DNA of 64,000 nucleotides. Origin: an uncultured Planctomycetales bacterium. Lineage in GTDB: Bacteria > Omnitrophota > Gorgyraeia > Gygaellales > Profunditerraquicolaceae. Positions 1-64,000 of this stretch are shown in pieces; position 1 is the stretch's first letter, and every line of letters starts with the position of its first letter. Below the pieces are notes generated by a model. It saw only the letters and a program-made list of their open reading frames with translations. It was not told where the DNA came from and did no database searches. The stretch lies in contig CAZRVK010000006.1 of assembly GCA_964603585.1 (NCBI GenBank), forward strand, positions 23,650-87,649. The letters are read 5' to 3'. Position numbers and translations under genes: made by a program.

Positions 1-1
1 A

Positions 2-619
2 TTAGACCGGTATATAAAGGGCAGTAAGCCGATATACCTCTTTTTGAGCCATTTCCATCTCGATCATATCGGAGGATTGCATATCCTGGCAAAATTCAAC
101 TTTGCCCAGGGAATAAATATATACGGGCCAAAAGGGGTTAAGAAACTGTTTTCCCGGGTGATCAATCATCCTTATTCCATGCCGGTGCGGTTACTTAAAA
201 CAAAGATCAGATTGAAAGAGATACGTAATAACAACGATCTTCCTTTAAGGGGTGAATTCAAGAAGTTAAGGCACAAGGGTATATGTTATGGTTACCGTTT
301 TGAACTCGACAATAAGATCGTTTCTTTTTGTACGGACACCGGTATTTGCCGGAATTTATTGGCGCTTGCCAAGAACGCGGATCTATTGATCAGTGAATGT
401 GCCTTTCGGCACGGAGATAATGATGATACATGGCCGCATATGAATCCTGAAGGAGCTGCCTGCGCTGCCCGTAAGTCAGGAGTAAAGAAACTGGTCCTGG
501 TCCATTTTGACGCTTTTGCTTATAAGACAGCCGCCGAGAGGTTATCGGCGCAAAGGTTTGCCCGAAAGGTATTTGCCAATACCGTTGCAGCATATGATGA
601 TCTGGAAATTAAACTTTAG
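2..619 (+). CDS. MBL-fold metallo-hydrolase (5' partial, runs off window start)
   Basis: Reading frame is open to position 2; HxHxDH motif (HFHLDHIGG) and downstream conserved His/Asp typical of metallo-beta-lactamase fold. Confidence 0.6.
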   Translation, partial: LDRYIKGSKPIYLFLSHFHLDHIGGLHILAKFNFAQGINIYGPKGVKKLFSRVINHPYSMPVRLLKTKIRLKEIRNNNDLPLRGEFKKLRHKGICYGYRFELDNKIVSFCTDTGICRNLLALAKNADLLISECAFRHGDNDDTWPHMNPEGAACAARKSGVKKLVLVHFDAFAYKTAAERLSAQRFARKVFANTVAAYDDLEIKL

Positions 620-656
620 CTACCGCCTAAATTAAACCGGCAGGGAAAGCAGATTT

Positions 657-2453
657 ATGATTAGAGTCGCGGATTATGTGATCCAGTTTCTTTTGTCGAA
701 GGGCATTCGAGATGTTTTTATGATTTCCGGAGGAGGTATTATTCATCTGGTGGATGCCGTAGGAAGAAATAAGGATATGAATTACTTCTGTAATTATAAT
801 GAACAGGCTACGGCTTATTGCGTAGAAGGTTATGCCCGGGTTAAAAACGGCGTTTCTGCCTGTATTTTAACTACCGGACCGGGAAGCACCAATGCCATTT
901 CCGGAGTAGCCGGAGGATGGGTGGATTCTGTCCCGATGATGATCATTTCCGGCCAGGTCAAACGGGAGATGATCGCGGATTATTCCCGGTTGAGGCAATT
1001 AGGCGAACAGGAGATAAATATCGTTGATATGGTGAAACCGGTAACCAAGTATGCCGTAACAGTTATGGATGCAGGTAATATCGGATATGAATTAGAAAAG
1101 GCTTATGCGATCGCGACCAGTTATAGGCCGGGGCCGGTCTGGATCAATATACCTTTAGATGTGCAAGGTTCATTTATTGATGAGAGTAAACTGCGCCGGT
1201 ATCCTGCAACGGATTGCTGCATTCCTGTTGTAAACACAGGGCTTTCTCTTAAGGTTAAAAAAGCGGTTGAAATGCTTAGATCTGCTAAGCGCCCGCTATT
1301 TTTATTTGGCGCAGGGATCAGGCTTAGTTCTGCCTGTGGTTTGCTGGATAAAGTGGTTAAATTGTGCAATATCCCGATATTACTTTCATTTAACGGGATG
1401 GATTTAATTACTGATGATAATCCTTTGTTTATCGGTAAACCAGGGATCATTGGTCAGAGAAGGGCTAATTTTGCCCTACAGAATTCTGATTGTCTTTTAA
1501 GTGTTGGTTCCCGCCTTAACGTAAAGATCGTCGGGTATAATTATAAGGCTTTCGCGCCAAAGGCCAAGAAGATTATTGTGGATATCGACCCAGAAGAGTT
1601 AGCCAAGCCTACTGTCACTGCGGATTTAGCGATCCAGGCGGATGCTGGTGCATTCCTAACGGAATTTTTGGCGCAAATCCAGAACAGCGGAATATCCTCC
1701 AGTGCCGATTGGATCAATGCCTGCAATAAATGGAGAAGACAATACCCGAACATTATCGACAGTTTTTATGCCGACAAAGAACATGTCAATACCTATGTTT
1801 TTTATGATAAGCTTTCGGATATTCTGGATCCTGGGGATATAGTAGTCAGCGGCAACGGGATGGCGGCGGTATGCCTTTATCAGGCATTCAAGGTTAAGGC
1901 CTGCCAACGGGTGTTTACCAATAATGGATATGGGGCAATGGGATGGGATTTACCTGCGGCGATCGGAGCCTCGATCGCCTCTGGCAGGAAAAGGGTCATT
2001 TGTGTAAGCGGGGACGGCAGTTTTCATATGAATATCCAGGAATTGGAGTTTTTGAAGTATCATGAACTTCCAGTTAAGTTATTTGTTATCAATAATCAGG
2101 GATATTCATCGATTCGCGGGAGCCAGGATAATTTCTTTGATAGCTTTTATATAGCCGCAGACGGGAATTCAGGAGTCGGCAATCCTGACTTCTCAAAGAT
2201 TGCTGCGGCTTACGGCATTGCCTACGAACGGATATCAAATAATAATGAGATCGACAACAAGTTGATCAAGGTCTTAAGTTCTGATTCTGCATTGATTTGT
2301 GAGCTGAATGTTTCCCCCAGCCAGGGGATTGTTCCAAAGGCGGCGTCTTCGCGCAAGGATGACGGCACTTTTGAATCCCGGCCATTAGAGGATATGTTCC
2401 CTTTTTTACCGGCAGATGAACTTATGCGGAATATGGAGATTTCAAACAGTTAG
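657..2453 (+). CDS. Thiamine-pyrophosphate enzyme, acetolactate-synthase large-subunit-like; candidate YerE-type two-carbon branch transferase
   Basis: 598 aa; N-terminal TPP pyrimidine-binding domain, central domain, C-terminal GDGSF TPP-binding motif; sits in CDP-deoxysugar context with RfbH. Confidence 0.6.
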   Translation: MIRVADYVIQFLLSKGIRDVFMISGGGIIHLVDAVGRNKDMNYFCNYNEQATAYCVEGYARVKNGVSACILTTGPGSTNAISGVAGGWVDSVPMMIISGQVKREMIADYSRLRQLGEQEINIVDMVKPVTKYAVTVMDAGNIGYELEKAYAIATSYRPGPVWINIPLDVQGSFIDESKLRRYPATDCCIPVVNTGLSLKVKKAVEMLRSAKRPLFLFGAGIRLSSACGLLDKVVKLCNIPILLSFNGMDLITDDNPLFIGKPGIIGQRRANFALQNSDCLLSVGSRLNVKIVGYNYKAFAPKAKKIIVDIDPEELAKPTVTADLAIQADAGAFLTEFLAQIQNSGISSSADWINACNKWRRQYPNIIDSFYADKEHVNTYVFYDKLSDILDPGDIVVSGNGMAAVCLYQAFKVKACQRVFTNNGYGAMGWDLPAAIGASIASGRKRVICVSGDGSFHMNIQELEFLKYHELPVKLFVINNQGYSSIRGSQDNFFDSFYIAADGNSGVGNPDFSKIAAAYGIAYERISNNNEIDNKLIKVLSSDSALICELNVSPSQGIVPKAASSRKDDGTFESRPLEDMFPFLPADELMRNMEISNS

Positions 2454-2500
2454 TTTTAATCCGGGAAACTTCACCAATAAGCGTATTGATCGGAGGCATC

Positions 2501-4000
2501 ATGGAGTATCCTTTATTCAATAATCTGTTTATCTTCGAAATGGCCAATAACCATATGGGGGACCTTGACCATGGGCTTGAGATCATCCGCCAGGTTAGGC
2601 GGATAACCAAGGGGTTCGATTTTAAGTTTGCCTTTAAATTGCAGTACCGCGACCTGGATACGTTTATCCATCCGGCATACAGGGATAATATGGAGTTTAA
2701 ATATGTAAAACGTTTTTCCCAGACCCGCCTGGAAAAGGGGGAGCTAAAAAAACTCAAGGATGAAATAACCCGGAACGGTTTTATTTCGGTTTGTACCCCG
2801 TTCGATGAGAATTCCGTCCTTCTTGCGGAATCACACGGGTTCGATATTATCAAGATCGGCAGCTGTTCTTTTACGGATTGGCCGCTTTTAGAGAGGATTG
2901 CCAAAACCGCTAAACCGCTTATTGCTTCAGTTGCGGGCGCCTCTTTGGAAGATATAGATCGAGTGGTAAGTTTCCTGGTCCACAGGAAAAAAGAACTGGC
3001 ACTGATGCATGCGGTTGCCCAATATCCCACAAAAAACAGTAATCTTGAACTTTCTCAAATAGATCTATTGAGGGCGCGTTACCCGCAAATCAGTGTAGGG
3101 TATTCCACGCACGAGGATCCTGGTAACCTGGATGCAATAAAGATAGCGATTGCCAAAGGAGCAAAGATATTTGAGAAGCACGTTGGGCTAAAAACAAAAG
3201 AGTTTGCTTTGAATGATTATTCTTTGACTCCGGGACAGGTCCTTGAATGGCTTAATTCCGCAAAGGGAGCGATGGAGATGTGCGGGAACATTGGATCGAG
3301 AATGGAATTTTCAAACGAAGAAAAGTCATCCTTAAGCGGATTAAGGCGGGGGGTGTTTGCAAAAACGCCGATAAATAAAGGCCAGAAAATAGAATTAACG
3401 GACCTGTTTCTTGCTATCCCTACTTTCCCCGGCCAGGTTACGGCCAATGAGCTTTCAAAATATACTGAATTCCATGCCCTTACGGATATTCAAGAGAATG
3501 CCCCGGTACTGCATTCGGCATTAAGGCAGGTAGATAACCGGGAAAAGATCTATTGTATCGTTAAACAGGTGAAGGGGATCTTGAAAAAGGCCAAGGTCTT
3601 TATTCCCGGTAGGCTTGATTTTGAGGTTTCGCACCATTATGGCGTAGATAGGTTCGCGGAATATGGCGCGACAATCATCAATGTGATAAACCGGGAGTAT
3701 TGCAAGAAATTGATTGTGCTTATCCCGAAACAGGCCCACCCCGAGCAATATCACAAACTTAAAGAAGAGACTTTTCATGTCCTCTACGGAGATGTGTTGC
3801 TTTGCATTAATGGGGTCAGCCGGGAGTGCAAGTCGGGGGATGTTATTACCATAGAACGCTCGGTGCGCCATTCTTTTTGCAGCAAGAACGGGGCGGTGAT
3901 AGAGGAGATCTCATCTACGCATTATGACCAGGATTCATATTATACTGATGAGGCGATATCCAGGAATAATAACCGAAAGACATTGATAACTTATTGGTAA
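2501..4000 (+). CDS. NeuB-family (N-acetylneuraminate/nonulosonate synthase-like) aldolase with extra C-terminal cupin-like domain
   Basis: N-terminal FEMANNHMGD motif matches NeuB TIM-barrel; ~150 aa C-terminal extension beyond SAF region; ATG 2501 preferred over TTG 2486 because of GGAGG RBS. Confidence 0.55.
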   Translation: MEYPLFNNLFIFEMANNHMGDLDHGLEIIRQVRRITKGFDFKFAFKLQYRDLDTFIHPAYRDNMEFKYVKRFSQTRLEKGELKKLKDEITRNGFISVCTPFDENSVLLAESHGFDIIKIGSCSFTDWPLLERIAKTAKPLIASVAGASLEDIDRVVSFLVHRKKELALMHAVAQYPTKNSNLELSQIDLLRARYPQISVGYSTHEDPGNLDAIKIAIAKGAKIFEKHVGLKTKEFALNDYSLTPGQVLEWLNSAKGAMEMCGNIGSRMEFSNEEKSSLSGLRRGVFAKTPINKGQKIELTDLFLAIPTFPGQVTANELSKYTEFHALTDIQENAPVLHSALRQVDNREKIYCIVKQVKGILKKAKVFIPGRLDFEVSHHYGVDRFAEYGATIINVINREYCKKLIVLIPKQAHPEQYHKLKEETFHVLYGDVLLCINGVSRECKSGDVITIERSVRHSFCSKNGAVIEEISSTHYDQDSYYTDEAISRNNNRKTLITYW

Positions 4001-4015
4001 AGAATATTTTTATTT

Positions 4016-4600
4016 ATGAAAACACTTGCCTGGGATGTTGATGATGTGCTTAATAACCTTATTGGGGAGTGGTTTGAAAAACACTGGTTAAAGAATAATC
4101 CCGGGTGTAAGTTAAGTTATGAAGATTTAACCGAAAACCCCGCATTCCGGATATTGGGGGTAGGTTATGAGGATTATTTAAAATCATTGGATGAATTCCG
4201 CCTTTTGCCGGCAGCTTCCGGGATGATGCCGGCTCCGGAAGTGCTCCTTTGGTTTAGAAATCACGGAAGCAAATTCCGCCATATTGGCCTTAGCGCACGA
4301 CCGATTATGTCGGTGCCTGGTTTGGCGGAGTGGGTATTTAAACATTTTGGCAGATGGATCAGGACATTCCATTTTGTGCCGTCTTTACGGAGCCAGGAAG
4401 ATATCCCGGTCTATGATTCCAGTAAAAAGGAGTATCTTCGCTGGCTTGGCAAGGCAGATATCCTGATCGATGATATGCCGGAGAATATTGAAGCCGCCAG
4501 GGAATTGGGGATTAAGGGGGTTTTGATCCCCCGGCCATGGAATAGCGCTCCGGAAGGTATCGATAGGGCATTAGAATCATTAACCAGTATGACTGCTTGA
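4016..4600 (+). CDS. HAD-superfamily phosphatase/nucleotidase-like hydrolase
   Basis: N-terminal DVDDVL (DxD nucleophile motif), conserved C-terminal Asp (LIDDMPEN); 194 aa. Confidence 0.5.
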   Translation: MKTLAWDVDDVLNNLIGEWFEKHWLKNNPGCKLSYEDLTENPAFRILGVGYEDYLKSLDEFRLLPAASGMMPAPEVLLWFRNHGSKFRHIGLSARPIMSVPGLAEWVFKHFGRWIRTFHFVPSLRSQEDIPVYDSSKKEYLRWLGKADILIDDMPENIEAARELGIKGVLIPRPWNSAPEGIDRALESLTSMTA

Positions 4601-4601
4601 T

Positions 4602-5489
4602 ATGGCAAGAAATATCTTTATCACCGGAGGCACGGGATTTATTGGCCGAAACCTCGTAGAACAATTAAGCGGCCGTTATGCGGTTTCTAGTCCGGCTCAT
4701 GAGCAATTGGAATTATTGGACGATGAAGCGGTTTTTGAATTCTTAAAGAATAACCGGTTCGACGTGGTAATACATGCGGCTACCTGGAATGCCACCAGGA
4801 ACTCTAAAAAGGACCTTTCGCAGGTGTTGGCGCATAACTTGAGGGCTTTTTTTAATTTAACAAGGTGCCAATCTTTTTTCGGCAAGATGCTCTATTTCGG
4901 TTCCGGAGCCGAATATGACCAGCGTTTTTATCGCGCAAAGATGCATGAGGATTATTGGGGGATGCATATTCCCGTGGATGATTACGGACTTTCGAAATAC
5001 ATTATGTCCGCATATACACAAAGGTCTTCCAATATTTATAACCTCCGGTTGTTCGGAGTTTTTGGCCGGTATGAGGATTGGCAGATCAGGTTTATTTCTA
5101 ATGCCTGCGCCAAGGCGGTGTGGGATTTGCCGATTACTATCAAGAAAAATGCGGTTTTTGATTATTTGTATATTGACGATTTGATAAAAATTACGGAATG
5201 GTTCATCGAGAATAAGCCCCGGTATAGTTGTTATAATGTGTCAAGAGGGGCAGGGATTGAACTTTTAGAGATTGCAAATAAGGTCCGCAGTATTTCTGGC
5301 AGGCAAGTAGAGTTAAAGATCCGGGAGCCAGGGTTGGCTAAAGAGTATAGTTCTGATAACAGCCGGTTGATAAAAGAGATCGGCAATTATCCATTTGCAA
5401 AGATAGATGATTCTATTAAAGACCTTTACGGATGGTATTTAAAGAATAAGCATTTGATCAATAAAGATCTGTTGCTGGTTGATAAATAA
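4602..5489 (+). CDS. Short-chain NAD(P)-dependent sugar-nucleotide reductase/epimerase (CDP-abequose/paratose synthase-like size)
   Basis: GGTGFIGRNL Rossmann motif at N-terminus; 295 aa; immediately upstream of rfbH homolog. Confidence 0.55.
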   Translation: MARNIFITGGTGFIGRNLVEQLSGRYAVSSPAHEQLELLDDEAVFEFLKNNRFDVVIHAATWNATRNSKKDLSQVLAHNLRAFFNLTRCQSFFGKMLYFGSGAEYDQRFYRAKMHEDYWGMHIPVDDYGLSKYIMSAYTQRSSNIYNLRLFGVFGRYEDWQIRFISNACAKAVWDLPITIKKNAVFDYLYIDDLIKITEWFIENKPRYSCYNVSRGAGIELLEIANKVRSISGRQVELKIREPGLAKEYSSDNSRLIKEIGNYPFAKIDDSIKDLYGWYLKNKHLINKDLLLVDK

Positions 5490-5519
5490 AAATCCCGGCA
5501 GCCGATATGAGGCAAGACG

Positions 5520-6863
5520 ATGAAAAGTGAAAAAGAGGCAAGGAAACGGATATTTTCCCTGATTAAGGGGATTTATAAGGCGCGTGCGGAAAAAAACAGG
5601 TTCCTTCCCGCCAGGAGCATGGTTAATTATGGCGGCAGGGTTTATGATGAAAAAGAGATCATCAGTTTAGTTGATGCCTCTTTGGATTTTTGGCTGACCG
5701 AAGGAAGATTTGCCGCTGAATTTGAAGATAGATTAGCCAGATTTATCGGAGTGAAATACTGCCTTTTGACTAATTCCGGTTCTTCGGCTAATCTTTTGGC
5801 GGTTTCTGCTCTTACCTCCGCAAAACTTAAGGACAGGCGCCTTAAGCCAGGGGATGAGGTGATCACTACCGCTTGTGGTTTTCCGACGACACTTAACCCG
5901 ATCATCCAGAACAGGCTGGTCCCGGTTTTTATCGATATAGAACTGGGTACATATAATATAAACTGCCAAAATATTGAAAAGGCCGTCACTAAAAAGACCA
6001 AGGCTGTTTTTGTGGCGCATACCCTGGGAAATCCCGCAGACCTGCATTTACTGCAGGAAATTGCCAAAAGGCATAAATTATGGCTTATTGAGGACAACTG
6101 CGATGCCTTAGGTTCCAGCTACGATTCAAGGCTTACCGGATCTTTTGGGGATATATCGACTTGTAGTTTTTATCCTCCCCATCATATAACTATGGGTGAG
6201 GGGGGTGCGGTTTTAACCAGCGACCCGCTTTTACGCAGGATTATTATCTCATTCCGGGATTGGGGCAGGGATTGCTGGTGTAAGCCTGGCCAGGATAATA
6301 GTTGCCGAAACAGGTTTAACAGGAAATTTTTTAAATTACCGTTTGGTTATGACCATAAGTATGTATTTTCTCATATCGGGTATAATCTTAAGGTTACCGA
6401 TATGCAGGCTGCGATCGGTTGTGCGCAAATGGATAAGCTGCCAGGATTTATCCGCGCACGCAGGCAGAATTTCGAATATTTCTATGAGTCCTTCAGGCAG
6501 TATGAAAAGTATTTTATTCTGCCTCAAACCTTGCATCGCGCCCGGCCGAGCTGGTTCGGTTTTCCTCTTTTTGTAAAAAAGAACCAGCTATTTTCGCGTT
6601 CCGATATCGTTAGTTATCTGGAGGCCAAAAAGATTTCCACCCGTATGCTTTTTGGCGGTAATTTGCTTAAACAGCCGGCTTATGAAAAAATAGCTTATAG
6701 GGTGTCTCCAGGAGGGCTAAAGAATACTGACCTGGTAATGAAGAACTTGTTCTGGATAGGAGTATATCCGGGGCTAACCCATGCGATGAGGGAGTATGTT
6801 TTGCACTGTATGGGCGTATTTATCAGCCTTAAGGAAAAATCTTGTAAACCACTTCCTAAGTGA
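5520..6863 (+). CDS. rfbH: CDP-6-deoxy-D-xylo-4-hexulose-3-dehydrase (E1; PLP/PMP-dependent DegT family)
   Basis: 447 aa; long colinear similarity to Salmonella RfbH/DdhC as I recall it (TTSGSSANLLA, KPGDEVIT, FGDISTCSFYPPHHITMGEGGAV, FRDWGRDCWC, YDHKY, GYNLK.TDMQAAIG, WFGF, TRMLF.GNL..QPAY). Confidence 0.85.
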   Translation: MKSEKEARKRIFSLIKGIYKARAEKNRFLPARSMVNYGGRVYDEKEIISLVDASLDFWLTEGRFAAEFEDRLARFIGVKYCLLTNSGSSANLLAVSALTSAKLKDRRLKPGDEVITTACGFPTTLNPIIQNRLVPVFIDIELGTYNINCQNIEKAVTKKTKAVFVAHTLGNPADLHLLQEIAKRHKLWLIEDNCDALGSSYDSRLTGSFGDISTCSFYPPHHITMGEGGAVLTSDPLLRRIIISFRDWGRDCWCKPGQDNSCRNRFNRKFFKLPFGYDHKYVFSHIGYNLKVTDMQAAIGCAQMDKLPGFIRARRQNFEYFYESFRQYEKYFILPQTLHRARPSWFGFPLFVKKNQLFSRSDIVSYLEAKKISTRMLFGGNLLKQPAYEKIAYRVSPGGLKNTDLVMKNLFWIGVYPGLTHAMREYVLHCMGVFISLKEKSCKPLPK

Positions 6864-6869
6864 TATAAT
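6842..6869 (+). promoter_or_regulatory. Candidate promoter for S41 peptidase gene (TTGTAA-N16-TGaTATAAT extended -10)
   Basis: Hexamers seen directly overlapping 3' end of rfbH. Confidence 0.3.
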
Positions 6870-6915
6870 AATCAGGAAATATTCGTTGATTGCCTTACCT
6901 GAAACGAGGAGAATA

Positions 6916-8133
6916 ATGCGGAAAATGCTTTCTATGTCTTTGCCTTTATTGGTTTTAGCGGCAGGGTTTTGCGGCTGTACTTTCAATAAAAAAGAAAGGG
7001 AAGAGAAGGTTTTTCAAGGTTATGTCGAGTATTTTAAATCTGTTTACGATGTGATGGAGAAGAATTATTACCTGCCGGTTACTGCGCAGGCCTTTGAGCA
7101 ATTCGTGGCTGAATTCAAGTCTAAAATCTTCGGTCCGCAGGTAAAGGATAAGACCAAGATAGATGATGCGGTTAAGCATGTCGGGACAGGGATCATGGTC
7201 TCTAAACTAAAATCCAGCGAGGATCCTTTTACTAATTTCTTCCCTCCCCAGGTGGTGAAAGAGTTTAAACAGTCTGTATTAGGGTATGCCGGCGATATCG
7301 GAATAGAAGGGTATGTAAAAGACTCGCGTTTCCTGATTACTCAAGTCGAACCGCGTTCGGATGCATTTAAAAAAGGCATCCGGATTAGCGATGAAATATT
7401 GAAGATAAATGATAATCCGGTCGCCGATATCCCGGCAGATTCGATAAAAAAGATATTCTCTCCTGAAATAGAGTCTAAAGTCGTTTTAGAGTTGTTTTCT
7501 CCCTCCACAAACCAGGTTTATACGGCAAGTGTTGCCAGTTCGCAGTATTTTAAGCAGTCGGTTTTCTTGATCCCCACAACAAACGCGGAGGTATCCTGTT
7601 TAAAGATCAAATTCTTTAACGAGGAAACCGGAAATGAAATGCGTACGGCTATCGATGATTTGAATAGGTCAAAGATAAGGAAATTGATCCTTGATCTAAG
7701 GGATAATTCCGGAGGTCCGCCCCTTGCCGCTTGGGATATGGCAGGAGCATTCTTACCGAAAGACCAGAAATTATTTTATTTCCAGAAGCGTAACAGTGAG
7801 CCTCAAGGGCTTGTCAGTACAGAATCCCCTGTTTTGTATGAAGGGACAATGCTGGTTCTGATAAATAAGGGTACCGGTAGTGCCGCGGAGCTTTTTGCCG
7901 GGATTCTGCAGGCGTATAACCGTGCAGGGCTTGTCGGGACTAATTCTGCCGGGCAGGTATTCTTAAAAAGCCTCTTTGACCTTAGCGATGGTGCTACCTT
8001 GGAATTGACTGTTGCTAAAGGTTATCTTTTTAACGGTAATCCTATATCTGCCGAAGGGCTTAAGCCAGATATTGCTATGGCCGATGATAACCAGCTATTA
8101 GCCTCGGTCGTCAGTATTTTTACAAAACAATAA
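6916..8133 (+). CDS. S41 family C-terminal processing peptidase, probable lipoprotein
   Basis: Signal peptide with Cys (LAAGFCGC), PDZ-like region, DLRDNSGG S41 signature; ORF-track start 6796 overlaps rfbH, internal ATG 6916 chosen. Confidence 0.6.
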   Translation: MRKMLSMSLPLLVLAAGFCGCTFNKKEREEKVFQGYVEYFKSVYDVMEKNYYLPVTAQAFEQFVAEFKSKIFGPQVKDKTKIDDAVKHVGTGIMVSKLKSSEDPFTNFFPPQVVKEFKQSVLGYAGDIGIEGYVKDSRFLITQVEPRSDAFKKGIRISDEILKINDNPVADIPADSIKKIFSPEIESKVVLELFSPSTNQVYTASVASSQYFKQSVFLIPTTNAEVSCLKIKFFNEETGNEMRTAIDDLNRSKIRKLILDLRDNSGGPPLAAWDMAGAFLPKDQKLFYFQKRNSEPQGLVSTESPVLYEGTMLVLINKGTGSAAELFAGILQAYNRAGLVGTNSAGQVFLKSLFDLSDGATLELTVAKGYLFNGNPISAEGLKPDIAMADDNQLLASVVSIFTKQ

Positions 8134-8166
8134 GTCAGAGTCTCAATCCGGGTTAAAGTCAGTAAA

Positions 8167-8892
8167 ATGGCTGATTTAAAGTCAAAGAAGATCTTGATGA
8201 TTGTGCCGGCTTATAATGAAGAGCTGAATATTTCCCGGGTGGTAAAGGCGCTTAAGGAAAAGCATCCTTCTTTTTGTGTGTTAGTGGTCGACGATTGTTC
8301 TAACGATAATACTGCTCGGGTTGCCGGTATGTCCGGGGCAGAAGTTGTTTCTCTTGCTTTTAATCTGGGGATTGGAGGCGCGGTTCAGACCGGATTCCAA
8401 TATGCATTGAAACATGATTTTGATGCGGCGGTGCAGTTTGACGGCGACGGTCAGCATGATGTTAATTGTATCTCGGATATTTTAGGCCCGGTACTTGCCG
8501 GCAGGCTTGATATCTGTATCGGCAGCAGGTTTTTATCCAAATCCGGTGCGTTCAAATCATCTTTCTTGCGCAGGATCGGGATAAGGTTTTTTGCTGCCTT
8601 AATCAGCTGTATAATAAGACAGAAACTTACTGATCCTACTTCGGGCAACCGGGCATTTTCAAGAAGGATGATCAGCCTGTTTGCGAAAGATTATCCGGTG
8701 GATTTTCCTGAACCGGAAGGGATAGTAATTGCCAAGCATCATCATGCCTTAATAGGAGAGACTGCGGTAGTTATGCATGCACGCAAGGCTGGAGCTTCAT
8801 CGATCAGTTTCCTTAAATCCGGGTACTATATGTTCAAGGTAACCCTGGCAGTAATCCTTGCAGTTTTAAAGAAAAGGAGAGATATTCCATGA
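8167..8892 (+). CDS. GT2 polyprenyl-phosphate sugar transferase (Dpm1/ArnC-like)
   Basis: N-terminal VPAYNEE...VVDDCS DxD-type GT-A motifs; 241 aa soluble catalytic domain. Confidence 0.7.
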   Translation: MADLKSKKILMIVPAYNEELNISRVVKALKEKHPSFCVLVVDDCSNDNTARVAGMSGAEVVSLAFNLGIGGAVQTGFQYALKHDFDAAVQFDGDGQHDVNCISDILGPVLAGRLDICIGSRFLSKSGAFKSSFLRRIGIRFFAALISCIIRQKLTDPTSGNRAFSRRMISLFAKDYPVDFPEPEGIVIAKHHHALIGETAVVMHARKAGASSISFLKSGYYMFKVTLAVILAVLKKRRDIP

Positions 8893-9260
8893 GGATAAAA
8901 ATACTGGCGATAATGATCTCAATATTTGTATTTTTCCTTGTGATTGACCTTATCCGCAGGGAAAAACTTACTTTTAAATATGCGGTGGTCTGGATCCTTA
9001 TGTGCCTGGCCGGGGTAATTGGTGCTGTCTATGAAGATATCATATTTAAAAGTGCGAGTTTTTTTGGGTTTGAGCTGGCCAGCAATTTTATATTCTTTTT
9101 GCTTGGGGTATTTTTAGTGGTTTTAAGCCTTATGCTTAGTATTTATATTTGCCAGCAGAACCGGCATCTGGAATCGATCGCCCAGAAAATAGGATTGATG
9201 GAACTGGAATTATCCAAGTTGAATGCTGAACGGGCTCAATCTAATCAGAAGAAAGGTTAA
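8889..9260 (+). CDS. Small membrane protein, DUF2304-like, translationally coupled to preceding GT2
   Basis: 123 aa, two TM helices, ATGA overlap with upstream GT2; such small membrane partners commonly follow Dpm1-like GT2 genes. Confidence 0.4.
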   Translation: MRIKILAIMISIFVFFLVIDLIRREKLTFKYAVVWILMCLAGVIGAVYEDIIFKSASFFGFELASNFIFFLLGVFLVVLSLMLSIYICQQNRHLESIAQKIGLMELELSKLNAERAQSNQKKG

Positions 9261-10371
9261 TGCAGTGTCAGATGTTAACGCAGCATCCATTACCCGAAGG
9301 ATCGACCTGAATGTAGGTTATTCCTGCAACATGAAATGCCGGTTTTGTTATTATATAAATGATGTTGTTTCGCGAAACAGGGATAAGGATCTGTCGACAG
9401 AGCAAGCGAAAAAATTGATCATTGCTCATTACCGCAGGAATTTCAAGGTAATTGAATTTACCGGGGGGGAGCCCACGATACGCAAGGACATTTTTGAGCT
9501 GGTTTCTTTTGCCCGTAAGGCCGGTTTCCAAAAAGTTTCCATTATCACCAATGGGTTAAGGCTTGCCGATAAAAGTTATGCCAGGCGCCTGGTTGACTGC
9601 GGGGTAAGTGATTTTTTGTTCTCGCTCCACGGTTCTACTGCCTCGATGCATGATTTTGTCACTCAAGTAAACGGAAGTTACGCGCTTTTATTGAAGGCGA
9701 TCACCGGCCTTGTAGGTCTTAAGGTGAAGGTAAGGTGTAATTCGGTGATTACCGGCGCCAACCTTGGAGATATCTATCCCCGGGCGAAGTTGTTCCATGA
9801 TTTGAATGTCCCAACCGTGAATTTCATTATGTTCAATCCGATCGAACAGCAAACTAAGTCTTCATCAGACGACAATTTCTTTCGCTATTCTTCTGCTGCG
9901 GGGCATCTTAAGAAAGTGGCTGATGATTTCTCCGGGGTTTTTAAGAAGTTGACCATCCGTTATATGCCGTTATGCCAGATGAAAGGGTATGAGCAGTATA
10001 TTCAGAATGTCCATCAGGTGCATTTTGACCATGATGAATGGGATTATTATTATCGTTCGTATATTCGTGAGCCGTATTGGAAGTGGATCGCCGGGCTCAC
10101 TGTTGGTCTGGCACTATTGCCTACAAAGGGGATTTGGGTTAAAAGGGGTTTATCTCAAGCATTGCATGCGGCTATCCTCCAGGCGCATAGTTTCTTGCAT
10201 AAACATAAATTTTCGGTTTGCCGCCAATGCCGGTATGGTTTTATTTGCGGCGGAGTCTGGAAAGAATATGCCGCAAAGTTTGGTGCTTCTGAATTTAAAG
10301 ATGTTCCAGGCCCCCTGATTTTAGACCCCTGGTATTTTATGAATGACGCACAGCGGGCGGTTGAGCAATAA
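9223..10371 (+). CDS. Radical SAM enzyme with C-terminal Cys-rich (SPASM/twitch-like) region
   Basis: CNMKCRFC (CxxxCxxC) + GGEPT glycine-rich motif; C-terminal CRQCRYGFICGG; start uncertain (ATG 9223 overlaps upstream gene; GTG 9265 alternative). Confidence 0.65.
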   Translation: MLNGLNLIRRKVNAVSDVNAASITRRIDLNVGYSCNMKCRFCYYINDVVSRNRDKDLSTEQAKKLIIAHYRRNFKVIEFTGGEPTIRKDIFELVSFARKAGFQKVSIITNGLRLADKSYARRLVDCGVSDFLFSLHGSTASMHDFVTQVNGSYALLLKAITGLVGLKVKVRCNSVITGANLGDIYPRAKLFHDLNVPTVNFIMFNPIEQQTKSSSDDNFFRYSSAAGHLKKVADDFSGVFKKLTIRYMPLCQMKGYEQYIQNVHQVHFDHDEWDYYYRSYIREPYWKWIAGLTVGLALLPTKGIWVKRGLSQALHAAILQAHSFLHKHKFSVCRQCRYGFICGGVWKEYAAKFGASEFKDVPGPLILDPWYFMNDAQRAVEQ

Positions 10372-10385
10372 AATAGACTTTATTT

Positions 10386-11366
10386 ATGCCGGATTTTGTT
10401 TCCATAGTCATCCCTACTTTTAATTCTGCCTGTACGGTCATACAGACCGTTGAGGCATGTTTGGCGCAGGATTATCCGAAAGGCTCTTTTGAAGTAATTG
10501 TTGTCGATGACGGTTCTTCTGACGGGACCAAAGAAAAGCTAAAAGAGTATCCGGTCAAATATATCTATCAAAACAATGCTGGTCCGGCTCGGGCCAGAAA
10601 TACCGGATGGCGCCAGGCAAAAGGAGAAATAGTTTTTTTTACCGATTCCGATTGTATCCCTCCCAGGGATTGGGTTAGCCGGATATTACGGAATTATGAT
10701 TCGGTTAAAGTCGCAGGTGTAGGGGGCTCATATGGGATCGTAAATCCAGAGAGCCTGCTTGCAGAGTGTGTGTATGAGGAGATCCTATCCCGGCACCAGC
10801 GAATGCCCCGGTCTGTCCGGGCACTGGGTTCATATAATTTCTCGGTAAAAAGATCTGTCCTGGAAGAAGTATCTGGCTTTGACGAAAGTTACCGTATGGC
10901 CAGTGGCGAGGACAATGACCTTTCTTATAAAATACTGGAAAGAGGATTCCTGCTTGTATTTGCCAAAGATATCTGTGTGGGCCATTATCATCCGGAGCAT
11001 TTAGGGAAATATTTGCGGACGCAGTTCTGGCATGGTTTTTGGAGAGTGAAATTATATTTGGATCATGCTAAAATGGCTGGTGGGGATGATTACAGCCACA
11101 AGGGTGATTTTCTGCAGCCGCCGCTTGCTATCCTGATATTGGTGCTTTTGCCGTTTATTTTTATCCCGGGGATAATGGTTATTGCCGGTTGCCTGCTGGT
11201 TTTGGAGCTTTTTCTGCAGTTTCCAATATTTTTTTCGATATACGCCAGAAAGCCTTTTATACGTTTTTTGGCTCTTGTCCCGGTTACTTTTTTACGGGCA
11301 TTTGCCAGGGGATTGGGGTTATCTTTGGGGATTTTACGTTTTGTTATCATGAAGAAGCCTCGTTAA
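10386..11366 (+). CDS. GT2 glycosyltransferase with C-terminal membrane anchor
   Basis: SIVIPTFN...VVDDGSSDGT...DSDC GT-A motifs; hydrophobic C-terminus with TM helices. Confidence 0.7.
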   Translation: MPDFVSIVIPTFNSACTVIQTVEACLAQDYPKGSFEVIVVDDGSSDGTKEKLKEYPVKYIYQNNAGPARARNTGWRQAKGEIVFFTDSDCIPPRDWVSRILRNYDSVKVAGVGGSYGIVNPESLLAECVYEEILSRHQRMPRSVRALGSYNFSVKRSVLEEVSGFDESYRMASGEDNDLSYKILERGFLLVFAKDICVGHYHPEHLGKYLRTQFWHGFWRVKLYLDHAKMAGGDDYSHKGDFLQPPLAILILVLLPFIFIPGIMVIAGCLLVLELFLQFPIFFSIYARKPFIRFLALVPVTFLRAFARGLGLSLGILRFVIMKKPR

Positions 11367-11372
11367 AGACCG

Positions 11373-12638
11373 ATGAACTATATCTGTCAGATAAGATGTT
11401 TGTGTGCAGTAGCCGTATTGTTTGGTTCTTTGACAATATGCCCGATCTTAGATCTCGGTGCCGAAGAGCTCTCTAATATGTCATTCAATGCAACAAATAT
11501 GGATGATTTAAAGCGGGCGGTAGAATATTTACGGAATTTAAATATATCCAATCCTTCCGACCAAAGGATCAGGCAGGAGCTTGCCAGGGCGTATAATTTT
11601 TACGCTATTCAGCTGGCAAAGTCCGACCTGGATCTGGCTCTTGATTATATGCAGCGGGCAGTGGATGCCGAGCCAGATAATAAGGAATACTCCGGGAATC
11701 TTTCACAACTGCATTTTACGAAGGCTCATGGATATTTTAAGGCAGGCCATTTGCCTAAGGCGCTTCAGGGATTAAGTTCCGCATTGAGCAGTAACCCGGA
11801 TAATACGGCGGCGCTGATTTTAATCGGCCAGATCTATTATTCCGATTCGAAATTGCAAGAGGCCCTTAATGCCTGGGGAAGGGCTTTGGCGATCGGGCCG
11901 TACGATGCTCAAGTAGCCGCAAAACTCGAGCAGATAAAAAAAGAGTTGAGCAACCAAACGGCTTTCCGTAAACGGGAAACCCAGAATTTTGTTTTCATGT
12001 TTGATCGTGAACTGGATGAATTCCAGTTCGGGAATATGGAAAATATATTGAACGAGGTATATGTCAAGGTCGGGCAGGATTTCAATTATTTCCCTTCATA
12101 CCGGGTTACGGTTTTGGTGTATACGCCTCAAAGATACCGCCTGGAAGTCGAGCCTTCGGAGAATATCATAGGCAGGTATGATGGCGCAATAAGGCTTCCG
12201 GAGTATGCCTCGAAGGAAGCCAGGGATTACCGGCGTATAGTTTATCACGAGTATATGCATGCGATGGTGTATGATCTTTCTGGCAATCGTGCCCCGCGCT
12301 GGCTGCATGAAGGGCTCTCTACATACCAGGACCCCGGATTCAAGCTGGATATCCAGCTATTGGAGCAATTATCCCGGGCAGCTAAATTGCCGGGTATGGG
12401 TGGGATAGAGTCAAATTTCCTGGACTTAAATAACAGTTTTAATTTAACCGTTGGTTACAATCTGGCAAATGCCTTGATCAAATATTTCCTTGCCCGGCAC
12501 AATTTCTGGCATATGAAGAATATCTTAGTTCATTTAAGATCCGGTTTGACTGTTGATGAGGCTTTTCGTAAAGAGATTAATACGGGTGTCGAGGATTTTT
12601 ATAATGCGTGGAAGGAGGAGACTTTTAGAAATAAGTGA
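11373..12638 (+). CDS. Secreted TPR-repeat protein carrying an HExxH zinc-peptidase-like motif
   Basis: N-terminal signal peptide, several TPR-like repeats (AYNFYA, AxxYY), HEYMH + downstream EG. Confidence 0.45.
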   Translation: MNYICQIRCLCAVAVLFGSLTICPILDLGAEELSNMSFNATNMDDLKRAVEYLRNLNISNPSDQRIRQELARAYNFYAIQLAKSDLDLALDYMQRAVDAEPDNKEYSGNLSQLHFTKAHGYFKAGHLPKALQGLSSALSSNPDNTAALILIGQIYYSDSKLQEALNAWGRALAIGPYDAQVAAKLEQIKKELSNQTAFRKRETQNFVFMFDRELDEFQFGNMENILNEVYVKVGQDFNYFPSYRVTVLVYTPQRYRLEVEPSENIIGRYDGAIRLPEYASKEARDYRRIVYHEYMHAMVYDLSGNRAPRWLHEGLSTYQDPGFKLDIQLLEQLSRAAKLPGMGGIESNFLDLNNSFNLTVGYNLANALIKYFLARHNFWHMKNILVHLRSGLTVDEAFRKEINTGVEDFYNAWKEETFRNK

Positions 12639-12677
12639 GTATATACCCGAATCGTTTATATACACAAAGGAGATGAT

Positions 12678-13112
12678 ATGAAAAAGCTGTTGCAGCTTGT
12701 GGGGGTATTCTTGATCTTAGTTTTAACCAGCAGTAATGTATTCGCACAATACCGTTTTTTTGACGGGAATGACTGGAACCTGATCAAGGCGTCAGGCTTG
12801 AATGAATCGGATATGGAGCATGTTAAGGTGATGTTGTTAAAGACAATTTACGAGACTACTATATTTGATGGGACCCCGATGTTTGCGATTAATTCCGGAA
12901 AGGATGATTTTCTGACGGTTTATAACCAGGATTTTGCCAAGTATCCTGCGATTATCGATTTGTTTTACAGCCGGCCGGAAAACGCCGGATTCCCGGTGTT
13001 TTATGCTTTGCGTATCGCAGATATGATAAAGAATGGTACCCCGGAAACAGAGGTTGAGCAGTATAAGCAGGCGATCGTAGCTAAGTTTAGGGAGCAGGGG
13101 CTTATCAAATAA
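12678..13112 (+). CDS. Secreted hypothetical protein (paralog A)
   Basis: Strong RBS AAGGAG, signal peptide, shares FDGNDW and ...LRIADM.KN... and C-terminal GLIK with next ORF. Confidence 0.5.
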   Translation: MKKLLQLVGVFLILVLTSSNVFAQYRFFDGNDWNLIKASGLNESDMEHVKVMLLKTIYETTIFDGTPMFAINSGKDDFLTVYNQDFAKYPAIIDLFYSRPENAGFPVFYALRIADMIKNGTPETEVEQYKQAIVAKFREQGLIK

Positions 13113-13139
13113 AAGGGATTTTTTACTTAAGGAGAACAG

Positions 13140-13640
13140 ATGAAAGAAAAGATAAAATCCGGCGTTTCCGGGAAGAATCTGGTGGTATGGGTGATTATTT
13201 TATCGTTAGCTTTACTGGTTTTGGTATTTTTGATCTTTAGCTTTGGCGGCACAAAGAAGAACAGGATTGTACCTCCTGCGGCGGTTACACCTGGACAAGT
13301 TGGCATAAAGGCTAATTTTTGTGATGGCAATGATTGGAAAATGGTTGGGGCTTTACCGGTATCCGATGAGCAAAGGATATTCCTGAAGCAGAGCCTGATC
13401 CGGGTAGCAATGGAATCCAGCGCTTTAGCCGGTTCGCCGATGGTTAGTTCGGCTGCTCCGATCCCGGATTATATGGCGTATTTGGATAATTTTTATCAAT
13501 TAAATGATAACCTTTCAATCCCGATATTTTTTGGATTAAAGATCGCGGATATGGCAAAGAACGATTTTGATAATTCCGCGATTATTGCTTTTAGGTTAGC
13601 GGTAATGCAAAAATTACAGGTTTATGGCTTGATAAAGTAG
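13140..13640 (+). CDS. Secreted/anchored hypothetical protein (paralog B)
   Basis: Strong RBS, N-terminal TM/signal anchor, same conserved motifs as 12678..13112. Confidence 0.5.
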   Translation: MKEKIKSGVSGKNLVVWVIILSLALLVLVFLIFSFGGTKKNRIVPPAAVTPGQVGIKANFCDGNDWKMVGALPVSDEQRIFLKQSLIRVAMESSALAGSPMVSSAAPIPDYMAYLDNFYQLNDNLSIPIFFGLKIADMAKNDFDNSAIIAFRLAVMQKLQVYGLIK

Positions 13641-13647
13641 CTAAAAA

Positions 13648-15405
13648 ATGACCCCGGCATCTATTACCAGGATTGTCCGCAATCTGCTTTTGTTGATTAT
13701 ACTCGGAGCGGTTTTGTCGGCTGCGGTGTTAAGTTTCCGTAAAGCTGTCAGCCATCCGTTTCATCTGGATGAAGCCGAAGAGGCGCTTTGCGGGCTCAAA
13801 ATGTCCGAGATCGGGCCGCGCGCTTTCCTTAAAGTCCCCGAAGGCAATATGGATGTGACGCATCCATTGTTGTACACTTTTACACATGCTGCGGTGCAAA
13901 GTATTTTCGGCCCATCTGAATTTCCTTTACGGATGTACGGTGTGTTCCATTTTCTTCTTTCATTAACCCTTTTGTTGCTGATTGTTTATGAAATAACCTC
14001 TTCCTGGGAGGTCCATTTTCGCCATCTTGCCGCAATATCTGCGGGTCTTTTGTATATAGTGAACCCTCTTTTGATACAGCACTCGGTAGTGATCAATGCC
14101 GACAACAATATCCTTGCCAGTGCGATATTACTGTTTATTTATTTTTTTCTGCGGTTTGAGAGGCTTACCGGTAAAGGGTTTTTGTATTCCCGGCTTAAAC
14201 TTGCACTTTTATTTGCACTTTGTATCTGGTCCAAGGAGATGGCGCCGTTAATGCTTATAGCAGGGGTGTTGTTTTACCGGATCCTTTGCCGTTCGTTCAA
14301 ACGGTTCGTTCTGGATCTGGTTATTACTGGGGTAATAGGCATTTTGATCTTTTGGCTGACCTGGTGGATGTATTGTGTGTCGACCGGTACGGATGTCATG
14401 GGCTTTATAAAATTCACGATGATCAATAAATCAAAACTGGCGTTTAGCAGCCGCTATACCAGCGGGATATTCTCCATGTTCTTTTACGGGATGCGCTGGA
14501 ATATTTACTGGGTTTCCGCTCCGTTTCTTATGGCAACAGGCATCTTTTTCCTGGTCAGGCTAAAAAGTATCTTTCATCCGGATAAATTCCATCCGGTAGA
14601 TTTTATTTTTATTACCGCCTCCGCGATCTGGCTGCCTTTTCAGGCTTTTCGGCCAACCATCGACATGGTTAAATACCAGTATCCGAGCTATCCGCTTTTT
14701 ATCGCTGTATTGGCGTGGATGTTTGTTCGTTTTTTGACGAGATCTGGGAAGATAAAGATACAGGAATTCTTGAGTCTAAGGAATACGGCCGTATTTACTG
14801 CGGTTTTTTTTATTTTGCTATTGCATTATTACTTCTTAGGTGATTATTTGCTGGCATTATGGAAGCCTTTATCCCAGCATCTTAACTCGCATTTTATTTT
14901 CTATTATTATGCCCCTTTGTTTATGGTGTTATCGGCTGCGGCTTTTATTTCTAAAAAAAATGATTTGGCGGCAAATCTGGCGGTTTGGCTTATTATTCTT
15001 ATCGTGCCGATAAATGCTGCTTTGGGGCTTAACCAGGCAAAAGCGGATTATCTCACTTTCGAGATATGGCTCAATTATGGCGAGTCAGGGTTAGCTAAAA
15101 CCATTGAATACCTTAAAAATAACGTGCCCGATGGCGCGGTAATTTCTACCCGTGCGGATTTAGAGTATTACCTGGTGCACCGTTACGGGATCAAGATTCC
15201 GCTGAATATAAAGCCGGAAAAGATCTTTCAGGCCCCAGATGATATTTTACGCGCTTTTTTCGCAGAGTCACCGGTGGAATATTTGGTGATCGACAAGATC
15301 TCCATCATGCTGGCGTTTAATCCTCTTGTCCCGGAACTTTTAAACCGGTATTTTGGCCTGCAGCAGCAGTTTGGCGATTTTTTTATCTATAAAAGGAAAG
15401 GTTAA
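13648..15405 (+). CDS. GT-C fold membrane glycosyltransferase (ArnT/PMT-like, GT39/GT83-type)
   Basis: 585 aa, ~11+ TM helices, conserved DE in first extracytoplasmic loop (FHLDEAEE), soluble C-terminal domain. Confidence 0.5.
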   Translation: MTPASITRIVRNLLLLIILGAVLSAAVLSFRKAVSHPFHLDEAEEALCGLKMSEIGPRAFLKVPEGNMDVTHPLLYTFTHAAVQSIFGPSEFPLRMYGVFHFLLSLTLLLLIVYEITSSWEVHFRHLAAISAGLLYIVNPLLIQHSVVINADNNILASAILLFIYFFLRFERLTGKGFLYSRLKLALLFALCIWSKEMAPLMLIAGVLFYRILCRSFKRFVLDLVITGVIGILIFWLTWWMYCVSTGTDVMGFIKFTMINKSKLAFSSRYTSGIFSMFFYGMRWNIYWVSAPFLMATGIFFLVRLKSIFHPDKFHPVDFIFITASAIWLPFQAFRPTIDMVKYQYPSYPLFIAVLAWMFVRFLTRSGKIKIQEFLSLRNTAVFTAVFFILLLHYYFLGDYLLALWKPLSQHLNSHFIFYYYAPLFMVLSAAAFISKKNDLAANLAVWLIILIVPINAALGLNQAKADYLTFEIWLNYGESGLAKTIEYLKNNVPDGAVISTRADLEYYLVHRYGIKIPLNIKPEKIFQAPDDILRAFFAESPVEYLVIDKISIMLAFNPLVPELLNRYFGLQQQFGDFFIYKRKG

Positions 15406-16653
15406 ATGCAGAGTAATATTTTTGCGCGTAATGATGAGGGCTTCAATAAATTAGAGATGGCCTTTATTGGGCTGGCAAGTTTTATATTCGTTTTGCTTTT
15501 AAAGGACATTTTATTTTTTGGCCGGCGGATGTTTTCTCATGATACGATCTGGTTCTTTGGGCTGGCACAGTACTTTTATAATTCGGTTATGCATGGGGTT
15601 TTTCCGTATTGGGATATTTATAATTATTGCGGACAGCCGTTTTATTATAATTTGGGGATCGCCAGGATTATGGAGCCTTCTTCGATGATCTGGACAGGGT
15701 TAGCGAAATTATTCGACTGTTCATTGCTTAGCCTTTACCTGTGGGATTATATTTCGAAAATATTCATTTCTGCCCTGGGTGTTTATCTGGCATTTCGCCA
15801 GACGAATAGATTTGTCTTCAGCAATTTTGTGGTTTTTGCCTCTTTTTTATTTTCGTCTCTTACGATGACGGAATTACGCCAGGGTGGGGTGTTGACCTCA
15901 TTTATTTGGACTCCCTGGATCATGTGGTTTTTCTTTCGCCTGTTTAAAACCTTCGATCTTTACAATATTATTGGCTTATCGCTTTTTGCCGGACTTTCGG
16001 TGGCGAGTTATCAGGCTGGTTATGTGTTTGCCTTTTTTCAGGTATTCATCCTTAGCCTGTTTATTAATCATCGGGATTGGCTGCGCCAGGTATTCTTAAA
16101 CGGTAGAAAGGCCATTCTTTTATTATTTGGCGCCTTGATCATATTCCTGCTTTCGCTTCATGTCTTGGCGGTTTTTATCGAGAAAGACCGGAATGTTCCG
16201 GTTCTGCGCCAAATATTGACTACCCGTTCAAGCAATGATTACAGCGTTTCTTCCGGGGAAAAACCGTTATTACCGGCTGATTTCCTGGGGTTGGTGTCGC
16301 CGCCTTTGGCGGCGAAACTTTGGCAGAAGGAGTGGGTGCGCTGGCTTTCGGAATTCCCACTGTATATCGGTATTGTACCGTTTTTACTTGCTTTGTTCGG
16401 GATATTTTTTTCCCGTTCGGTGTTTCGTCTGAACTTTATGATTACTTTGGGAGTTATCGGGCTTTTGTCTTTGGAATTAAAGTTCTGGATGGGGCCGGTA
16501 GGGGATATACTTTTTCCTTTCTTAAGATATGCCCGGCATATGGGGCTGTTCCAGCCTTTTCTGGTTTTTGTGATTGTATATTTTGTTGGGCAGGGGACGG
16601 ATGTATTGATCCAAAGGTATATCCTAAAGGATAACTCAATTAAACGCCTGTAA
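15406..16653 (+). CDS. Polytopic membrane protein (possible N-terminal part of a YfhO/GT-C-like protein)
   Basis: 415 aa, highly hydrophobic; ends at TAA that is in-frame with next ORF. Confidence 0.45.
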   Translation: MQSNIFARNDEGFNKLEMAFIGLASFIFVLLLKDILFFGRRMFSHDTIWFFGLAQYFYNSVMHGVFPYWDIYNYCGQPFYYNLGIARIMEPSSMIWTGLAKLFDCSLLSLYLWDYISKIFISALGVYLAFRQTNRFVFSNFVVFASFLFSSLTMTELRQGGVLTSFIWTPWIMWFFFRLFKTFDLYNIIGLSLFAGLSVASYQAGYVFAFFQVFILSLFINHRDWLRQVFLNGRKAILLLFGALIIFLLSLHVLAVFIEKDRNVPVLRQILTTRSSNDYSVSSGEKPLLPADFLGLVSPPLAAKLWQKEWVRWLSEFPLYIGIVPFLLALFGIFFSRSVFRLNFMITLGVIGLLSLELKFWMGPVGDILFPFLRYARHMGLFQPFLVFVIVYFVGQGTDVLIQRYILKDNSIKRL

Positions 16654-16656
16654 TCT

Positions 16657-18120
16657 ATGAAAGACGAACAGATATATTTCTATATCTTCTCATATTCTTC
16701 GGCCTTGTATTGGCTTGTGATCGCAACATTGTTTTTTGCCGGCTACTTAGTAAGAAAAGGGTTTAAGAAAATTGCCTGTTTTGTTGTTTTGGCGGTAATC
16801 CTAACGGATCTTTTAGCTTATAACCTGCAGGTTTTGCCTTTTGTAACCGGGCTCCGGACAGGGGTTAATTTTAACCAAAAGCAGTTTGACTGGTCTTTGC
16901 CGGAACACCGCAATGAAAACCCTTTTCTGGATAAACGGTTCCGTTATTTTGCCTCCGGGCTCAATAATGACCATACGGCATTTGACGGTACGGCATTCGA
17001 CCGTTTTTCTGCTGCCGGGAACAGGGTCGCTGATGCGAGTGCAATGCTTAAGCAAATCCGGCTTGGCCAATTTGCCTTGCAGAAAGAAATAGATAATTTA
17101 AGTTTATTTGAGCTTATTGCCTTGGGCCAGGACAGCTATGATGATTGGCCTGGTTCCAAGAAAGAGGCTTTCCTGAACTTTATGGAATTGTTATCCGAAG
17201 ACCTTATGTTTCAGCGTAATTTTTACAAGATATTTCCTTCTGGCGAAGGACTATTATTAGCGGCGCGCAGGTTTTTAGCCGAAGGTTATCTGGATTTGAA
17301 TTCCGGCCTGGCCTGGAATACGAAGAAAGATGCGCTGGCATCCCTTGTCAAGCTGATAGATTTTGATCTGGATATCAGTCAGGAAGGATTAGGCCAGGTG
17401 ATAAAAGGCAACAAACCAGATGAAAAATCCCCGATTCTGGCGTATATCCGCAGCCTGGGGTATTTATACAAATCTACTCCGGCAAGCGAGTATTTTATGA
17501 CGCTTTGGGCCAGATACCGTATACCTTCAGCAAATAGTTTCGTAAGGCTTAAGGATTTTGAGAGGATTTACGCAGTTTATACCCGGTCGCTTACTGACCT
17601 GAAGATGACCAGGCAAAACCTGCGGATAAAGAGTGACTTTGGGATTACTGCGCCGGTCATCAATTTTTTTACTTCTGCATATTTTACAGGTCAAGATACA
17701 TATGTCAATGACCTGGAGCAGGACAGGATCACGGATAATCGGCTTTATCTGGAAGGAAAAGATCCCTCAATAAAAACCGAAAACAATCCCAGGAAAGACC
17801 AAAGCGGAAGTTTTTCTTATCTGGTCAAGAAATACACCCCGAATTATTTAAAATTGTTATGTTCATCCAAAACCCCAGGGTTTTTATATTATAGCGATAG
17901 TTTTGATAAATACTGGAAGGCTAAGGTGGATGGAAAAAGAGTAACGATTTACAAGGCAAACGGCCTTTTTAAGGCGGTTAATTTGGCCTCGGGAGAGCAC
18001 ACGGTGGAGTTTATCTACGACCCGGGGTTCTTTCGTTTTTCGATTTGGAGCTATTATTTAACCATATTGGCAGCTGTTGTTTTCTTAACCCTAAGGAGTA
18101 AAATATGGCAAAAGTCCTGA
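16657..18120 (+). CDS. Membrane-anchored protein with large extracytoplasmic domain and C-terminal TM helix (possible C-terminal part of YfhO/GT-C-like protein)
   Basis: N-terminal TM helices, ~400 aa soluble region, terminal TM helix; same frame as 15406..16653. Confidence 0.45.
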   Translation: MKDEQIYFYIFSYSSALYWLVIATLFFAGYLVRKGFKKIACFVVLAVILTDLLAYNLQVLPFVTGLRTGVNFNQKQFDWSLPEHRNENPFLDKRFRYFASGLNNDHTAFDGTAFDRFSAAGNRVADASAMLKQIRLGQFALQKEIDNLSLFELIALGQDSYDDWPGSKKEAFLNFMELLSEDLMFQRNFYKIFPSGEGLLLAARRFLAEGYLDLNSGLAWNTKKDALASLVKLIDFDLDISQEGLGQVIKGNKPDEKSPILAYIRSLGYLYKSTPASEYFMTLWARYRIPSANSFVRLKDFERIYAVYTRSLTDLKMTRQNLRIKSDFGITAPVINFFTSAYFTGQDTYVNDLEQDRITDNRLYLEGKDPSIKTENNPRKDQSGSFSYLVKKYTPNYLKLLCSSKTPGFLYYSDSFDKYWKAKVDGKRVTIYKANGLFKAVNLASGEHTVEFIYDPGFFRFSIWSYYLTILAAVVFLTLRSKIWQKS

Positions 18121-19028
18121 TTATCAAACTGGGATATTCGGAAACGCTGGATAAGGAGATATCCACTACCACCAGCCTTGGAGATGTTTTACGCACTACG
18201 GTGGTCTTGAATTTCTTTAAGAACGATCAGGTAAGCTGGCTGGTAGATGAGAAGGCGTTTCCATTATTGGATGGGAACCCTTATATTGACCGGATACTGG
18301 TTTATAGCCTGACTACGGTTTTACAACTCGAGAAGGAACGGTTTGATACCGTGATAAACCTGGAAAAGGTCCCGGGGATTTGTGCCTTGGCAGATTCGAT
18401 AAGCGCCTGGAGAAGGTTTGGTTTTCGCTTCAATGAAATAACCGGAAAGGCCCAGAGTTATGACGGGGCTGAAGAAGTCCTTGCCTTATGCCTTAGTGAC
18501 GACGAAAAACGTAAAAACCGCAAATTTTGGCAGGAGGCGCTTGCGGATATGATCGGAGAATCCTGGAACGGGCAGAAATATATATTAGGGTACCGGCCTA
18601 AAAGCAGGATCAAATATGATATCGGTTTTAACTGGGCGGTGGGGGATAAATGGTCGAATAAGGCCTGGCCTAAAGAATATTGGAAAAAGCTGGAAAATAT
18701 CCTAAAAAACAGGTATTCTATATCCTGGCAGCAAGGTTTAAATAATCTATATGAGTATATGGATTGGATTAATTCCTGCCGTCTTATCATTACCAATGAC
18801 AGCCTGGGGATGCATTTAGGGATCGCGCTTAGCCGTCATCTGATCGCGTTATTTGGGCCAAGTTCTTCCAAAGAAGTTTACCTTTACGATAAAGGCAGGA
18901 TCTTAGTCCCGGCAAAAGGGTGTGAACGCATTCCTTGCCTGCAAAGCGAATGCTCGAAATCGCGGCCTTGTATGGAATATATAACTCCCGAACGGGTAAA
19001 AAAAGAAGTATTAAGGATATTAAAATAA
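18105..19028 (+). CDS. GT9 family glycosyltransferase (ADP-heptose:LPS heptosyltransferase-like)
   Basis: N-terminal KVLIIKLG...LGDVLRTT motif characteristic of heptosyltransferases; 307 aa. Confidence 0.6.
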   Translation: MAKVLIIKLGYSETLDKEISTTTSLGDVLRTTVVLNFFKNDQVSWLVDEKAFPLLDGNPYIDRILVYSLTTVLQLEKERFDTVINLEKVPGICALADSISAWRRFGFRFNEITGKAQSYDGAEEVLALCLSDDEKRKNRKFWQEALADMIGESWNGQKYILGYRPKSRIKYDIGFNWAVGDKWSNKAWPKEYWKKLENILKNRYSISWQQGLNNLYEYMDWINSCRLIITNDSLGMHLGIALSRHLIALFGPSSSKEVYLYDKGRILVPAKGCERIPCLQSECSKSRPCMEYITPERVKKEVLRILK

Positions 19029-20093
19029 ATGGATGATTTCCGGATCGATTCACAAAAAATAACCCATCATATCGGGGCGTTAAACAAATGGCTTAAAACG
19101 GGAGATGTTTATCCGATTTACGCGGAGATTTCTCCTTCTGGCACCTGCAACCACCGGTGCATATTTTGCGCTTTGGATTACCTGGAGTATAAGCCAAAAT
19201 TCATCGATACTCCGGCGGTAAAAAGATTTATTGCCGATGCCGCCAAGAAAGGTTTGCGCAGTATCATGTTTGCAGGAGAGGGGGAACCTCTTTTACATCC
19301 TGGTTTGATGGAGATGGTATCTTTTGCCCGCACTCATCTCGTGGATACGGCAATTACTACTAACGGGGTGTTGCTGGATAAGAATAACCTGTCGGTCATA
19401 TTGAATGATGCGAGTTGGCTTAGGATAAGTTTAAATGCGGCAACCCCTGAAAGTTATGCCCGTATCCATAGGGCGCGCCCGGAGGATTTCTTGCGAGTTT
19501 TGCATAATCTTCGTCTGGCAGTTTCCATGCGGCGCGCCAAGAATTACCAGTGTACTATCGGGGCCCAGATCCTTTTATTGGGTCAGAATATCCCGGATGC
19601 GGGGATACTGGCAAAGCTATGCCGCCAGATCGGGTTGGATTATCTGATCATCAAGCCTTATTCACAGCATCCGTTCAGTAAGAACCGTTTAAGTAAAACC
19701 GTGGATTACCGCAAACTTTTGATCCTGGAAAAGGAATTAGCGAAATTCAGCACTAAGGATTTTAAAGTGATCTTCAGACGGCATACAATGCAGAAGATAA
19801 TCTCCGGTCGTAATTACAAACAGTGTTATGCGCTTCCCTTTTGGACATATATCAGCGCTAATGCTGATGTCTATGCCTGCAGTGCTTTTTTAGGGGACAA
19901 ACGTTTTTGCCTCGGCAACATTACCCGGGAACGTTTCTTTCGGATATGGAATGGCAGAAGGCGCAAAAAACTCCTTAGGATGATGGCAAACACCTGGGAT
20001 ATAAATAATTGCCGGCAGGTTTGCCGGATGGATGAGATAAACCGTTATTTATGGGAGTTAAAGAACCCTCCCAGGCATGTCAATTTCATTTAA
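19029..20093 (+). CDS. Radical SAM enzyme (paralog 1) with conserved C-terminal WxLKxPPxHxNF motif
   Basis: CNHRCIFC (CxxxCxxC), GEGEP; C-terminal Cys cluster and LWELKNPPRHVNFI tail shared with 23403..24479. Confidence 0.7.
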   Translation: MDDFRIDSQKITHHIGALNKWLKTGDVYPIYAEISPSGTCNHRCIFCALDYLEYKPKFIDTPAVKRFIADAAKKGLRSIMFAGEGEPLLHPGLMEMVSFARTHLVDTAITTNGVLLDKNNLSVILNDASWLRISLNAATPESYARIHRARPEDFLRVLHNLRLAVSMRRAKNYQCTIGAQILLLGQNIPDAGILAKLCRQIGLDYLIIKPYSQHPFSKNRLSKTVDYRKLLILEKELAKFSTKDFKVIFRRHTMQKIISGRNYKQCYALPFWTYISANADVYACSAFLGDKRFCLGNITRERFFRIWNGRRRKKLLRMMANTWDINNCRQVCRMDEINRYLWELKNPPRHVNFI

Positions 20094-20862
20094 TAAAATG
20101 GCTGAAAAGAAATTTTTTCTGGCAGTAATCATGCCGGCGCTCAATGAAGAAAAAAACATCCGCCTGGCGGTGGGCAATGTTTTAAAGGCTTTTGACGATT
20201 TTCATATCGAAGGCGAAATCATTGTGGTAAATGATGGTTCAAAAGATAAAACCGGGGAGGTCGTCGAGTCGATGATGGCGGAGGAGCCAAGGATAAAAAT
20301 GATTAGGCATGAAAGGCCTTTGGGGATCGGGGCTTCTTTCTGGGATGGGGTGGATAATACCCAGGCGGATATCGTTGTAACTTTACCGGGGGATAATGAA
20401 AATGACCCCTGGGAGATATTCCGTTACTATCCTTTGCTTGAGCATGTGGATATCGTGATCCCCTTTATTTTCAATAAGGAGGCGCGTTCTTTGTTCAGGA
20501 ACGGCGTTTCTTATCTTTACCGGTTTATTATCAATACTACGTTTTTAGTCAATTTCAATTATACCAATGGCACGATCCTTTTCCGCCGCTTACTGCTAAA
20601 AGAACTGGGCCATCGCAGTCTAAGTTTTTTCTTCCAGACCGATATTTTGATCCGAACGGTAAAAAAAGGGTATTTGTTTGCCGAAGTGCCTTATCGGCTG
20701 GGGATTAGAAAAGACGGGGTTTCCAAGGCATTGTCTTTTCCGTCTTTTTTGCAAGTAGTAAAAGGGTATGTGCGCCTGGTAAAAGATTATTATTTTCAGA
20801 AAAATAACGGTTCTTCGACTATTTTTAGCAGTGGTTCGCAAACTGCATTACGCAGGGGTTAG
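20077..20862 (+). CDS. GT2 polyprenyl-phosphate sugar transferase (Dpm1-like)
   Basis: VIMPALNEE...VVNDGSKDKT GT-A motifs. Confidence 0.7.
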   Translation: MSISFNKMAEKKFFLAVIMPALNEEKNIRLAVGNVLKAFDDFHIEGEIIVVNDGSKDKTGEVVESMMAEEPRIKMIRHERPLGIGASFWDGVDNTQADIVVTLPGDNENDPWEIFRYYPLLEHVDIVIPFIFNKEARSLFRNGVSYLYRFIINTTFLVNFNYTNGTILFRRLLLKELGHRSLSFFFQTDILIRTVKKGYLFAEVPYRLGIRKDGVSKALSFPSFLQVVKGYVRLVKDYYFQKNNGSSTIFSSGSQTALRRG

Positions 20863-20866
20863 CAGT

Positions 20867-21694
20867 ATGTTTAGACGAAAAAAAGATGAACTTGAGAAAT
20901 ATGCCAGCCAGGCCAGAAGATTGATTATTGAAGTGGCTTGTAAGTCAAGAACTGCGCATGTGGGTTCGGCTCTGTCCTGTGTCGATATTTTAACCGCGCT
21001 TTATTTTCATGTATTGGATATAAATCCCCGCGCCTGGAAAAAAAGGGATATTTTGGTCTTAAGTAAAGGGCATGCTGCACTGGCATTGTATTCGATCCTG
21101 ACGGTTAAAGGGTTAATGAAGAAGGATGCCCTTTTGGGTTATTTGCAGGATAAGGGCAGTTTGCCGGCACATTTGGACAAGGTTACGAATAAATGGATCG
21201 AGGTATCCTGCGGTTCATTAGGTCATGGGTTCAATATGGCTTTAGGCCTGGCATATGGTTACAAGCTCAAAGGTATTAAACGCCGGGTAGTCGCTGTTAT
21301 TGGCGATGGAGAAACGCAAGAAGGGTCGGTTTGGGAAGGCGCATTGTTTGCCAGCCATCTTGGCATAGATAATTTTACCGCAGTGATCGATTATAATAAT
21401 TTACAGGGTTATGGCCGTCCGAGGGAGATCTGCCATTATGAGCCGGTAGCCGGTAAATGGAGGGCTTTTGGCTGGGAGGTAGATAAGGTCAATGGGCATG
21501 ATCATTATGCCCTGATTTCGGCCTTGGAGAAAAAACGTATTCAAGGCAAGCCAAGGGTGATTATTGCCGATACCACGAAAGGCAAGGGGGTGGATTTTAT
21601 GGAGGATCAGCTTAAATGGCATTATTTCATTGTTACCGATGAGCTGAAAGAAAAGGCGATGCAGCAATTATGCGCACCCCGGGGGATACGGTGA
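20867..21694 (+). CDS. Transketolase N-terminal (TPP-binding) subunit
   Basis: HVGSALSCVDILTALYF, GH, GSLGHG, VIGDGE motifs of split transketolase N-section; ATG 20867 just after upstream stop with AGGGG RBS. Confidence 0.8.
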   Translation: MFRRKKDELEKYASQARRLIIEVACKSRTAHVGSALSCVDILTALYFHVLDINPRAWKKRDILVLSKGHAALALYSILTVKGLMKKDALLGYLQDKGSLPAHLDKVTNKWIEVSCGSLGHGFNMALGLAYGYKLKGIKRRVVAVIGDGETQEGSVWEGALFASHLGIDNFTAVIDYNNLQGYGRPREICHYEPVAGKWRAFGWEVDKVNGHDHYALISALEKKRIQGKPRVIIADTTKGKGVDFMEDQLKWHYFIVTDELKEKAMQQLCAPRGIR

Positions 21695-22593
21695 GAAACA
21701 GTTTAGTCGATAAAATATACCAGCATGCCTGTAAAAACAGGAAAATATTCCTGATTACCGGAGATGCGGGGTTCGGGGTGCTGGATGAATTTAAAAAACG
21801 GTTTGGCCGGCGTTTCTTGAACCTGGGGATCGCTGAACAGAATATGATCGGGTTTGCCTCCGGGCTTTCCCTTGCAGGATACAAGGTTTTTGTTTATAAT
21901 ATTGTCCCGTTTGTTTTATACCGTTGTTTTGAACAGGTAAGAAACGATATTTGTTATCAGGATCTGCCGGTCACCTTGGTGGGTATTGGCAGCGGTGTTT
22001 CCTATGCCCCGGGCGGGGTAACGCATTATTCGGTTGAGGATGTTTCCCTGGCAAGGGCCTTGCCTAACCTTGTTATACTTTCTCCGGCTGATCCACAGGA
22101 GGCGCAGGCCTGTGTGGAATATGCGCTGAAAAGTAAATCACCTGTGTATATCCGTATCGCGAAAAATGGTGAACCAGCGATACATAAAAAAAAGATAAAA
22201 AGTGTCATTGAGCCGATTGTGGTAGGCGGCGGAGAACGAGTTGCGGTTTTATTCCATGGTTCTGTATCCTCTGATGTGATGCGTGCTGTGTCAGGCCTGG
22301 CGAGAAAACCGAGAGTGATTTCAGTCCCCATGCTCCAGCCTTTGAACTTTGCTGCGCTTAAGGCCTCCTTAAAAGGGATAGGTACCATTATTACGGTAGA
22401 GGAACATTTCTTGGAAGGTGGACTGGGAAGTATTATCGCGGAATGGATAGTCAGGGACAGGCTTAATTTTCGCCTAAAGAAACTGGGGATAAAGAATGAG
22501 TTTATCCATGCCATTCGCGATAATCCCGGGATGAGGCAGTTGTATGGAATTTCCAGCAGGCAGATTGCGGCAGTAATACGCGGGTCATTTTAA
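21670..22593 (+). CDS. Transketolase C-terminal (pyrimidine-binding) subunit
   Basis: FLNLGIAEQNMIGFASGLSLAG, DICYQDLPVTLVG motifs; overlaps N-subunit by ~25 nt. Confidence 0.75.
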   Translation: MRTPGDTVRNSLVDKIYQHACKNRKIFLITGDAGFGVLDEFKKRFGRRFLNLGIAEQNMIGFASGLSLAGYKVFVYNIVPFVLYRCFEQVRNDICYQDLPVTLVGIGSGVSYAPGGVTHYSVEDVSLARALPNLVILSPADPQEAQACVEYALKSKSPVYIRIAKNGEPAIHKKKIKSVIEPIVVGGGERVAVLFHGSVSSDVMRAVSGLARKPRVISVPMLQPLNFAALKASLKGIGTIITVEEHFLEGGLGSIIAEWIVRDRLNFRLKKLGIKNEFIHAIRDNPGMRQLYGISSRQIAAVIRGSF

Positions 22594-22613
22594 TAGGTAA
22601 AAAAGGGGTGAAA

Positions 22614-23384
22614 ATGTCAGATATCTCATTGCGCCATGAAAATGAAAAGTTGCAGAAAGAAGCGTTGGAGGCATTATTTCAAAGCAGTGGTATGAGCGAT
22701 TTTGAACGGTTCAGGAATTTTACGGTTTTTACCCCTCGGTATAATCTGGCGCGGTTTCTGCTGCATTATGAACTGTTTAAAAAGGTCTATGAGCTTCCGG
22801 GTGTGATCGTGGATTTAGGAGTATATCAGGGGGCATCGACGTTTACCTGGGCAAAACTTTGCGAGATCTTTTGCCCTACGGATGTGCGCAAAGTGGTTTA
22901 TGCCTTTGATACGTTTGCAGGTTTTCCCTCTTTAGCCAAGGAGGATGGCGGGCAGAGTAAGAAGGATGACCGTGTTGTTGGAGGATTTTATACGGGTGAA
23001 GCTATTGAGCGGGATCTGAAGCTGGCCCAGGAAGCGATGCGCCCGGATAAGCATATCCGGCATATCAACCGTATAGAATTTATAAAAGGTGATGCCATAA
23101 AAACCATACCTGCATTTGTCAAAGAAAAAGGCGCAGGGTTAAAGGTTGCTTTATTAAATATAGATTTCGATCTTTACGAGCCGACGAAGGTTGCTTTGGA
23201 AAACTTTGTACCTTTGATGGTACGAGGTGGGATAATTATTCTTGATGAATATGCACTGGAAACATTTGGCGGAGAGACCAAGGCTATAGACGAATATTTT
23301 AAAAAGGCGTTCGGCCAGGTGCCTAAAATCAAGAAATTCGGCTGGCACAGTGTTCCTTCGGGATATATTGAGGTTGATTGGTAA
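22614..23384 (+). CDS. TylF/MycF-family class I SAM-dependent (sugar) O-methyltransferase
   Basis: VDLGVYQGAST nucleotide-binding motif, DTFAGFP, NIDFDLYEPT typical of macrocin-O-methyltransferase family. Confidence 0.6.
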   Translation: MSDISLRHENEKLQKEALEALFQSSGMSDFERFRNFTVFTPRYNLARFLLHYELFKKVYELPGVIVDLGVYQGASTFTWAKLCEIFCPTDVRKVVYAFDTFAGFPSLAKEDGGQSKKDDRVVGGFYTGEAIERDLKLAQEAMRPDKHIRHINRIEFIKGDAIKTIPAFVKEKGAGLKVALLNIDFDLYEPTKVALENFVPLMVRGGIIILDEYALETFGGETKAIDEYFKKAFGQVPKIKKFGWHSVPSGYIEVDW

Positions 23385-23402
23385 GAAGAAAGGGCAGTAT
23401 TC

Positions 23403-24479
23403 ATGGATAAATATATGATGGAAGGCCATAAGCTTTTTTGGCATTTAGATCGGCTCCGGGCTTGGCAGAAGGAAGAGAAAATAGTTCCTTTGCATATGGA
23501 TATCGGCATATCTAAAGGATGCACTATCGGGTGTGTTTATTGTTACGGCGTTTTTCAGGGCAGGATCGGCCCGCAAGGCAAATTCATCCCTAAAGATGCG
23601 CTTTTACGGTTCATGAATGATGCGGCAGATTTAGGAGTCAAGGCGATCTCTATAACCGGAGAAGCCGAACCGACCATGAACCCCCACCTTTATGATGCGG
23701 TGGTAGTAGGCGCTAAAGCAGGTCTTGATTTAGGTTTAGCTACCTGGGGAGGTATGATCCAAGAAGACAGGATCACCGATCTGGCAAATAATCTGACCTG
23801 GATCAGGTTTAATATTAGTGCCGCTGCACCCGACAGCTACCAGAAGATCCACCGCACGACTAAAGAAAATTTCCATAAGGTCATCTCTAATATTGAGAAG
23901 TTAGTGCGTATTAAACGGCAAAATGATTTGAACATTACCATCGGCCTGCAAATGGTGACTATGCCATGGTATGCCGCGGAGTCCTTAAAGCTGGCAAAGT
24001 TAGGTAAAGATCTCGGGGTGGATTATCTGGAGATCAAACATTGTAGTGAGACTACTTCCGGGGACCTGGGGGTAAGGTTTGAAGAGTATCATAAGGTCGC
24101 GGATATCCTGAAAGAGGCAGAGAAGTATTCCGGCGGGCAATATGATGTGATCGTCAGGTGGAAGAAAATATTGCAAGGCAAGAAACGTAATTATGACCGT
24201 TGTTATTGTGCCGGTAATTTTATGCTTCGGATGTCAGGGGATGGTTCGGTTTATCCTTGTGCCCAGTTCTTTGACCTAAGAAGCGATGAATTTAAGGTCG
24301 GCAATATTACTGAACAGTCATTTAAGGATATTTTATATGGAGCGCGTTATTCGGAAGTCTTAAAACGGATACAACAGCTGGATGTGCATAATGAATGCTG
24401 CAGCGGATGCAAGGAGGATTCGATCAATGAATTCCTTTGGACGCTTAAACATCCTCCGCAACATTTGAATTTTGTTTAA
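23403..24479 (+). CDS. Radical SAM enzyme (paralog 2) with conserved C-terminal WxLKxPPxHxNF motif
   Basis: CTIGCVYC (CxxxCxxC), GEAEP; C-terminal Cys cluster and LWTLKHPPQHLNFV tail. Confidence 0.7.
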   Translation: MDKYMMEGHKLFWHLDRLRAWQKEEKIVPLHMDIGISKGCTIGCVYCYGVFQGRIGPQGKFIPKDALLRFMNDAADLGVKAISITGEAEPTMNPHLYDAVVVGAKAGLDLGLATWGGMIQEDRITDLANNLTWIRFNISAAAPDSYQKIHRTTKENFHKVISNIEKLVRIKRQNDLNITIGLQMVTMPWYAAESLKLAKLGKDLGVDYLEIKHCSETTSGDLGVRFEEYHKVADILKEAEKYSGGQYDVIVRWKKILQGKKRNYDRCYCAGNFMLRMSGDGSVYPCAQFFDLRSDEFKVGNITEQSFKDILYGARYSEVLKRIQQLDVHNECCSGCKEDSINEFLWTLKHPPQHLNFV

Positions 24480-24485
24480 AATCCA

Positions 24486-24983
24486 ATGAAAATATTATTT
24501 GCCGGGTCTTGTTTATTCATTCTTAGTTGTTTGATACATGTTATAATCTGGAAAATACGCCTGCCAAAAGGGCAGACTAAGACCTTAGCAAAGATATTTG
24601 CCCTGGTTTTGACCGCAGGGATAATATTTTTCGCCGTAGATACTGGCCGCGGTTTCAGTTGGCTGGATATTGTGCATATTTCTATATTCTATGCCGTGCT
24701 TGCTTTGGTGTACTTGAATACCTATTCGGCTATTGAAGTGGACAGTCCGACATTAGTAATTGTTTCGCTTATCCATAATGCGCAAAAAAAAGGTTTGTTA
24801 AAAATAGAATTGGAGAATGCCTTAAGTGATGATGTCTTGATCGCTCCGCGCGTAAAAGACCTGGAGGATGCCAGGCTTGTATCTTTTGATGGCGTTAGAT
24901 ATAAGCTTACTCCGACCGGGTTAAGGTTTGTGAGTATTTTTATCTTTTGGCGGAAATTATTGAATGCCGGATTAGGGGGGTAA
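24486..24983 (+). CDS. Membrane protein with C-terminal soluble domain (paralog A)
   Basis: 3 predicted TM helices then DGVRYKLTPTGLRFVSIFIFWRKLL; similar to next ORF. Confidence 0.4.
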   Translation: MKILFAGSCLFILSCLIHVIIWKIRLPKGQTKTLAKIFALVLTAGIIFFAVDTGRGFSWLDIVHISIFYAVLALVYLNTYSAIEVDSPTLVIVSLIHNAQKKGLLKIELENALSDDVLIAPRVKDLEDARLVSFDGVRYKLTPTGLRFVSIFIFWRKLLNAGLGG

Positions 24984-24989
24984 TTTCAT

Positions 24990-25514
24990 TTGAAACCGGA
25001 ATATTCCCAGGTCTTAGTCCCGTTTATTGGGTTGTTCTTTAATATATTCACGCAATTAGCATCATTGCGTTTATTCCCCTGGATAGGCCTGTTAAAGTCA
25101 GAATTTTGCGGCTTTATCCTGGGGATGCTGGTGTTTTTATCCATCCAATCGGCATTTATCTTCTGCAGGCGATCTTGTATAGATAGCCCTTTAGGGATTT
25201 TTATCGTGAACTCGATCATCTATTTATCCCTGGCGTACATGTATTTTAATTTTATAAATCTCGGGGAAACTGCACGCCGGATACGCCTGTTGAGTGAGTT
25301 ATACAATTGCCGTGTCGGTTTGACTTATCCGGAGATTATCCAGCGTTATAATGCAAAAGAAGTTTTAAACCGCAGGGTTTTGCGTTTGTTGAATAATGGA
25401 CAGATAGTGTATAGGGATGGCAGGTATTTTACCGCCAATCCTTCTGTTTTAATCATTTCTCAAGGTATATTTTGGATGAAGCAGTTTTTGTTAGGCAGAA
25501 AGCTTTCAAGGTGA
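24990..25514 (+). CDS. Membrane protein with C-terminal soluble domain (paralog B)
   Basis: TTG start; TM helices then DGRYFTANPSVLIISQGIFWMKQFLL matching previous ORF. Confidence 0.35.
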   Translation: MKPEYSQVLVPFIGLFFNIFTQLASLRLFPWIGLLKSEFCGFILGMLVFLSIQSAFIFCRRSCIDSPLGIFIVNSIIYLSLAYMYFNFINLGETARRIRLLSELYNCRVGLTYPEIIQRYNAKEVLNRRVLRLLNNGQIVYRDGRYFTANPSVLIISQGIFWMKQFLLGRKLSR

Positions 25515-25518
25515 AGTC

Positions 25519-26205
25519 ATGTCAGCCGAAAACATAGTTTTAGCGGTTAAATGTGCCCCGGAAGAAAGGCTGTTGTCTTATGCCACGCGTGCGGGGATTC
25601 CGGCGGTTGAGTTGTACCTTTGCGGCGAGACTCTTAATCAAGCTGATGAGGTAGCCGCCTTATGTAAGGATTTTCATTTTCGCTATAGTATGCATGCCCC
25701 AAACGATGCTTATGAGCCAAAGAAACTTTCTTTTTTAGCCGGGGCAATTTCTGCCGAGGTGGTAGTGGCGCATAATATCTTCTGGGAAGATGAATGGAAA
25801 GAGATGATCTCCTGTTTTAAGGGGATCCCGGTAAAGCTTTGTGTAGAGAATATTACAACCGCGCACGAACCTTTGAAATTCATGCGCCGTTATGGCCTGG
25901 GATGCTGCCTGGACCTGGAGCATTTGCAGCTTGAGTGCGCCGGAGTTTATGAGGATGAATTCCTGCGTTTAATGAAAATCGCCTCATATGTTCATATGAC
26001 GGGTTATAAATACCCCTCGGAACTTTGGCATACCCATATACATCATTTACCCCGGCATAATGTTTATCTTCTTGACCTTTTATTGAAGGCAGGGTATTCC
26101 GGGTTTCTGGTGAGTGAAGCGAAAGTGGAAATGCAAAGTTATGATGAATTTAGCAAATTGCATGCTTTCTTTGAGTCATGGAAAGCCAAACATAAGGAAG
26201 GATAA
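25519..26205 (+). CDS. Xylose-isomerase-like TIM-barrel protein (sugar phosphate isomerase/epimerase family)
   Basis: Conserved His/Glu/Asp pattern (HAP, VENI, LDLEH, HMTG) of AP-endonuclease-2/xylose isomerase-like fold; weak. Confidence 0.4.
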   Translation: MSAENIVLAVKCAPEERLLSYATRAGIPAVELYLCGETLNQADEVAALCKDFHFRYSMHAPNDAYEPKKLSFLAGAISAEVVVAHNIFWEDEWKEMISCFKGIPVKLCVENITTAHEPLKFMRRYGLGCCLDLEHLQLECAGVYEDEFLRLMKIASYVHMTGYKYPSELWHTHIHHLPRHNVYLLDLLLKAGYSGFLVSEAKVEMQSYDEFSKLHAFFESWKAKHKEG

Positions 26206-26207
26206 GA

Positions 26208-27056
26208 TTGAAACCTATTAATATCCCGGATACTTATAATTATATCGGAGTTTTTATCACCTTTGCCTGTAATTTGAGGTGCAGTTATTGTATTAATAAT
26301 TTTGAAGGCAATTTGGAAAACCGCAAGATGATCTCCGGTGAAGATTGGGCCAGGTTTTTAAACCGGATTAATTCGCGGGATGATCTGCCGGTTACCTTGC
26401 AGGGCGGAGAACCGAGCTTGCATAAGGATTTTATTTATATTATCAATAATATCAAGCCCGATCTGCACATAGATATCCTGACAAACCTTAGTTTTGACAT
26501 TGATGAATTCATGAGGCAGGTTGACCCCAAGAGGCTTGTGCGCAATTCCCCTTATGCCTGTATCCGCGTGAGTTATCATCCGGAAACCATGGATTTAAAG
26601 CAGACTATGGAGAAGGTTTTGGTCATGATGGATAAGGGTTTTAGTATCGGGATTTGGAGTGTCATGTATCCGGATTACCGTGAGCGTATTTTTGAAGCGC
26701 AGGATATCTGCCGGCAAAAGGGGATAGATTTCCGGCTGAAGGAATTTTTAGGGGAATATAACGGTAAACTGTATGGCACATATAAATATAAGGATGCCTG
26801 CAGTAAGAAAACGGCCAAAACCGTGTCCTGTAAGGCAAGCGAGCTGCTGATTGACCCTGCGGGAACGGTTTTTCGTTGTCATCATGATGTCTATAGCAAT
26901 AAAAGCCCGATCGGCAGCCTTAGTGACGGTGATTTTCAGATCGAAGATGAGTATCGAGATTGCCAGTATTATGGTTTTTGTAATCCCTGTGATATTAAGG
27001 TTAAGACCAATCGGCTGCAGGAATATGGGCATACTTCGGTAGATATAAAGTTTTAG
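26208..27056 (+). CDS. Radical SAM enzyme with C-terminal Cys-rich auxiliary-cluster region
   Basis: TTG start with AAGGAAGGA RBS; CNLRCSYC, QGGEP; C-terminal C...CHHD...CQYYGFCNPC. Confidence 0.6.
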   Translation: MKPINIPDTYNYIGVFITFACNLRCSYCINNFEGNLENRKMISGEDWARFLNRINSRDDLPVTLQGGEPSLHKDFIYIINNIKPDLHIDILTNLSFDIDEFMRQVDPKRLVRNSPYACIRVSYHPETMDLKQTMEKVLVMMDKGFSIGIWSVMYPDYRERIFEAQDICRQKGIDFRLKEFLGEYNGKLYGTYKYKDACSKKTAKTVSCKASELLIDPAGTVFRCHHDVYSNKSPIGSLSDGDFQIEDEYRDCQYYGFCNPCDIKVKTNRLQEYGHTSVDIKF

Positions 27057-27099
27057 CTGCAGAGGTGAACTAACTGGTTCAGGCTCAAGGGGGGAAAAG

Positions 27100-27885
27100 A
27101 TGAAGACAGATATATTTTATTTTTCCGGTACGGGTAATTCCTTAAAAGTAGCCAGGGATATTCTGCAGCAGGTAAAAGATGGACAGGTTATAGCTATCCC
27201 TAAAGTGATATCTCAAGATTCGATAACTACGAATGCCGATAGGGTAGGGATCGTTTTTCCGGTATATATGTTTGGGGCACCTTTGATTGTAGTGGATTTT
27301 CTTAGGAAACTTAAACTTAACCAGGGGCAGTATATTTTTGCCGTAGTAACCTATGGAGGTTTGGCTGGAGGCACGTTGCAGCAGATTGAGCGCGAGCTTG
27401 CCAGGAAGGGGTTAAAACTGTCAGCCGGATTTGGCATAGCCATGCCAGGCAATTATACCCCGCTTTATGGCGCTAAACCATTAGCGGTGCAAAACAAGAT
27501 GTTTGAAAGAGAATATTCAAAGGTTAAGGCTATTTCCGATATTATCGAGGCCGGAAGGCCGTATCCTGTAGAAAAAGGGAATTTTCTTATAAACCTGATA
27601 TTTTCCGGATTATTGTATAACAGTTGTTCATCATCGATACCAAAGATGGACAGATCATTTTGGGTAGAAAATACCTGTACCGGCTGTCAGGTATGCGTAA
27701 AAGTCTGCCCGGTGGGAAATATTAAGCTTGCAGACGCAAAACCTGTCTGGCTGGGCAGGTGCCAGCAATGCCTGGCTTGTCTGCACTGGTGTCCCGAGGA
27801 AGCAATTCAGTTCGGCAGGAAAACGATTGGACGAAAACGTTACCGGATGCCGCAAATACAATTAAATGATCTTTTAAAAGATTGA
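27100..27885 (+). CDS. Flavodoxin-like domain fused to 2x[4Fe-4S] ferredoxin domain
   Basis: N-terminal FYFSGTGNS flavodoxin motif; C-terminal CTGCQVCVKVCP and CQQCLACLHWCP. Confidence 0.65.
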   Translation: MKTDIFYFSGTGNSLKVARDILQQVKDGQVIAIPKVISQDSITTNADRVGIVFPVYMFGAPLIVVDFLRKLKLNQGQYIFAVVTYGGLAGGTLQQIERELARKGLKLSAGFGIAMPGNYTPLYGAKPLAVQNKMFEREYSKVKAISDIIEAGRPYPVEKGNFLINLIFSGLLYNSCSSSIPKMDRSFWVENTCTGCQVCVKVCPVGNIKLADAKPVWLGRCQQCLACLHWCPEEAIQFGRKTIGRKRYRMPQIQLNDLLKD

Positions 27886-27898
27886 AAGAAAGCCGCTC

Positions 27899-28924
27899 AT
27901 GAGATGCCCTTCCTGCAGGTCAGAGAAAGCGAGAAATTCCTTTTATCCTGAACCGCATTTATTTTGTCCGGAGTGTTTACATTGCCGCAAGAGAAAGTTC
28001 CTGCGGGAGGTTCATTACAGTAATTTGTCGGGCCGGTCGAGAATGTTTGAGAAAAACCTGAAAAGGAAAAATAAGGAAAGGATCGCTTGCTTAAAGCCGT
28101 ATTTGGCCAAGGGAATGCAAATACTTGAGATCGGCTGTGCCGAAGGATCCATGGGGGAAGAGGTCAAACGTAAATTCCCGGTTATATATTCAGGAGTTGA
28201 ACCTTCCATGGACGCAAGGTTTGCTAGAACAAAACTTGATAAAGTCTGGGATTCAATGAACAGTATACCTAAAAAACAGCGTTTTGACCTTATTTTGGGG
28301 TTTCACGTGGTCGAACACGTTTACAATATTCAGCGTTTTATTGTCAGACTGCATGCTTTACTTAAGGATGACGGGGTTGTGGTGCTTGAGGCCCCTAATC
28401 ATTCCGGATCCAGGCGGTTGAGCTGGGATTTTAACCGGGAACATACGCATTTATTTACTCCATTATCTATTATATCTTTACTGGAAAAAAACGGGTTTAA
28501 CCTTCGGCAATTGAGTACAGGCCATTATGAGTCGGAAATTTATAATGATTCGATCCGGGCAGTTTGCGATAAGAAACGCAAGGCGGAGTATGTAACTCAT
28601 GATCTGGTTGAGCGTTTTTACCGGTATTTGGGCCGCCGGTGTGTTATTTACGGCGCGGGAGGCGATTTAAAGTCTTTAGTCCTTCCATACATCAAGCGAT
28701 CCAGAATATTGGCTGTTATCGATAGCGCAAAGGATAAGATAAAGACTACTGTATCAGGGCATATTATTCAGGGCCCGGAACAAGCCGGAAAATATAAGAA
28801 TGAAAGGTTTCTTGTCGCCACATTACGGTATCAAGATGAGATTACAGACACGCTTATCAAAAAAGGGGTTTGCCGGTCTAATATTGTTACCTTGGAAGAT
28901 ATATTAGGTCCCGAAGAAACCTGA
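27899..28924 (+). CDS. Class I SAM-dependent methyltransferase with N-terminal Zn-ribbon (sugar C-methyltransferase-like)
   Basis: CPSC...CPEC zinc ribbon, ILEIGCAEGSMG motif I, hydrophobic acidic motif II; architecture like TylCIII family but shorter. Confidence 0.55.
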   Translation: MRCPSCRSEKARNSFYPEPHLFCPECLHCRKRKFLREVHYSNLSGRSRMFEKNLKRKNKERIACLKPYLAKGMQILEIGCAEGSMGEEVKRKFPVIYSGVEPSMDARFARTKLDKVWDSMNSIPKKQRFDLILGFHVVEHVYNIQRFIVRLHALLKDDGVVVLEAPNHSGSRRLSWDFNREHTHLFTPLSIISLLEKNGFNLRQLSTGHYESEIYNDSIRAVCDKKRKAEYVTHDLVERFYRYLGRRCVIYGAGGDLKSLVLPYIKRSRILAVIDSAKDKIKTTVSGHIIQGPEQAGKYKNERFLVATLRYQDEITDTLIKKGVCRSNIVTLEDILGPEET

Positions 28925-28929
28925 CGTTT

Positions 28930-29991
28930 ATGGATAATCCAGAATTCGACCGGACAGACAGGTTAAATACCCGCCAGAGGCTGAAAAACGAGAAGCCAGC
29001 CGTATATGAGAAGTTTGTTCGGCTTGACCAAAGGCCAAACCAGGGGGGGCCTTTTAGCCCGGTGATCGAGATCGCTTACCGCTATGATTGTAACCTTCGT
29101 TGCCGGCATTGTTTTGCCAGCCGGTTTGAGAAAAAGAAACGCAGCCTTTCCTTGGATGACCTAAGGGGATTATCTTTACAAGCTGGCCAGATGGGGGTAT
29201 ATCAATTCATTCTGCAAGGAGGGGAACCGCTCTTTTGGCCCGATTTAGATGCGGTGGTTAGTGCTATCAATCCAAAAGAATTTTATTTAGGGTTAGTTAC
29301 TAATGCGTCATTATTGAATAAAGAAAAGATCATTCACCTTCGGGAGATAGGCATCGATAAGATTGTGATCAGCCTGGATTCTTATGATATGCTTCAGTAC
29401 GAACAGAATCGTAACCGTCCGGGATTATTCAATCATACGCTTGACATGCTGATTCTGGCTAAAAGTGCCGGGTTGCGGGTTGTCATTAATACCCTGCTTA
29501 CAAAAGAAAATGTCAGGTCCGCAAAGCTCCTGGAATTGATCGAGTTTGCCAAGAGGCATTCATTCTTTGTTTATACTAATTTCGCGACTCCTATCGGCAG
29601 TTGGCAGGGGCGCTATGACCTGTTGCTTGACGAGGATGATGCAAAGTATATTTATGATCTAAGCCTAAAGCATAAAGTAGTAAAGCGGGATATTTTTCCG
29701 TATATGGGGCAGAAAGTGGGATGTCCGGCGATCAGGTCGGTAGTATATATTACCCAATACGGTGATGTGCTTCCCTGCCCCTTCATACATATTTCTATCG
29801 GCAATATATTCGAATCTGATTTACCCCGGATCATTGAACAGGGTATGAGGCTGAAATGCTTTAAAGAACAGTCTGGGGTATGCCTGGCTTGTGAAGACCG
29901 CGATTTTATCAGGCAGAAGATCTCCAGGGTATATGATAGATCTTCTCCTGTCCCGATGGATGAGATCTTCGATAAGGATGAATTTTGTTGA
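28930..29991 (+). CDS. Radical SAM / SPASM-domain enzyme
   Basis: CNLRCRHC, QGGEP; C-terminal CPAIRS...CPF...CLAC SPASM-type Cys spacing. Confidence 0.7.
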   Translation: MDNPEFDRTDRLNTRQRLKNEKPAVYEKFVRLDQRPNQGGPFSPVIEIAYRYDCNLRCRHCFASRFEKKKRSLSLDDLRGLSLQAGQMGVYQFILQGGEPLFWPDLDAVVSAINPKEFYLGLVTNASLLNKEKIIHLREIGIDKIVISLDSYDMLQYEQNRNRPGLFNHTLDMLILAKSAGLRVVINTLLTKENVRSAKLLELIEFAKRHSFFVYTNFATPIGSWQGRYDLLLDEDDAKYIYDLSLKHKVVKRDIFPYMGQKVGCPAIRSVVYITQYGDVLPCPFIHISIGNIFESDLPRIIEQGMRLKCFKEQSGVCLACEDRDFIRQKISRVYDRSSPVPMDEIFDKDEFC

Positions 29992-29995
29992 TCCT

Positions 29996-31045
29996 ATGGC
30001 GATAAAAAAGTATTCACAACTTCGTGATCCTGCGCGTAAAAGTTTAGAGAGGTTATTGCCTCTAAAATACCCGATCAGCCTGTATATCGAAACGACCAAT
30101 AGGTGTAATTTCCGTTGCCGTTATTGTCCGCTGTCTCTTGGCGATTATTCGAAGGTTGCTGGAGGGTTCAATGATTTAAGTCTGGACAGGTTCGGCGAGA
30201 TTTCTCGGCAGATCAAAAAATGGCCCAGGTTAAAGGTTTTGCGTTTTTATTTTATGGGTGAGCCTTTATTGAATCCTGCTTTGCCGCAAATGATCAGGAC
30301 AGCGTCTTTAAATAAATTGGCCGAACGCACAGAATTGACGACCAATGCTTCGCTTCTTGATGCGAAGAGGTCATTGGCATTGATCCATTCCGGCCTGGAT
30401 TATCTTCGGATAAGCATTTCAAGCGTTAGCGACTTACGGCATAAACATATTACGCAGACCAGTTTTTCCGTGGACAATATCCGCGGGAATGTGGAGTTAT
30501 TTTGGCTGATGCGCTCTGCTTTAGGCAAAAAGAAGCCGTTTATCTATGTCAAAATGCTGGATTCCTTTAACGTTTTCGAGAACTCAAGATTTATTAAGCT
30601 GTACAAGAATATATCCGATGAGGCAGTGATCGAGAAACCAATGAATTGGGATGGATACAAAAAGCATGATTTTCTATCTTCGGTCTATAAAACCAAGCAA
30701 GAGGCAGTTTTAAAGAGATTATATCCTTACCCTAAAGTTGTGTGCCCATTCCCTTTTTATAACCTTATGATAAACGCAAATGGGGATGTTACTGTTTGCT
30801 GCGTTGACTGGAACCGTTCAACACAGGTAGGGAATGTTTTTAAAAATAGTTTGGGGGAAATCTGGAACGGTAAGCGCCTGCGCGATTTCCGGCGCATGCA
30901 ATTTTCGGGTAATCGCAAGGCAAATCCATCGTGCGCTAATTGCCAGTTTTTATTCACAACTCCGGACAACCTGGATAATATCCGTCCGGAGAATATCGAC
31001 AGTATCCTTGGGTTAAGGCAAAAGGGAGTAAAGGAGAAGGCTTGA
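29996..31045 (+). CDS. Radical SAM / SPASM-domain enzyme
   Basis: CNFRCRYC; C-terminal CPFPF...VCCVDW...CANCQF; start moved to ATG 29996 right after upstream stop. Confidence 0.7.
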   Translation: MAIKKYSQLRDPARKSLERLLPLKYPISLYIETTNRCNFRCRYCPLSLGDYSKVAGGFNDLSLDRFGEISRQIKKWPRLKVLRFYFMGEPLLNPALPQMIRTASLNKLAERTELTTNASLLDAKRSLALIHSGLDYLRISISSVSDLRHKHITQTSFSVDNIRGNVELFWLMRSALGKKKPFIYVKMLDSFNVFENSRFIKLYKNISDEAVIEKPMNWDGYKKHDFLSSVYKTKQEAVLKRLYPYPKVVCPFPFYNLMINANGDVTVCCVDWNRSTQVGNVFKNSLGEIWNGKRLRDFRRMQFSGNRKANPSCANCQFLFTTPDNLDNIRPENIDSILGLRQKGVKEKA

Positions 31046-32547
31046 AGATAGTCCTGATACATCCGTATTTTACTTCAGACCGGGACGAATTTTTCCAGGT
31101 TTTCAGCGAACCATTAGGTTTGCTTAGCCTGGCTACTTATATTGAGCATAAATTTCAAGAGGAAGTTTTAGTCGAGGTTCTTGATCTGTATGCCATGGGT
31201 TTTGATAACATAGAGGAAAGATCCCCTAAGCGTGTAACCCGCGGCCTCTCTAGTGAAAATGAAATCTGCGAAATATTAAGGAAGACGCAGGCGGATATCG
31301 TAGGTATTCATTGTAATTTTACCGGATTCGCAGAGGACGCCTTAGAAATCGCAGGGTTTGTAAAGAAGGCCTTGCCGCAAACTGTTTTGGTGATGGGAGG
31401 GGCGCATGCCTCATATGCTGCCGGGGATATTTTGTCCGGGTATCGGGATGTTGATTATATCGTCCGCGGCGAAGGAGAAGAGACCTTCTATGAATTGATA
31501 AAGTTAATCAGGCAAAGACGTGATCCCGGGAATCTACCGGGTATCGCTTGGCGTGATGCAAGCGGCAGGGTTGTTTTAGCCCCAGAAAGGCAGCTTATAC
31601 AGGAGATTGAGAGTTTGCCTATTCTTGACCGCCGGCATATCGATATGCCGGCATACCTAAGGTTCAACAAGATATCGTTTCCCATGGCGATGCATTATCC
31701 GGTGGCAACGGTCATGGCCTCACGGGGATGCCCGTATAACTGTATTTTTTGCAGTACGAAAAATATGTGGGGCAGGGCTTGGAGAGGGCGCTCTCCGCAA
31801 AATGTAGTTAATGAGATCGGAGGGTTGGTTTCGGATTATGGAGTAAAAGAGATCGCTTTTTATGACGATCAATTCCTGGTGGATAAGTCTTGGGTGCATG
31901 AGATCTGCGATTTGATCATTGCGAAAAAATTTAATATTTCTCTTTCCCTTCCTGCCGGAACAAGCGTTTGGATGGCGGATGAGTCTTTATTAAGAAAGAT
32001 GAAACGGGCAGGATTTTATCGCCTTAACTTGCCGATTGAAAGCGGTAACCAGAATGCCCTTAAATTCATCAGAAAGCCGGTTGATCTGAAATCTGTCCCG
32101 GGGATAATACGTTCTGCCTGCCGGCTGGGGTTCTGGACTTCCGCGAATTTTATCATTGGGTTTCCTTACGAGACGAAAGCAGAGATTATGCAGACGGTTA
32201 AGTTTGCCTATAATTGCGGCATTGATTACCCGTTTTTCTTTATTGCAAAACCTTTTATTGGTTCCGAGATGTATGATATATATGTGAAGGAAGGTTTATT
32301 AAAGGACCCGAAAGAGGCAAATTCCAGTGTTTTTGTGGCAAAGATCGGTTCTCGGCATTTGAGCGCAGAAGAGTTGACCAGGATACGTTTTAATGCCGAA
32401 AGAGGGTTTATGAAACATAAAATAAAATGGTGTTTAAACCCATTTAATCTGGCGTTCTATGTTTTACCAAGGGTTTCTTCTTTGAAGGGGATACGATATG
32501 CGCTAAAGATATTATTGTCTGTGATCCGGGGTAAACATAAGCGTTGA
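31042..32547 (+). CDS. Cobalamin-binding (class B) radical SAM enzyme, probable methyltransferase
   Basis: TTG start with AAGGAGAAGG RBS; N-terminal B12-binding-like domain (IVLIHPYF...VGIHC), radical SAM CPYNCIFC. Confidence 0.7.
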   Translation: MKIVLIHPYFTSDRDEFFQVFSEPLGLLSLATYIEHKFQEEVLVEVLDLYAMGFDNIEERSPKRVTRGLSSENEICEILRKTQADIVGIHCNFTGFAEDALEIAGFVKKALPQTVLVMGGAHASYAAGDILSGYRDVDYIVRGEGEETFYELIKLIRQRRDPGNLPGIAWRDASGRVVLAPERQLIQEIESLPILDRRHIDMPAYLRFNKISFPMAMHYPVATVMASRGCPYNCIFCSTKNMWGRAWRGRSPQNVVNEIGGLVSDYGVKEIAFYDDQFLVDKSWVHEICDLIIAKKFNISLSLPAGTSVWMADESLLRKMKRAGFYRLNLPIESGNQNALKFIRKPVDLKSVPGIIRSACRLGFWTSANFIIGFPYETKAEIMQTVKFAYNCGIDYPFFFIAKPFIGSEMYDIYVKEGLLKDPKEANSSVFVAKIGSRHLSAEELTRIRFNAERGFMKHKIKWCLNPFNLAFYVLPRVSSLKGIRYALKILLSVIRGKHKR

Positions 32548-32575
32548 ACTTTGTGTGCACATGTAAGAGGGTTGT

Positions 32576-33793
32576 ATGGATAAAAAAAAGAAGATAAAAA
32601 AAGTCATCCGGGCCTGCCCGATCTGTTTAGGGGGCTCTGGGGAATTACTGTATGAACAAAGGTTCCATCTTTATCAGGGGCATTGCCTTTTGGATGCTTA
32701 TGATGTCGTTTCCTGCATAAAATGCGGGTTTGTTTATGCAGATAGTGGAGCTACCCAGAAAGACTATAATCGTTACTATAGCGAGTTTTCCAAGTATGAG
32801 AATTCTCTTGCTCCCGGAGGCCTGGTTAATCAGTGTGATTTAGATAAGTATGAACGGATGGTGCATGACCTGTCGAAGATCATCCCGGATAAGAATACTT
32901 CAATCTTGGATATTGGATGCGCTAAAGGCGGATTACTGGCAACTTTTAAGGCGCATGGATATAATGATCTTACCGGGCTGGATCCTTCTTTAAATTGTGT
33001 CGCGCAGGTTAAGGCGCAGGGTATCCCTGCTTTGCAGGGCGGATTGTTCTTGGATAATTTCCCGCAAGGCTTCCTAAAACAGGCTTTTGATTGTGTGATC
33101 GTTTCTCACGTGCTCGAGCATGTTTATGATCTATCCACTGCTGTCAAGAATGCCTTTTCTCTGGTTAAAACCGGGGGATTTTTATATCTTGAAGTCCCGG
33201 ATTCTTCCCGTTATACTCAATATTATGTTGCTCCATACCATTATTTCGATTTTGAGCATATTAATCATTTTGATCTGTGTTCGTTGAACAACCTGTTTGT
33301 TAAAAGCCATTCGGAATATGTTGCTTCTGGCAAGAAGGACCTGCAGCATTCGAATACTGTATATTATCCTGCAGTTTATTCGGTTTATCGCAAATGCGAT
33401 GGTTTGGTTTTAGACAGAGAGATTGTTTCAGATCAGAATTTGAGGGACAATGTCATTAGGTATATCGAAATGTCCCGTCAGGCGGATCATTGGCGGGAGT
33501 TAGATGAGCTTGCCGCCTCGAAGGAAGCGATCGTGGTTTGGGGTGCGGGGGCGTATGCTTTGCGTCTTTACCGGATGAGCCCTTTAAGCGAGTGTAATAT
33601 TATCAGTTTTATCGATAATGACCTTAAAAAGAGACAGGCAGTGTTTGCTACTAATGTAACAGTTAAATTACCAAAAGAAGTTTTGCCGGATTTTAAAGGC
33701 ACGATCGTTGTTTGTTCTGCGGTGTATAATAATGAGATCGTAAAAGAGATCGATGGAATGCGGTTGAATAACCGGGTGGTTGTTTTAAAATAA
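32576..33793 (+). CDS. NDP-hexose C-methyltransferase-like (TylCIII architecture: Zn-ribbon + MTase + C-methyltransferase C-terminal domain)
   Basis: CPICLG...CIKCGF zinc ribbon, ILDIGCAKGGLL motif I, VSHVLEHV, 405 aa as expected for TylCIII-like enzymes. Confidence 0.6.
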   Translation: MDKKKKIKKVIRACPICLGGSGELLYEQRFHLYQGHCLLDAYDVVSCIKCGFVYADSGATQKDYNRYYSEFSKYENSLAPGGLVNQCDLDKYERMVHDLSKIIPDKNTSILDIGCAKGGLLATFKAHGYNDLTGLDPSLNCVAQVKAQGIPALQGGLFLDNFPQGFLKQAFDCVIVSHVLEHVYDLSTAVKNAFSLVKTGGFLYLEVPDSSRYTQYYVAPYHYFDFEHINHFDLCSLNNLFVKSHSEYVASGKKDLQHSNTVYYPAVYSVYRKCDGLVLDREIVSDQNLRDNVIRYIEMSRQADHWRELDELAASKEAIVVWGAGAYALRLYRMSPLSECNIISFIDNDLKKRQAVFATNVTVKLPKEVLPDFKGTIVVCSAVYNNEIVKEIDGMRLNNRVVVLK

Positions 33794-33810
33794 GGGAAGG
33801 CAGGTCGAAT

Positions 33811-34746
33811 ATGTCAGGTAAGCTGATCAGCATTGTTACCCCATGTTATAATGAAGAAGAAAATGTCGAGGCAGTTTATACAGAAGTTAAAGCGGTCTTT
33901 GAGAAGATACACGGATATTGTCGGGAGCATATTTTTATAGACAATTCATCCGAGGATAATACGGTAAAGATCCTGCGTAAGATCGCTGAATCTGACAAGA
34001 ATGTGAAAGTGATCATAAATACCAGGAACTTTGGGCATATTCGTTCCGGCGCTTACGGGTATCTGCAGTCAAGAGGCGATGCGGTGATCCCGGTGGTTGC
34101 GGATTTACAGACCCCACCTGATTTAATCCCGGAGTTTATCAGGAAATGGGAACAGGGATATAAGGTTGTTGTGGGGATAAGAAAAAAGGCCCAGGGTTCA
34201 ATTATACTTTCTTTTGCGGGGAAGTTGTATTATAAGATCATCAGCAAGCTCTCGGATACGCAGTTGATCCATGATTTTATGGGGTATGGTCTGTTTGACC
34301 GTAAGGTTATCGAGATCATTAGAGAGATGCATGATCCATATCCTTATATCCGGGGATTGATCTCGGAAATCGGTTTTAAAACCGCCCAAATAGAATATAT
34401 CCAGCCGGCACGTAAAAGAGGATTAACCAAAAATAATTTTTTTACCTTATACGATATGGCGATGCTTGGGATCACCAATTATTCCAAGATACCTTTAAGG
34501 CTGGCGACAATGTTGGGGTTTATATTTTCCGTGGTTAATATCCTTATCGCGATAGGATATTTTATTTACAAACTTATATCCTGGCAGACATTTTCAGTGG
34601 GGGTGGCTCCGATAGTTATAGGGCTTTTTTTGTTTTCTTCGGTGCAACTGTTTTTTTTGGGGATCCTGGGGGAGTATGTTGGTTCGATCCATACCCAGGT
34701 ATTAAAAAGGCCGTTGGTGATCGAGGAGGAACGCATTAATTTTTAA
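33811..34746 (+). CDS. GT2 polyprenyl-phosphate sugar transferase with two C-terminal TM helices (ArnC/GtrB-like)
   Basis: IVTPCYNEEEN, IDNSSEDNT, C-terminal TM pair. Confidence 0.7.
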   Translation: MSGKLISIVTPCYNEEENVEAVYTEVKAVFEKIHGYCREHIFIDNSSEDNTVKILRKIAESDKNVKVIINTRNFGHIRSGAYGYLQSRGDAVIPVVADLQTPPDLIPEFIRKWEQGYKVVVGIRKKAQGSIILSFAGKLYYKIISKLSDTQLIHDFMGYGLFDRKVIEIIREMHDPYPYIRGLISEIGFKTAQIEYIQPARKRGLTKNNFFTLYDMAMLGITNYSKIPLRLATMLGFIFSVVNILIAIGYFIYKLISWQTFSVGVAPIVIGLFLFSSVQLFFLGILGEYVGSIHTQVLKRPLVIEEERINF

Positions 34747-34798
34747 CCTTGCCGATTAGCTGTTTATTGCAGGGCTTTATACCAGGAAGGAATTTAAA

Positions 34799-35443
34799 TT
34801 GGAGAATAAACTCAAGTACGGGTTTTTCAGCAAAAACAGGGTCGAGGCCTTTAGTGACGGCATTTTTGCGATCATCGTTACACTTCTTGTTTTAGAGATT
34901 AAAGTCCCGCATATTGCCTCATCCGGGTCGGCGGTGGAATTATCCTCGGCCTTATGGGATCTACTGCCGAAATTTGTCAGCTGGGTGATCAGTTTCTTGA
35001 CCATTTGTATTGTTTGGGTAAATCATCACCGTCTTTTTGAAATGTTTAAAGGCATCAATATTGTTATCTTTTGGCTTAATGTACATATGCTCTTGTGGGT
35101 TTGTTTTATCCCTTTTCCTACCGCCTTGATCGGGGATTATCCCCATAATCCGTTAGCGGTGGCTTCTTACGGGATGGTAATGTTTCTTGCCGGCGGAGCA
35201 TTTATTCTTGCCAGGTTGTATGGCGTAAATAACCAGGAGTTATTGAAAGAAAAGGTTTCTCCTGAAGCATATAAAAAGATCATTCTGTTCTCATTTATTT
35301 TCGGTCCGGTTTCTTATTTGTGTGCAGCAATTCTGGCCTGGGTGAATACTTATTTATCGTTTTTTATGTATTTTGCGATTGCCGTTTATTTTATGTTCTC
35401 TTTTGTTATTCATCCGGATGAAGGAGTAAAACATGAAAATTAA
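34799..35443 (+). CDS. DUF1211/TMEM175-like membrane protein
   Basis: TTG start; RVEAFSDGIFAIIVTLLVLEI signature, multiple TM helices. Confidence 0.5.
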   Translation: MENKLKYGFFSKNRVEAFSDGIFAIIVTLLVLEIKVPHIASSGSAVELSSALWDLLPKFVSWVISFLTICIVWVNHHRLFEMFKGINIVIFWLNVHMLLWVCFIPFPTALIGDYPHNPLAVASYGMVMFLAGGAFILARLYGVNNQELLKEKVSPEAYKKIILFSFIFGPVSYLCAAILAWVNTYLSFFMYFAIAVYFMFSFVIHPDEGVKHEN

Positions 35444-36065
35444 TTGTCCCGCCTGTGGTAATGAGATTACAGTCCCGGAGAAAGTTGTGCCCAAGGATGC
35501 AAATGAAAGGCCGGCGGTCGCTAAGCCAAAAAGTTTTGAAGTGGAACGTTTTCCCGGGGGACTGGTGATTTCGCGAAAATGGTTTCATCCCACGATCATT
35601 TTTTTGACATTTTTCTGCCTTTTCTGGAACGGATTCATGGCGGTATGGTTTTCCATAGCTTTTAAGCAAAAGCTATATATCATGGCTTTATTCGGAACAT
35701 TGCACGGAGCAGTGGGATTAGGCCTGCTTTATACTGTGCTGGCAGGGTATTTTAATAAGACATTTATTAATATAAATCCTGGTTCGCTGACCGTTATGCA
35801 TCGGCCATTGCCATGGTTTGGACAAAAGAGGCTTGTTAAGGGTGATTTAAAGCAGTTTTATTCCCAAGAAAAGACTGTTCATGGTGAACATGGGCCGACC
35901 CATACTTACTCGGTGCAGGTGCTTACGCGAAAGGGGCAGGTCATTGAACTGGTGGGCGCGCTTTTATCTCAAGAAGAGGCGTTATTCATAGAACAGGAAA
36001 TAGAAAAGTATCTTAAGATCGATGATGAACCAGTCAGGGGAGAGGTCCCAAGGAGTGTTCAATGA
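35433..36065 (+). CDS. Zn-ribbon membrane protein, hypothetical
   Basis: INCPACGNE ribbon, 2 TM helices, soluble C-terminal domain; ATGA-coupled to next gene. Confidence 0.4.
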   Translation: MKINCPACGNEITVPEKVVPKDANERPAVAKPKSFEVERFPGGLVISRKWFHPTIIFLTFFCLFWNGFMAVWFSIAFKQKLYIMALFGTLHGAVGLGLLYTVLAGYFNKTFININPGSLTVMHRPLPWFGQKRLVKGDLKQFYSQEKTVHGEHGPTHTYSVQVLTRKGQVIELVGALLSQEEALFIEQEIEKYLKIDDEPVRGEVPRSVQ

Positions 36066-37090
36066 GTTTTGAATATGTTCGAGAAGTACCGCATCCGGAT
36101 GAGATCATTAATGAGATACCTTTATCCTTGGGGTTGAAAAGATTAAAACATTCAAGGGATAAGGAGATCTTGGATATTTTTCGCGGCAAGAGCCAGAAGT
36201 TTGTGGTCATTATCGGCCCATGTTCTGCGGATAATGAGCGCTCGGTATGCGTTTATGCTCAACGTTTAGCCAAGTTGCAAAAAAAAGTGGATGAGAAGCT
36301 GGTGCTTGTCCCCAGGATTTACACTAATAAGCCCCGCACTACCGGTGAAGGGTATAAAGGGATGCTGCATCAGCCTGATCCGAGAGAGGCTCCATCGATA
36401 GTAGAAGGGATAAAGGCTATCCGTAAACTGCATATCCGTATATTGCAGGATACTGGTTTAACCTCCGCTGATGAGATGCTGTATCCGGATAATTATCCAT
36501 ATCTGGTAGATCTTTTAAGTTATGTGGCTATTGGCGCCAGGTCAGTTGAGAACCAGCAGCATCGCCTTACGGTAAGCGGGATCGATATTCCCGTAGGCAT
36601 GAAAAATCCTACGAGCGGGGATTTGACGGTGATGCTTAATTCTATTCAAGCGGCACAACAGCCGCATGTTTTCACTTACAATGGGTGGGAGGTAAAAACC
36701 TCTGGGAACCATTATGCCCACGCTATTGTCCGCGGTGCGATCAATCAATATGGCCAAAGTATCCCTAATTATCATTATGAAGACCTGAACTCCTTGGCGG
36801 AAAAGTATCTTCAGCGCGGTTTAGTTAATCCGGTGATCATTGTAGATACAAACCACGCTAATTCCAATAAGCATTTTGAAGAACAACCGCGTATTGCCAT
36901 GGAGGTGATCCATAGTATGCGTAGTTCTGGAGTGCTTAAGCGCCTTGTTAAAGGCTTGATGATCGAGAGTTATTTAGAACAAGGTTCGCAGGCTGTATCC
37001 GGCAGGGTGTTCGGTAAATCTATAACCGATCCATGCCTGGGTTGGCAAGATTCAAAGAAGTTATTATTGAAGCTGGCGGATTATCTTTGA
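36062..37090 (+). CDS. aroG: 3-deoxy-7-phosphoheptulonate (DAHP) synthase, class I alpha (AroF/G/H family)
   Basis: GPCS, KPRTT, IGARSVENQ, GMKN, strong colinear similarity to E. coli AroG as recalled. Confidence 0.8.
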   Translation: MSFEYVREVPHPDEIINEIPLSLGLKRLKHSRDKEILDIFRGKSQKFVVIIGPCSADNERSVCVYAQRLAKLQKKVDEKLVLVPRIYTNKPRTTGEGYKGMLHQPDPREAPSIVEGIKAIRKLHIRILQDTGLTSADEMLYPDNYPYLVDLLSYVAIGARSVENQQHRLTVSGIDIPVGMKNPTSGDLTVMLNSIQAAQQPHVFTYNGWEVKTSGNHYAHAIVRGAINQYGQSIPNYHYEDLNSLAEKYLQRGLVNPVIIVDTNHANSNKHFEEQPRIAMEVIHSMRSSGVLKRLVKGLMIESYLEQGSQAVSGRVFGKSITDPCLGWQDSKKLLLKLADYL

Positions 37091-37124
37091 TCCGAGGTTT
37101 TGTTTTTGACGCTTAAGATGGGGG

Positions 37125-37547
37125 ATGTACATGGCGATAAAATGCAAAGGTTGTTCTCAAAGGGAACATTGCCAGGATTCTTGGGTTTCCTGGGTATTCT
37201 TTTTTGTGGGGATATTGGCTACGATTGCCATCCGTCTGGTGACCGTTTTAGGTGACCATGATCCTGTTTATGGTAAAATTGCCTGGTATATCGGGGTAGT
37301 GGGGTTTTTTGTTTTTTTTGTTTATAAATTCAAGGTTGATGGCGTGCGGTCGAAGCTTATTCGTCAGGCTGATTTGATCGAAAAGATGAATAAACGGGAG
37401 GAATTGAAAGAAGAAGATTATCAAATTGCAAGTTCCGTGTTTTGCAGCCTATCTTCGAATAAGGACCTGATCAATTATTTCATTATTTTTACCACATCGA
37501 TCATTGCATTCTTGTTCGCGTTGTATATTGATATTTCCGGCAATTAG
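37125..37547 (+). CDS. Small membrane protein with N-terminal CxxC pair
   Basis: 140 aa, 3 TM helices. Confidence 0.35.
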   Translation: MYMAIKCKGCSQREHCQDSWVSWVFFFVGILATIAIRLVTVLGDHDPVYGKIAWYIGVVGFFVFFVYKFKVDGVRSKLIRQADLIEKMNKREELKEEDYQIASSVFCSLSSNKDLINYFIIFTTSIIAFLFALYIDISGN

Positions 37548-37627
37548 CGCCTGATTATAAGGATATTGCCGCAGGCTTTGTGCGTTTTCGGTAACTGTGC
37601 AGCTTATATTTTGAAAGGTCAAAAGAG

Positions 37628-39094
37628 ATGATTTTTTCGATCGAGGCTGTTTTATTTTGGGGGGCGGCACTTATTTTCTTAAGTGTCATCGCCAGTAAGC
37701 TTTCTGATAAATTTGCTGTTCCTGCATTATTGATCTTTCTTGTGATCGGCATGCTTGCCGGATCCGAAGGCCCGGGAGGGGTTTATTTTAATGACCCACT
37801 GATCGCCAAGGCCATTGGTATCGTTGCGTTGATATTCATTATTTTTTCCGGAGGGATCAATACCCCCTGGAAAGAGGCGCGCCTGGTTTTATCGCGCGGT
37901 ATTGTTTTATCGACTCTGGGTGTTTTGGTAACGGCGGCCATTGTAGGGGGTTTTACCGTTTTTTTCTTAAAGTTCTCTTTTCTCGAAGGACTACTTTTAG
38001 GCTCGATCATTTCTTCTACAGATGCGGCGGCGGTATTCAGTGTTTTAAAGTCGCGAAAGATAAGCCTGAAGACCCCTTTAAAGCCTTTGCTTGAATTCGA
38101 ATCCGGCAGTAATGATCCGATGGCAGTATTTCTTACTATCGGTATAATTCATTTGTTGACCACACAAACTACTAACCTGGCATCCCTTATTCCTATGTTT
38201 TTTGTCAATATGGCTTTCGGCGGATTAGTCGGTGTCGGTATGGCCCGTGTAAGTATCTATGTGATCAATCGTGTGAAACTGGAGTATGCAGACTTATACC
38301 CTGTATTGACCATATCTTTGGTAATCCTGACCTATTCGATCGCTTCATTCTTTAAAGGGAACGGGTTCCTGGCGGTTTATCTTGTAGGATTGATCTTAAG
38401 CAATAATAATTTCATGCACAAGAAAACTATACTCCGGTTCCATGAAAGTTTAGCCTGGATTATGCAGATTGTGATGTTCCTTACTTTGGGATTATTGGTT
38501 AATCCGTCGCAGATAGTCCCGTTCATTGGGCCGGGACTCATTCTTGCGGTTGTGCTTATGTTCCTTGCCAGGCCGTTAAGTGTATTTTTATGTCTGGCGC
38601 CTTTTAAATGCGGGACCAGGGAGAAGATCATGGTTTCCTGGGTAGGTTTACGCGGGGCCGCTCCGATCATTCTGGCTACTTTCCCTTTATTGGCAAATGT
38701 CCGGTTGGCACATGATATATTTAATATCATATTCTTTGTTGTCTTGACATCGGTGCTTATCCAGGGTACATCCATACCATTGGTTTCGAAGCTATTGCAT
38801 GTTTCTGTGCCGTTGAGCTATAGGCGGCAACGTATGCTGGAGATGGCGGATGTAGAAGGTTTTGATGCAGAATTAACCGATATCATTGTCCCGTATGATT
38901 CAGAAGTTGTCGGTAAACGTATTCTTGACCTGCATTTCTCCGAACGCTGCCTGGTAGTGGTGATCTCGCGTGATGATAAATTCATCATTCCCAGCGGTTC
39001 AACTGTGCTCCAGGGTGGTGATGTGCTGCAGATAATTGCCAGTAAAGCGGATTTATTAAACTGCCAAAAGATGATAAGCCGGTTGAGTGATTGA
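37628..39094 (+). CDS. Monovalent cation:proton antiporter (NhaP/CPA1 type) with C-terminal TrkA-C domain
   Basis: 12-13 TM helices, GSEGPGG N-terminal motif of NhaP2-type K+/H+ antiporters, C-terminal regulatory domain. Confidence 0.7.
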   Translation: MIFSIEAVLFWGAALIFLSVIASKLSDKFAVPALLIFLVIGMLAGSEGPGGVYFNDPLIAKAIGIVALIFIIFSGGINTPWKEARLVLSRGIVLSTLGVLVTAAIVGGFTVFFLKFSFLEGLLLGSIISSTDAAAVFSVLKSRKISLKTPLKPLLEFESGSNDPMAVFLTIGIIHLLTTQTTNLASLIPMFFVNMAFGGLVGVGMARVSIYVINRVKLEYADLYPVLTISLVILTYSIASFFKGNGFLAVYLVGLILSNNNFMHKKTILRFHESLAWIMQIVMFLTLGLLVNPSQIVPFIGPGLILAVVLMFLARPLSVFLCLAPFKCGTREKIMVSWVGLRGAAPIILATFPLLANVRLAHDIFNIIFFVVLTSVLIQGTSIPLVSKLLHVSVPLSYRRQRMLEMADVEGFDAELTDIIVPYDSEVVGKRILDLHFSERCLVVVISRDDKFIIPSGSTVLQGGDVLQIIASKADLLNCQKMISRLSD

Positions 39095-39121
39095 TCGGCG
39101 GGCTGGTATTCTAAGGGGGAT

Positions 39122-39150
39122 AACAAACATCTTGACAGGGGGGGAGTATT
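39122..39150 (+). promoter_or_regulatory. Near-consensus sigma70 promoter (TTGACA-N17-TATTAT) with ~200-nt leader before 39351 gene
   Basis: Hexamers seen directly in 256-bp AT-rich intergenic region. Confidence 0.35.
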
Positions 39151-39350
39151 CCTTTATTATAAAACATCATATTTTCGCAAATGCCTAATTTTATTAATGT
39201 AAGCACGCGTGTTATTAAATATTGCATTATGAGATAATATGCTGGGATTAGATGCTTAAATGCTTGGAGCGCAATTAGATAAAATACCTGAATTCGGCTG
39301 TAAAGTCCTGATATTTATCCCTCCGAGGAGGTATTCTTTAGCAAGATATC

Positions 39351-40790
39351 ATGCCAAAGACTGATAGTGAAATTACACAAATGTTGGCTTACGTCCAAAA
39401 CAGGTTTGCCGGTTTTGGTGTAAGACTTCCTGCTTTAGATAGTACTTTGGCTGGTTCTAATGATCAAAATGAAGATGTCGGACGGGCTGTGAGCCTGATC
39501 CAGGCCTTCGGGAACAGTGTTTTTATTTCCGAAAGCACCCTTCAGGCAGACAGGTTAGCTGATCAAACATTGATTCGCCTTAATGTTGATGGCGTAAACC
39601 GCCAGGCTGTTGTGCTTGATATGAAGCGGTTAGTCGAAGCCGATAAAGAAAATGCCGGGGATAATTTCCAAAGTATTATTGAATCCTTACAAAAAGCCGA
39701 AGGCCATGCCTGTTTGATAATATTTAATTTAGAGAGGATCGTGGGAAATCAGCCTCTTGAGGGAATGTTTATTCCCTTTTTAAAGAAAAAGCCGGTACCG
39801 ATGATTGGGGTTACTGACCTTAAAGGTTTTTCTCAATTGGAGTCCCGCACAGATATTGCCGGGTCACTGCAATTTATCCTTTATGGTCATGAAGGGAAAA
39901 GGAGTAAACGTGATAAATCCGTGCTTATCATTGGTGCCAGTTCATTTTTTGGCCATGCCCTTTATAGCCTGTTTATCCGGGAATATAAGGCTGTTCGTGG
40001 CACGGGTTTTAATAAAGCAGGGCATTTTGGCTTTGATAAATTAGACGTTACTTCCGAAGATGAAGTAAGGGATTATTTCTTTCAGCATCCTGGGTTTGAT
40101 ATAGTAGCTTATGTTGCCGGTGAAGCAGATGCGGATTTATCCGAGACCAATCATGACAGAGCGCGGTTGCTTAACACTGAAGCAGTCGAAAGATTATCCA
40201 GGTGGGCTAAAGGGTGTAAATTTGTTTATACATCATCCGAGTATGTCTTTGACGGCAGTTCCGGGCCGTATGCCTCCGGATCAGCCGCTCGGCCGATTAA
40301 TTATTACGGGCAAACTAAGCTTGAAGGGGAACAGATTGCTTTAAAGTCTTTTGCAAACGCCCTGATTGTGCGGCTTGGGGCATTGTATGGTTATAACGGC
40401 CCAAATGATAAAAAGACCACTGTAAGTAAGCTGATCGCCGGTTTAGACAAGACAGTTCCTTTAGAAGCCGATAATCTTCAGATAAAGCATCCTATTTTGC
40501 TGGAGGATGCCTGCAGGTCATTATTGAAGCTTCTGGATTATGGGTTGACAGGCATATATCAATTAAATGGCCCGGAGGGGCTGAATAAAAAGGAAATGGC
40601 GGAACAGATCATTGCGGTCCGGCATGAAATTACCGGGCGTGTGTTTTCATACCCTGTTATCGGTATTCCTCAACCAGGGATCGCAGAAAAACCTTTGAAT
40701 ACCCATATGGTGAATGTGGATACACCAAGGTTATTTAAGGATGGTGTCAGGTTTTTAATGCAGAAACAGGCAGCATTCAAAGGAAATTAA
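39351..40790 (+). CDS. Two-domain protein: unknown N-terminal domain (~190 aa) fused to RmlD-like sugar-nucleotide reductase/epimerase domain
   Basis: C-terminal half has SVLIIGASSFFG Rossmann and RmlD substrate-binding-like region; N-terminal half has no motif I recognise. Confidence 0.5.
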   Translation: MPKTDSEITQMLAYVQNRFAGFGVRLPALDSTLAGSNDQNEDVGRAVSLIQAFGNSVFISESTLQADRLADQTLIRLNVDGVNRQAVVLDMKRLVEADKENAGDNFQSIIESLQKAEGHACLIIFNLERIVGNQPLEGMFIPFLKKKPVPMIGVTDLKGFSQLESRTDIAGSLQFILYGHEGKRSKRDKSVLIIGASSFFGHALYSLFIREYKAVRGTGFNKAGHFGFDKLDVTSEDEVRDYFFQHPGFDIVAYVAGEADADLSETNHDRARLLNTEAVERLSRWAKGCKFVYTSSEYVFDGSSGPYASGSAARPINYYGQTKLEGEQIALKSFANALIVRLGALYGYNGPNDKKTTVSKLIAGLDKTVPLEADNLQIKHPILLEDACRSLLKLLDYGLTGIYQLNGPEGLNKKEMAEQIIAVRHEITGRVFSYPVIGIPQPGIAEKPLNTHMVNVDTPRLFKDGVRFLMQKQAAFKGN

Positions 40791-40794
40791 TATT

Positions 40795-41919
40795 ATGAGC
40801 TTAAAAAAGCCGAATTTGGATAATTTTTGTGGAACGCCGCAGGCAAGTCGTTTAACTATTGAGGAGATAGATTTTGTCACTAAACTTCCGATTAAGTTTG
40901 TTGAAGGCAATTTTGCCGATTATATGTGGGGAGGGTACCACCTTTACGAGATTAAGGGGTTGCCTTATGACCAGGATACAAAGATTGCTGCGGAGTCTTG
41001 GGAGGTGTCTGGCCATCCGAAATATCCTTCGCGGATACAAATGCCTGACGGCAGGGTTTGTTTGTTCATGGATTTACTTAAGGACCGTGCTTTGGCGGAT
41101 TTAATCCTGGGTGAGGCAGTAGTCCAGCATTTTGGACAGGATTTTCCCTTGTTAGCTAAGTTTGTTGATGTGCATAAGCATATGTCAGCGCATCTGCATC
41201 CATCGCATAAAGCGGCAAAGGCTTTGGGAGAGAAAGACCCCGGGAAGGAAGAGGTGTTTGTTGTTATTGATGTGCATGAGGGGGCAGAAAGCGCGCTGTA
41301 TCTGGGATTGAAACAAGGGGTGACCAGAGAAGTCTTTGATATGGCGGTCAGTAAGGAGGATAATATTCTGGATCTGTCCCATAAAATATATGTTAAGCCG
41401 GGGGATATTTTCCGTATTCCTTCCGGGGTCCTGCATTGCTGGACAGGAGGATCTATCGCGGTTGAAATTACTGAATCCAGTGATCTTACCTATCGCTTGT
41501 ATGACTTTCGCAGGCACAGGCCTACGCATATTAAAAAAGGATTAGCTTCGATTGATTATATGTGCAAGCAGGGACTTGAATTGGAAAAGGAGTGCCGGGG
41601 GTATTGGCTGCCGATTTCGAACAAAGGCATTGATTTTGTCCCGACTCACAATTTCCTGAAAGTTGAACGCTTAAGTGCTGGCATTGAAGACCGGCCGGTG
41701 GAGATTTGTAACCGCGATACCTTTGAAGTTTTGATGGGGATTGATGGAGAAATGGAAGTCACCTCTGTCAGCAATCATTGGCAGGTATATTTGAAGAGAG
41801 GGAAGTCATTGTTAATCCCGGCGCATGCCGGCGATTATTTTGCCCGGGGTATTAATAAATCAAATAATAACCAGGTATTGAGGATCAGTATGAAGATTCC
41901 CGCAAAGGAAGATAGGTAA
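40795..41919 (+). CDS. manA: Mannose-6-phosphate isomerase, class I (cupin)
   Basis: FPLLAKFVD...HLHPSH zinc-ligand region and second His-containing cupin strand colinear with E. coli ManA. Confidence 0.7.
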   Translation: MSLKKPNLDNFCGTPQASRLTIEEIDFVTKLPIKFVEGNFADYMWGGYHLYEIKGLPYDQDTKIAAESWEVSGHPKYPSRIQMPDGRVCLFMDLLKDRALADLILGEAVVQHFGQDFPLLAKFVDVHKHMSAHLHPSHKAAKALGEKDPGKEEVFVVIDVHEGAESALYLGLKQGVTREVFDMAVSKEDNILDLSHKIYVKPGDIFRIPSGVLHCWTGGSIAVEITESSDLTYRLYDFRRHRPTHIKKGLASIDYMCKQGLELEKECRGYWLPISNKGIDFVPTHNFLKVERLSAGIEDRPVEICNRDTFEVLMGIDGEMEVTSVSNHWQVYLKRGKSLLIPAHAGDYFARGINKSNNNQVLRISMKIPAKEDR

Positions 41920-41920
41920 A

Positions 41921-43315
41921 ATGGCCAAACTGCTTAATCTGGAGAAGCGCCTTTTGGCGAAAGAATCCCGCTATTGTTCTTACGGGGATTCAGTGCATTA
42001 TTTAAAGAGGGCCAAGATTTTTTCTTCTTGTGAAGGTTCATTTTTATATGATCTCCATGGCAAGGCGTATCTTGACCTGCAGATGTGGTATTCTGCGGTA
42101 AATCTGGGGTATAAGAACAGGAGTGTCCATGATGCGGTTATAAAACAGATGTCCTGTCTGCCGCAGTTAGCCAGTCAGTACCTGCATCGTGAAAAGATTG
42201 AGCTTGCCGCCTGTCTTGCTAAGCAGATGCAAAAGTCTTTTCAATCCCGGGGAAGGGTGCATTTTAACGTGGGAGGCTCTCAAGCTATAGAAGACAGTAT
42301 AAAGCTTATCCGTAAGACAACAGGCAAAACGCATTTTTTTGCATTTTGCGGCAGTTATCATGGACGGACGATCGGCGCGACCGAGATCACATCCAGTTAT
42401 CGTTACAGGCGTCCCTACGGGCATTTTTCTAACCGGGCGCAATTTATCCCGTACCCCTATTGTTTTCGCTGTCATTATGGGAAGCATTTTGATTCCTGTA
42501 ATTATTATTGTGTACAGCAATTCGAAAAGTTATTCGATACAGAGTATAATTCGGTACTGGATACCAAAAGCGGGGAATGTGAATTTGGCGCTTTCTATAT
42601 TGAAGCTATTCAAGGAACAGGCGGTTATATTATTCCTCCTCCTGATTATTTTAAGCGGCTCAAGAAGGTGCTTGACCGGTTTAAGATCCTTTTGGTTGAT
42701 GATGAGATACAAATGGGTTTTTACCGCACAGGCAGGTTTTGGGCGCTGGAACATTTTGGGATCAAGCCCGATGTTGTAGTTTTTGGCAAGTCTTTGACCA
42801 ATGGAATTAACCCTTTATCCGGTTTTTGGGCTAAAGAGCAGCTTGTTAATCCAAAGGTTTTTGGTCCGGGATCAACGCATTCAACATTTTCCTCTAACCC
42901 GATAGGGACCGCCGCAGGAGTTGCAGTTATGAATTTGCTTGGGGACAAGGCTTTAGCCGCAAGGATCAATAATAGCGGAAAAAAACTCTTGGGGGCAGTA
43001 AAACAGCTTCAAAAGAAGTATCCCGAGATAGGGGACGTTTCCGGTGTAGGTTTAGCTGTCCGGATTGAGGTCTGCCAGAAAGATGGATTTACTCCCAACC
43101 GGAAGCTGGTGGACCAGATATTTCAGGCTGGGCTTGCAGGGGATTTAGAATATAAAGGTAAGAAATACGGTCTGGTTTTGGATGTCGGCGGACATTACAA
43201 GAATATTTTTACATTAGCTCCCTCCTTTTATATCAGCGATGAAGAGATTGGTTTGGCGTATAAGTTCTTAGATGAATTATTCGCGCGTTTTACCAGGACA
43301 AAACACAAGGGATAA
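41921..43315 (+). CDS. Class III (PLP-dependent) aminotransferase
   Basis: VDDEIQMGFYRTGRFWA, FGKSLTNG with PLP-lysine, GSYHGRT. Confidence 0.7.
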   Translation: MAKLLNLEKRLLAKESRYCSYGDSVHYLKRAKIFSSCEGSFLYDLHGKAYLDLQMWYSAVNLGYKNRSVHDAVIKQMSCLPQLASQYLHREKIELAACLAKQMQKSFQSRGRVHFNVGGSQAIEDSIKLIRKTTGKTHFFAFCGSYHGRTIGATEITSSYRYRRPYGHFSNRAQFIPYPYCFRCHYGKHFDSCNYYCVQQFEKLFDTEYNSVLDTKSGECEFGAFYIEAIQGTGGYIIPPPDYFKRLKKVLDRFKILLVDDEIQMGFYRTGRFWALEHFGIKPDVVVFGKSLTNGINPLSGFWAKEQLVNPKVFGPGSTHSTFSSNPIGTAAGVAVMNLLGDKALAARINNSGKKLLGAVKQLQKKYPEIGDVSGVGLAVRIEVCQKDGFTPNRKLVDQIFQAGLAGDLEYKGKKYGLVLDVGGHYKNIFTLAPSFYISDEEIGLAYKFLDELFARFTRTKHKG

Positions 43316-43353
43316 GTGTTTTTATAAAAGCTGATCATACCTATTAATACCAG

Positions 43354-44238
43354 ATGCATAAACCCGACACTAAAGAAACCAGGCTTATTGTCTGCGCCTG
43401 GCTGAATTTTGCCACAACCTTGGCACAGGCGCTCGGAGGCCTGTTTTCGGGAAGCCTTTCCCTTATTTCGGATGCCCTTCATAATTTAAGCGACAGTGCG
43501 GCAATGATGGTTAGTTTTTTTGCCTTGCGGCTTTCCAGGCGTAAAAGTAATGTCGCCCAGACTTTTGGCTATAAGCGCGCAGAGATCCTGGCGGCGCTTT
43601 TTAATGCCTGCACCCTGGTGGTTGTTTCGATATTTCTTTTTAAGGAGGCGGTTGTCAGGTTCGTTTCGCCTTCTCCGGTTAATAGTCCACTGATGTTATC
43701 TGTTGCGGTGGTTGGCTTGCTTGCGAATATAGTTTCGGTTTTCCTGCTTAAGGAGCATGCGCACTCGGATTTAAATGTAAAAGGCGCTTACCTGCATCTT
43801 TTCTCGGATTTTCTTTCATCGGTAGCGGTAATAATAGGTGCGGTTGCGATCTTTATCTGGAAGGCGTATTGGATCGATCCTGTACTAACAGTGCTTATCG
43901 GTGTCTATGTCCTAAGGCAGGGGTATCTGGTTTTTGATGAGAGTATCCATATTCTTATGCAGCATGTTCCCAGGGGGCTTGATTTAAAACTTGTCCAGGC
44001 AGAGATCGAAAATATCCCTGGGGTAAAAGACCTTCATCATGCGCATCTATGGGCAGTGGCCCCGGGCAATATACATTTCGAGGCCCATATAAACGTATCT
44101 TTTGATATGCCGGTCAGCCAGACATGCCGTTTGATGAATCAGGTGGAAGAGGTGCTCAAGGCGCGTTTTAGGATCAATCATGTAACCTTACAGATGGAGT
44201 TTGATTCATGTAAGGGGGTAACTTTGGTTAAACCATGA
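43354..44238 (+). CDS. Cation diffusion facilitator (CDF) family divalent metal efflux transporter
   Basis: 6 TM, HNLSDS...AALFNA motifs of CzcD/ZitB, C-terminal cytoplasmic domain with His-rich sites. Confidence 0.75.
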   Translation: MHKPDTKETRLIVCAWLNFATTLAQALGGLFSGSLSLISDALHNLSDSAAMMVSFFALRLSRRKSNVAQTFGYKRAEILAALFNACTLVVVSIFLFKEAVVRFVSPSPVNSPLMLSVAVVGLLANIVSVFLLKEHAHSDLNVKGAYLHLFSDFLSSVAVIIGAVAIFIWKAYWIDPVLTVLIGVYVLRQGYLVFDESIHILMQHVPRGLDLKLVQAEIENIPGVKDLHHAHLWAVAPGNIHFEAHINVSFDMPVSQTCRLMNQVEEVLKARFRINHVTLQMEFDSCKGVTLVKP

Positions 44239-44276
44239 GTAATGGGTTTTGGCTAAACAGGTTTTTGAGAATTTAG

Positions 44277-44305
44277 TTGACAAAAAATAATTATGGTGCT
44301 ACTAT
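44277..44305 (+). promoter_or_regulatory. Sigma70-like promoter of nikR (TTGACA-N17-TACTAT)
   Basis: TTGACA 44277-44282, 17-nt spacer, TACTAT 44300-44305, ~36 nt upstream of nikR ATG. Confidence 0.45.
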
Positions 44306-44322
44306 TTAATAAATCGTAGCAC
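44296..44322 (+). promoter_or_regulatory. Perfect 7-bp inverted repeat GTGCTAC-N13-GTAGCAC overlapping nikR -10; candidate NikR operator
   Basis: Seen directly; geometry (two half sites ~2 helical turns apart, 27 bp total) resembles E. coli NikR box GTATGA-N16-TCATAC. Confidence 0.45.
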
Positions 44323-44341
44323 TTAAACCTCGGAGTGTGGA

Positions 44342-44755
44342 ATGGCGCATTTAACCAGGTTCGGCGTATCTTTAGAGAAACAACTGCTTGTCCGCTTTGA
44401 TGCCCACCTCAAAGATAAAAAATATACAAATCGTTCTGAAGCTATCAGGGATTTGATCCGGGAAGGCTTAGTCAAGAAACAATGGCAGGAGAATAAGGAG
44501 ATTGCCGGCACGATCACGGTAATGTATGACCATCATAAGAGAGCTTTGGTAAATAAATTATTGGACATTCAGCATAATTTTACGGAGCTTATAATCTCTA
44601 CCCAGCATATCCATTTGGATCACCATAATTGCCTTGAGATAATCGCCGTAAAAGGCAAACCCAGTCAGGCCCAGGGCCTTGCTGATGAGCTGCGAGCCCT
44701 AAAATGGGTAAAGCACGCCACTTTGAATATGTCCACTACCGGGGTAGATATTTAG
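44342..44755 (+). CDS. nikR: Nickel-responsive transcriptional regulator NikR
   Basis: N-terminal ribbon-helix-helix (RFGVSLEKQLL...NRSEAIRDLIREGL) and C-terminal Ni-binding His/Cys pattern (HH..., H.HLDHHNCLE). Confidence 0.85.
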   Translation: MAHLTRFGVSLEKQLLVRFDAHLKDKKYTNRSEAIRDLIREGLVKKQWQENKEIAGTITVMYDHHKRALVNKLLDIQHNFTELIISTQHIHLDHHNCLEIIAVKGKPSQAQGLADELRALKWVKHATLNMSTTGVDI

Positions 44756-44864
44756 AAGAATCATTTTTTTTATCATTTGGTAACACAAAAAACATTAACA
44801 TAGCACTTTGGCCTTAGCGGTGATGATCGGGTCAAGCGGGCTAAAAACGGGGAGGATGAGCTGG

Positions 44865-46238
44865 ATGGGGATAAAAGTATGTTCTTTAATGGTATTAGGC
44901 ATGGTTTTTTTAGCAAACGGCACTGTTTTTGCCCAGGATATCTCGGTCCGTGAGGAGATCGCGCAGTTAAAAGCACGTTTAGAGGTGTTGGAGAAAAAGC
45001 TTGATCTTCAGGACCAGTGCATTAAAGAACAAAACCAATGTATCCTGGAGCAAAAGGAGAAAATCACCGTGTATGAAGGCCGGCTTAGCAAATTCGAGAG
45101 CCAGCGCCATCGCGAGGTCGGCTCACCCATTACGATAGCCGAGGGCCTGCAGATCGGGGCAGGGGCGACGATGATTGTCCAGGGGGCGAATAATATCAAT
45201 AATGCGACGCCTGGTGTAACAAGGAAAGAGTCGCAGACAGATGTTTCGTATTCTGCCGATATCACTTTAGCCAAAGAATTCGATAATCTTAACAGTAAGG
45301 CGTTTTTGCACTTAGAGGCAGGCCAAGGTGCAGGAATTGACGATAATTTAACCCTTTATTCCTATTTGAACGGGGATGCAAGGAATGATAACAATGTTGG
45401 TGTCTCGGAGTTATGGTATGAACAGGGCTTGTTCAAGGATAAAGCGGTTCTGACTTTTGGAAAACTTGATCCGACCTCATATTTCGATGCCAATGATGCG
45501 GCCAATGATGAAACCACTCAATTTCTGGGAGGTATCTTCATAAATAATCCTGTGATTGAGTTTCCGGATTATACTCCCGGTATCCGTATGGCTTATATGC
45601 CTTTTGACTGGATTGAGCTTAACTATGGGATATTCGATGGAAATAGTGACTGGGAAAAAATCGCAGATAACCTGCTGAATATGGGGCAGGTTGAATTTAA
45701 AACCAACTTTTTCAATTTAGCCGGACATTACCGTTTTCTTGGCTGGAATAGCAATGTCAACCACACCGAGTGGCTTGATGATAGCAAGTCAAAAGAGTCA
45801 GCATATGGGTTTGCTTTGAGTTTTGACCAGAAACTAAGCGATATAACAACTTTATTCGCGCGTTACGGCTGGCAGGATCCCCAGGTTTATAATCCAGATA
45901 TTATGGCAACCGGGGATGTGCAATATTCACTTGAACAGTCATGGAGTACCGGTTTACAGTTGCAAGGCAGTCTTTGGGGAAGAGACAAGGATGTTGTTTC
46001 TTTTGCGGTAGGACAGATCATTCCATCCGCAAAATATAAGAAAAGCGGAACTCTTCTGGACCCTGGAAGGCGCGCTAAGACAGAAGGGCATCTGGAGGCT
46101 TACTATCGTATACACCTTAATGATCATTTATCTATCAGTCCGGATTTTCAGTATATCTGGAATCCGTTTGGCAGGGATGTAGCCGATGATACACGGAGTA
46201 TATTCGTAGGTGGGATGAGGACACAGGTGGATTTTTAA
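44865..46238 (+). CDS. Outer-membrane beta-barrel protein (porin-like) with N-terminal coiled-coil segment
   Basis: Signal peptide ...ANGTVFAQD, heptad-rich segment, alternating amphipathic beta pattern, C-terminal aromatic (…QVDF); start ATG 44865 has GGAGGA RBS (ORF track start 44808). Confidence 0.5.
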   Translation: MGIKVCSLMVLGMVFLANGTVFAQDISVREEIAQLKARLEVLEKKLDLQDQCIKEQNQCILEQKEKITVYEGRLSKFESQRHREVGSPITIAEGLQIGAGATMIVQGANNINNATPGVTRKESQTDVSYSADITLAKEFDNLNSKAFLHLEAGQGAGIDDNLTLYSYLNGDARNDNNVGVSELWYEQGLFKDKAVLTFGKLDPTSYFDANDAANDETTQFLGGIFINNPVIEFPDYTPGIRMAYMPFDWIELNYGIFDGNSDWEKIADNLLNMGQVEFKTNFFNLAGHYRFLGWNSNVNHTEWLDDSKSKESAYGFALSFDQKLSDITTLFARYGWQDPQVYNPDIMATGDVQYSLEQSWSTGLQLQGSLWGRDKDVVSFAVGQIIPSAKYKKSGTLLDPGRRAKTEGHLEAYYRIHLNDHLSISPDFQYIWNPFGRDVADDTRSIFVGGMRTQVDF

Positions 46239-46263
46239 CTGTTTAAATAGTGGAGAAGAAGAA

Positions 46264-47301
46264 ATGCATATGGCTGATGCCTTGCTCTCTCCGGCTGTCG
46301 GAGGAAGTATGTGGGCAGTAAGCGCAGGACTCATTGCTTATAGCGCTAAAAAAGTTAAAGAAGAAGTAAATGAGCGTAAAATCCCACTGATGGGAGTTTT
46401 AGGTGCATTTATTTTTGCCGCACAGATGATCAATTTCAGTATCCCGGCTACCGGATCCAGCGGACATTTAGGGGGGGGGATGATCCTTGCAGTCTTACTC
46501 GGGCCGTATGCTTCTTTTTTGGTTATGGCTTCGGTGTTGGTAGTTCAGGCGCTTTTTTTTGCTGATGGCGGGCTTTTGGCTTTAGGCTGTAATATATTTA
46601 ACCTGGGTTTTTTTCCGTGTTTTGTGGCTTATCCATTGATCTATTGTAAAATAGCCAAAGATAACCCTACCCAGGCAAGGATAATGGCTGGTTCTTTAAT
46701 TGCCGGCATTATCGGTTTGCAACTGGGAGCCTTTAGCGTAGTCTTGGAAACTGTGTTTTCCGGGATATCGGATTTGCCTTTTCATGCTTTCGTATTTTTA
46801 ATGCAGCCGATCCATCTGGCGATCGGTATCGTAGAAGGATTGGTTACTGCTGCGGTAGTTATTTTTGTTTGGAAAGCGCGTCCGGAGGTTTTAATTTCTG
46901 CCGAGCGGGCAGTTCCAATAGGCAAAGTTAAAATGAAAAAAGTGATCCTGGGGTTATTGCTGGCTGCTGTTTTTGTTGGAGGGGGATTGAGTTGGTTTGC
47001 TTCCGCCAATCCCGATGGCCTGGAATGGGCGATGTTCAAGGCTTCTGGGAAAGAGGAATTGGAGAATCATGAGCCGATACATATGGCATTAGCGGATATT
47101 CAGAAAAAGACCGCCTTTCTTCCGGATTACGGTTTTAAACCGGGGGAATCTATTGCGAATGAGTCCGCAATTTCTGCACAGGTGGCATGGCCGGCAGTTG
47201 ATGCGGCAACTTCTGTATCTGGATTGATCGGAGGGGCTTTGACCCTGGCAATAGTTATTTTAATCGGTTTGGGACTTAAGCGCCGTAAGGCCGTATTTTA
47301 A
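46264..47301 (+). CDS. nikM: ECF-transporter substrate-specific component CbiM/NikM with C-terminal PDGLE domain
   Basis: N-terminal MHMAD, CbiM-like TM core, then extra TM + NPDGLEW motif; Ni assignment inferred from adjacent nikR. Confidence 0.7.
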   Translation: MHMADALLSPAVGGSMWAVSAGLIAYSAKKVKEEVNERKIPLMGVLGAFIFAAQMINFSIPATGSSGHLGGGMILAVLLGPYASFLVMASVLVVQALFFADGGLLALGCNIFNLGFFPCFVAYPLIYCKIAKDNPTQARIMAGSLIAGIIGLQLGAFSVVLETVFSGISDLPFHAFVFLMQPIHLAIGIVEGLVTAAVVIFVWKARPEVLISAERAVPIGKVKMKKVILGLLLAAVFVGGGLSWFASANPDGLEWAMFKASGKEELENHEPIHMALADIQKKTAFLPDYGFKPGESIANESAISAQVAWPAVDAATSVSGLIGGALTLAIVILIGLGLKRRKAVF

Positions 47302-47339
47302 AATGACGGAACCACAAAGCTTTATTACGGAATTACAAT

Positions 47340-48152
47340 ATGAATGATATCATCCGGAATTCGTTTGATATTGGGTATATGGAAGATTTATCCAGCCGGG
47401 ATAGTTTTTTGCATCGTCTGGACGCCAGAGCAAAATTAATAACTACTTTAGCGTTTATCTCAATAGTTGTTTCTTTTAACAAATATACGCTTTCCGCGCT
47501 GGTTCCATTCTTTGTTTATCCAGTTGTTTTGATCTCTCTTGGCGGCCTGCCCTTCGGGTATTTTGCCAGAAAAATACTGGTTATTTCCCCGTTTGCCGTT
47601 TTGGTCGGTATTTTTAATCCTTTTATTGACCGGGATATACTTTTTTTTATCGGGCCTATCGGTATTTCCGGAGGCTGGGTATCGTTTTTATCGATCATCT
47701 TGAGGTTTATCTTAACAGTGAGCGCGGCGCTTGTTTTGGTATCTTTGACCGGGTTTAATTCGGTATGCGCGGCGCTGATGAAGTTAGGCCTGCCGAAGCC
47801 GTTTGTAGTCCAGCTTTTATTTTTTTACCGTTATATTTTCGTTTTAACGGATGAATCAGAGCGGATGTTTAGGGCTTATTGTCTGCGTTCGTTTAATTCC
47901 GGGGCGGTTGGTTTTAAGTTCTTTGTTTCATTGATCGGGAATTTATTATTACGCACTTTTGACCGCGCGGAACGTATTTACCGTGCCATGTGCTGCCGCG
48001 GTTTTGACGGGCATATCCGTGTTTTGCAGGAGATGAAGGCCAAAGTTACAGATATTGGTTTTATTATCTCCTGGGTGTTTTTATTTATCTTGTTTCGGCT
48101 TTTCAATCTACCGCTTATCTTCGGAAGATTTATTAACGGATTGGTGCAATGA
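47340..48152 (+). CDS. nikQ: ECF-transporter transmembrane (T) component CbiQ/NikQ
   Basis: 270 aa polytopic membrane protein between M and ATPase components; conserved Arg-rich cytoplasmic loop. Confidence 0.6.
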   Translation: MNDIIRNSFDIGYMEDLSSRDSFLHRLDARAKLITTLAFISIVVSFNKYTLSALVPFFVYPVVLISLGGLPFGYFARKILVISPFAVLVGIFNPFIDRDILFFIGPIGISGGWVSFLSIILRFILTVSAALVLVSLTGFNSVCAALMKLGLPKPFVVQLLFFYRYIFVLTDESERMFRAYCLRSFNSGAVGFKFFVSLIGNLLLRTFDRAERIYRAMCCRGFDGHIRVLQEMKAKVTDIGFIISWVFLFILFRLFNLPLIFGRFINGLVQ

Positions 48153-48898
48153 GCCACCATATAATCGAGGCTAATGGCCTGTATTTTAAGTATCCTGACG
48201 GGAAGATTGCACTGGATGGAGTATCTTTGCGTATATCGCATGGAGAGTCAGTGGCTCTTGTCGGAGCTAACGGTGCCGGCAAGTCAACGCTTTTACTGCA
48301 TTTTAACGGATATTTAATGCCGGAGGAAGGGACAGTGCATATTGGTGAGGCATTGCTTACCAGAAAGAATCTGCATTTGGTGCGTCGCAGTGTGGGAATG
48401 GTATTCCAGAACCCGGATGACCAGCTGTTTATGCCTACGGTATTTGAAGATGTGGCCTTTGGCCCGGTAAACCTTGGGTTAACTAAAACAGAGGTCCAGG
48501 ATAAGGTTCTTGAGGCATTAAAGGTTACAGGGGTTGAGCATTTAAGTAAGAGACCCCCCTATAAGCTTTCACAGGGGGAGAAAAGGGCGGTTTCGATTGC
48601 TGCGGTTTTAGCGGTATCTCCGGATATCCTGGTAATGGATGAGCCGACATCCAGCCTTGACCCGCGTTCAAGGAGGCAACTAATTGAATTGTTAAGGGTC
48701 TTTCGTCATTCCAAGATAATCGCAACTCATGATTTAGATATGGCCGCGGAACTTTGTGAGCGGACAATTGTTTTGCATAAAGGCAAGGTAGTCGCTGACG
48801 GCCTAACGCAGGAGATCTTTCATGACGAAAGCTTGCTAAAGAGCTGCGGTCTTGAAAAACCATTGAGTATGCAAGGATGCCCTGTATGTTCTAAATAA
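48149..48898 (+). CDS. nikO: ECF-transporter ATPase CbiO/NikO
   Basis: Walker A GANGAGKST, signature LSQGEKRAV, Walker B ILVMDEPTS. Confidence 0.8.
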   Translation: MSHHIIEANGLYFKYPDGKIALDGVSLRISHGESVALVGANGAGKSTLLLHFNGYLMPEEGTVHIGEALLTRKNLHLVRRSVGMVFQNPDDQLFMPTVFEDVAFGPVNLGLTKTEVQDKVLEALKVTGVEHLSKRPPYKLSQGEKRAVSIAAVLAVSPDILVMDEPTSSLDPRSRRQLIELLRVFRHSKIIATHDLDMAAELCERTIVLHKGKVVADGLTQEIFHDESLLKSCGLEKPLSMQGCPVCSK

Positions 48899-48905
48899 AG
48901 GGAAA

Positions 48906-48963
48906 AAATAAAGGGGACGTTTCTATTTTTCTTGAAATAAAGGGGACGTTTCTATTTTTCTTG
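48906..48963 (+). repeat. Exact 29-bp tandem direct repeat x2 (AAATAAAGGGGACGTTTCTATTTTTCTTG) downstream of nikO
   Basis: Seen directly; a partial third copy (AAATAAAGGG) overlaps the nikO stop codon. Confidence 0.7.
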
Positions 48964-49146
48964 TAGGTTGTGCTGTGTTTCTTTGCAATTTATAGAAAAA
49001 ATAATTTGCGCCAGAGGCAAATAAGTGATTTAATATATTTAAAAGAAACTGTATAAAAAGGCTTTTACTGATTTAGCCCTTTCGATGCCTGCCTGGTAAA
49101 GGCTGGACTGTCTATAATAATCTTATAAGAAACGAAAGAGAATTTA

Positions 49147-49881
49147 ATGCCCAAAGTTAATTTACGTATTCAACTGCTGGAAATGAGCCAAAACCCGATT
49201 TCTTTGATCTATGCTGCCTGCCGGCAATGTTATTCACAGGAGTTTGCCGGAGATATCTTTAACAATCCCGCTGCTGATTTAAAGAAACAAGAGGCTTTTG
49301 TGCGCAAGGTTGTAGCCAGCGGGCATGAAAGCCCTCTGGAACATGTGAAATTCAGTTTTGCCGTAGAAGGCGTATCCAGGGCGCTTACGCATCAATTGGT
49401 CCGGCACCGGGTTGCTTCTTATTCCCAGCAGAGCCAGAGGTATGTAAAGGAAAAAGATTTCGATTATATCATTCCTCCTTCTATTGAGCGTAATCCGGAA
49501 GCTCAAAAAAGTTTTGTTAATTTGATGGCCCAAATACAGGAAGGTTATACGAAATTAATTCAGCTTATGTCCGGTGATAAAATAGAGGGGGAGACGGCAA
49601 ATCAGGATGCGCGGTTTGTGTTGCCGCAAGCTTCCGAAACAAAGATCGTGGTTACGATGAATTGCCGTGAGTTACTGCATTTTTTTAAGCATCGCTGCTG
49701 CAAGCGGGCGCAATGGGAGATACGCGAGCTTGCCAATCAGATGCTTGAGATTTGTAAGGAAAAACTGCCTGCGGTATTTCTGGATGCAGGATCAAAATGT
49801 GTTTCTTTGGGGTATTGCCCGGAAGGAGAGAATTTCTGCTGTGGTAGATATCCGGTTAAGGAGAATGTTATTATAAGATGA
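49147..49881 (+). CDS. thyX: Flavin-dependent thymidylate synthase
   Basis: RHRVASYSQQSQRY ThyX motif (RHRxxxxxxxSxR). Confidence 0.85.
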   Translation: MPKVNLRIQLLEMSQNPISLIYAACRQCYSQEFAGDIFNNPAADLKKQEAFVRKVVASGHESPLEHVKFSFAVEGVSRALTHQLVRHRVASYSQQSQRYVKEKDFDYIIPPSIERNPEAQKSFVNLMAQIQEGYTKLIQLMSGDKIEGETANQDARFVLPQASETKIVVTMNCRELLHFFKHRCCKRAQWEIRELANQMLEICKEKLPAVFLDAGSKCVSLGYCPEGENFCCGRYPVKENVIIR

Positions 49882-50981
49882 CACATGAAGCAAATAATCC
49901 CGCGGGATTAAGAAAAACTCCGCTATATCCAGAGCATATATCAAGGGGTGCAAAAATGTCCCCTTTTGGGGGATGGTTTATGCCGATACAATATGACGGT
50001 ATCTTGGTTGAACATGCGCATACCAGAAATGAGGTCTCGGTATTTGATATTTGTCATATGGGGGAGTTTATATTGGATGGGGACCCGGTTCTAAGCGGGC
50101 TTGACCGGATTGTTACGCAAAGTATCGTTTCAATGCCTCAAGGTTCATGCCGGTATGGGTTTATGCTTGATCCTCATGGAGGCGTTCTTGATGATTTGGT
50201 AGTTTACCGGATGAAGAAGGATTCCTGGATGCTGGTAGTTAACGCTGCAACCATCGCCTCTGATGAAGAGCATTTACGAAAGAATCTTTCTTTAAATTGC
50301 AATATTCAGAATGTTTCCGAGAATTTAGGCAAATTAGATATCCAGGGGCCTAAGTCAATGGATTTACTTAAAGGCCTTTTCGGCAGGGGGGTAAGCGAAC
50401 TTGCGTATTACACCTTTGCTGAATTTACTTTTGGTAAGGAAAGATGTATAATAAGCCGTACGGGTTATACCGGAGAGTTGGGGTATGAGATATATGTCCC
50501 GGCTGCGCGCGTAAAAGATCTCTGGGAAGCTATACTTAAAGATAAGCGGACAAAGCCTGCGGGTTTGGGGTGCCGGGATACTTTGCGGCTTGAGGTGGGG
50601 TATCCTCTTTATGGCCAGGACCTTGATCTAGAACATACTCCTATTGCGGCCGGGTTCAGTAAATTCGTGGATTTTTCGAAGGATTTTATAGGCAGAGAGG
50701 TTTTATTACTTGAATTAAAAAATGGCCCGAAGGAACGGCTGATTTGTTTTAGGTCTGAAACCCGGCGCGCCATCCGGCATGGTTTCGCTATTTTTGATCA
50801 AGATAAGCCGGTCGGAACGGTTACCAGCGGGTCTTTTTCTCCGAGCCTCTGTGTGAGCATTGGAATGGGATATGTTTCGGGTAATTATAAGGCTGGGGAT
50901 AAGCTGCTGATTAAGGATGGCTTAACGCAAATTCCGGTTGAAATTGTGAACAAGCCAATTTACCATAAACCGTCAGTATAA
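49878..50981 (+). CDS. gcvT: Glycine cleavage system T protein (aminomethyltransferase)
   Basis: LYPEH...GAKM..FGGW.MP.QY N-terminal signature, 367 aa. Confidence 0.85.
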   Translation: MTHEANNPAGLRKTPLYPEHISRGAKMSPFGGWFMPIQYDGILVEHAHTRNEVSVFDICHMGEFILDGDPVLSGLDRIVTQSIVSMPQGSCRYGFMLDPHGGVLDDLVVYRMKKDSWMLVVNAATIASDEEHLRKNLSLNCNIQNVSENLGKLDIQGPKSMDLLKGLFGRGVSELAYYTFAEFTFGKERCIISRTGYTGELGYEIYVPAARVKDLWEAILKDKRTKPAGLGCRDTLRLEVGYPLYGQDLDLEHTPIAAGFSKFVDFSKDFIGREVLLLELKNGPKERLICFRSETRRAIRHGFAIFDQDKPVGTVTSGSFSPSLCVSIGMGYVSGNYKAGDKLLIKDGLTQIPVEIVNKPIYHKPSV

Positions 50982-50997
50982 TTTGGAGGGATGATTT

Positions 50998-51387
50998 ATG
51001 AATATTCCAGGGGATCTTTTTTATACCAAGGACCATGAGTGGGCGCGGATCGAAGGGGATAAAGCCTATGTAGGTATTACCGATTATGCCCAATCATCTC
51101 TGGGGGATATTACTTTTGTCGAATTACCCAAGCTGGGTGATATCTTATCTCAAGCAAAGTGCTGTGCGACTGTCGAATCGGTCAAGGCGGCGTCGGATGT
51201 GTTTTCTCCTTTTTCCGGCAAGGTTATTGCGGTTAATTCAGAGCTTACCGCTCATCCGGAACTCGTAAATAAATTACCTTATAAAGAAGGGTATTTTTTT
51301 GTTCTTGAGTTTTCCAATGAAACAGAGAAGGCTAATCTTATGGATGCTAAGAGTTATCAAACTTATGTGGAAGGCCTTGCCAAATGA
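50998..51387 (+). CDS. gcvH: Glycine cleavage system H protein
   Basis: YTKDHEW....GITDYAQ and lipoyl-Lys context ESVKAASD. Confidence 0.85.
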   Translation: MNIPGDLFYTKDHEWARIEGDKAYVGITDYAQSSLGDITFVELPKLGDILSQAKCCATVESVKAASDVFSPFSGKVIAVNSELTAHPELVNKLPYKEGYFFVLEFSNETEKANLMDAKSYQTYVEGLAK

Positions 51388-52715
51388 GTTATATCCCGCA
51401 TACCGAAGAGGATATTAAAGAGATGCTTAAGACCATCGGGATCTCCAGTATCGATGAGCTGTTCCAGGATATTCCGGCAGAACTTAGGCCGAAATCATTT
51501 AATATCCCGGAGGCTAAATCGGAATTCGAAGTAACCCAGTCTTTGCATAAGCTTGCCGCTAAGAATGCCACGCATTTGATCAATTTCGTGGGTGCCGGAT
51601 TCTATGACCATTTTATTCCGGCGGCAGTGGATGCGATAGTCAACCGTCCGGAGTTTTATACGGCTTATACCCCGTATCAGCCGGAATGCTCTCAAGGATG
51701 GCTGCAGGCGATATACGAGTATCAGACGACTATTTGCGAGCTTACCGGGTTAGATGTGGCAAATGCTTCTTTGTATGACGGAGGCACGGCTCTTTATGAA
51801 GCGGCGATGATGGCGATCAGGCTTACTGGCCGCAATAAGATCATCATGGATAGCGGGGTGAGTTTGATTTACCGCACAATGCTTTATACGTATACTTCCA
51901 ACCTTTCTGTGGAATTTATCGAGATACCTGTTGTACACGGCCAAAGTTCCCGCCAAGAGCTTTCTAAACACCTGGATGATAAGACCGCGGCTGTTATTTT
52001 GCAAAACCCGAATTTTTTCGGGGCAGTCGATGACCATAGCGATGTCGTTGAGAGGGTGCATCGTGTGGGGGCGTTGGCGATTGCGTCGGTCTATCCGGTT
52101 TCTTTAGGCATGTTAAAGACCCCGCAGGAGATGGGGTTTGATATTGCTACCGGCGAAGGGCAAAGCTTGGGGATCCCGCTTTCTTTTGGCGGGCCATATT
52201 TGGGTTTTATGGCGGCTAAAAAAGAATTAGTGCGGCAGATCCCGGGCAGGATCGTGGGGGCAACGGTTGACAGTGACGGCAAGCGGGGGTTTGTTTTAAC
52301 TCTGCAGACACGAGAACAGCATATCCGCAGGGAAAAGGCAACTTCCAATATTTGTTCTAATGAGGCCCTTTGTGCTTTACGTGCGGTGGTTTTTTCCGCG
52401 CTTTTAGGCCGGCAGGGATTGAAGGAACTGGCAGAGCATAATTATCAGAAATCCGAATATGCAAAGGAAGTTTTATCGCGTATTCCGGGGGTAGAGGTTA
52501 AACGCAGCTCTCCAACTTTCAATGAGTTTACGGTATTTCTTCCCAAGGCCGCGGATGAAGTTGTATACCGCATGGTCGATAAGGGGTTTGCCTGTGGTTT
52601 TCCTCTGGGCAGGTTTTATAAAGGCATGGATAATTACCTTTTGATCGCGGTTACGGAAAAAAGAAGTAAAGAAGAGATCGGTTTATTGGCAAGCAGTCTG
52701 GAGTCTGTACTATGA
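51384..52715 (+). CDS. gcvPA: Glycine dehydrogenase (decarboxylating) subunit 1
   Basis: MSYIPHTEEDIKEML N-terminus, FLGAGFYDH, 443 aa. Confidence 0.85.
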   Translation: MSYIPHTEEDIKEMLKTIGISSIDELFQDIPAELRPKSFNIPEAKSEFEVTQSLHKLAAKNATHLINFVGAGFYDHFIPAAVDAIVNRPEFYTAYTPYQPECSQGWLQAIYEYQTTICELTGLDVANASLYDGGTALYEAAMMAIRLTGRNKIIMDSGVSLIYRTMLYTYTSNLSVEFIEIPVVHGQSSRQELSKHLDDKTAAVILQNPNFFGAVDDHSDVVERVHRVGALAIASVYPVSLGMLKTPQEMGFDIATGEGQSLGIPLSFGGPYLGFMAAKKELVRQIPGRIVGATVDSDGKRGFVLTLQTREQHIRREKATSNICSNEALCALRAVVFSALLGRQGLKELAEHNYQKSEYAKEVLSRIPGVEVKRSSPTFNEFTVFLPKAADEVVYRMVDKGFACGFPLGRFYKGMDNYLLIAVTEKRSKEEIGLLASSLESVL

Positions 52716-54160
52716 AACTCATTTTCGAGAAACACAAAGCAAACAGGCGTGGGTTTGTTTATGCCGCAGCGGATGTCCCGGAGGCTAAACCTCTGGCAAA
52801 AAAATATTGCCGTAATAGTGATACGCATCTGGCAAGCATAAGCGAATTAGATGTAATCCGCCATTATACAAATCTTTCCCGGCTTAATTTCTCGGTGGAC
52901 ACGAATTTTTATCCTCTTGGGTCATGCACAATGAAATATAATCCGAAGTTTACCGAGCGAATTGCGGCTTTTGAAGGGTTTTCCCAAGTGCACCCTTTAT
53001 TGCCGCAATTGTCCGGAGGCGGGATGCTGGCACAAGGCTCGCTTGAAGTTTTATATGAATCAGAAAGGCTGCTTTCAGAGATTACCGGAATGAGCGCTTT
53101 CACCATGCAGCCTTTAGCCGGAGCCCACGGGGAGCTGACCGGGGTTATGTTGATTGCTGCTTACCATAAAGATAAAGGTGATAGGAGAAAGTATGTTATT
53201 ATCCCGGATTCTTCACACGGAACTAATCCTGCCAGTGCGGCAATTGCCGGCTACCAGGTAATAGTCATTCCTACCGGTGCAGATGGCTATATGAATTTAG
53301 ATGAATATAAAAAGCATTTAACTACGGAAGTTGCGGCAGTGATGCTTACTTGTCCGGATACCCTGGGTATTTTCAATCCGCGTATAAAAGAGATCACCGA
53401 TCTGGCGCACCAGGTAGGGGCTTTGATGTATTATGACGGCGCAAATCTGAATGCAATGTTAGGCAAGTGCCGGCCTGCGGATATAGGTTTCGATGTGGTG
53501 CATATTAATTTACATAAAACCTTTGCTACTCCGCATGGGGGAGGAGGCCCGGGATCTGGCCCGGTTGGGGTCGGAGAACGCTTAGTAGATTTCCTTCCGA
53601 TCCCACGGGTTATCCGCAGGAACGACGGGACATTTACCCTGGATTATCACCGCCATAAATCAATAGGCTATATTGCGCCTTTTTATGGCAATTTCGGCGT
53701 GATCCTTAAAGCCTATGCATATATGCTGCATTTAGGCAAAACCGGATTGATCAAGGCTGCGGAGGCCGCGGTTTTAAATGCCAATTATTGCCGCGCCAGG
53801 CTCAAAGAATATTATGATTCGGCTTTTAATAAGAACTGTATGCATGAATGTGTGTTTTCTGCCTCCCGCCAGGCAAAAAACGGCGTGCATGCTTTGGATA
53901 TCGCTAAATTCCTGATCGATAAAGGCTATCATCCTCCTACTATATATTTTCCTCTTATAGTAAAAGAGGCTTTGATGATCGAGCCTACGGAGACAGAGTC
54001 CAAAGAAACGCTTGATGAATTCATTGAAGTAATGATTGAAATCGCCCGCCTGGCTAAGGACAATCCTGCAGCAGTTACTCAATCTCCACAACACACACCT
54101 GTCAAGCGCCTTGATGAGACAAAAGCCGCGCGTGAACCTAATTTGCGCTGGCAGCCGTAA
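52712..54160 (+). CDS. gcvPB: Glycine dehydrogenase (decarboxylating) subunit 2
   Basis: LIFEKHKANRRG N-terminus, PLP-Lys region HINLHKTF, 482 aa. Confidence 0.85.
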   Translation: MKLIFEKHKANRRGFVYAAADVPEAKPLAKKYCRNSDTHLASISELDVIRHYTNLSRLNFSVDTNFYPLGSCTMKYNPKFTERIAAFEGFSQVHPLLPQLSGGGMLAQGSLEVLYESERLLSEITGMSAFTMQPLAGAHGELTGVMLIAAYHKDKGDRRKYVIIPDSSHGTNPASAAIAGYQVIVIPTGADGYMNLDEYKKHLTTEVAAVMLTCPDTLGIFNPRIKEITDLAHQVGALMYYDGANLNAMLGKCRPADIGFDVVHINLHKTFATPHGGGGPGSGPVGVGERLVDFLPIPRVIRRNDGTFTLDYHRHKSIGYIAPFYGNFGVILKAYAYMLHLGKTGLIKAAEAAVLNANYCRARLKEYYDSAFNKNCMHECVFSASRQAKNGVHALDIAKFLIDKGYHPPTIYFPLIVKEALMIEPTETESKETLDEFIEVMIEIARLAKDNPAAVTQSPQHTPVKRLDETKAAREPNLRWQP

Positions 54161-54173
54161 TAACTTGGGAAAA

Positions 54174-54920
54174 ATGAAGACCTTTAGGCTTATCTGTTCC
54201 AGAGAGGCGAGTGCCGGATATAATATGTCTCTGGATAAGGCGATCTTACAACGGTATCTATGTGACGGTAATCCGGTTTTTCGTATATATTATTGGGGAT
54301 CACCTTCGTTTACTTATGGGGTCTCGCAAGATCCTGGGATGGGTCTCGATCTTGAGAAATGCAGAAAAGACGGTATCGAGTTTGCCAGGAGAATGACCTC
54401 CGGTGGGATACTTTTTCATCATCAGGAGATAACATACAGCCTGGTATGCAATAAAGAGGATGTTGGCGAACCGCAAGGGGTTTTTGTTTCCTACCGGCAG
54501 ATATGCGCATTTCTCATCCGGTTTTACAGATCATTGGGGATCAGTGCTTATTTTGCCCTTGAAGATAAAGGGTTTCTCGGCCGGTCATATCCAAACACAC
54601 TTTGCAGTGCATCGCATGAGAAATACGATATTGTTATTGGCTCGAAAAAAATCGGTGGGAATGCACAAAAACGCAAGAGAGAGGTTATTTTTCAGCATGG
54701 CGCTATACCCATTTCGGTTAATTGGGATTTTGTGCGGCGATACGCTTTAGGTTTACCGCCAGATATATCCGAAAGTGTCACAACTCTTTCAGAAGTATTG
54801 CCGGTTTTACCGCAAAGGCCGGTATTAGAGCAGATGTTAGTCGATGCGTTTAAGAAGGCATTTAATGTTTCTTTTATCGAAAGCGATGAATCAGATTACC
54901 AAGCCAGTTTGGTTAAATAA
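54174..54920 (+). CDS. Lipoate-protein ligase / octanoyltransferase family protein (BPL/LPL catalytic domain)
   Basis: GSKKIGGNAQKR catalytic-Lys region; placed between gcvPB and lipA; start moved to ATG 54174 after gcvPB stop. Confidence 0.6.
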   Translation: MKTFRLICSREASAGYNMSLDKAILQRYLCDGNPVFRIYYWGSPSFTYGVSQDPGMGLDLEKCRKDGIEFARRMTSGGILFHHQEITYSLVCNKEDVGEPQGVFVSYRQICAFLIRFYRSLGISAYFALEDKGFLGRSYPNTLCSASHEKYDIVIGSKKIGGNAQKRKREVIFQHGAIPISVNWDFVRRYALGLPPDISESVTTLSEVLPVLPQRPVLEQMLVDAFKKAFNVSFIESDESDYQASLVK

Positions 54921-55734
54921 GAAGATAAGCCTGAAGGAATGTTCCCGGATGAAGCAACTTCTCCGTGGACTGCGGGTTGAAACTGTTTGTGAACAGGCAA
55001 TGTGCCCGAATATCGGGGAATGTTTCGCGCATAATCAGGCGACATTCCTGATTTTAGGAAGGCATTGTACCCGCCTGTGCAGTTTTTGCAATATTGAAAA
55101 AGCTAAACCGCATTTGCCGGATCCGGATGAGCCAAGGCATGTTGCCTGCGCCGTAGAAAAGCTTTGCCTTAAGCATGTGGTTATTACCAGTGTTACCCGG
55201 GATGATTTAGCTGATGGAGGAGCAGGGGCATTTGCCGAGGTAGTCTGGCATCTCCGCGCCAGGACACCGCAGGTTACCATTGAACTTTTAGTCCCTGATT
55301 TTAAGCTTTCTTTAGAGGCAGTGCAGGTTGTTGTCGGGGCATCTCCGGATATCCTGGCGCATAACTTAGAAACCGTGCCTTCTCTCTATAACAAGGTGCG
55401 TCAGGGTGCGCAGTATTTGCGCTCACTTAATTTACTGCGCCTTATAAAAGAGAGTGATCCTCGCCTTAAAACAAAGTCCGGGCTTATGCTTGGTCTGGGT
55501 GAAACGAAAAATGAGGTTTATTCGGTAATGAAAGATTTGCGTTCGGCAGGATGCGATTTCTTGAGCATTGGGCAGTATCTTGCTCCGAGTAAGAACCACT
55601 ATCCGGTGCAAGATTATATTCCTCCGGAGGTTTTTTCCTGGTATAAACAAGAGGCCTTGAACCTGGGTTTCCTGCATGTTGAAAGCTCGCCGTATGTCCG
55701 GAGTTCTTATATGTCCGGCGCATATTTAAAATAG
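54886..55734 (+). CDS. lipA: Lipoyl synthase
   Basis: CEQAMCPNIGEC auxiliary cluster motif and radical SAM CTRLCSFC; KPVWL N-terminal region like E. coli LipA KPEWM; start ambiguous (54886 vs 54949). Confidence 0.8.
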   Translation: MNQITKPVWLNKKISLKECSRMKQLLRGLRVETVCEQAMCPNIGECFAHNQATFLILGRHCTRLCSFCNIEKAKPHLPDPDEPRHVACAVEKLCLKHVVITSVTRDDLADGGAGAFAEVVWHLRARTPQVTIELLVPDFKLSLEAVQVVVGASPDILAHNLETVPSLYNKVRQGAQYLRSLNLLRLIKESDPRLKTKSGLMLGLGETKNEVYSVMKDLRSAGCDFLSIGQYLAPSKNHYPVQDYIPPEVFSWYKQEALNLGFLHVESSPYVRSSYMSGAYLK

Positions 55735-55756
55735 TTTTAAATCCTGGAGGGTAGAG

Positions 55757-56068
55757 ATGGGAAAAGTAATTTGTAAAGGGCTTACGGGTAATCGAAAGTT
55801 CAAGCGTCTGGCCGGGGTGCATGGGCAGGTGCATGGTTTAAAGGCAGGTTTGGTAGTTTTAAAAAGCAAGGAATCGGTAGGATCGCACACGACTGGGCAT
55901 AAGGAAGAAGCGATCCTGATCTTAAAAGGCAGGGCAAAGATTTCGTATGGCGCAAAGTCTATGAATGCGAAAGAAAACACATTTATTTATATACCTCAAA
56001 ACACCCATCATGATATCGAAAACATAAGCCGCGGCCAGTTGAAATACGTATATATAACTGTCGCTTAG
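55757..56068 (+). CDS. Small cupin-domain protein
   Basis: 103 aa, two His-containing beta motifs (GSHTTGHKEE, THHDIEN), strong GGAGGG RBS. Confidence 0.4.
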   Translation: MGKVICKGLTGNRKFKRLAGVHGQVHGLKAGLVVLKSKESVGSHTTGHKEEAILILKGRAKISYGAKSMNAKENTFIYIPQNTHHDIENISRGQLKYVYITVA

Positions 56069-56210
56069 CAATCGGTGTCGATGTTATTTCACTCCAACCC
56101 TAACGATCTTTTCGTTTTCCTTTATCCGAAACCGCTTTCGTGTTATAATAAATTACCTATAGATGCTTAGCTTTAAATCGGGATATTGCAACCTCCAATA
56201 AGATTAGACG

Positions 56211-56909
56211 ATGGGAAAAGAAAGAATATTGATCATTGAAGATGACAGGCATATTGCTAAGCTTGTAAAATACAACTTAGATAAAGCCGGCTATGACTGT
56301 ACTGTTGCGGTATCTGGCGAGGAAGCTTTTGGGGTTTTAGATACGGAACAAGTAGACCTTATTATCCTGGATATTATGCTTCCTAAAATGGATGGTTTTG
56401 AAGTCTGCCGGAATATAAAACAGATGAACAAGTTTAAGAATATACCGGTTGTTATGCTTACGGCAAAAGGTGAAGAGGTTGACCGCATTGTTGGATTTGA
56501 ACTTGGTGCAGATGATTATATGGTTAAGCCATTCAGTCCAAGGGAGCTTGTTTTAAGGATAAAGGCTGTTTTAAGAAGAGGAAAGGTCGAAGAAACCAAG
56601 AAAGATATTATTACTGTAGGTGTTTTGACCGTGGATATACCGCGGCACAGGGTGAGTGTAAATGAGAAGCTGATTGAACTAACACCTATGGAATTCAAGC
56701 TTTTAATTCTTTTGATCACCCGCCAGGGGCGGGTGCAAACACGTGATGGGTTGCTCCAGGAGATTTGGGATATTCATTCTGATGTTTATACCCGTACGGT
56801 GGATACCCATATAAAGCGATTACGGGAGAAACTTGGCAAAACCGGGAAAATGATCGAGACGGTTATTGGTGTAGGATATAGATTTAAACAGGAAGAAGAT
56901 GAAGATTAA
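56211..56909 (+). CDS. phoB: OmpR/PhoB-family response regulator (phosphate regulon type)
   Basis: Receiver D/D/K residues; IPVVMLTAKGEE.DR..G.ELGADDYMVKPFSPRELVLRIKAVLRR nearly identical pattern to E. coli PhoB; winged-helix C-term. Confidence 0.65.
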   Translation: MGKERILIIEDDRHIAKLVKYNLDKAGYDCTVAVSGEEAFGVLDTEQVDLIILDIMLPKMDGFEVCRNIKQMNKFKNIPVVMLTAKGEEVDRIVGFELGADDYMVKPFSPRELVLRIKAVLRRGKVEETKKDIITVGVLTVDIPRHRVSVNEKLIELTPMEFKLLILLITRQGRVQTRDGLLQEIWDIHSDVYTRTVDTHIKRLREKLGKTGKMIETVIGVGYRFKQEEDED

Positions 56910-58674
56910 ATTGCATTGGAAACTTACATTAATATTCTGCTCCGCAGTGATGCTGGGCATTTTTATCGGCTATTTTTATCTTGCTTTTCACCTTAAGAGG
57001 TATGTTGAGCATAATCTTGAGAATAATCTAAAGCTCCAGATTTTATCCGGCCGCGACTTTATAGAGAACCAGCTTATTTCTTTGAATGCATTAAGGGATG
57101 CCGATAACCTGGCGGATAAAATCGGTAAACAACAGGAATTAAGGGTAACCATTATTGATCGAAAAGGCCAGGTAATCGGCGATTCCGATCTGCATCCTTC
57201 CGGGTTAGAGAATGTTGAAAATCACTTGGACCGCCAGGAAATTCAAGATGCGGCTGATAAAGGGCTGGGAGTCAGTAAAAGGTATAGTTATACTTTAAAG
57301 AAATACCTGCTTTATATGGCAGTTCCTTTCGGGCAAGGAAAGCCCATATCCGGGTTTATACGCTATGCAGTGCCGATATCATATATTGAGATGCTGGAGG
57401 GAAGGTTAGATCAGACTATTCTGGGCTCCCTTCTATTGGTATTTTTACTTAGTTTGGCATTTACTTTTATTATTTCTCTTATAGTTTCCAAGCCTCTTGC
57501 AGAAATGGCAAAAATCGCAAGATGCATGGCAAAAGGCGATTTTTCCAGGAAACCATCGATTTTCTCAAAAGATGAAATCGGTGATTTGGCAAATGCATTA
57601 TCTTATATGTCTGACCAGATAAAGAGTAAGATCGAAAGGATCCAGCAGGATACGGCTAAATTAGACGCGGTTTTATCCAGTATGTTTGAAGGGATCATGG
57701 TGGTGGATGAAAAATGCGGGATTGTTTTGATGAACCCTTCTTTGAGGAAATTACTGTTTGTAGACGCATCCCCAGAAGCAAAAACCCCCCTGGAAGTGAT
57801 CCGTAACCCCCATATTCAGGACATTGCCGACAAGGTGATTAGAGATAAACAGGATTTGATCAGCCAGGAAGTTATAGTTACCCAGCCGCAGGAGATAGTT
57901 CTTAAAGTTAACGCTGTCCCTATAAAGAGGAACGGCCATTTAGAAGGAGCGGTTTTGGTTTTCCATGATATCACCGAATTAAGGAATCTTGAAAGGATAA
58001 GACAGGATTTTGTCGCTAACGTTTCTCATGAGTTACGCACGCCTATATCGAGCATTAAAGGTTATTCCGAGACTCTTCTTGAGGGGGCAATTGAGGATAA
58101 AGATCACTTGAAAGAGTTTATTAATATAATTTACCAGGATTCAAACCGTCTGGCTGCCCTTATTGATGATCTATTAGATCTTGCCAAGATCGAATCCGGT
58201 AAAATGAAAATGTTTTTTATGCCGCAAGAGATAAAGCCTGTTTTAAACCGTTGTTTGGGAGTTTTGGATAAGACGATCAAAGATAAACAACTGTTAGTAT
58301 CGATCGATATTTCAGATGGTATTCCTAAGGTTATGGCAGATGATACCCGGCTTGGTCAGGTGTTCTTGAACCTTTTGGATAATGCAGTTAAATATACCCC
58401 TTCTGGAGGGACGATTAAGATCAGTATTTATTTAAGTGGTAATTTTGTCCAGGTGGATGTTTCTGATACCGGGATAGGGATCCCCGAACAGGATCTTCCA
58501 AGGATATTCGAGCGTTTTTACCGTGTCGATAAGGCTCGTTCCCGCGAGCTGGGAGGCACGGGGTTAGGGCTTTCTATTGTCAAACATATAGTCTTTGCCC
58601 ACGGAGGCCAGGTTTGGGTAAGATCCGTGCTTGGTCAAGGCTCTACCTTTAGTTTTTCCATCCCCCAGGCGTAG
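56899..58674 (+). CDS. Sensor histidine kinase (PhoR-like: periplasmic sensor, HAMP, PAS, HisKA, HATPase)
   Basis: Two TM helices flanking ~150 aa periplasmic domain, SHELRTP H-box, N/G1/G2 boxes (DNAVKYT, DTGIGI, GGTGLGL). Confidence 0.7.
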   Translation: MKIKLHWKLTLIFCSAVMLGIFIGYFYLAFHLKRYVEHNLENNLKLQILSGRDFIENQLISLNALRDADNLADKIGKQQELRVTIIDRKGQVIGDSDLHPSGLENVENHLDRQEIQDAADKGLGVSKRYSYTLKKYLLYMAVPFGQGKPISGFIRYAVPISYIEMLEGRLDQTILGSLLLVFLLSLAFTFIISLIVSKPLAEMAKIARCMAKGDFSRKPSIFSKDEIGDLANALSYMSDQIKSKIERIQQDTAKLDAVLSSMFEGIMVVDEKCGIVLMNPSLRKLLFVDASPEAKTPLEVIRNPHIQDIADKVIRDKQDLISQEVIVTQPQEIVLKVNAVPIKRNGHLEGAVLVFHDITELRNLERIRQDFVANVSHELRTPISSIKGYSETLLEGAIEDKDHLKEFINIIYQDSNRLAALIDDLLDLAKIESGKMKMFFMPQEIKPVLNRCLGVLDKTIKDKQLLVSIDISDGIPKVMADDTRLGQVFLNLLDNAVKYTPSGGTIKISIYLSGNFVQVDVSDTGIGIPEQDLPRIFERFYRVDKARSRELGGTGLGLSIVKHIVFAHGGQVWVRSVLGQGSTFSFSIPQA

Positions 58675-58700
58675 TTTCTTACCAAACGCCATAGTTAAAG

Positions 58701-58719
58701 TTCACAAAAACTTCACAAA
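58701..58719 (+). promoter_or_regulatory. Direct repeat TTCACAAA-N3-TTCACAAA (11-bp periodicity), candidate PhoB box
   Basis: Seen directly upstream of receiver-porin-pstSCAB genes; OmpR/PhoB regulators bind 11-bp-spaced direct repeats; a TATACT -10-like hexamer follows at 58749-58754. Confidence 0.35.
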
Positions 58720-58819
58720 CCCGCCATATCCTTGTTACATCTCTGTTTTATACTTAAGCCATGATGAAAGAAAATAAAAGATACCCTGATTGCAGGATTG
58801 GTTAAAAAAGGAGATTGAA

Positions 58820-59275
58820 ATGACAGAGATTGGTGAACAGAAAAAGCAAAAAAGAATTATGGTTGTTGAGGATGAACTGAATTTGAATAAACTCATTTCG
58901 TATAATCTTTCTAAAAATGGGTATGCAGTAGAAAGTGTTTACGACGGTAATGAGGCAAAAAAGAGACTTTCCAAAGATGTCTTTGATTTAGTGGTTTTGG
59001 ATATTATGTTGCCGGGAATTGACGGTTTCCGTATATGCGAACTGATTAAAGATAATCCGCTAGCATTTAAAACATTTGTGGTGATTTTAACTGCTAGGGC
59101 TGAACAGTCGGATAAGATTTACGCAAATCTTGTCCGGGCAGATCAATATATTACTAAACCTTTCAGTGTGGTTGGGCTAATGGATGTTATTAAAGAATTA
59201 ACCGGCATAAGGGATAAGGATTTTATTGTGAATACAGGGTGTAATCGTGAAAAGAATCGTGCAAAAAATAATTGA
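58820..59275 (+). CDS. Stand-alone receiver-domain response regulator (CheY-like)
   Basis: IMVVEDE...DLVVLDIMLPGIDG...KPF receiver motifs; ATG 58820 with AAGGAG RBS preferred over TTG 58790. Confidence 0.55.
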   Translation: MTEIGEQKKQKRIMVVEDELNLNKLISYNLSKNGYAVESVYDGNEAKKRLSKDVFDLVVLDIMLPGIDGFRICELIKDNPLAFKTFVVILTARAEQSDKIYANLVRADQYITKPFSVVGLMDVIKELTGIRDKDFIVNTGCNREKNRAKNN

Positions 59276-59442
59276 AGGTTTGAAAAGTTTCTTACTCCGA
59301 ATGGCTGATTACGAAGCAGAACGTTTAATTAGTTTGTATGCCCCTTTTTCTAAAGTAAAGTCTAAAAAAGAAGGTGAGATCTTAAAATTAGAACAGGTCA
59401 AATTGAAGAAGTCTGTATTAACAACGAAAAGGAGGAGATAAG

Positions 59443-60723
59443 ATGGGTAAGCGCTTTGTAGCAAAAGGTTTTTTGTGGTTGATGATGATGTGTTTATGGG
59501 GTTTACCGGCATATGCCGGAGAAGTGGATATTTTGCTTCAGAAATTAGTGGAAAAAGGGGTTTTAACCGGAGCAGAAGCCCAGCAGGTTAAAATCGAAAC
59601 ACAGGAACAGGTAAAAAAAGAGGTTGCCACCGGTAAATCTGCTTCTTTGCCGGGTTGGGTGCAAAATATCAAGCTTAAAGGAGATCTGCGCCTTAGATAT
59701 CAGTATCATCATGAAAAAGCTGCTAATGATTATGCTAAGGACACTCATATAGGGCGTATTCGTACACGTCTTGGTTTAGAGGGTAAAGTTAATGATAAGC
59801 TGATGGCGGGGGTTGGGATCGCTACCAGTTCATCCGGTGATCCACGCTCTACCAATATTACCTTTGGCAAAGAAGATAGCGGTGCGTCTTCTAAAATGGG
59901 GGTAAGACTTGATTATGCCTATGCAAAGTATATGCCTAAGCCTTGGTTGAGTTTTGTCGGTGGTAAAATGCTCTTAGCCGATACCTTATGGGAACCGACG
60001 GATCTGATCTGGGATACGGATATAACTCCTGAAGGCGCGGTTGTAAGGTTTGATAAAACACTCGGTAAGGCAAGATTATTTATGAATACCTCTGCATTTA
60101 TAGAGGATGATGACGATAGTTCGACTACAAATCCGACCATGGGTTATTTTACTCAGCCAGGATTCAGCTATAATTTAACTGATAAGCTGGACTTAAAGAG
60201 TGCGGTTACCTTTTATTATTTTAATACAAAAAACAATCCATTTCCGACTTCGAGCTGGTATAAAAGCAGTAGTAATACCAAGTCGGGCGCAAATTGGAAA
60301 TATAATTTCCGCTTACTAAGCCCAGCTCTGGAATTTGGTATAAAAGAGCCTTTTAAGGTAATAGGGTTAAATATCGAGAAGCTGAAATTCTTTAGTGAAT
60401 TTGTTAATAATTTCGCAGCCGAAAAGAAAAATACCGGATTTTCAGCAGGGTTTCAGTTCGGTAACGATAAGATTGAGAAATGGGGTGATTGGCAGTTTAA
60501 GTATATATATGCGATGCTTGGACAAGATTCTGTCCCGGATATTTTTCCGGATTCTGACCGTTACAGCGGAAAGACCGGGATAAGAAGCCATGAAGGGATA
60601 ATAACCTATGGCTTGGGTAAAAATACATCTTTAGGTTTGGATGTTTATCGCTCTTGGAACCTTATCGGGCCGACTAAGGCACCGGAAACATTGGTTCAGG
60701 TGGATTGGAATATGAAGTTCTGA
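59443..60723 (+). CDS. Outer-membrane beta-barrel porin, possibly phosphate/anion-selective (context with pstS)
   Basis: Signal peptide (…LPAYAGE), Lys-rich N-terminal segment, beta-strand alternation, C-terminal aromatic …NMKF. Confidence 0.45.
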   Translation: MGKRFVAKGFLWLMMMCLWGLPAYAGEVDILLQKLVEKGVLTGAEAQQVKIETQEQVKKEVATGKSASLPGWVQNIKLKGDLRLRYQYHHEKAANDYAKDTHIGRIRTRLGLEGKVNDKLMAGVGIATSSSGDPRSTNITFGKEDSGASSKMGVRLDYAYAKYMPKPWLSFVGGKMLLADTLWEPTDLIWDTDITPEGAVVRFDKTLGKARLFMNTSAFIEDDDDSSTTNPTMGYFTQPGFSYNLTDKLDLKSAVTFYYFNTKNNPFPTSSWYKSSSNTKSGANWKYNFRLLSPALEFGIKEPFKVIGLNIEKLKFFSEFVNNFAAEKKNTGFSAGFQFGNDKIEKWGDWQFKYIYAMLGQDSVPDIFPDSDRYSGKTGIRSHEGIITYGLGKNTSLGLDVYRSWNLIGPTKAPETLVQVDWNMKF

Positions 60724-60756
60724 TAATTCAAATTGATAATAAGGAGGAATTAAAAA

Positions 60757-61572
60757 ATGAAAAGACTGGTGTTAGTAACCTTAGCAGGGCTGATCGGCGT
60801 GGGTTTAGCCGTGAGCACCTGTTTTGCCAAGACAATCGTTGTAGCGGGATCGACGACTGTTCTTCCGATCGCGCAAAGAACTGCGGAAGTATTTATGGAT
60901 CGAAACCAGGAAGCGGATATATCTGTGCGCGGAGGAGGATCCAGCGTAGGGATTGCCGCGCTCATTGATGGCACTTGTGATATAGCTGGTGCATCCCGGT
61001 CAATAAAGGATACCGAAATAGAAAAGGCCGCAATAAACGGGAATGATCCGGTTGCCCATATTGTGGCTATGGATGGGATCGCAGTTGTGGTAAATAGGTC
61101 AAATCCTATTCATAAACTTTCTCGGAAACAAATCCGGGATATTTTTACCGGAAAAATCACCGATTGGTCGCAGTTAGGCGCAGGCGAGGGGAAAATTGTC
61201 GTTATCTCACGGGATACTTCAAGCGGCACCTTTGAGGCCTTTGGAGAGTTAGTGATGAATAAAGAGAAGGTTGTTCCCAGCGCTTTGATGCAGGCGTCAA
61301 ATCAGGCAGTCGCGCAAAATATCGCACAGACCCCTTCGGCCATAGGTTACGTAGGATTAGGTTTTATGTCCGGAGATATCAAGCCTCTTGAGGTTGACGG
61401 GGTTATGCCGTCACGGGATACTGTGCTTTCTGGAGCGTATCCGGTAACCAGGCCTCTTTTTATGTATTCTAACGGCCAGCCTAAAGGGTTAATCAAGGAT
61501 TATCTGGATTTCGTAAAGAGCCAGGAAGGCCAAAAGCTGGTTGAAGAACAAGGTTATGTCGGGTTAAAATAA
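60757..61572 (+). CDS. pstS: Phosphate ABC transporter substrate-binding protein
   Basis: Signal peptide, AGSTTV...GGGSS...SRDTSSGT phosphate-binding PBP motifs. Confidence 0.75.
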   Translation: MKRLVLVTLAGLIGVGLAVSTCFAKTIVVAGSTTVLPIAQRTAEVFMDRNQEADISVRGGGSSVGIAALIDGTCDIAGASRSIKDTEIEKAAINGNDPVAHIVAMDGIAVVVNRSNPIHKLSRKQIRDIFTGKITDWSQLGAGEGKIVVISRDTSSGTFEAFGELVMNKEKVVPSALMQASNQAVAQNIAQTPSAIGYVGLGFMSGDIKPLEVDGVMPSRDTVLSGAYPVTRPLFMYSNGQPKGLIKDYLDFVKSQEGQKLVEEQGYVGLK

Positions 61573-61600
61573 GGCGTTTACTCATTTATCCTGACAAGCA

Positions 61601-61624
61601 CGGCAGGCGTAAATTTGCCTGCCG
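61601..61624 (+). terminator. Stem-loop (CGGCAGGC-8nt-GCCTGCCG) between pstS and pstC; possible partial terminator/attenuator
   Basis: Perfect 8-bp GC-rich stem seen directly; trailing sequence only moderately T-rich. Confidence 0.4.
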
Positions 61625-61645
61625 CGCCTCCTATATTTAATAAAA

Positions 61646-62530
61646 ATGGCGCATATAAAAGAAAAATTCTATAAGTGGGTATTTACAATCCTGGCATTTT
61701 CTTCCTTAGTATTCTTACTGGGAATAGTCTTTGTGCTTTTTAAGGAGAGTTTACCAATATTCTCAAAAGTAAGTTTTAGGGATTTTGTTTTTGGCAAGTT
61801 TTGGTATCCGACTTATAACCCTCCGGAATTCGGGATATTCCCTTTAATTTTGGCTTCTTGTTGGGTTACTTTGGGGGCAACAATTGTTTGTATCCCTTTA
61901 GGGGTAGGGAGTGCTCTGTACTTGAATGAAATCTCCGGTTTCCGGCAAAGGCAGATCTTAAAACCGGTCGTAGAGATCCTCGCCAGTATTCCGTCTGTTG
62001 TCTATGGTTTTTTTGGTATGGTGATCGTTACTCCTTTTCTTCAGCGAGTATTCAATCTTCCTACCGGGATGACTGCTTTGAACGCCAGCCTTATTCTTGG
62101 GTTAATGGCAACGCCTACAGTTTGCAGTATTGCTGAAGACGCGTTAAGTTATGTGCCAAGGTCTTTTCGGGAGGCGTCTTTTGCTGTTGGTGCAAATAGG
62201 TGGCAGACCTTGATTAAGGTAGTGATCCCGGCGGCCGGATCAGGGATATCGACTGCCATCATCCTGGGAATGAGCCGGGCAGTAGGAGAAACGATGACGG
62301 TGCTTATGGTTGCCGGAGGAGCTGCGGTTATACCAAAAACGTTTTTAGAGCCGGTGCGGCCAATGACTGCGGCGATTGCCGCGGAAATGGGAGAGGCTCC
62401 GATGGGAGGAGAGCATTATCATGCTCTTTTTGCCATCGCCCTTATATTATTCCTGATTACTTTTATTTTTAATATTATTGCCGAGATCATATCACGCCGG
62501 TACCGGATAAAACTGGGGTTGAGCGGATGA
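61646..62530 (+). CDS. pstC: Phosphate ABC transporter permease PstC
   Basis: 6 TM, EAA-like loop (ALSYVPRSFREASFAVGANRWQT). Confidence 0.8.
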   Translation: MAHIKEKFYKWVFTILAFSSLVFLLGIVFVLFKESLPIFSKVSFRDFVFGKFWYPTYNPPEFGIFPLILASCWVTLGATIVCIPLGVGSALYLNEISGFRQRQILKPVVEILASIPSVVYGFFGMVIVTPFLQRVFNLPTGMTALNASLILGLMATPTVCSIAEDALSYVPRSFREASFAVGANRWQTLIKVVIPAAGSGISTAIILGMSRAVGETMTVLMVAGGAAVIPKTFLEPVRPMTAAIAAEMGEAPMGGEHYHALFAIALILFLITFIFNIIAEIISRRYRIKLGLSG

Positions 62531-63375
62531 AACGGGATTTTTCGCAGAAAGCTGGATTTTTCGGTTTGTTCCTTTGCATGTTGACCACGTTATTTTTCTT
62601 AGGGACGATCATTTATTTTGTTTTTGTCAATGGGATAAAAGTCATTTCCTGGGATTTTCTTACTCAACCACCGCGTAATGCGATGACGGAAGGAGGCGTT
62701 GCCCCTGTAATCATAGGTACATTCTATTTGACCTTAGGTTCTATTATATTTGCTCTTCCGTTAGGCCTTGCCTGCGCGATATATTTATGTGAATATTCCC
62801 CGAAAAGTTTTGTGGTCAATATTATCCGTATCAGTATCAATAATCTTGCCGGGGTTCCTTCAGTTGTTTTTGGGCTGTTTGGACTGGCGGTATTTGTCAA
62901 ATTCTTTGGTTTTGGCGTTTCTTTGCTTTCCGGAAGCCTTACTTTGGGGATACTTGTCTTACCGCTTATTATTTCTGCTTCTCAAGAGGCGCTGATTGCG
63001 GTTCCGCATTCGATACGCGAGGCATCGCTTTCTCTGGGCGCCAGTAAATGGCAGACGATCAAAAAAATTGTTTTGCCGACGGCTTTGCCAGGGATATTGA
63101 CCGGGGTCATATTGAGTATCGGCCGGGTTGCCGGAGAGACCGCACCGATCTTATTTACCGCGGCCGCTTTTTATAAACGCGGATACCCGAACAGTATTTT
63201 TAGCGAAGTTATGGCGTTGCCTTATCATATATATGCTCTGATGACGGAAGGCGCGCATCCGGCTAAACAAAAAGCGATTGCTTATGGATGCAGTTTGATA
63301 CTGCTTTTTATGGTTTTATTGATATCTGCGATTGCGATATCACTTCGGCACAGACAGAGGAGTTATCATGGATAA
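62527..63375 (+). CDS. pstA: Phosphate ABC transporter permease PstA
   Basis: 6 TM, EAA-like loop ([23 protein letters not shown]); ATGA overlap with pstC. Confidence 0.8.
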
Positions 63376-64000
63376 TAATGTAAAAATGCGGGCTTATGGA
63401 ATAAACTTCTTTTATGGCAGGCAGCAGGCACTTACGAATATAAACCTCGATGTTCTGTCTAATAAAGTTACGGCAATTATTGGCCCGTCAGGATGCGGGA
63501 AATCGACCTTTATACGTCTGCTTAACCGGATGAATGAATTGGTGCCTAATACCACCTTAACCGGGAAAATATTTCTGGATGGAGATGATATCCTGGAAAC
63601 TTCAGTTGACCCTGTTGAAATAAGGCGTAGAGTAGGAATGGTGTTTCAGAAACCGAATCCATTTCCGAAGAATATTTTTGAGAATATCAGTTATGGCCTG
63701 GAGGTTAACGGTATCAGGGATAAACATTTCGTCGAAGAGCGAGTCATCGAATCCCTGAAAAAAGCGGCATTATGGGAAGAGGTAAAAAACCGGTTATATG
63801 ACAGTGCATTAAAATTATCCGGTGGACAGCAGCAGCGGCTTTGTATCGCAAGGTGCCTGGCGGTAAAGCCAGAGGTGCTTTTGTTTGATGAGCCGTGCGC
63901 CAGCCTTGATCCTATATCGACCAGAAAGATCGAAGAACTGATCCTGGAACTAAAACACGATTATACGATCGCGATCGTAACTCATAATATGCAGCAGGCC
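63368..64000 (+). CDS. pstB: Phosphate ABC transporter ATPase PstB (3' partial, runs off window end)
   Basis: Hand translation of frame from ATG 63368: Walker [26 protein letters not shown] signature, [11 protein letters not shown] Walker B; no stop before 64000. Confidence 0.85.

Follow-up and report, generated by a model that had tools for sequence, protein, structure and literature searches.

A two-gene transketolase with a rebuilt acceptor site in a radical-SAM cassette of cell-surface glycan loci

Transketolases are usually treated as enzymes of central metabolism. The locus described here raises the question of what such an enzyme might do among genes for a cell-surface glycan, where two adjacent genes, TK-N and TK-C, encode the halves of a split transketolase. 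We know of no characterised member of the clade to which the pair belongs, nor of any characterised transketolase that modifies sugars, and a search of the literature on split transketolases, and on transketolases with radical SAM enzymes and heptose or O-antigen, returned nothing relevant to the gene arrangement. The answer that we favour, with confidence slightly better than even, is that TK-N/TK-C would help to build an unusual sugar of the glycan, as a dedicated ThDP C2 ("glycolaldehyde") transferase acting on a sugar carbonyl that products of the same gene cassette generate.

The gene pair and its neighbours

The window, that is, the whole 64-kb stretch of DNA that was analysed, contains the following features around the pair, together with a further ThDP enzyme near its start.

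657-2453, + strand: acetolactate-synthase/YerE-like ThDP enzyme (decarboxylase superfamily), with TPP_enzyme_N, M and C domains
18105-19028, + strand: GT9-like (heptosyltransferase-family) glycosyltransferase (Glyco_transf_9 1.7e-12, C-terminal part only)
19029-20093, + strand: radical-SAM/SPASM enzyme A, the upstream partner (Radical_SAM 2.5e-17, SPASM 1.9e-7)
20077-20862, + strand: GT2 glycosyltransferase of the polyprenyl-phosphate sugar synthase type (Glycos_transf_2 1.2e-20)
20867-21694, + strand: TK-N, ThDP/diphosphate-binding (PP) subunit of the split transketolase, 275 aa, ATG start
21691-22593, + strand: TK-C, subunit with the pyrimidine-binding and C-terminal domains, 300 aa, GTG start at 21691
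22608-23384, + strand: TylF-family sugar O-methyltransferase (TylF 1.3e-11, Methyltransf_24 3.2e-9)
23403-24479, + strand: radical-SAM/SPASM enzyme B, the downstream partner (Radical_SAM 6e-15, SPASM 1e-8)
24486-25514, + strand: small membrane proteins of 165 and 174 aa, paralogous to one another
25519-26205, + strand: xylose-isomerase-like TIM-barrel protein, a weak assignment (AP_endonuc_2 4e-5, under the Pfam cut-off)
26208-27056, + strand: small radical-SAM enzyme, rSAM6, with a Fer4_12-type cluster region (Radical_SAM 7.8e-10, Fer4_12 1.8e-5)
27100-27885, + strand: EFR1-family flavodoxin/ferredoxin (NF038196 266.7 bits against a cut-off of 75; Flavodoxin_5 and Fer4)

The domain matches of the pair, of the adjoining GT2, TylF and radical-SAM/SPASM genes and of the 657-2453 protein are all far beyond chance. 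TK-N matches Transketolase_N of Pfam at 1.6e-29, compared with 5.7e-13 for DXP_synthase_N and 1.8e-5 for E1_dh, and TK-C matches Transket_pyr (2e-27) and Transketolase_C (7.7e-12). With its PP, Pyr and TKC domains, the GDG...N metal/diphosphate motif and the cofactor-activating Glu, the pair belongs to the transketolase superfamily. Among the transketolase models of NCBIfam, NF004559 gives the highest scores, 227.1 bits for TK-N over model positions 14-282 and 124.4 bits for TK-C; the sum of 351.5 bits lies below the equivalog cut-off of 488, which leaves the pair outside canonical EC 2.2.1.1 as that model draws it.

The PP domain on one gene and the Pyr and TKC domains on the next constitute the layout of the split transketolase of C. 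hydrogenoformans (ChTK), and the GTG start of TK-C overlaps the stop codon of TK-N as GTGA. An in-frame ATG at 21670 offers an alternative start (ORF 21670-22593); the NCBI gene model of TK-C (P0121) has 300 aa, which corresponds to the GTG at 21691. Proteins identical to TK-N and to TK-C exist in public data. As judged from sequence, TK-N/TK-C is confirmed as a genuine, intact and translationally coupled two-subunit transketolase. The first-pass annotation had placed a split transketolase at 20867-22593, between a GT2 gene and a sugar O-methyltransferase and flanked by radical SAM paralogs, and both the gene call and its setting are upheld, the former by the Pfam and NF004559 matches and the overlap, the latter by the Pfam assignments of the neighbours.

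Between 18105 and 27056 the genes are tightly spaced, either overlapping slightly or separated by at most 18 bases, an arrangement compatible with one operon; scans with Rfam and for promoters and terminators yielded nothing informative. Radical-SAM/SPASM enzyme A has its CX3CX2C motif at residue 40. The GT2 protein has matches below threshold in NCBIfam that include ArnC, PgfS, PpgS and AglJ. The two small membrane proteins have no match in Pfam or NCBIfam. The EFR1-family protein is, we infer, the probable electron donor of the radical-SAM enzymes.

The first-pass annotation had also counted two independent ThDP enzymes in the locus, and the TPP_enzyme_N, M and C domains of the 657-2453 protein agree with this. 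The TK pair lacks that YerE-like lyase architecture. The 657-2453 protein scores below every acetolactate synthase equivalog cut-off, and its best solved relative is 8RPH (418 bits), ahead of acetolactate synthase (242 bits) and 5AHK (236 bits). It is the window's own YerE-like candidate, and it is context, outside the cassette described below, with homologues in only 3 of 83 cassette loci. Phosphonothrixin biosynthesis offers a model for the coupling of a transketolase with a YerE-like gene. A comparable functional coupling of the TK pair with the 657-2453 enzyme was considered and dropped, given their joint occurrence in those 3 loci and the 18 kb between them.

A cassette shared across phyla

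Relatives of the pair were collected from data with one genome per species (190 relatives), and 83 loci were analysed, of which 55 with at least 7 kb on either side form a stricter, well-covered subset. The related loci have a common order: radical-SAM/SPASM A, TK-N, TK-C, a methyltransferase or RmlD-like reductase, and radical-SAM/SPASM B. Carriers span more than 10 phyla and include Citrifermentans bremense and Helicobacter cinaedi; the distribution is patchy, the lineages are mostly anaerobic and diderm, and the context is that of cell-surface glycan loci.

Radical-SAM/SPASM genes occur in 74 of the 83 loci, as 152 copies, and in 52 of the 55 well-covered loci, 46 of which have at least two. 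Upstream copies are nearest to window paralog A in 61 of 65 cases, and downstream copies to paralog B in 42 of 84; the two positions hold distinct positional orthologue groups. Similarity gives little indication of what these enzymes act on: against NCBIfam and solved structures the partners have generic weak matches only, a tungsten-cofactor maturase among them, and no informative similarity to sugar dehydrogenases such as BtrN was seen. Against solved structures enzyme B has weak matches only, to SkfB, anSME, MoaA and CteB (E about 1e-3).

A methyltransferase of family c3 or an RmlD-like reductase is present in 44 of the 55 well-covered loci. Directly 3' of TK-C, the class-I methyltransferase c3 is found 33 times and the RmlD-like c8 15 times. 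The TylF arrangement of the window is shared by locus L003. A pairing of TylF with the transketolase was considered as a conserved core and dropped, since only 5 of the 83 loci have a TylF homologue, the usual occupant of the slot being the class-I methyltransferase or the RmlD-like gene. NUDIX domains are fused to TK-N in five protein clusters, and stand-alone NUDIX genes lie directly 5' of TK-N in L005, L007, L008, L012 and L017. The reductases after TK-C and the NUDIX fusions and neighbours both link the cassette to nucleotide chemistry.

Around this core, a GT9, HldE-like or GmhA-like gene is found in 46 of the 55 well-covered loci. GT9 homologues occur in 34 of the 83, mostly directly upstream of the cassette, and rSAM6 homologues, typically adjoining the GT9 gene, in 33 of the 83. 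Homologues of the window GT2 are present in 18-20 of the 83 loci; those of the small membrane proteins co-occur as a pair in 9 and 7 loci, frequently beside a GT2 gene, and the xylose-isomerase-like gene type also follows the cassette in L087.

Active-site residues and the proposed reaction

Residues are numbered as in E. coli transketolase, with a reference sequence that was checked against 15 published residue numbers. Equivalents of His26, His66, His100, Gly114, Asp155, Gly156, Glu160 and Asn185 are present in the window TK-N and in all 119 of 119 close relatives, as are those of Glu411 and His473 in TK-C. The His261 equivalent lies within "KWHY", which aligns to "WHG" of human transketolase and ChTK, and the donor-side histidines of canonical transketolase (His26, His66, His100, His261 and His473) are thus all in place.

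The other side of the active site differs. In yeast and E. coli crystal complexes, Arg358, Ser385, His461 and Arg520 bind the substrate phosphate. In TK-C, His461 is replaced by Gly and Arg520 by Lys, both in the window and in 119 of 119 relatives, and the Gly recurs in 138 of the 139 nearest full-length representatives (50% clustering). The Ser385 motif "SADLxxS" reads "GDAGFGV" in the window and "GDAG[FY]G[VI]" across the clade, and Arg358 is probably kept as the clade-invariant Arg2. Glu468 has become Pro in 117 and Gln474 Tyr in 118 of the 119 relatives. Asp469, which reads the acceptor C2 hydroxyl, is Gly in the window and Gln (96), Gly (11), Met (5) or Leu (3) among the relatives; no Asp occupies this position in the 119 relatives, the 83 locus copies or the 139 representatives. 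The pair therefore has neither the canonical phosphate site nor the canonical Asp469. On these alignments, the cofactor and donor machinery is intact, and the acceptor/phosphate site is rebuilt in a form that is fixed across the clade. This clade-wide replacement, along with a sugar-modification cassette in 83 loci, speaks for the earlier reading of the pair as an enzyme of the glycan locus.

The residues allow some statements about substrates. Retention of His100, where DXS enzymes have Phe (PMC7661550), favours a hydroxylated C2 donor. The probable Arg358, with Lys at the Arg520 position, suggests that an anionic group (phosphate or diphosphate) could still be bound, so that phosphorylated substrates are conceivable.

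From the residues and the cassette a sequence of steps can be proposed, in which we infer which donor and acceptor are used, how the events follow one another and what each radical-SAM enzyme does. TK-N and TK-C are predicted to assemble as a heterotetrameric enzyme of the transketolase superfamily, in the alpha2beta2 form of the ChTK type. A C2 dihydroxyethyl unit ("active glycolaldehyde") would be loaded onto ThDP from a hydroxylated donor, hydroxypyruvate or a ketose, and passed to the carbonyl of a substrate other than an ordinary sugar phosphate, most likely one that is nucleotide-linked (heptose-type) or otherwise derivatised, with branching of the sugar or extension of its chain as the outcome. 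The aldehyde or keto group of that substrate may be generated by the flanking radical-SAM/SPASM enzyme A. The new ketol would then be O-methylated, by TylF in the window, or reduced, by the RmlD-like enzyme in relatives, with further processing by radical-SAM/SPASM B, and the finished sugar would be installed by the GT2 and GT9-like transferases. An NDP-4-keto sugar, a free aldose or, for chain extension, a sugar aldehyde could each be the acceptor. Given the strong preference of transketolases for aldehydes, branching of a keto sugar (a ketone) is the chemically less natural version.

An alternative, rather unlikely but the strongest of those considered, is that the transketolase acts earlier and supplies a precursor, making a ketose or ketose phosphate for the glycan pathway before nucleotide activation. 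It would yield sedoheptulose-7-P or else, from a free aldose that a NUDIX hydrolase releases, some longer or modified analogue, and the GmhA-like isomerase, the HldE-like kinase/nucleotidyltransferase and GT9 would take the product further. Many loci do have a SIS/GmhA-like gene (c14), an HldE-like gene (c9, with reversed domain order) and an extra adenylyltransferase (c17) directly upstream, for example L005, L006, L020, L043 and L048. The best NCBIfam matches of c14 and c9 are GmhA and HldE, under the equivalog cut-offs, which suggests a non-standard substrate. The GT9 genes in 34 loci are in keeping with such a route, the NUDIX fusions and neighbours could free the aldose, and loss of the phosphate-binding residues fits a non-phosphorylated aldose acceptor. 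However, HldE-like genes are found in only 24 and GmhA-like genes in only 13 of the 83 loci, and the window has no HldE-like, GmhA-like or NUDIX gene. Strict partnership is seen instead with the two radical-SAM/SPASM enzymes and with a methyltransferase or NDP-sugar-type reductase, and a rebuilt pocket would be needless for ordinary sedoheptulose-7-P.

Less probable again, and in our view improbable, is the model nearest to the wording of the first-pass annotation, in which pyruvate is decarboxylated and a C2 acyl or hydroxyethyl unit is added to an NDP-4-keto (or 3-keto) deoxysugar, as by AviB1/B2, YerE or DXS, to give a tertiary-alcohol branched sugar. Some features of TK-C point this way: after 6YAJ its best solved matches are DXS (94 bits) rather than human transketolase (71 bits), its "GDAGFGV" aligns to "REGSGM" of DXS, and the reductase or methyltransferase that follows it matches the later reduction or methylation that the branch ketones of known branched sugars often undergo (PMC12247030). 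Yet His occupies the His100 position in all 119 relatives, TK-N is clearly of the transketolase type by its Pfam scores, and acceptance of a ketone is unproven for any transketolase. Nor does the gene content help, as the cassette has no strictly linked 4,6-dehydratase, the SDR c4 being found in 31 of the 55 well-covered loci.

That the pair is a split transketolase with a housekeeping role in the pentose-phosphate or Calvin pathway, situated in a glycan locus by chance, is very improbable: split genes are the normal transketolase of some anaerobes, the C. hydrogenoformans enzyme is active (PMC7661550) and domain searches of the window ORFs found no second transketolase gene within the 64 kb, but the canonical substrate residues are replaced clade-wide, even the summed subunits stay under the equivalog cut-off, some glycan loci have two pairs (L002, L005, L028, L040 and L041), and the distribution over more than 10 phyla is patchy and bound to the cassette.

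The preferred reading, a dedicated C2 transferase for a surface sugar, can be extended to the cassette as a whole, with somewhat less than even confidence. The cassette may be an undescribed, widely transferred anaerobic sugar-tailoring system in which a nucleotide sugar, often of the heptose type, has one hydroxyl oxidised to a carbonyl by a radical-SAM/SPASM enzyme, and the transketolase with the remodelled pocket adds glycolaldehyde. If so, many phyla would have surface glycans with higher-carbon sugars, such as C9 sugars built on heptose, or with sugars that have a hydroxyacetyl branch. This would make the enzyme the first transketolase with demonstrated activity on a non-phosphorylated or nucleotide-linked sugar, and the cassette the first radical-SAM/ThDP partnership in glycan biosynthesis.

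The sugar-tailoring role of transketolases has so far been a proposal from a few uncharacterised Streptomyces genes. The clade constitutes a large and sharply defined transketolase subfamily in which ThDP chemistry is kept, the sugar-phosphate pocket appears lost, and the genes are locked in an operon with two radical-SAM enzymes. With the cultivable C. bremense and the pathogen H. cinaedi among the carriers, the question of transketolases and unusual sugars becomes directly testable. The cassette also predicts that environmental and host-associated bacteria make sugar structures not yet known, and it may provide biocatalysis with a natural transketolase scaffold for bulky, non-phosphorylated acceptors.

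Comparison with known systems

The closest solved relatives of both subunits come from the split transketolase of C. hydrogenoformans: 6YAK_A for TK-N (8.6e-60, 205 bits, 41% identity) and 6YAJ for TK-C (1.7e-42, 149 bits, 31% identity). The ThDP, metal and donor-side residues of ChTK are those of the window pair. Unlike TK-C, the active 6YAK/6YAJ enzyme keeps His461, Glu468, Asp469, His473, Gln474 and Arg520; the window has Gly, Gly and Lys at His461, Asp469 and Arg520, and "GDAGFGV" where ChTK has "DADLSKS".

TK-C scores equally well against DXS and classical transketolases and shares the Glu and His473-type residues with DXS. DXS differs in being a single polypeptide, in having Phe at His100 and in retaining the Asp and Arg equivalents that TK-C has lost.

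YerE-like enzymes (decarboxylase superfamily) and enzymes of the AviB1/B2 or KbDH type (E1 superfamily) resemble the proposed activity: in LPS or antibiotic pathways they depend on ThDP to attach units of C2 or more to NDP-keto sugars, and the branch ketone is reduced or methylated subsequently. They differ from the window pair, which is of the transketolase superfamily, in their ThDP superfamilies and in taking 2-keto acids, for instance pyruvate, as donors. TK-N scores 35 bits against PDH E1 alpha models and 227 bits against transketolase, and TK-C 30 bits against PDH E1 beta models and 124-128 bits against transketolase/DXS, so the pair does not group with the E1-type sugar-branching enzymes (AviB1/B2, aldgamycin, KbDH). 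The precedent of AviB1/B2 cited in the first-pass annotation is not supported: those proteins are of the alpha-keto acid dehydrogenase (E1) superfamily, and TK-N prefers Transketolase_N over E1_dh by the Pfam values given above.

A split transketolase recruited to a specialised substrate other than a sugar phosphate is known in SqwGH, the split-gene 6-deoxy-6-sulfofructose transketolase (PMC11659671). As compared by description only, SqwGH is catabolic, moving C2 from sulfosugars to glyceraldehyde-3-P, and lies outside glycan loci, without radical-SAM partners.

Analogues in gene context are the split transketolases of miharamycin, amipurimycin and 13 further Streptomyces clusters, for which hydroxyacetyl branching of a keto sugar is a proposal, never demonstrated in vitro (PMC12247030). 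The C2-transfer role first suggested for the pair shares this status where keto sugars are concerned; the part that stands is a non-canonical transketolase in a glycan locus. Compared by description only, those genes belong to Streptomyces antibiotic clusters, whereas the window is a surface-glycan locus with a radical-SAM/SPASM enzyme as the proposed oxidiser. In common are the split transketolase within a sugar-tailoring cluster and the proposed course of events, in which oxidation to a carbonyl precedes transfer of a hydroxylated C2 unit.

The transketolase gene pair and its operon

As the first-pass annotation had proposed, transketolase domain matches fall on two adjacent open reading frames (TK-N and TK-C) at 20867-22593. 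The neighbours it named, a GT2 gene, a methyltransferase and radical-SAM paralogs, are likewise present, the methyltransferase being of the TylF family and the paralogs of the radical-SAM/SPASM type.

Features of the transketolase locus (window coordinates)
19029-20093, + strand: radical-SAM/SPASM paralog, flanking the transketolase pair
20077-20862, + strand: GT2 gene, neighbour of TK-N
20867-21694, + strand: TK-N, 275 aa (Pfam Transketolase_N, 1.6e-29; NF004559, 227 bits)
GTG 21691 to 22593, + strand: TK-C, 300 aa in the public model (Transket_pyr, 2e-27; Transketolase_C, 7.7e-12)
22608-23384, + strand: TylF-family methyltransferase, neighbour of TK-C
23403-24479, + strand: radical-SAM/SPASM paralog, flanking the transketolase pair
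27100, + strand: EFR1-family ferredoxin (267 bits; cut-off 75)

Both subunits have identical proteins in public data (P0001 and P0121). Because the public protein model has 300 aa, the TK-C start is placed at GTG 21691, where it overlaps the TGA stop of TK-N as GTGA, an arrangement typical of translationally coupled subunits. The match of TK-N to the NCBIfam transketolase model NF004559 covers the model's first half. Spacing between genes from 18105 to 27056 runs from small overlaps up to 18 bases, and the block therefore reads as one operon.

The window has a G+C content of about 44% and all genes on the + strand: ORFs of at least 120 aa with a family match all lie there, and every 2 kb window shows a positive GC skew (0.09-0.22), placing the window wholly on a leading strand. 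Housekeeping genes begin at about 43 kb (a cation efflux protein, NikR, an OprB porin, CbiMQO, ThyX, the glycine cleavage system and lipoate genes). An Rfam scan of the 64 kb found no family, including upstream of gcvT or cbiM.

Active-site residues and family placement

The best solved relative of both subunits is ChTK, the biochemically active split transketolase of C. hydrogenoformans (205 and 149 bits, 41% and 31% identity for N and C), followed by human transketolase for the N subunit and DXS for the C subunit. Residues were compared across the window proteins, the 119 closest database relatives of each and E. coli TktA, whose sequence agreed with published residue numbers at 15 of 15 positions; segments from ChTK, from human transketolase and from the DXS of E. 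coli were aligned as printed by the PDB search. Equivalents of His26, His66, His100, Gly114, Leu116, Asp155, Gly156, Glu160 and Asn185 in TK-N, and of Glu411, Phe434 and His473 in TK-C, occur in the window protein and in 119/119 relatives. A conserved KWHY, aligned with the WHG of human transketolase and ChTK, contains the His261 equivalent. Judged by these residues, the pair has a fully intact cofactor and donor side.

In yeast and E. coli substrate complexes the substrate phosphate is held by Arg358, Ser385, His461 and Arg520, and the acceptor C2 hydroxyl is read by Asp469. Gly replaces His461 and Lys replaces Arg520 in all 119 relatives; Pro stands at Glu468 in 117 of the 119 and Tyr at Gln474 in 118. 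The Asp469 position holds Gln, Gly, Met or Leu in relatives (Asp in none) and Gly in the window protein, and the Ser385-bearing segment SADLxxS becomes GDAG[FY]G[VI] in the clade. The Arg358 equivalent seems to be the sole phosphate-holding residue surviving, as an invariant Arg2. Unlike the window pair, ChTK retains canonical residues for His461, Asp469 and Arg520, together with a DADLSKS segment; the aligned part of ChTK lies outside the Arg358 region. The acceptor pocket, read from these replacements, is remodelled and probably enlarged.

A wider search took in 1.84 billion representative proteins. The 139 full-length representatives that came closest at 50% clustering share 33-47% identity with TK-C, every one outscoring ChTK. 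Gly occupies the His461 position in 138 and Asp the Asp469 position in none, while Glu411 and His473 are universal. The window pair therefore falls within one branch of a family of non-canonical split transketolases that is large and diverse.

The cassette and its wider locus

Close relatives, sharing 60-72% identity, come from Thermodesulfovibrionales/Nitrospirota, Brocadiales, Nitrospinota, Omnitrophota and Elusimicrobiota. When one genome per species was scanned, 190 relatives came up; the eighty loci fetched further span Planctomycetota, Desulfobacterota, Rhodocyclaceae, Chloroflexota, Bacteroidota, Saccharibacteria and Campylobacterota, with carriers including the cultured Citrifermentans bremense R1 and Helicobacter cinaedi CCUG 18818, Sulfurimonas and a complete Halarcobacter genome. 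ORFs were called in 83 loci, compared with the window proteins and clustered all-against-all. The recurrent order is an optional small radical-SAM gene and GT9-like gene, radical-SAM/SPASM, TK-N, TK-C, an optional class-I methyltransferase or RmlD-like reductase, and radical-SAM/SPASM. Radical-SAM/SPASM genes occur in 74/83 loci (152 copies altogether), upstream copies being orthologous to window gene 19029 in 61/65 cases and downstream copies mostly to 23403. Fifty-five loci extend 7 kb or more on both flanks; of these, 52 have a radical-SAM/SPASM gene and 46 at least two, 44 a methyltransferase or reductase, 28 a B12-radical-SAM enzyme, and 46 one or more of a GT9, HldE-like or GmhA-like gene. 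Linkage of the pair to two distinct radical-SAM/SPASM enzymes and a methyltransferase or NDP-sugar-type ketoreductase in glycan loci is shown to be strict and ancient. The transketolase subfamily to which the pair belongs is uncharacterised, and its cassette is a conserved, widespread one for sugar tailoring.

NUDIX::TK-N fusions form five protein clusters (for example at related loci L087, 10001-11221, and L088, 6286-7527), and a stand-alone NUDIX gene lies directly upstream of TK-N in L005, L007, L008, L012 and L017, the relatives nearest to the window; there is none within the window. The recurrent association points to chemistry on nucleoside diphosphate-linked compounds.

Metagenomic contig L002 shares synteny with the window over the stretch that runs from the S41 peptidase (6796) to the GT9 gene inclusive, and has a second, more distant, non-canonical pair (19028-20647; ENA ERZ25039480 contig_43869). 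This copy, with motifs AIGGG...GSAGITHH and RLGKD, belongs to the wider non-canonical family, and its C-subunit gene is broken by an apparent frameshift. A second pair or subunit gene also occurs at L005, L028, L040 and L041. In the pathogen H. cinaedi (L082, 7612-9069; NZ_DS990392.1) a 485 aa Transketolase_N and Transket_pyr fusion without a C-terminal domain lies directly upstream of the split pair, giving that locus two transketolase-like enzymes.

Seven radical-SAM genes, an unusual concentration, lie within 9223-32547 (at 9223, 19029, 23403, 26208, 28930, 29891 and 31042); 9223 is HxsC4-like (120 bits, below cut-off), 29891 is of SPASM/twitch type, and 31042 is B12-binding with best matches to BchE, HpnJ and P-methyltransferase. 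The EFR1-family ferredoxin is a plausible electron donor for such enzymes, and together these genes suggest anaerobic radical-based sugar tailoring reaching well past the transketolase step. Two GT2 genes of polyprenyl-phosphate sugar synthase type, one with DUF2304, and a YfhO-like membrane protein (8167-9260, 16657-18120, 20077-20862) form a layout resembling three-component periplasmic glycosylation of the GtrB/YfhO and PpgS/DUF2304 types. Two paralogous small proteins with N-terminal transmembrane segments and no family match (24486-25514) recur as a pair in 7-9 cassette loci, often adjoining a GT2 gene, and could be a flippase-like or adaptor component. The RmlD-like reductase encoded at 39351-40790 is extended at its N-terminus by about 190 aa without family match; next come genes for a class-I phosphomannose isomerase (40795) and for a class-III aminotransferase (41921).

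Possible chemistry and known systems

We lean slightly towards a general model in which the cassette transketolase adds a two-carbon unit to a sugar carbonyl. The pathway, inferred from the intact ThDP apparatus, the remodelled pocket and the conserved linkage, would begin with a radical-SAM/SPASM enzyme making a carbonyl on a derivatised sugar, by analogy to BtrN and anSME, to which the partners showed no specific similarity in the structure/NCBIfam comparison. The transketolase would then attach a dihydroxyethyl unit to that carbonyl, the ketol product would be methylated (TylF in the window) or reduced, and after a second radical step the sugar would be installed by the GT2, YfhO-like and GT9-like proteins of the locus. 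An aldehyde acceptor, the kind favoured by transketolase chemistry, would give chain extension (e.g. heptose to a C9 sugar), and a ketone a hydroxyacetyl branch.

Alternatively, the enzyme might supply precursors, taking an aldose, free or phosphorylated, as its substrate upstream of GmhA/HldE-like enzymes; we consider this reading unlikely. The HldE-like and SIS proteins of the cassette loci match HldE and GmhA best, both below equivalog cut-offs, and the former have kinase and adenylyltransferase domains in reversed order. The first gene of the HldE-like/GmhA-like sub-operon upstream of the cassette encodes a GSU2086 family protein (cluster c20; NF052581, 394 bits, cut-off 250; L005, L006, L020, L025, L033, L037, L043 and L048), with weak likeness to deoxyhypusine synthase/ArgZ-type Rossmann folds.

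There is a small chance that an acetyl branch is drawn from pyruvate, in the manner of AviB or YerE. AviB1/B2, offered earlier as precedent, are E1-type enzymes, whereas the window pair belongs to the transketolase superfamily and falls outside the E1 type on domain matches, which makes the precedent one from another superfamily. DXS enzymes consistently have Phe at the His100 position (PMC7661550), so the His found here argues for a hydroxylated two-carbon donor of transketolase type rather than pyruvate. The broader idea that the locus has a second ThDP system for forming carbon-carbon bonds holds, 657-2453 encoding a decarboxylase-superfamily ThDP enzyme that scores below every acetolactate synthase equivalog cut-off. 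Its best solved relative is 8RPH (418 bits; deposited as 'thiamine pyrophosphate-binding protein'), which is probably the YerE-like enzyme JanthE. The 657 gene occurs with the cassette in just 3/83 loci and is independent of it. Adjoining this gene, an epimerase and a DegT aminotransferase is a 504 aa protein with a NeuB-family (sialic/pseudaminic acid synthase-like) domain and C-terminal cupin (2486-4000; below the NeuB and PseI equivalog cut-offs), a neighbourhood that may be a separate ulosonic-acid-type sub-pathway.

A housekeeping transketolase is very unlikely; on NF004559 the two subunits sum to 351 bits, short of the cut-off of 488.

Our literature search found no paper on a transketolase/radical-SAM cassette in glycan loci. 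Among known systems, YerE-like enzymes branch sugars for LPS and E1-type enzymes branch antibiotic sugars, as in the aldgamycin and kibdelomycin pathways; for split-gene transketolases, sugar branching is a proposal only, made for miharamycin, amipurimycin and 13 other Streptomyces clusters, none of them with an in vitro test (PMC12247030, a 2025 review). The sulfosugar transketolase SqwGH offers a likeness, being a split transketolase recruited to substrates other than sugar phosphates (PMC11659671).
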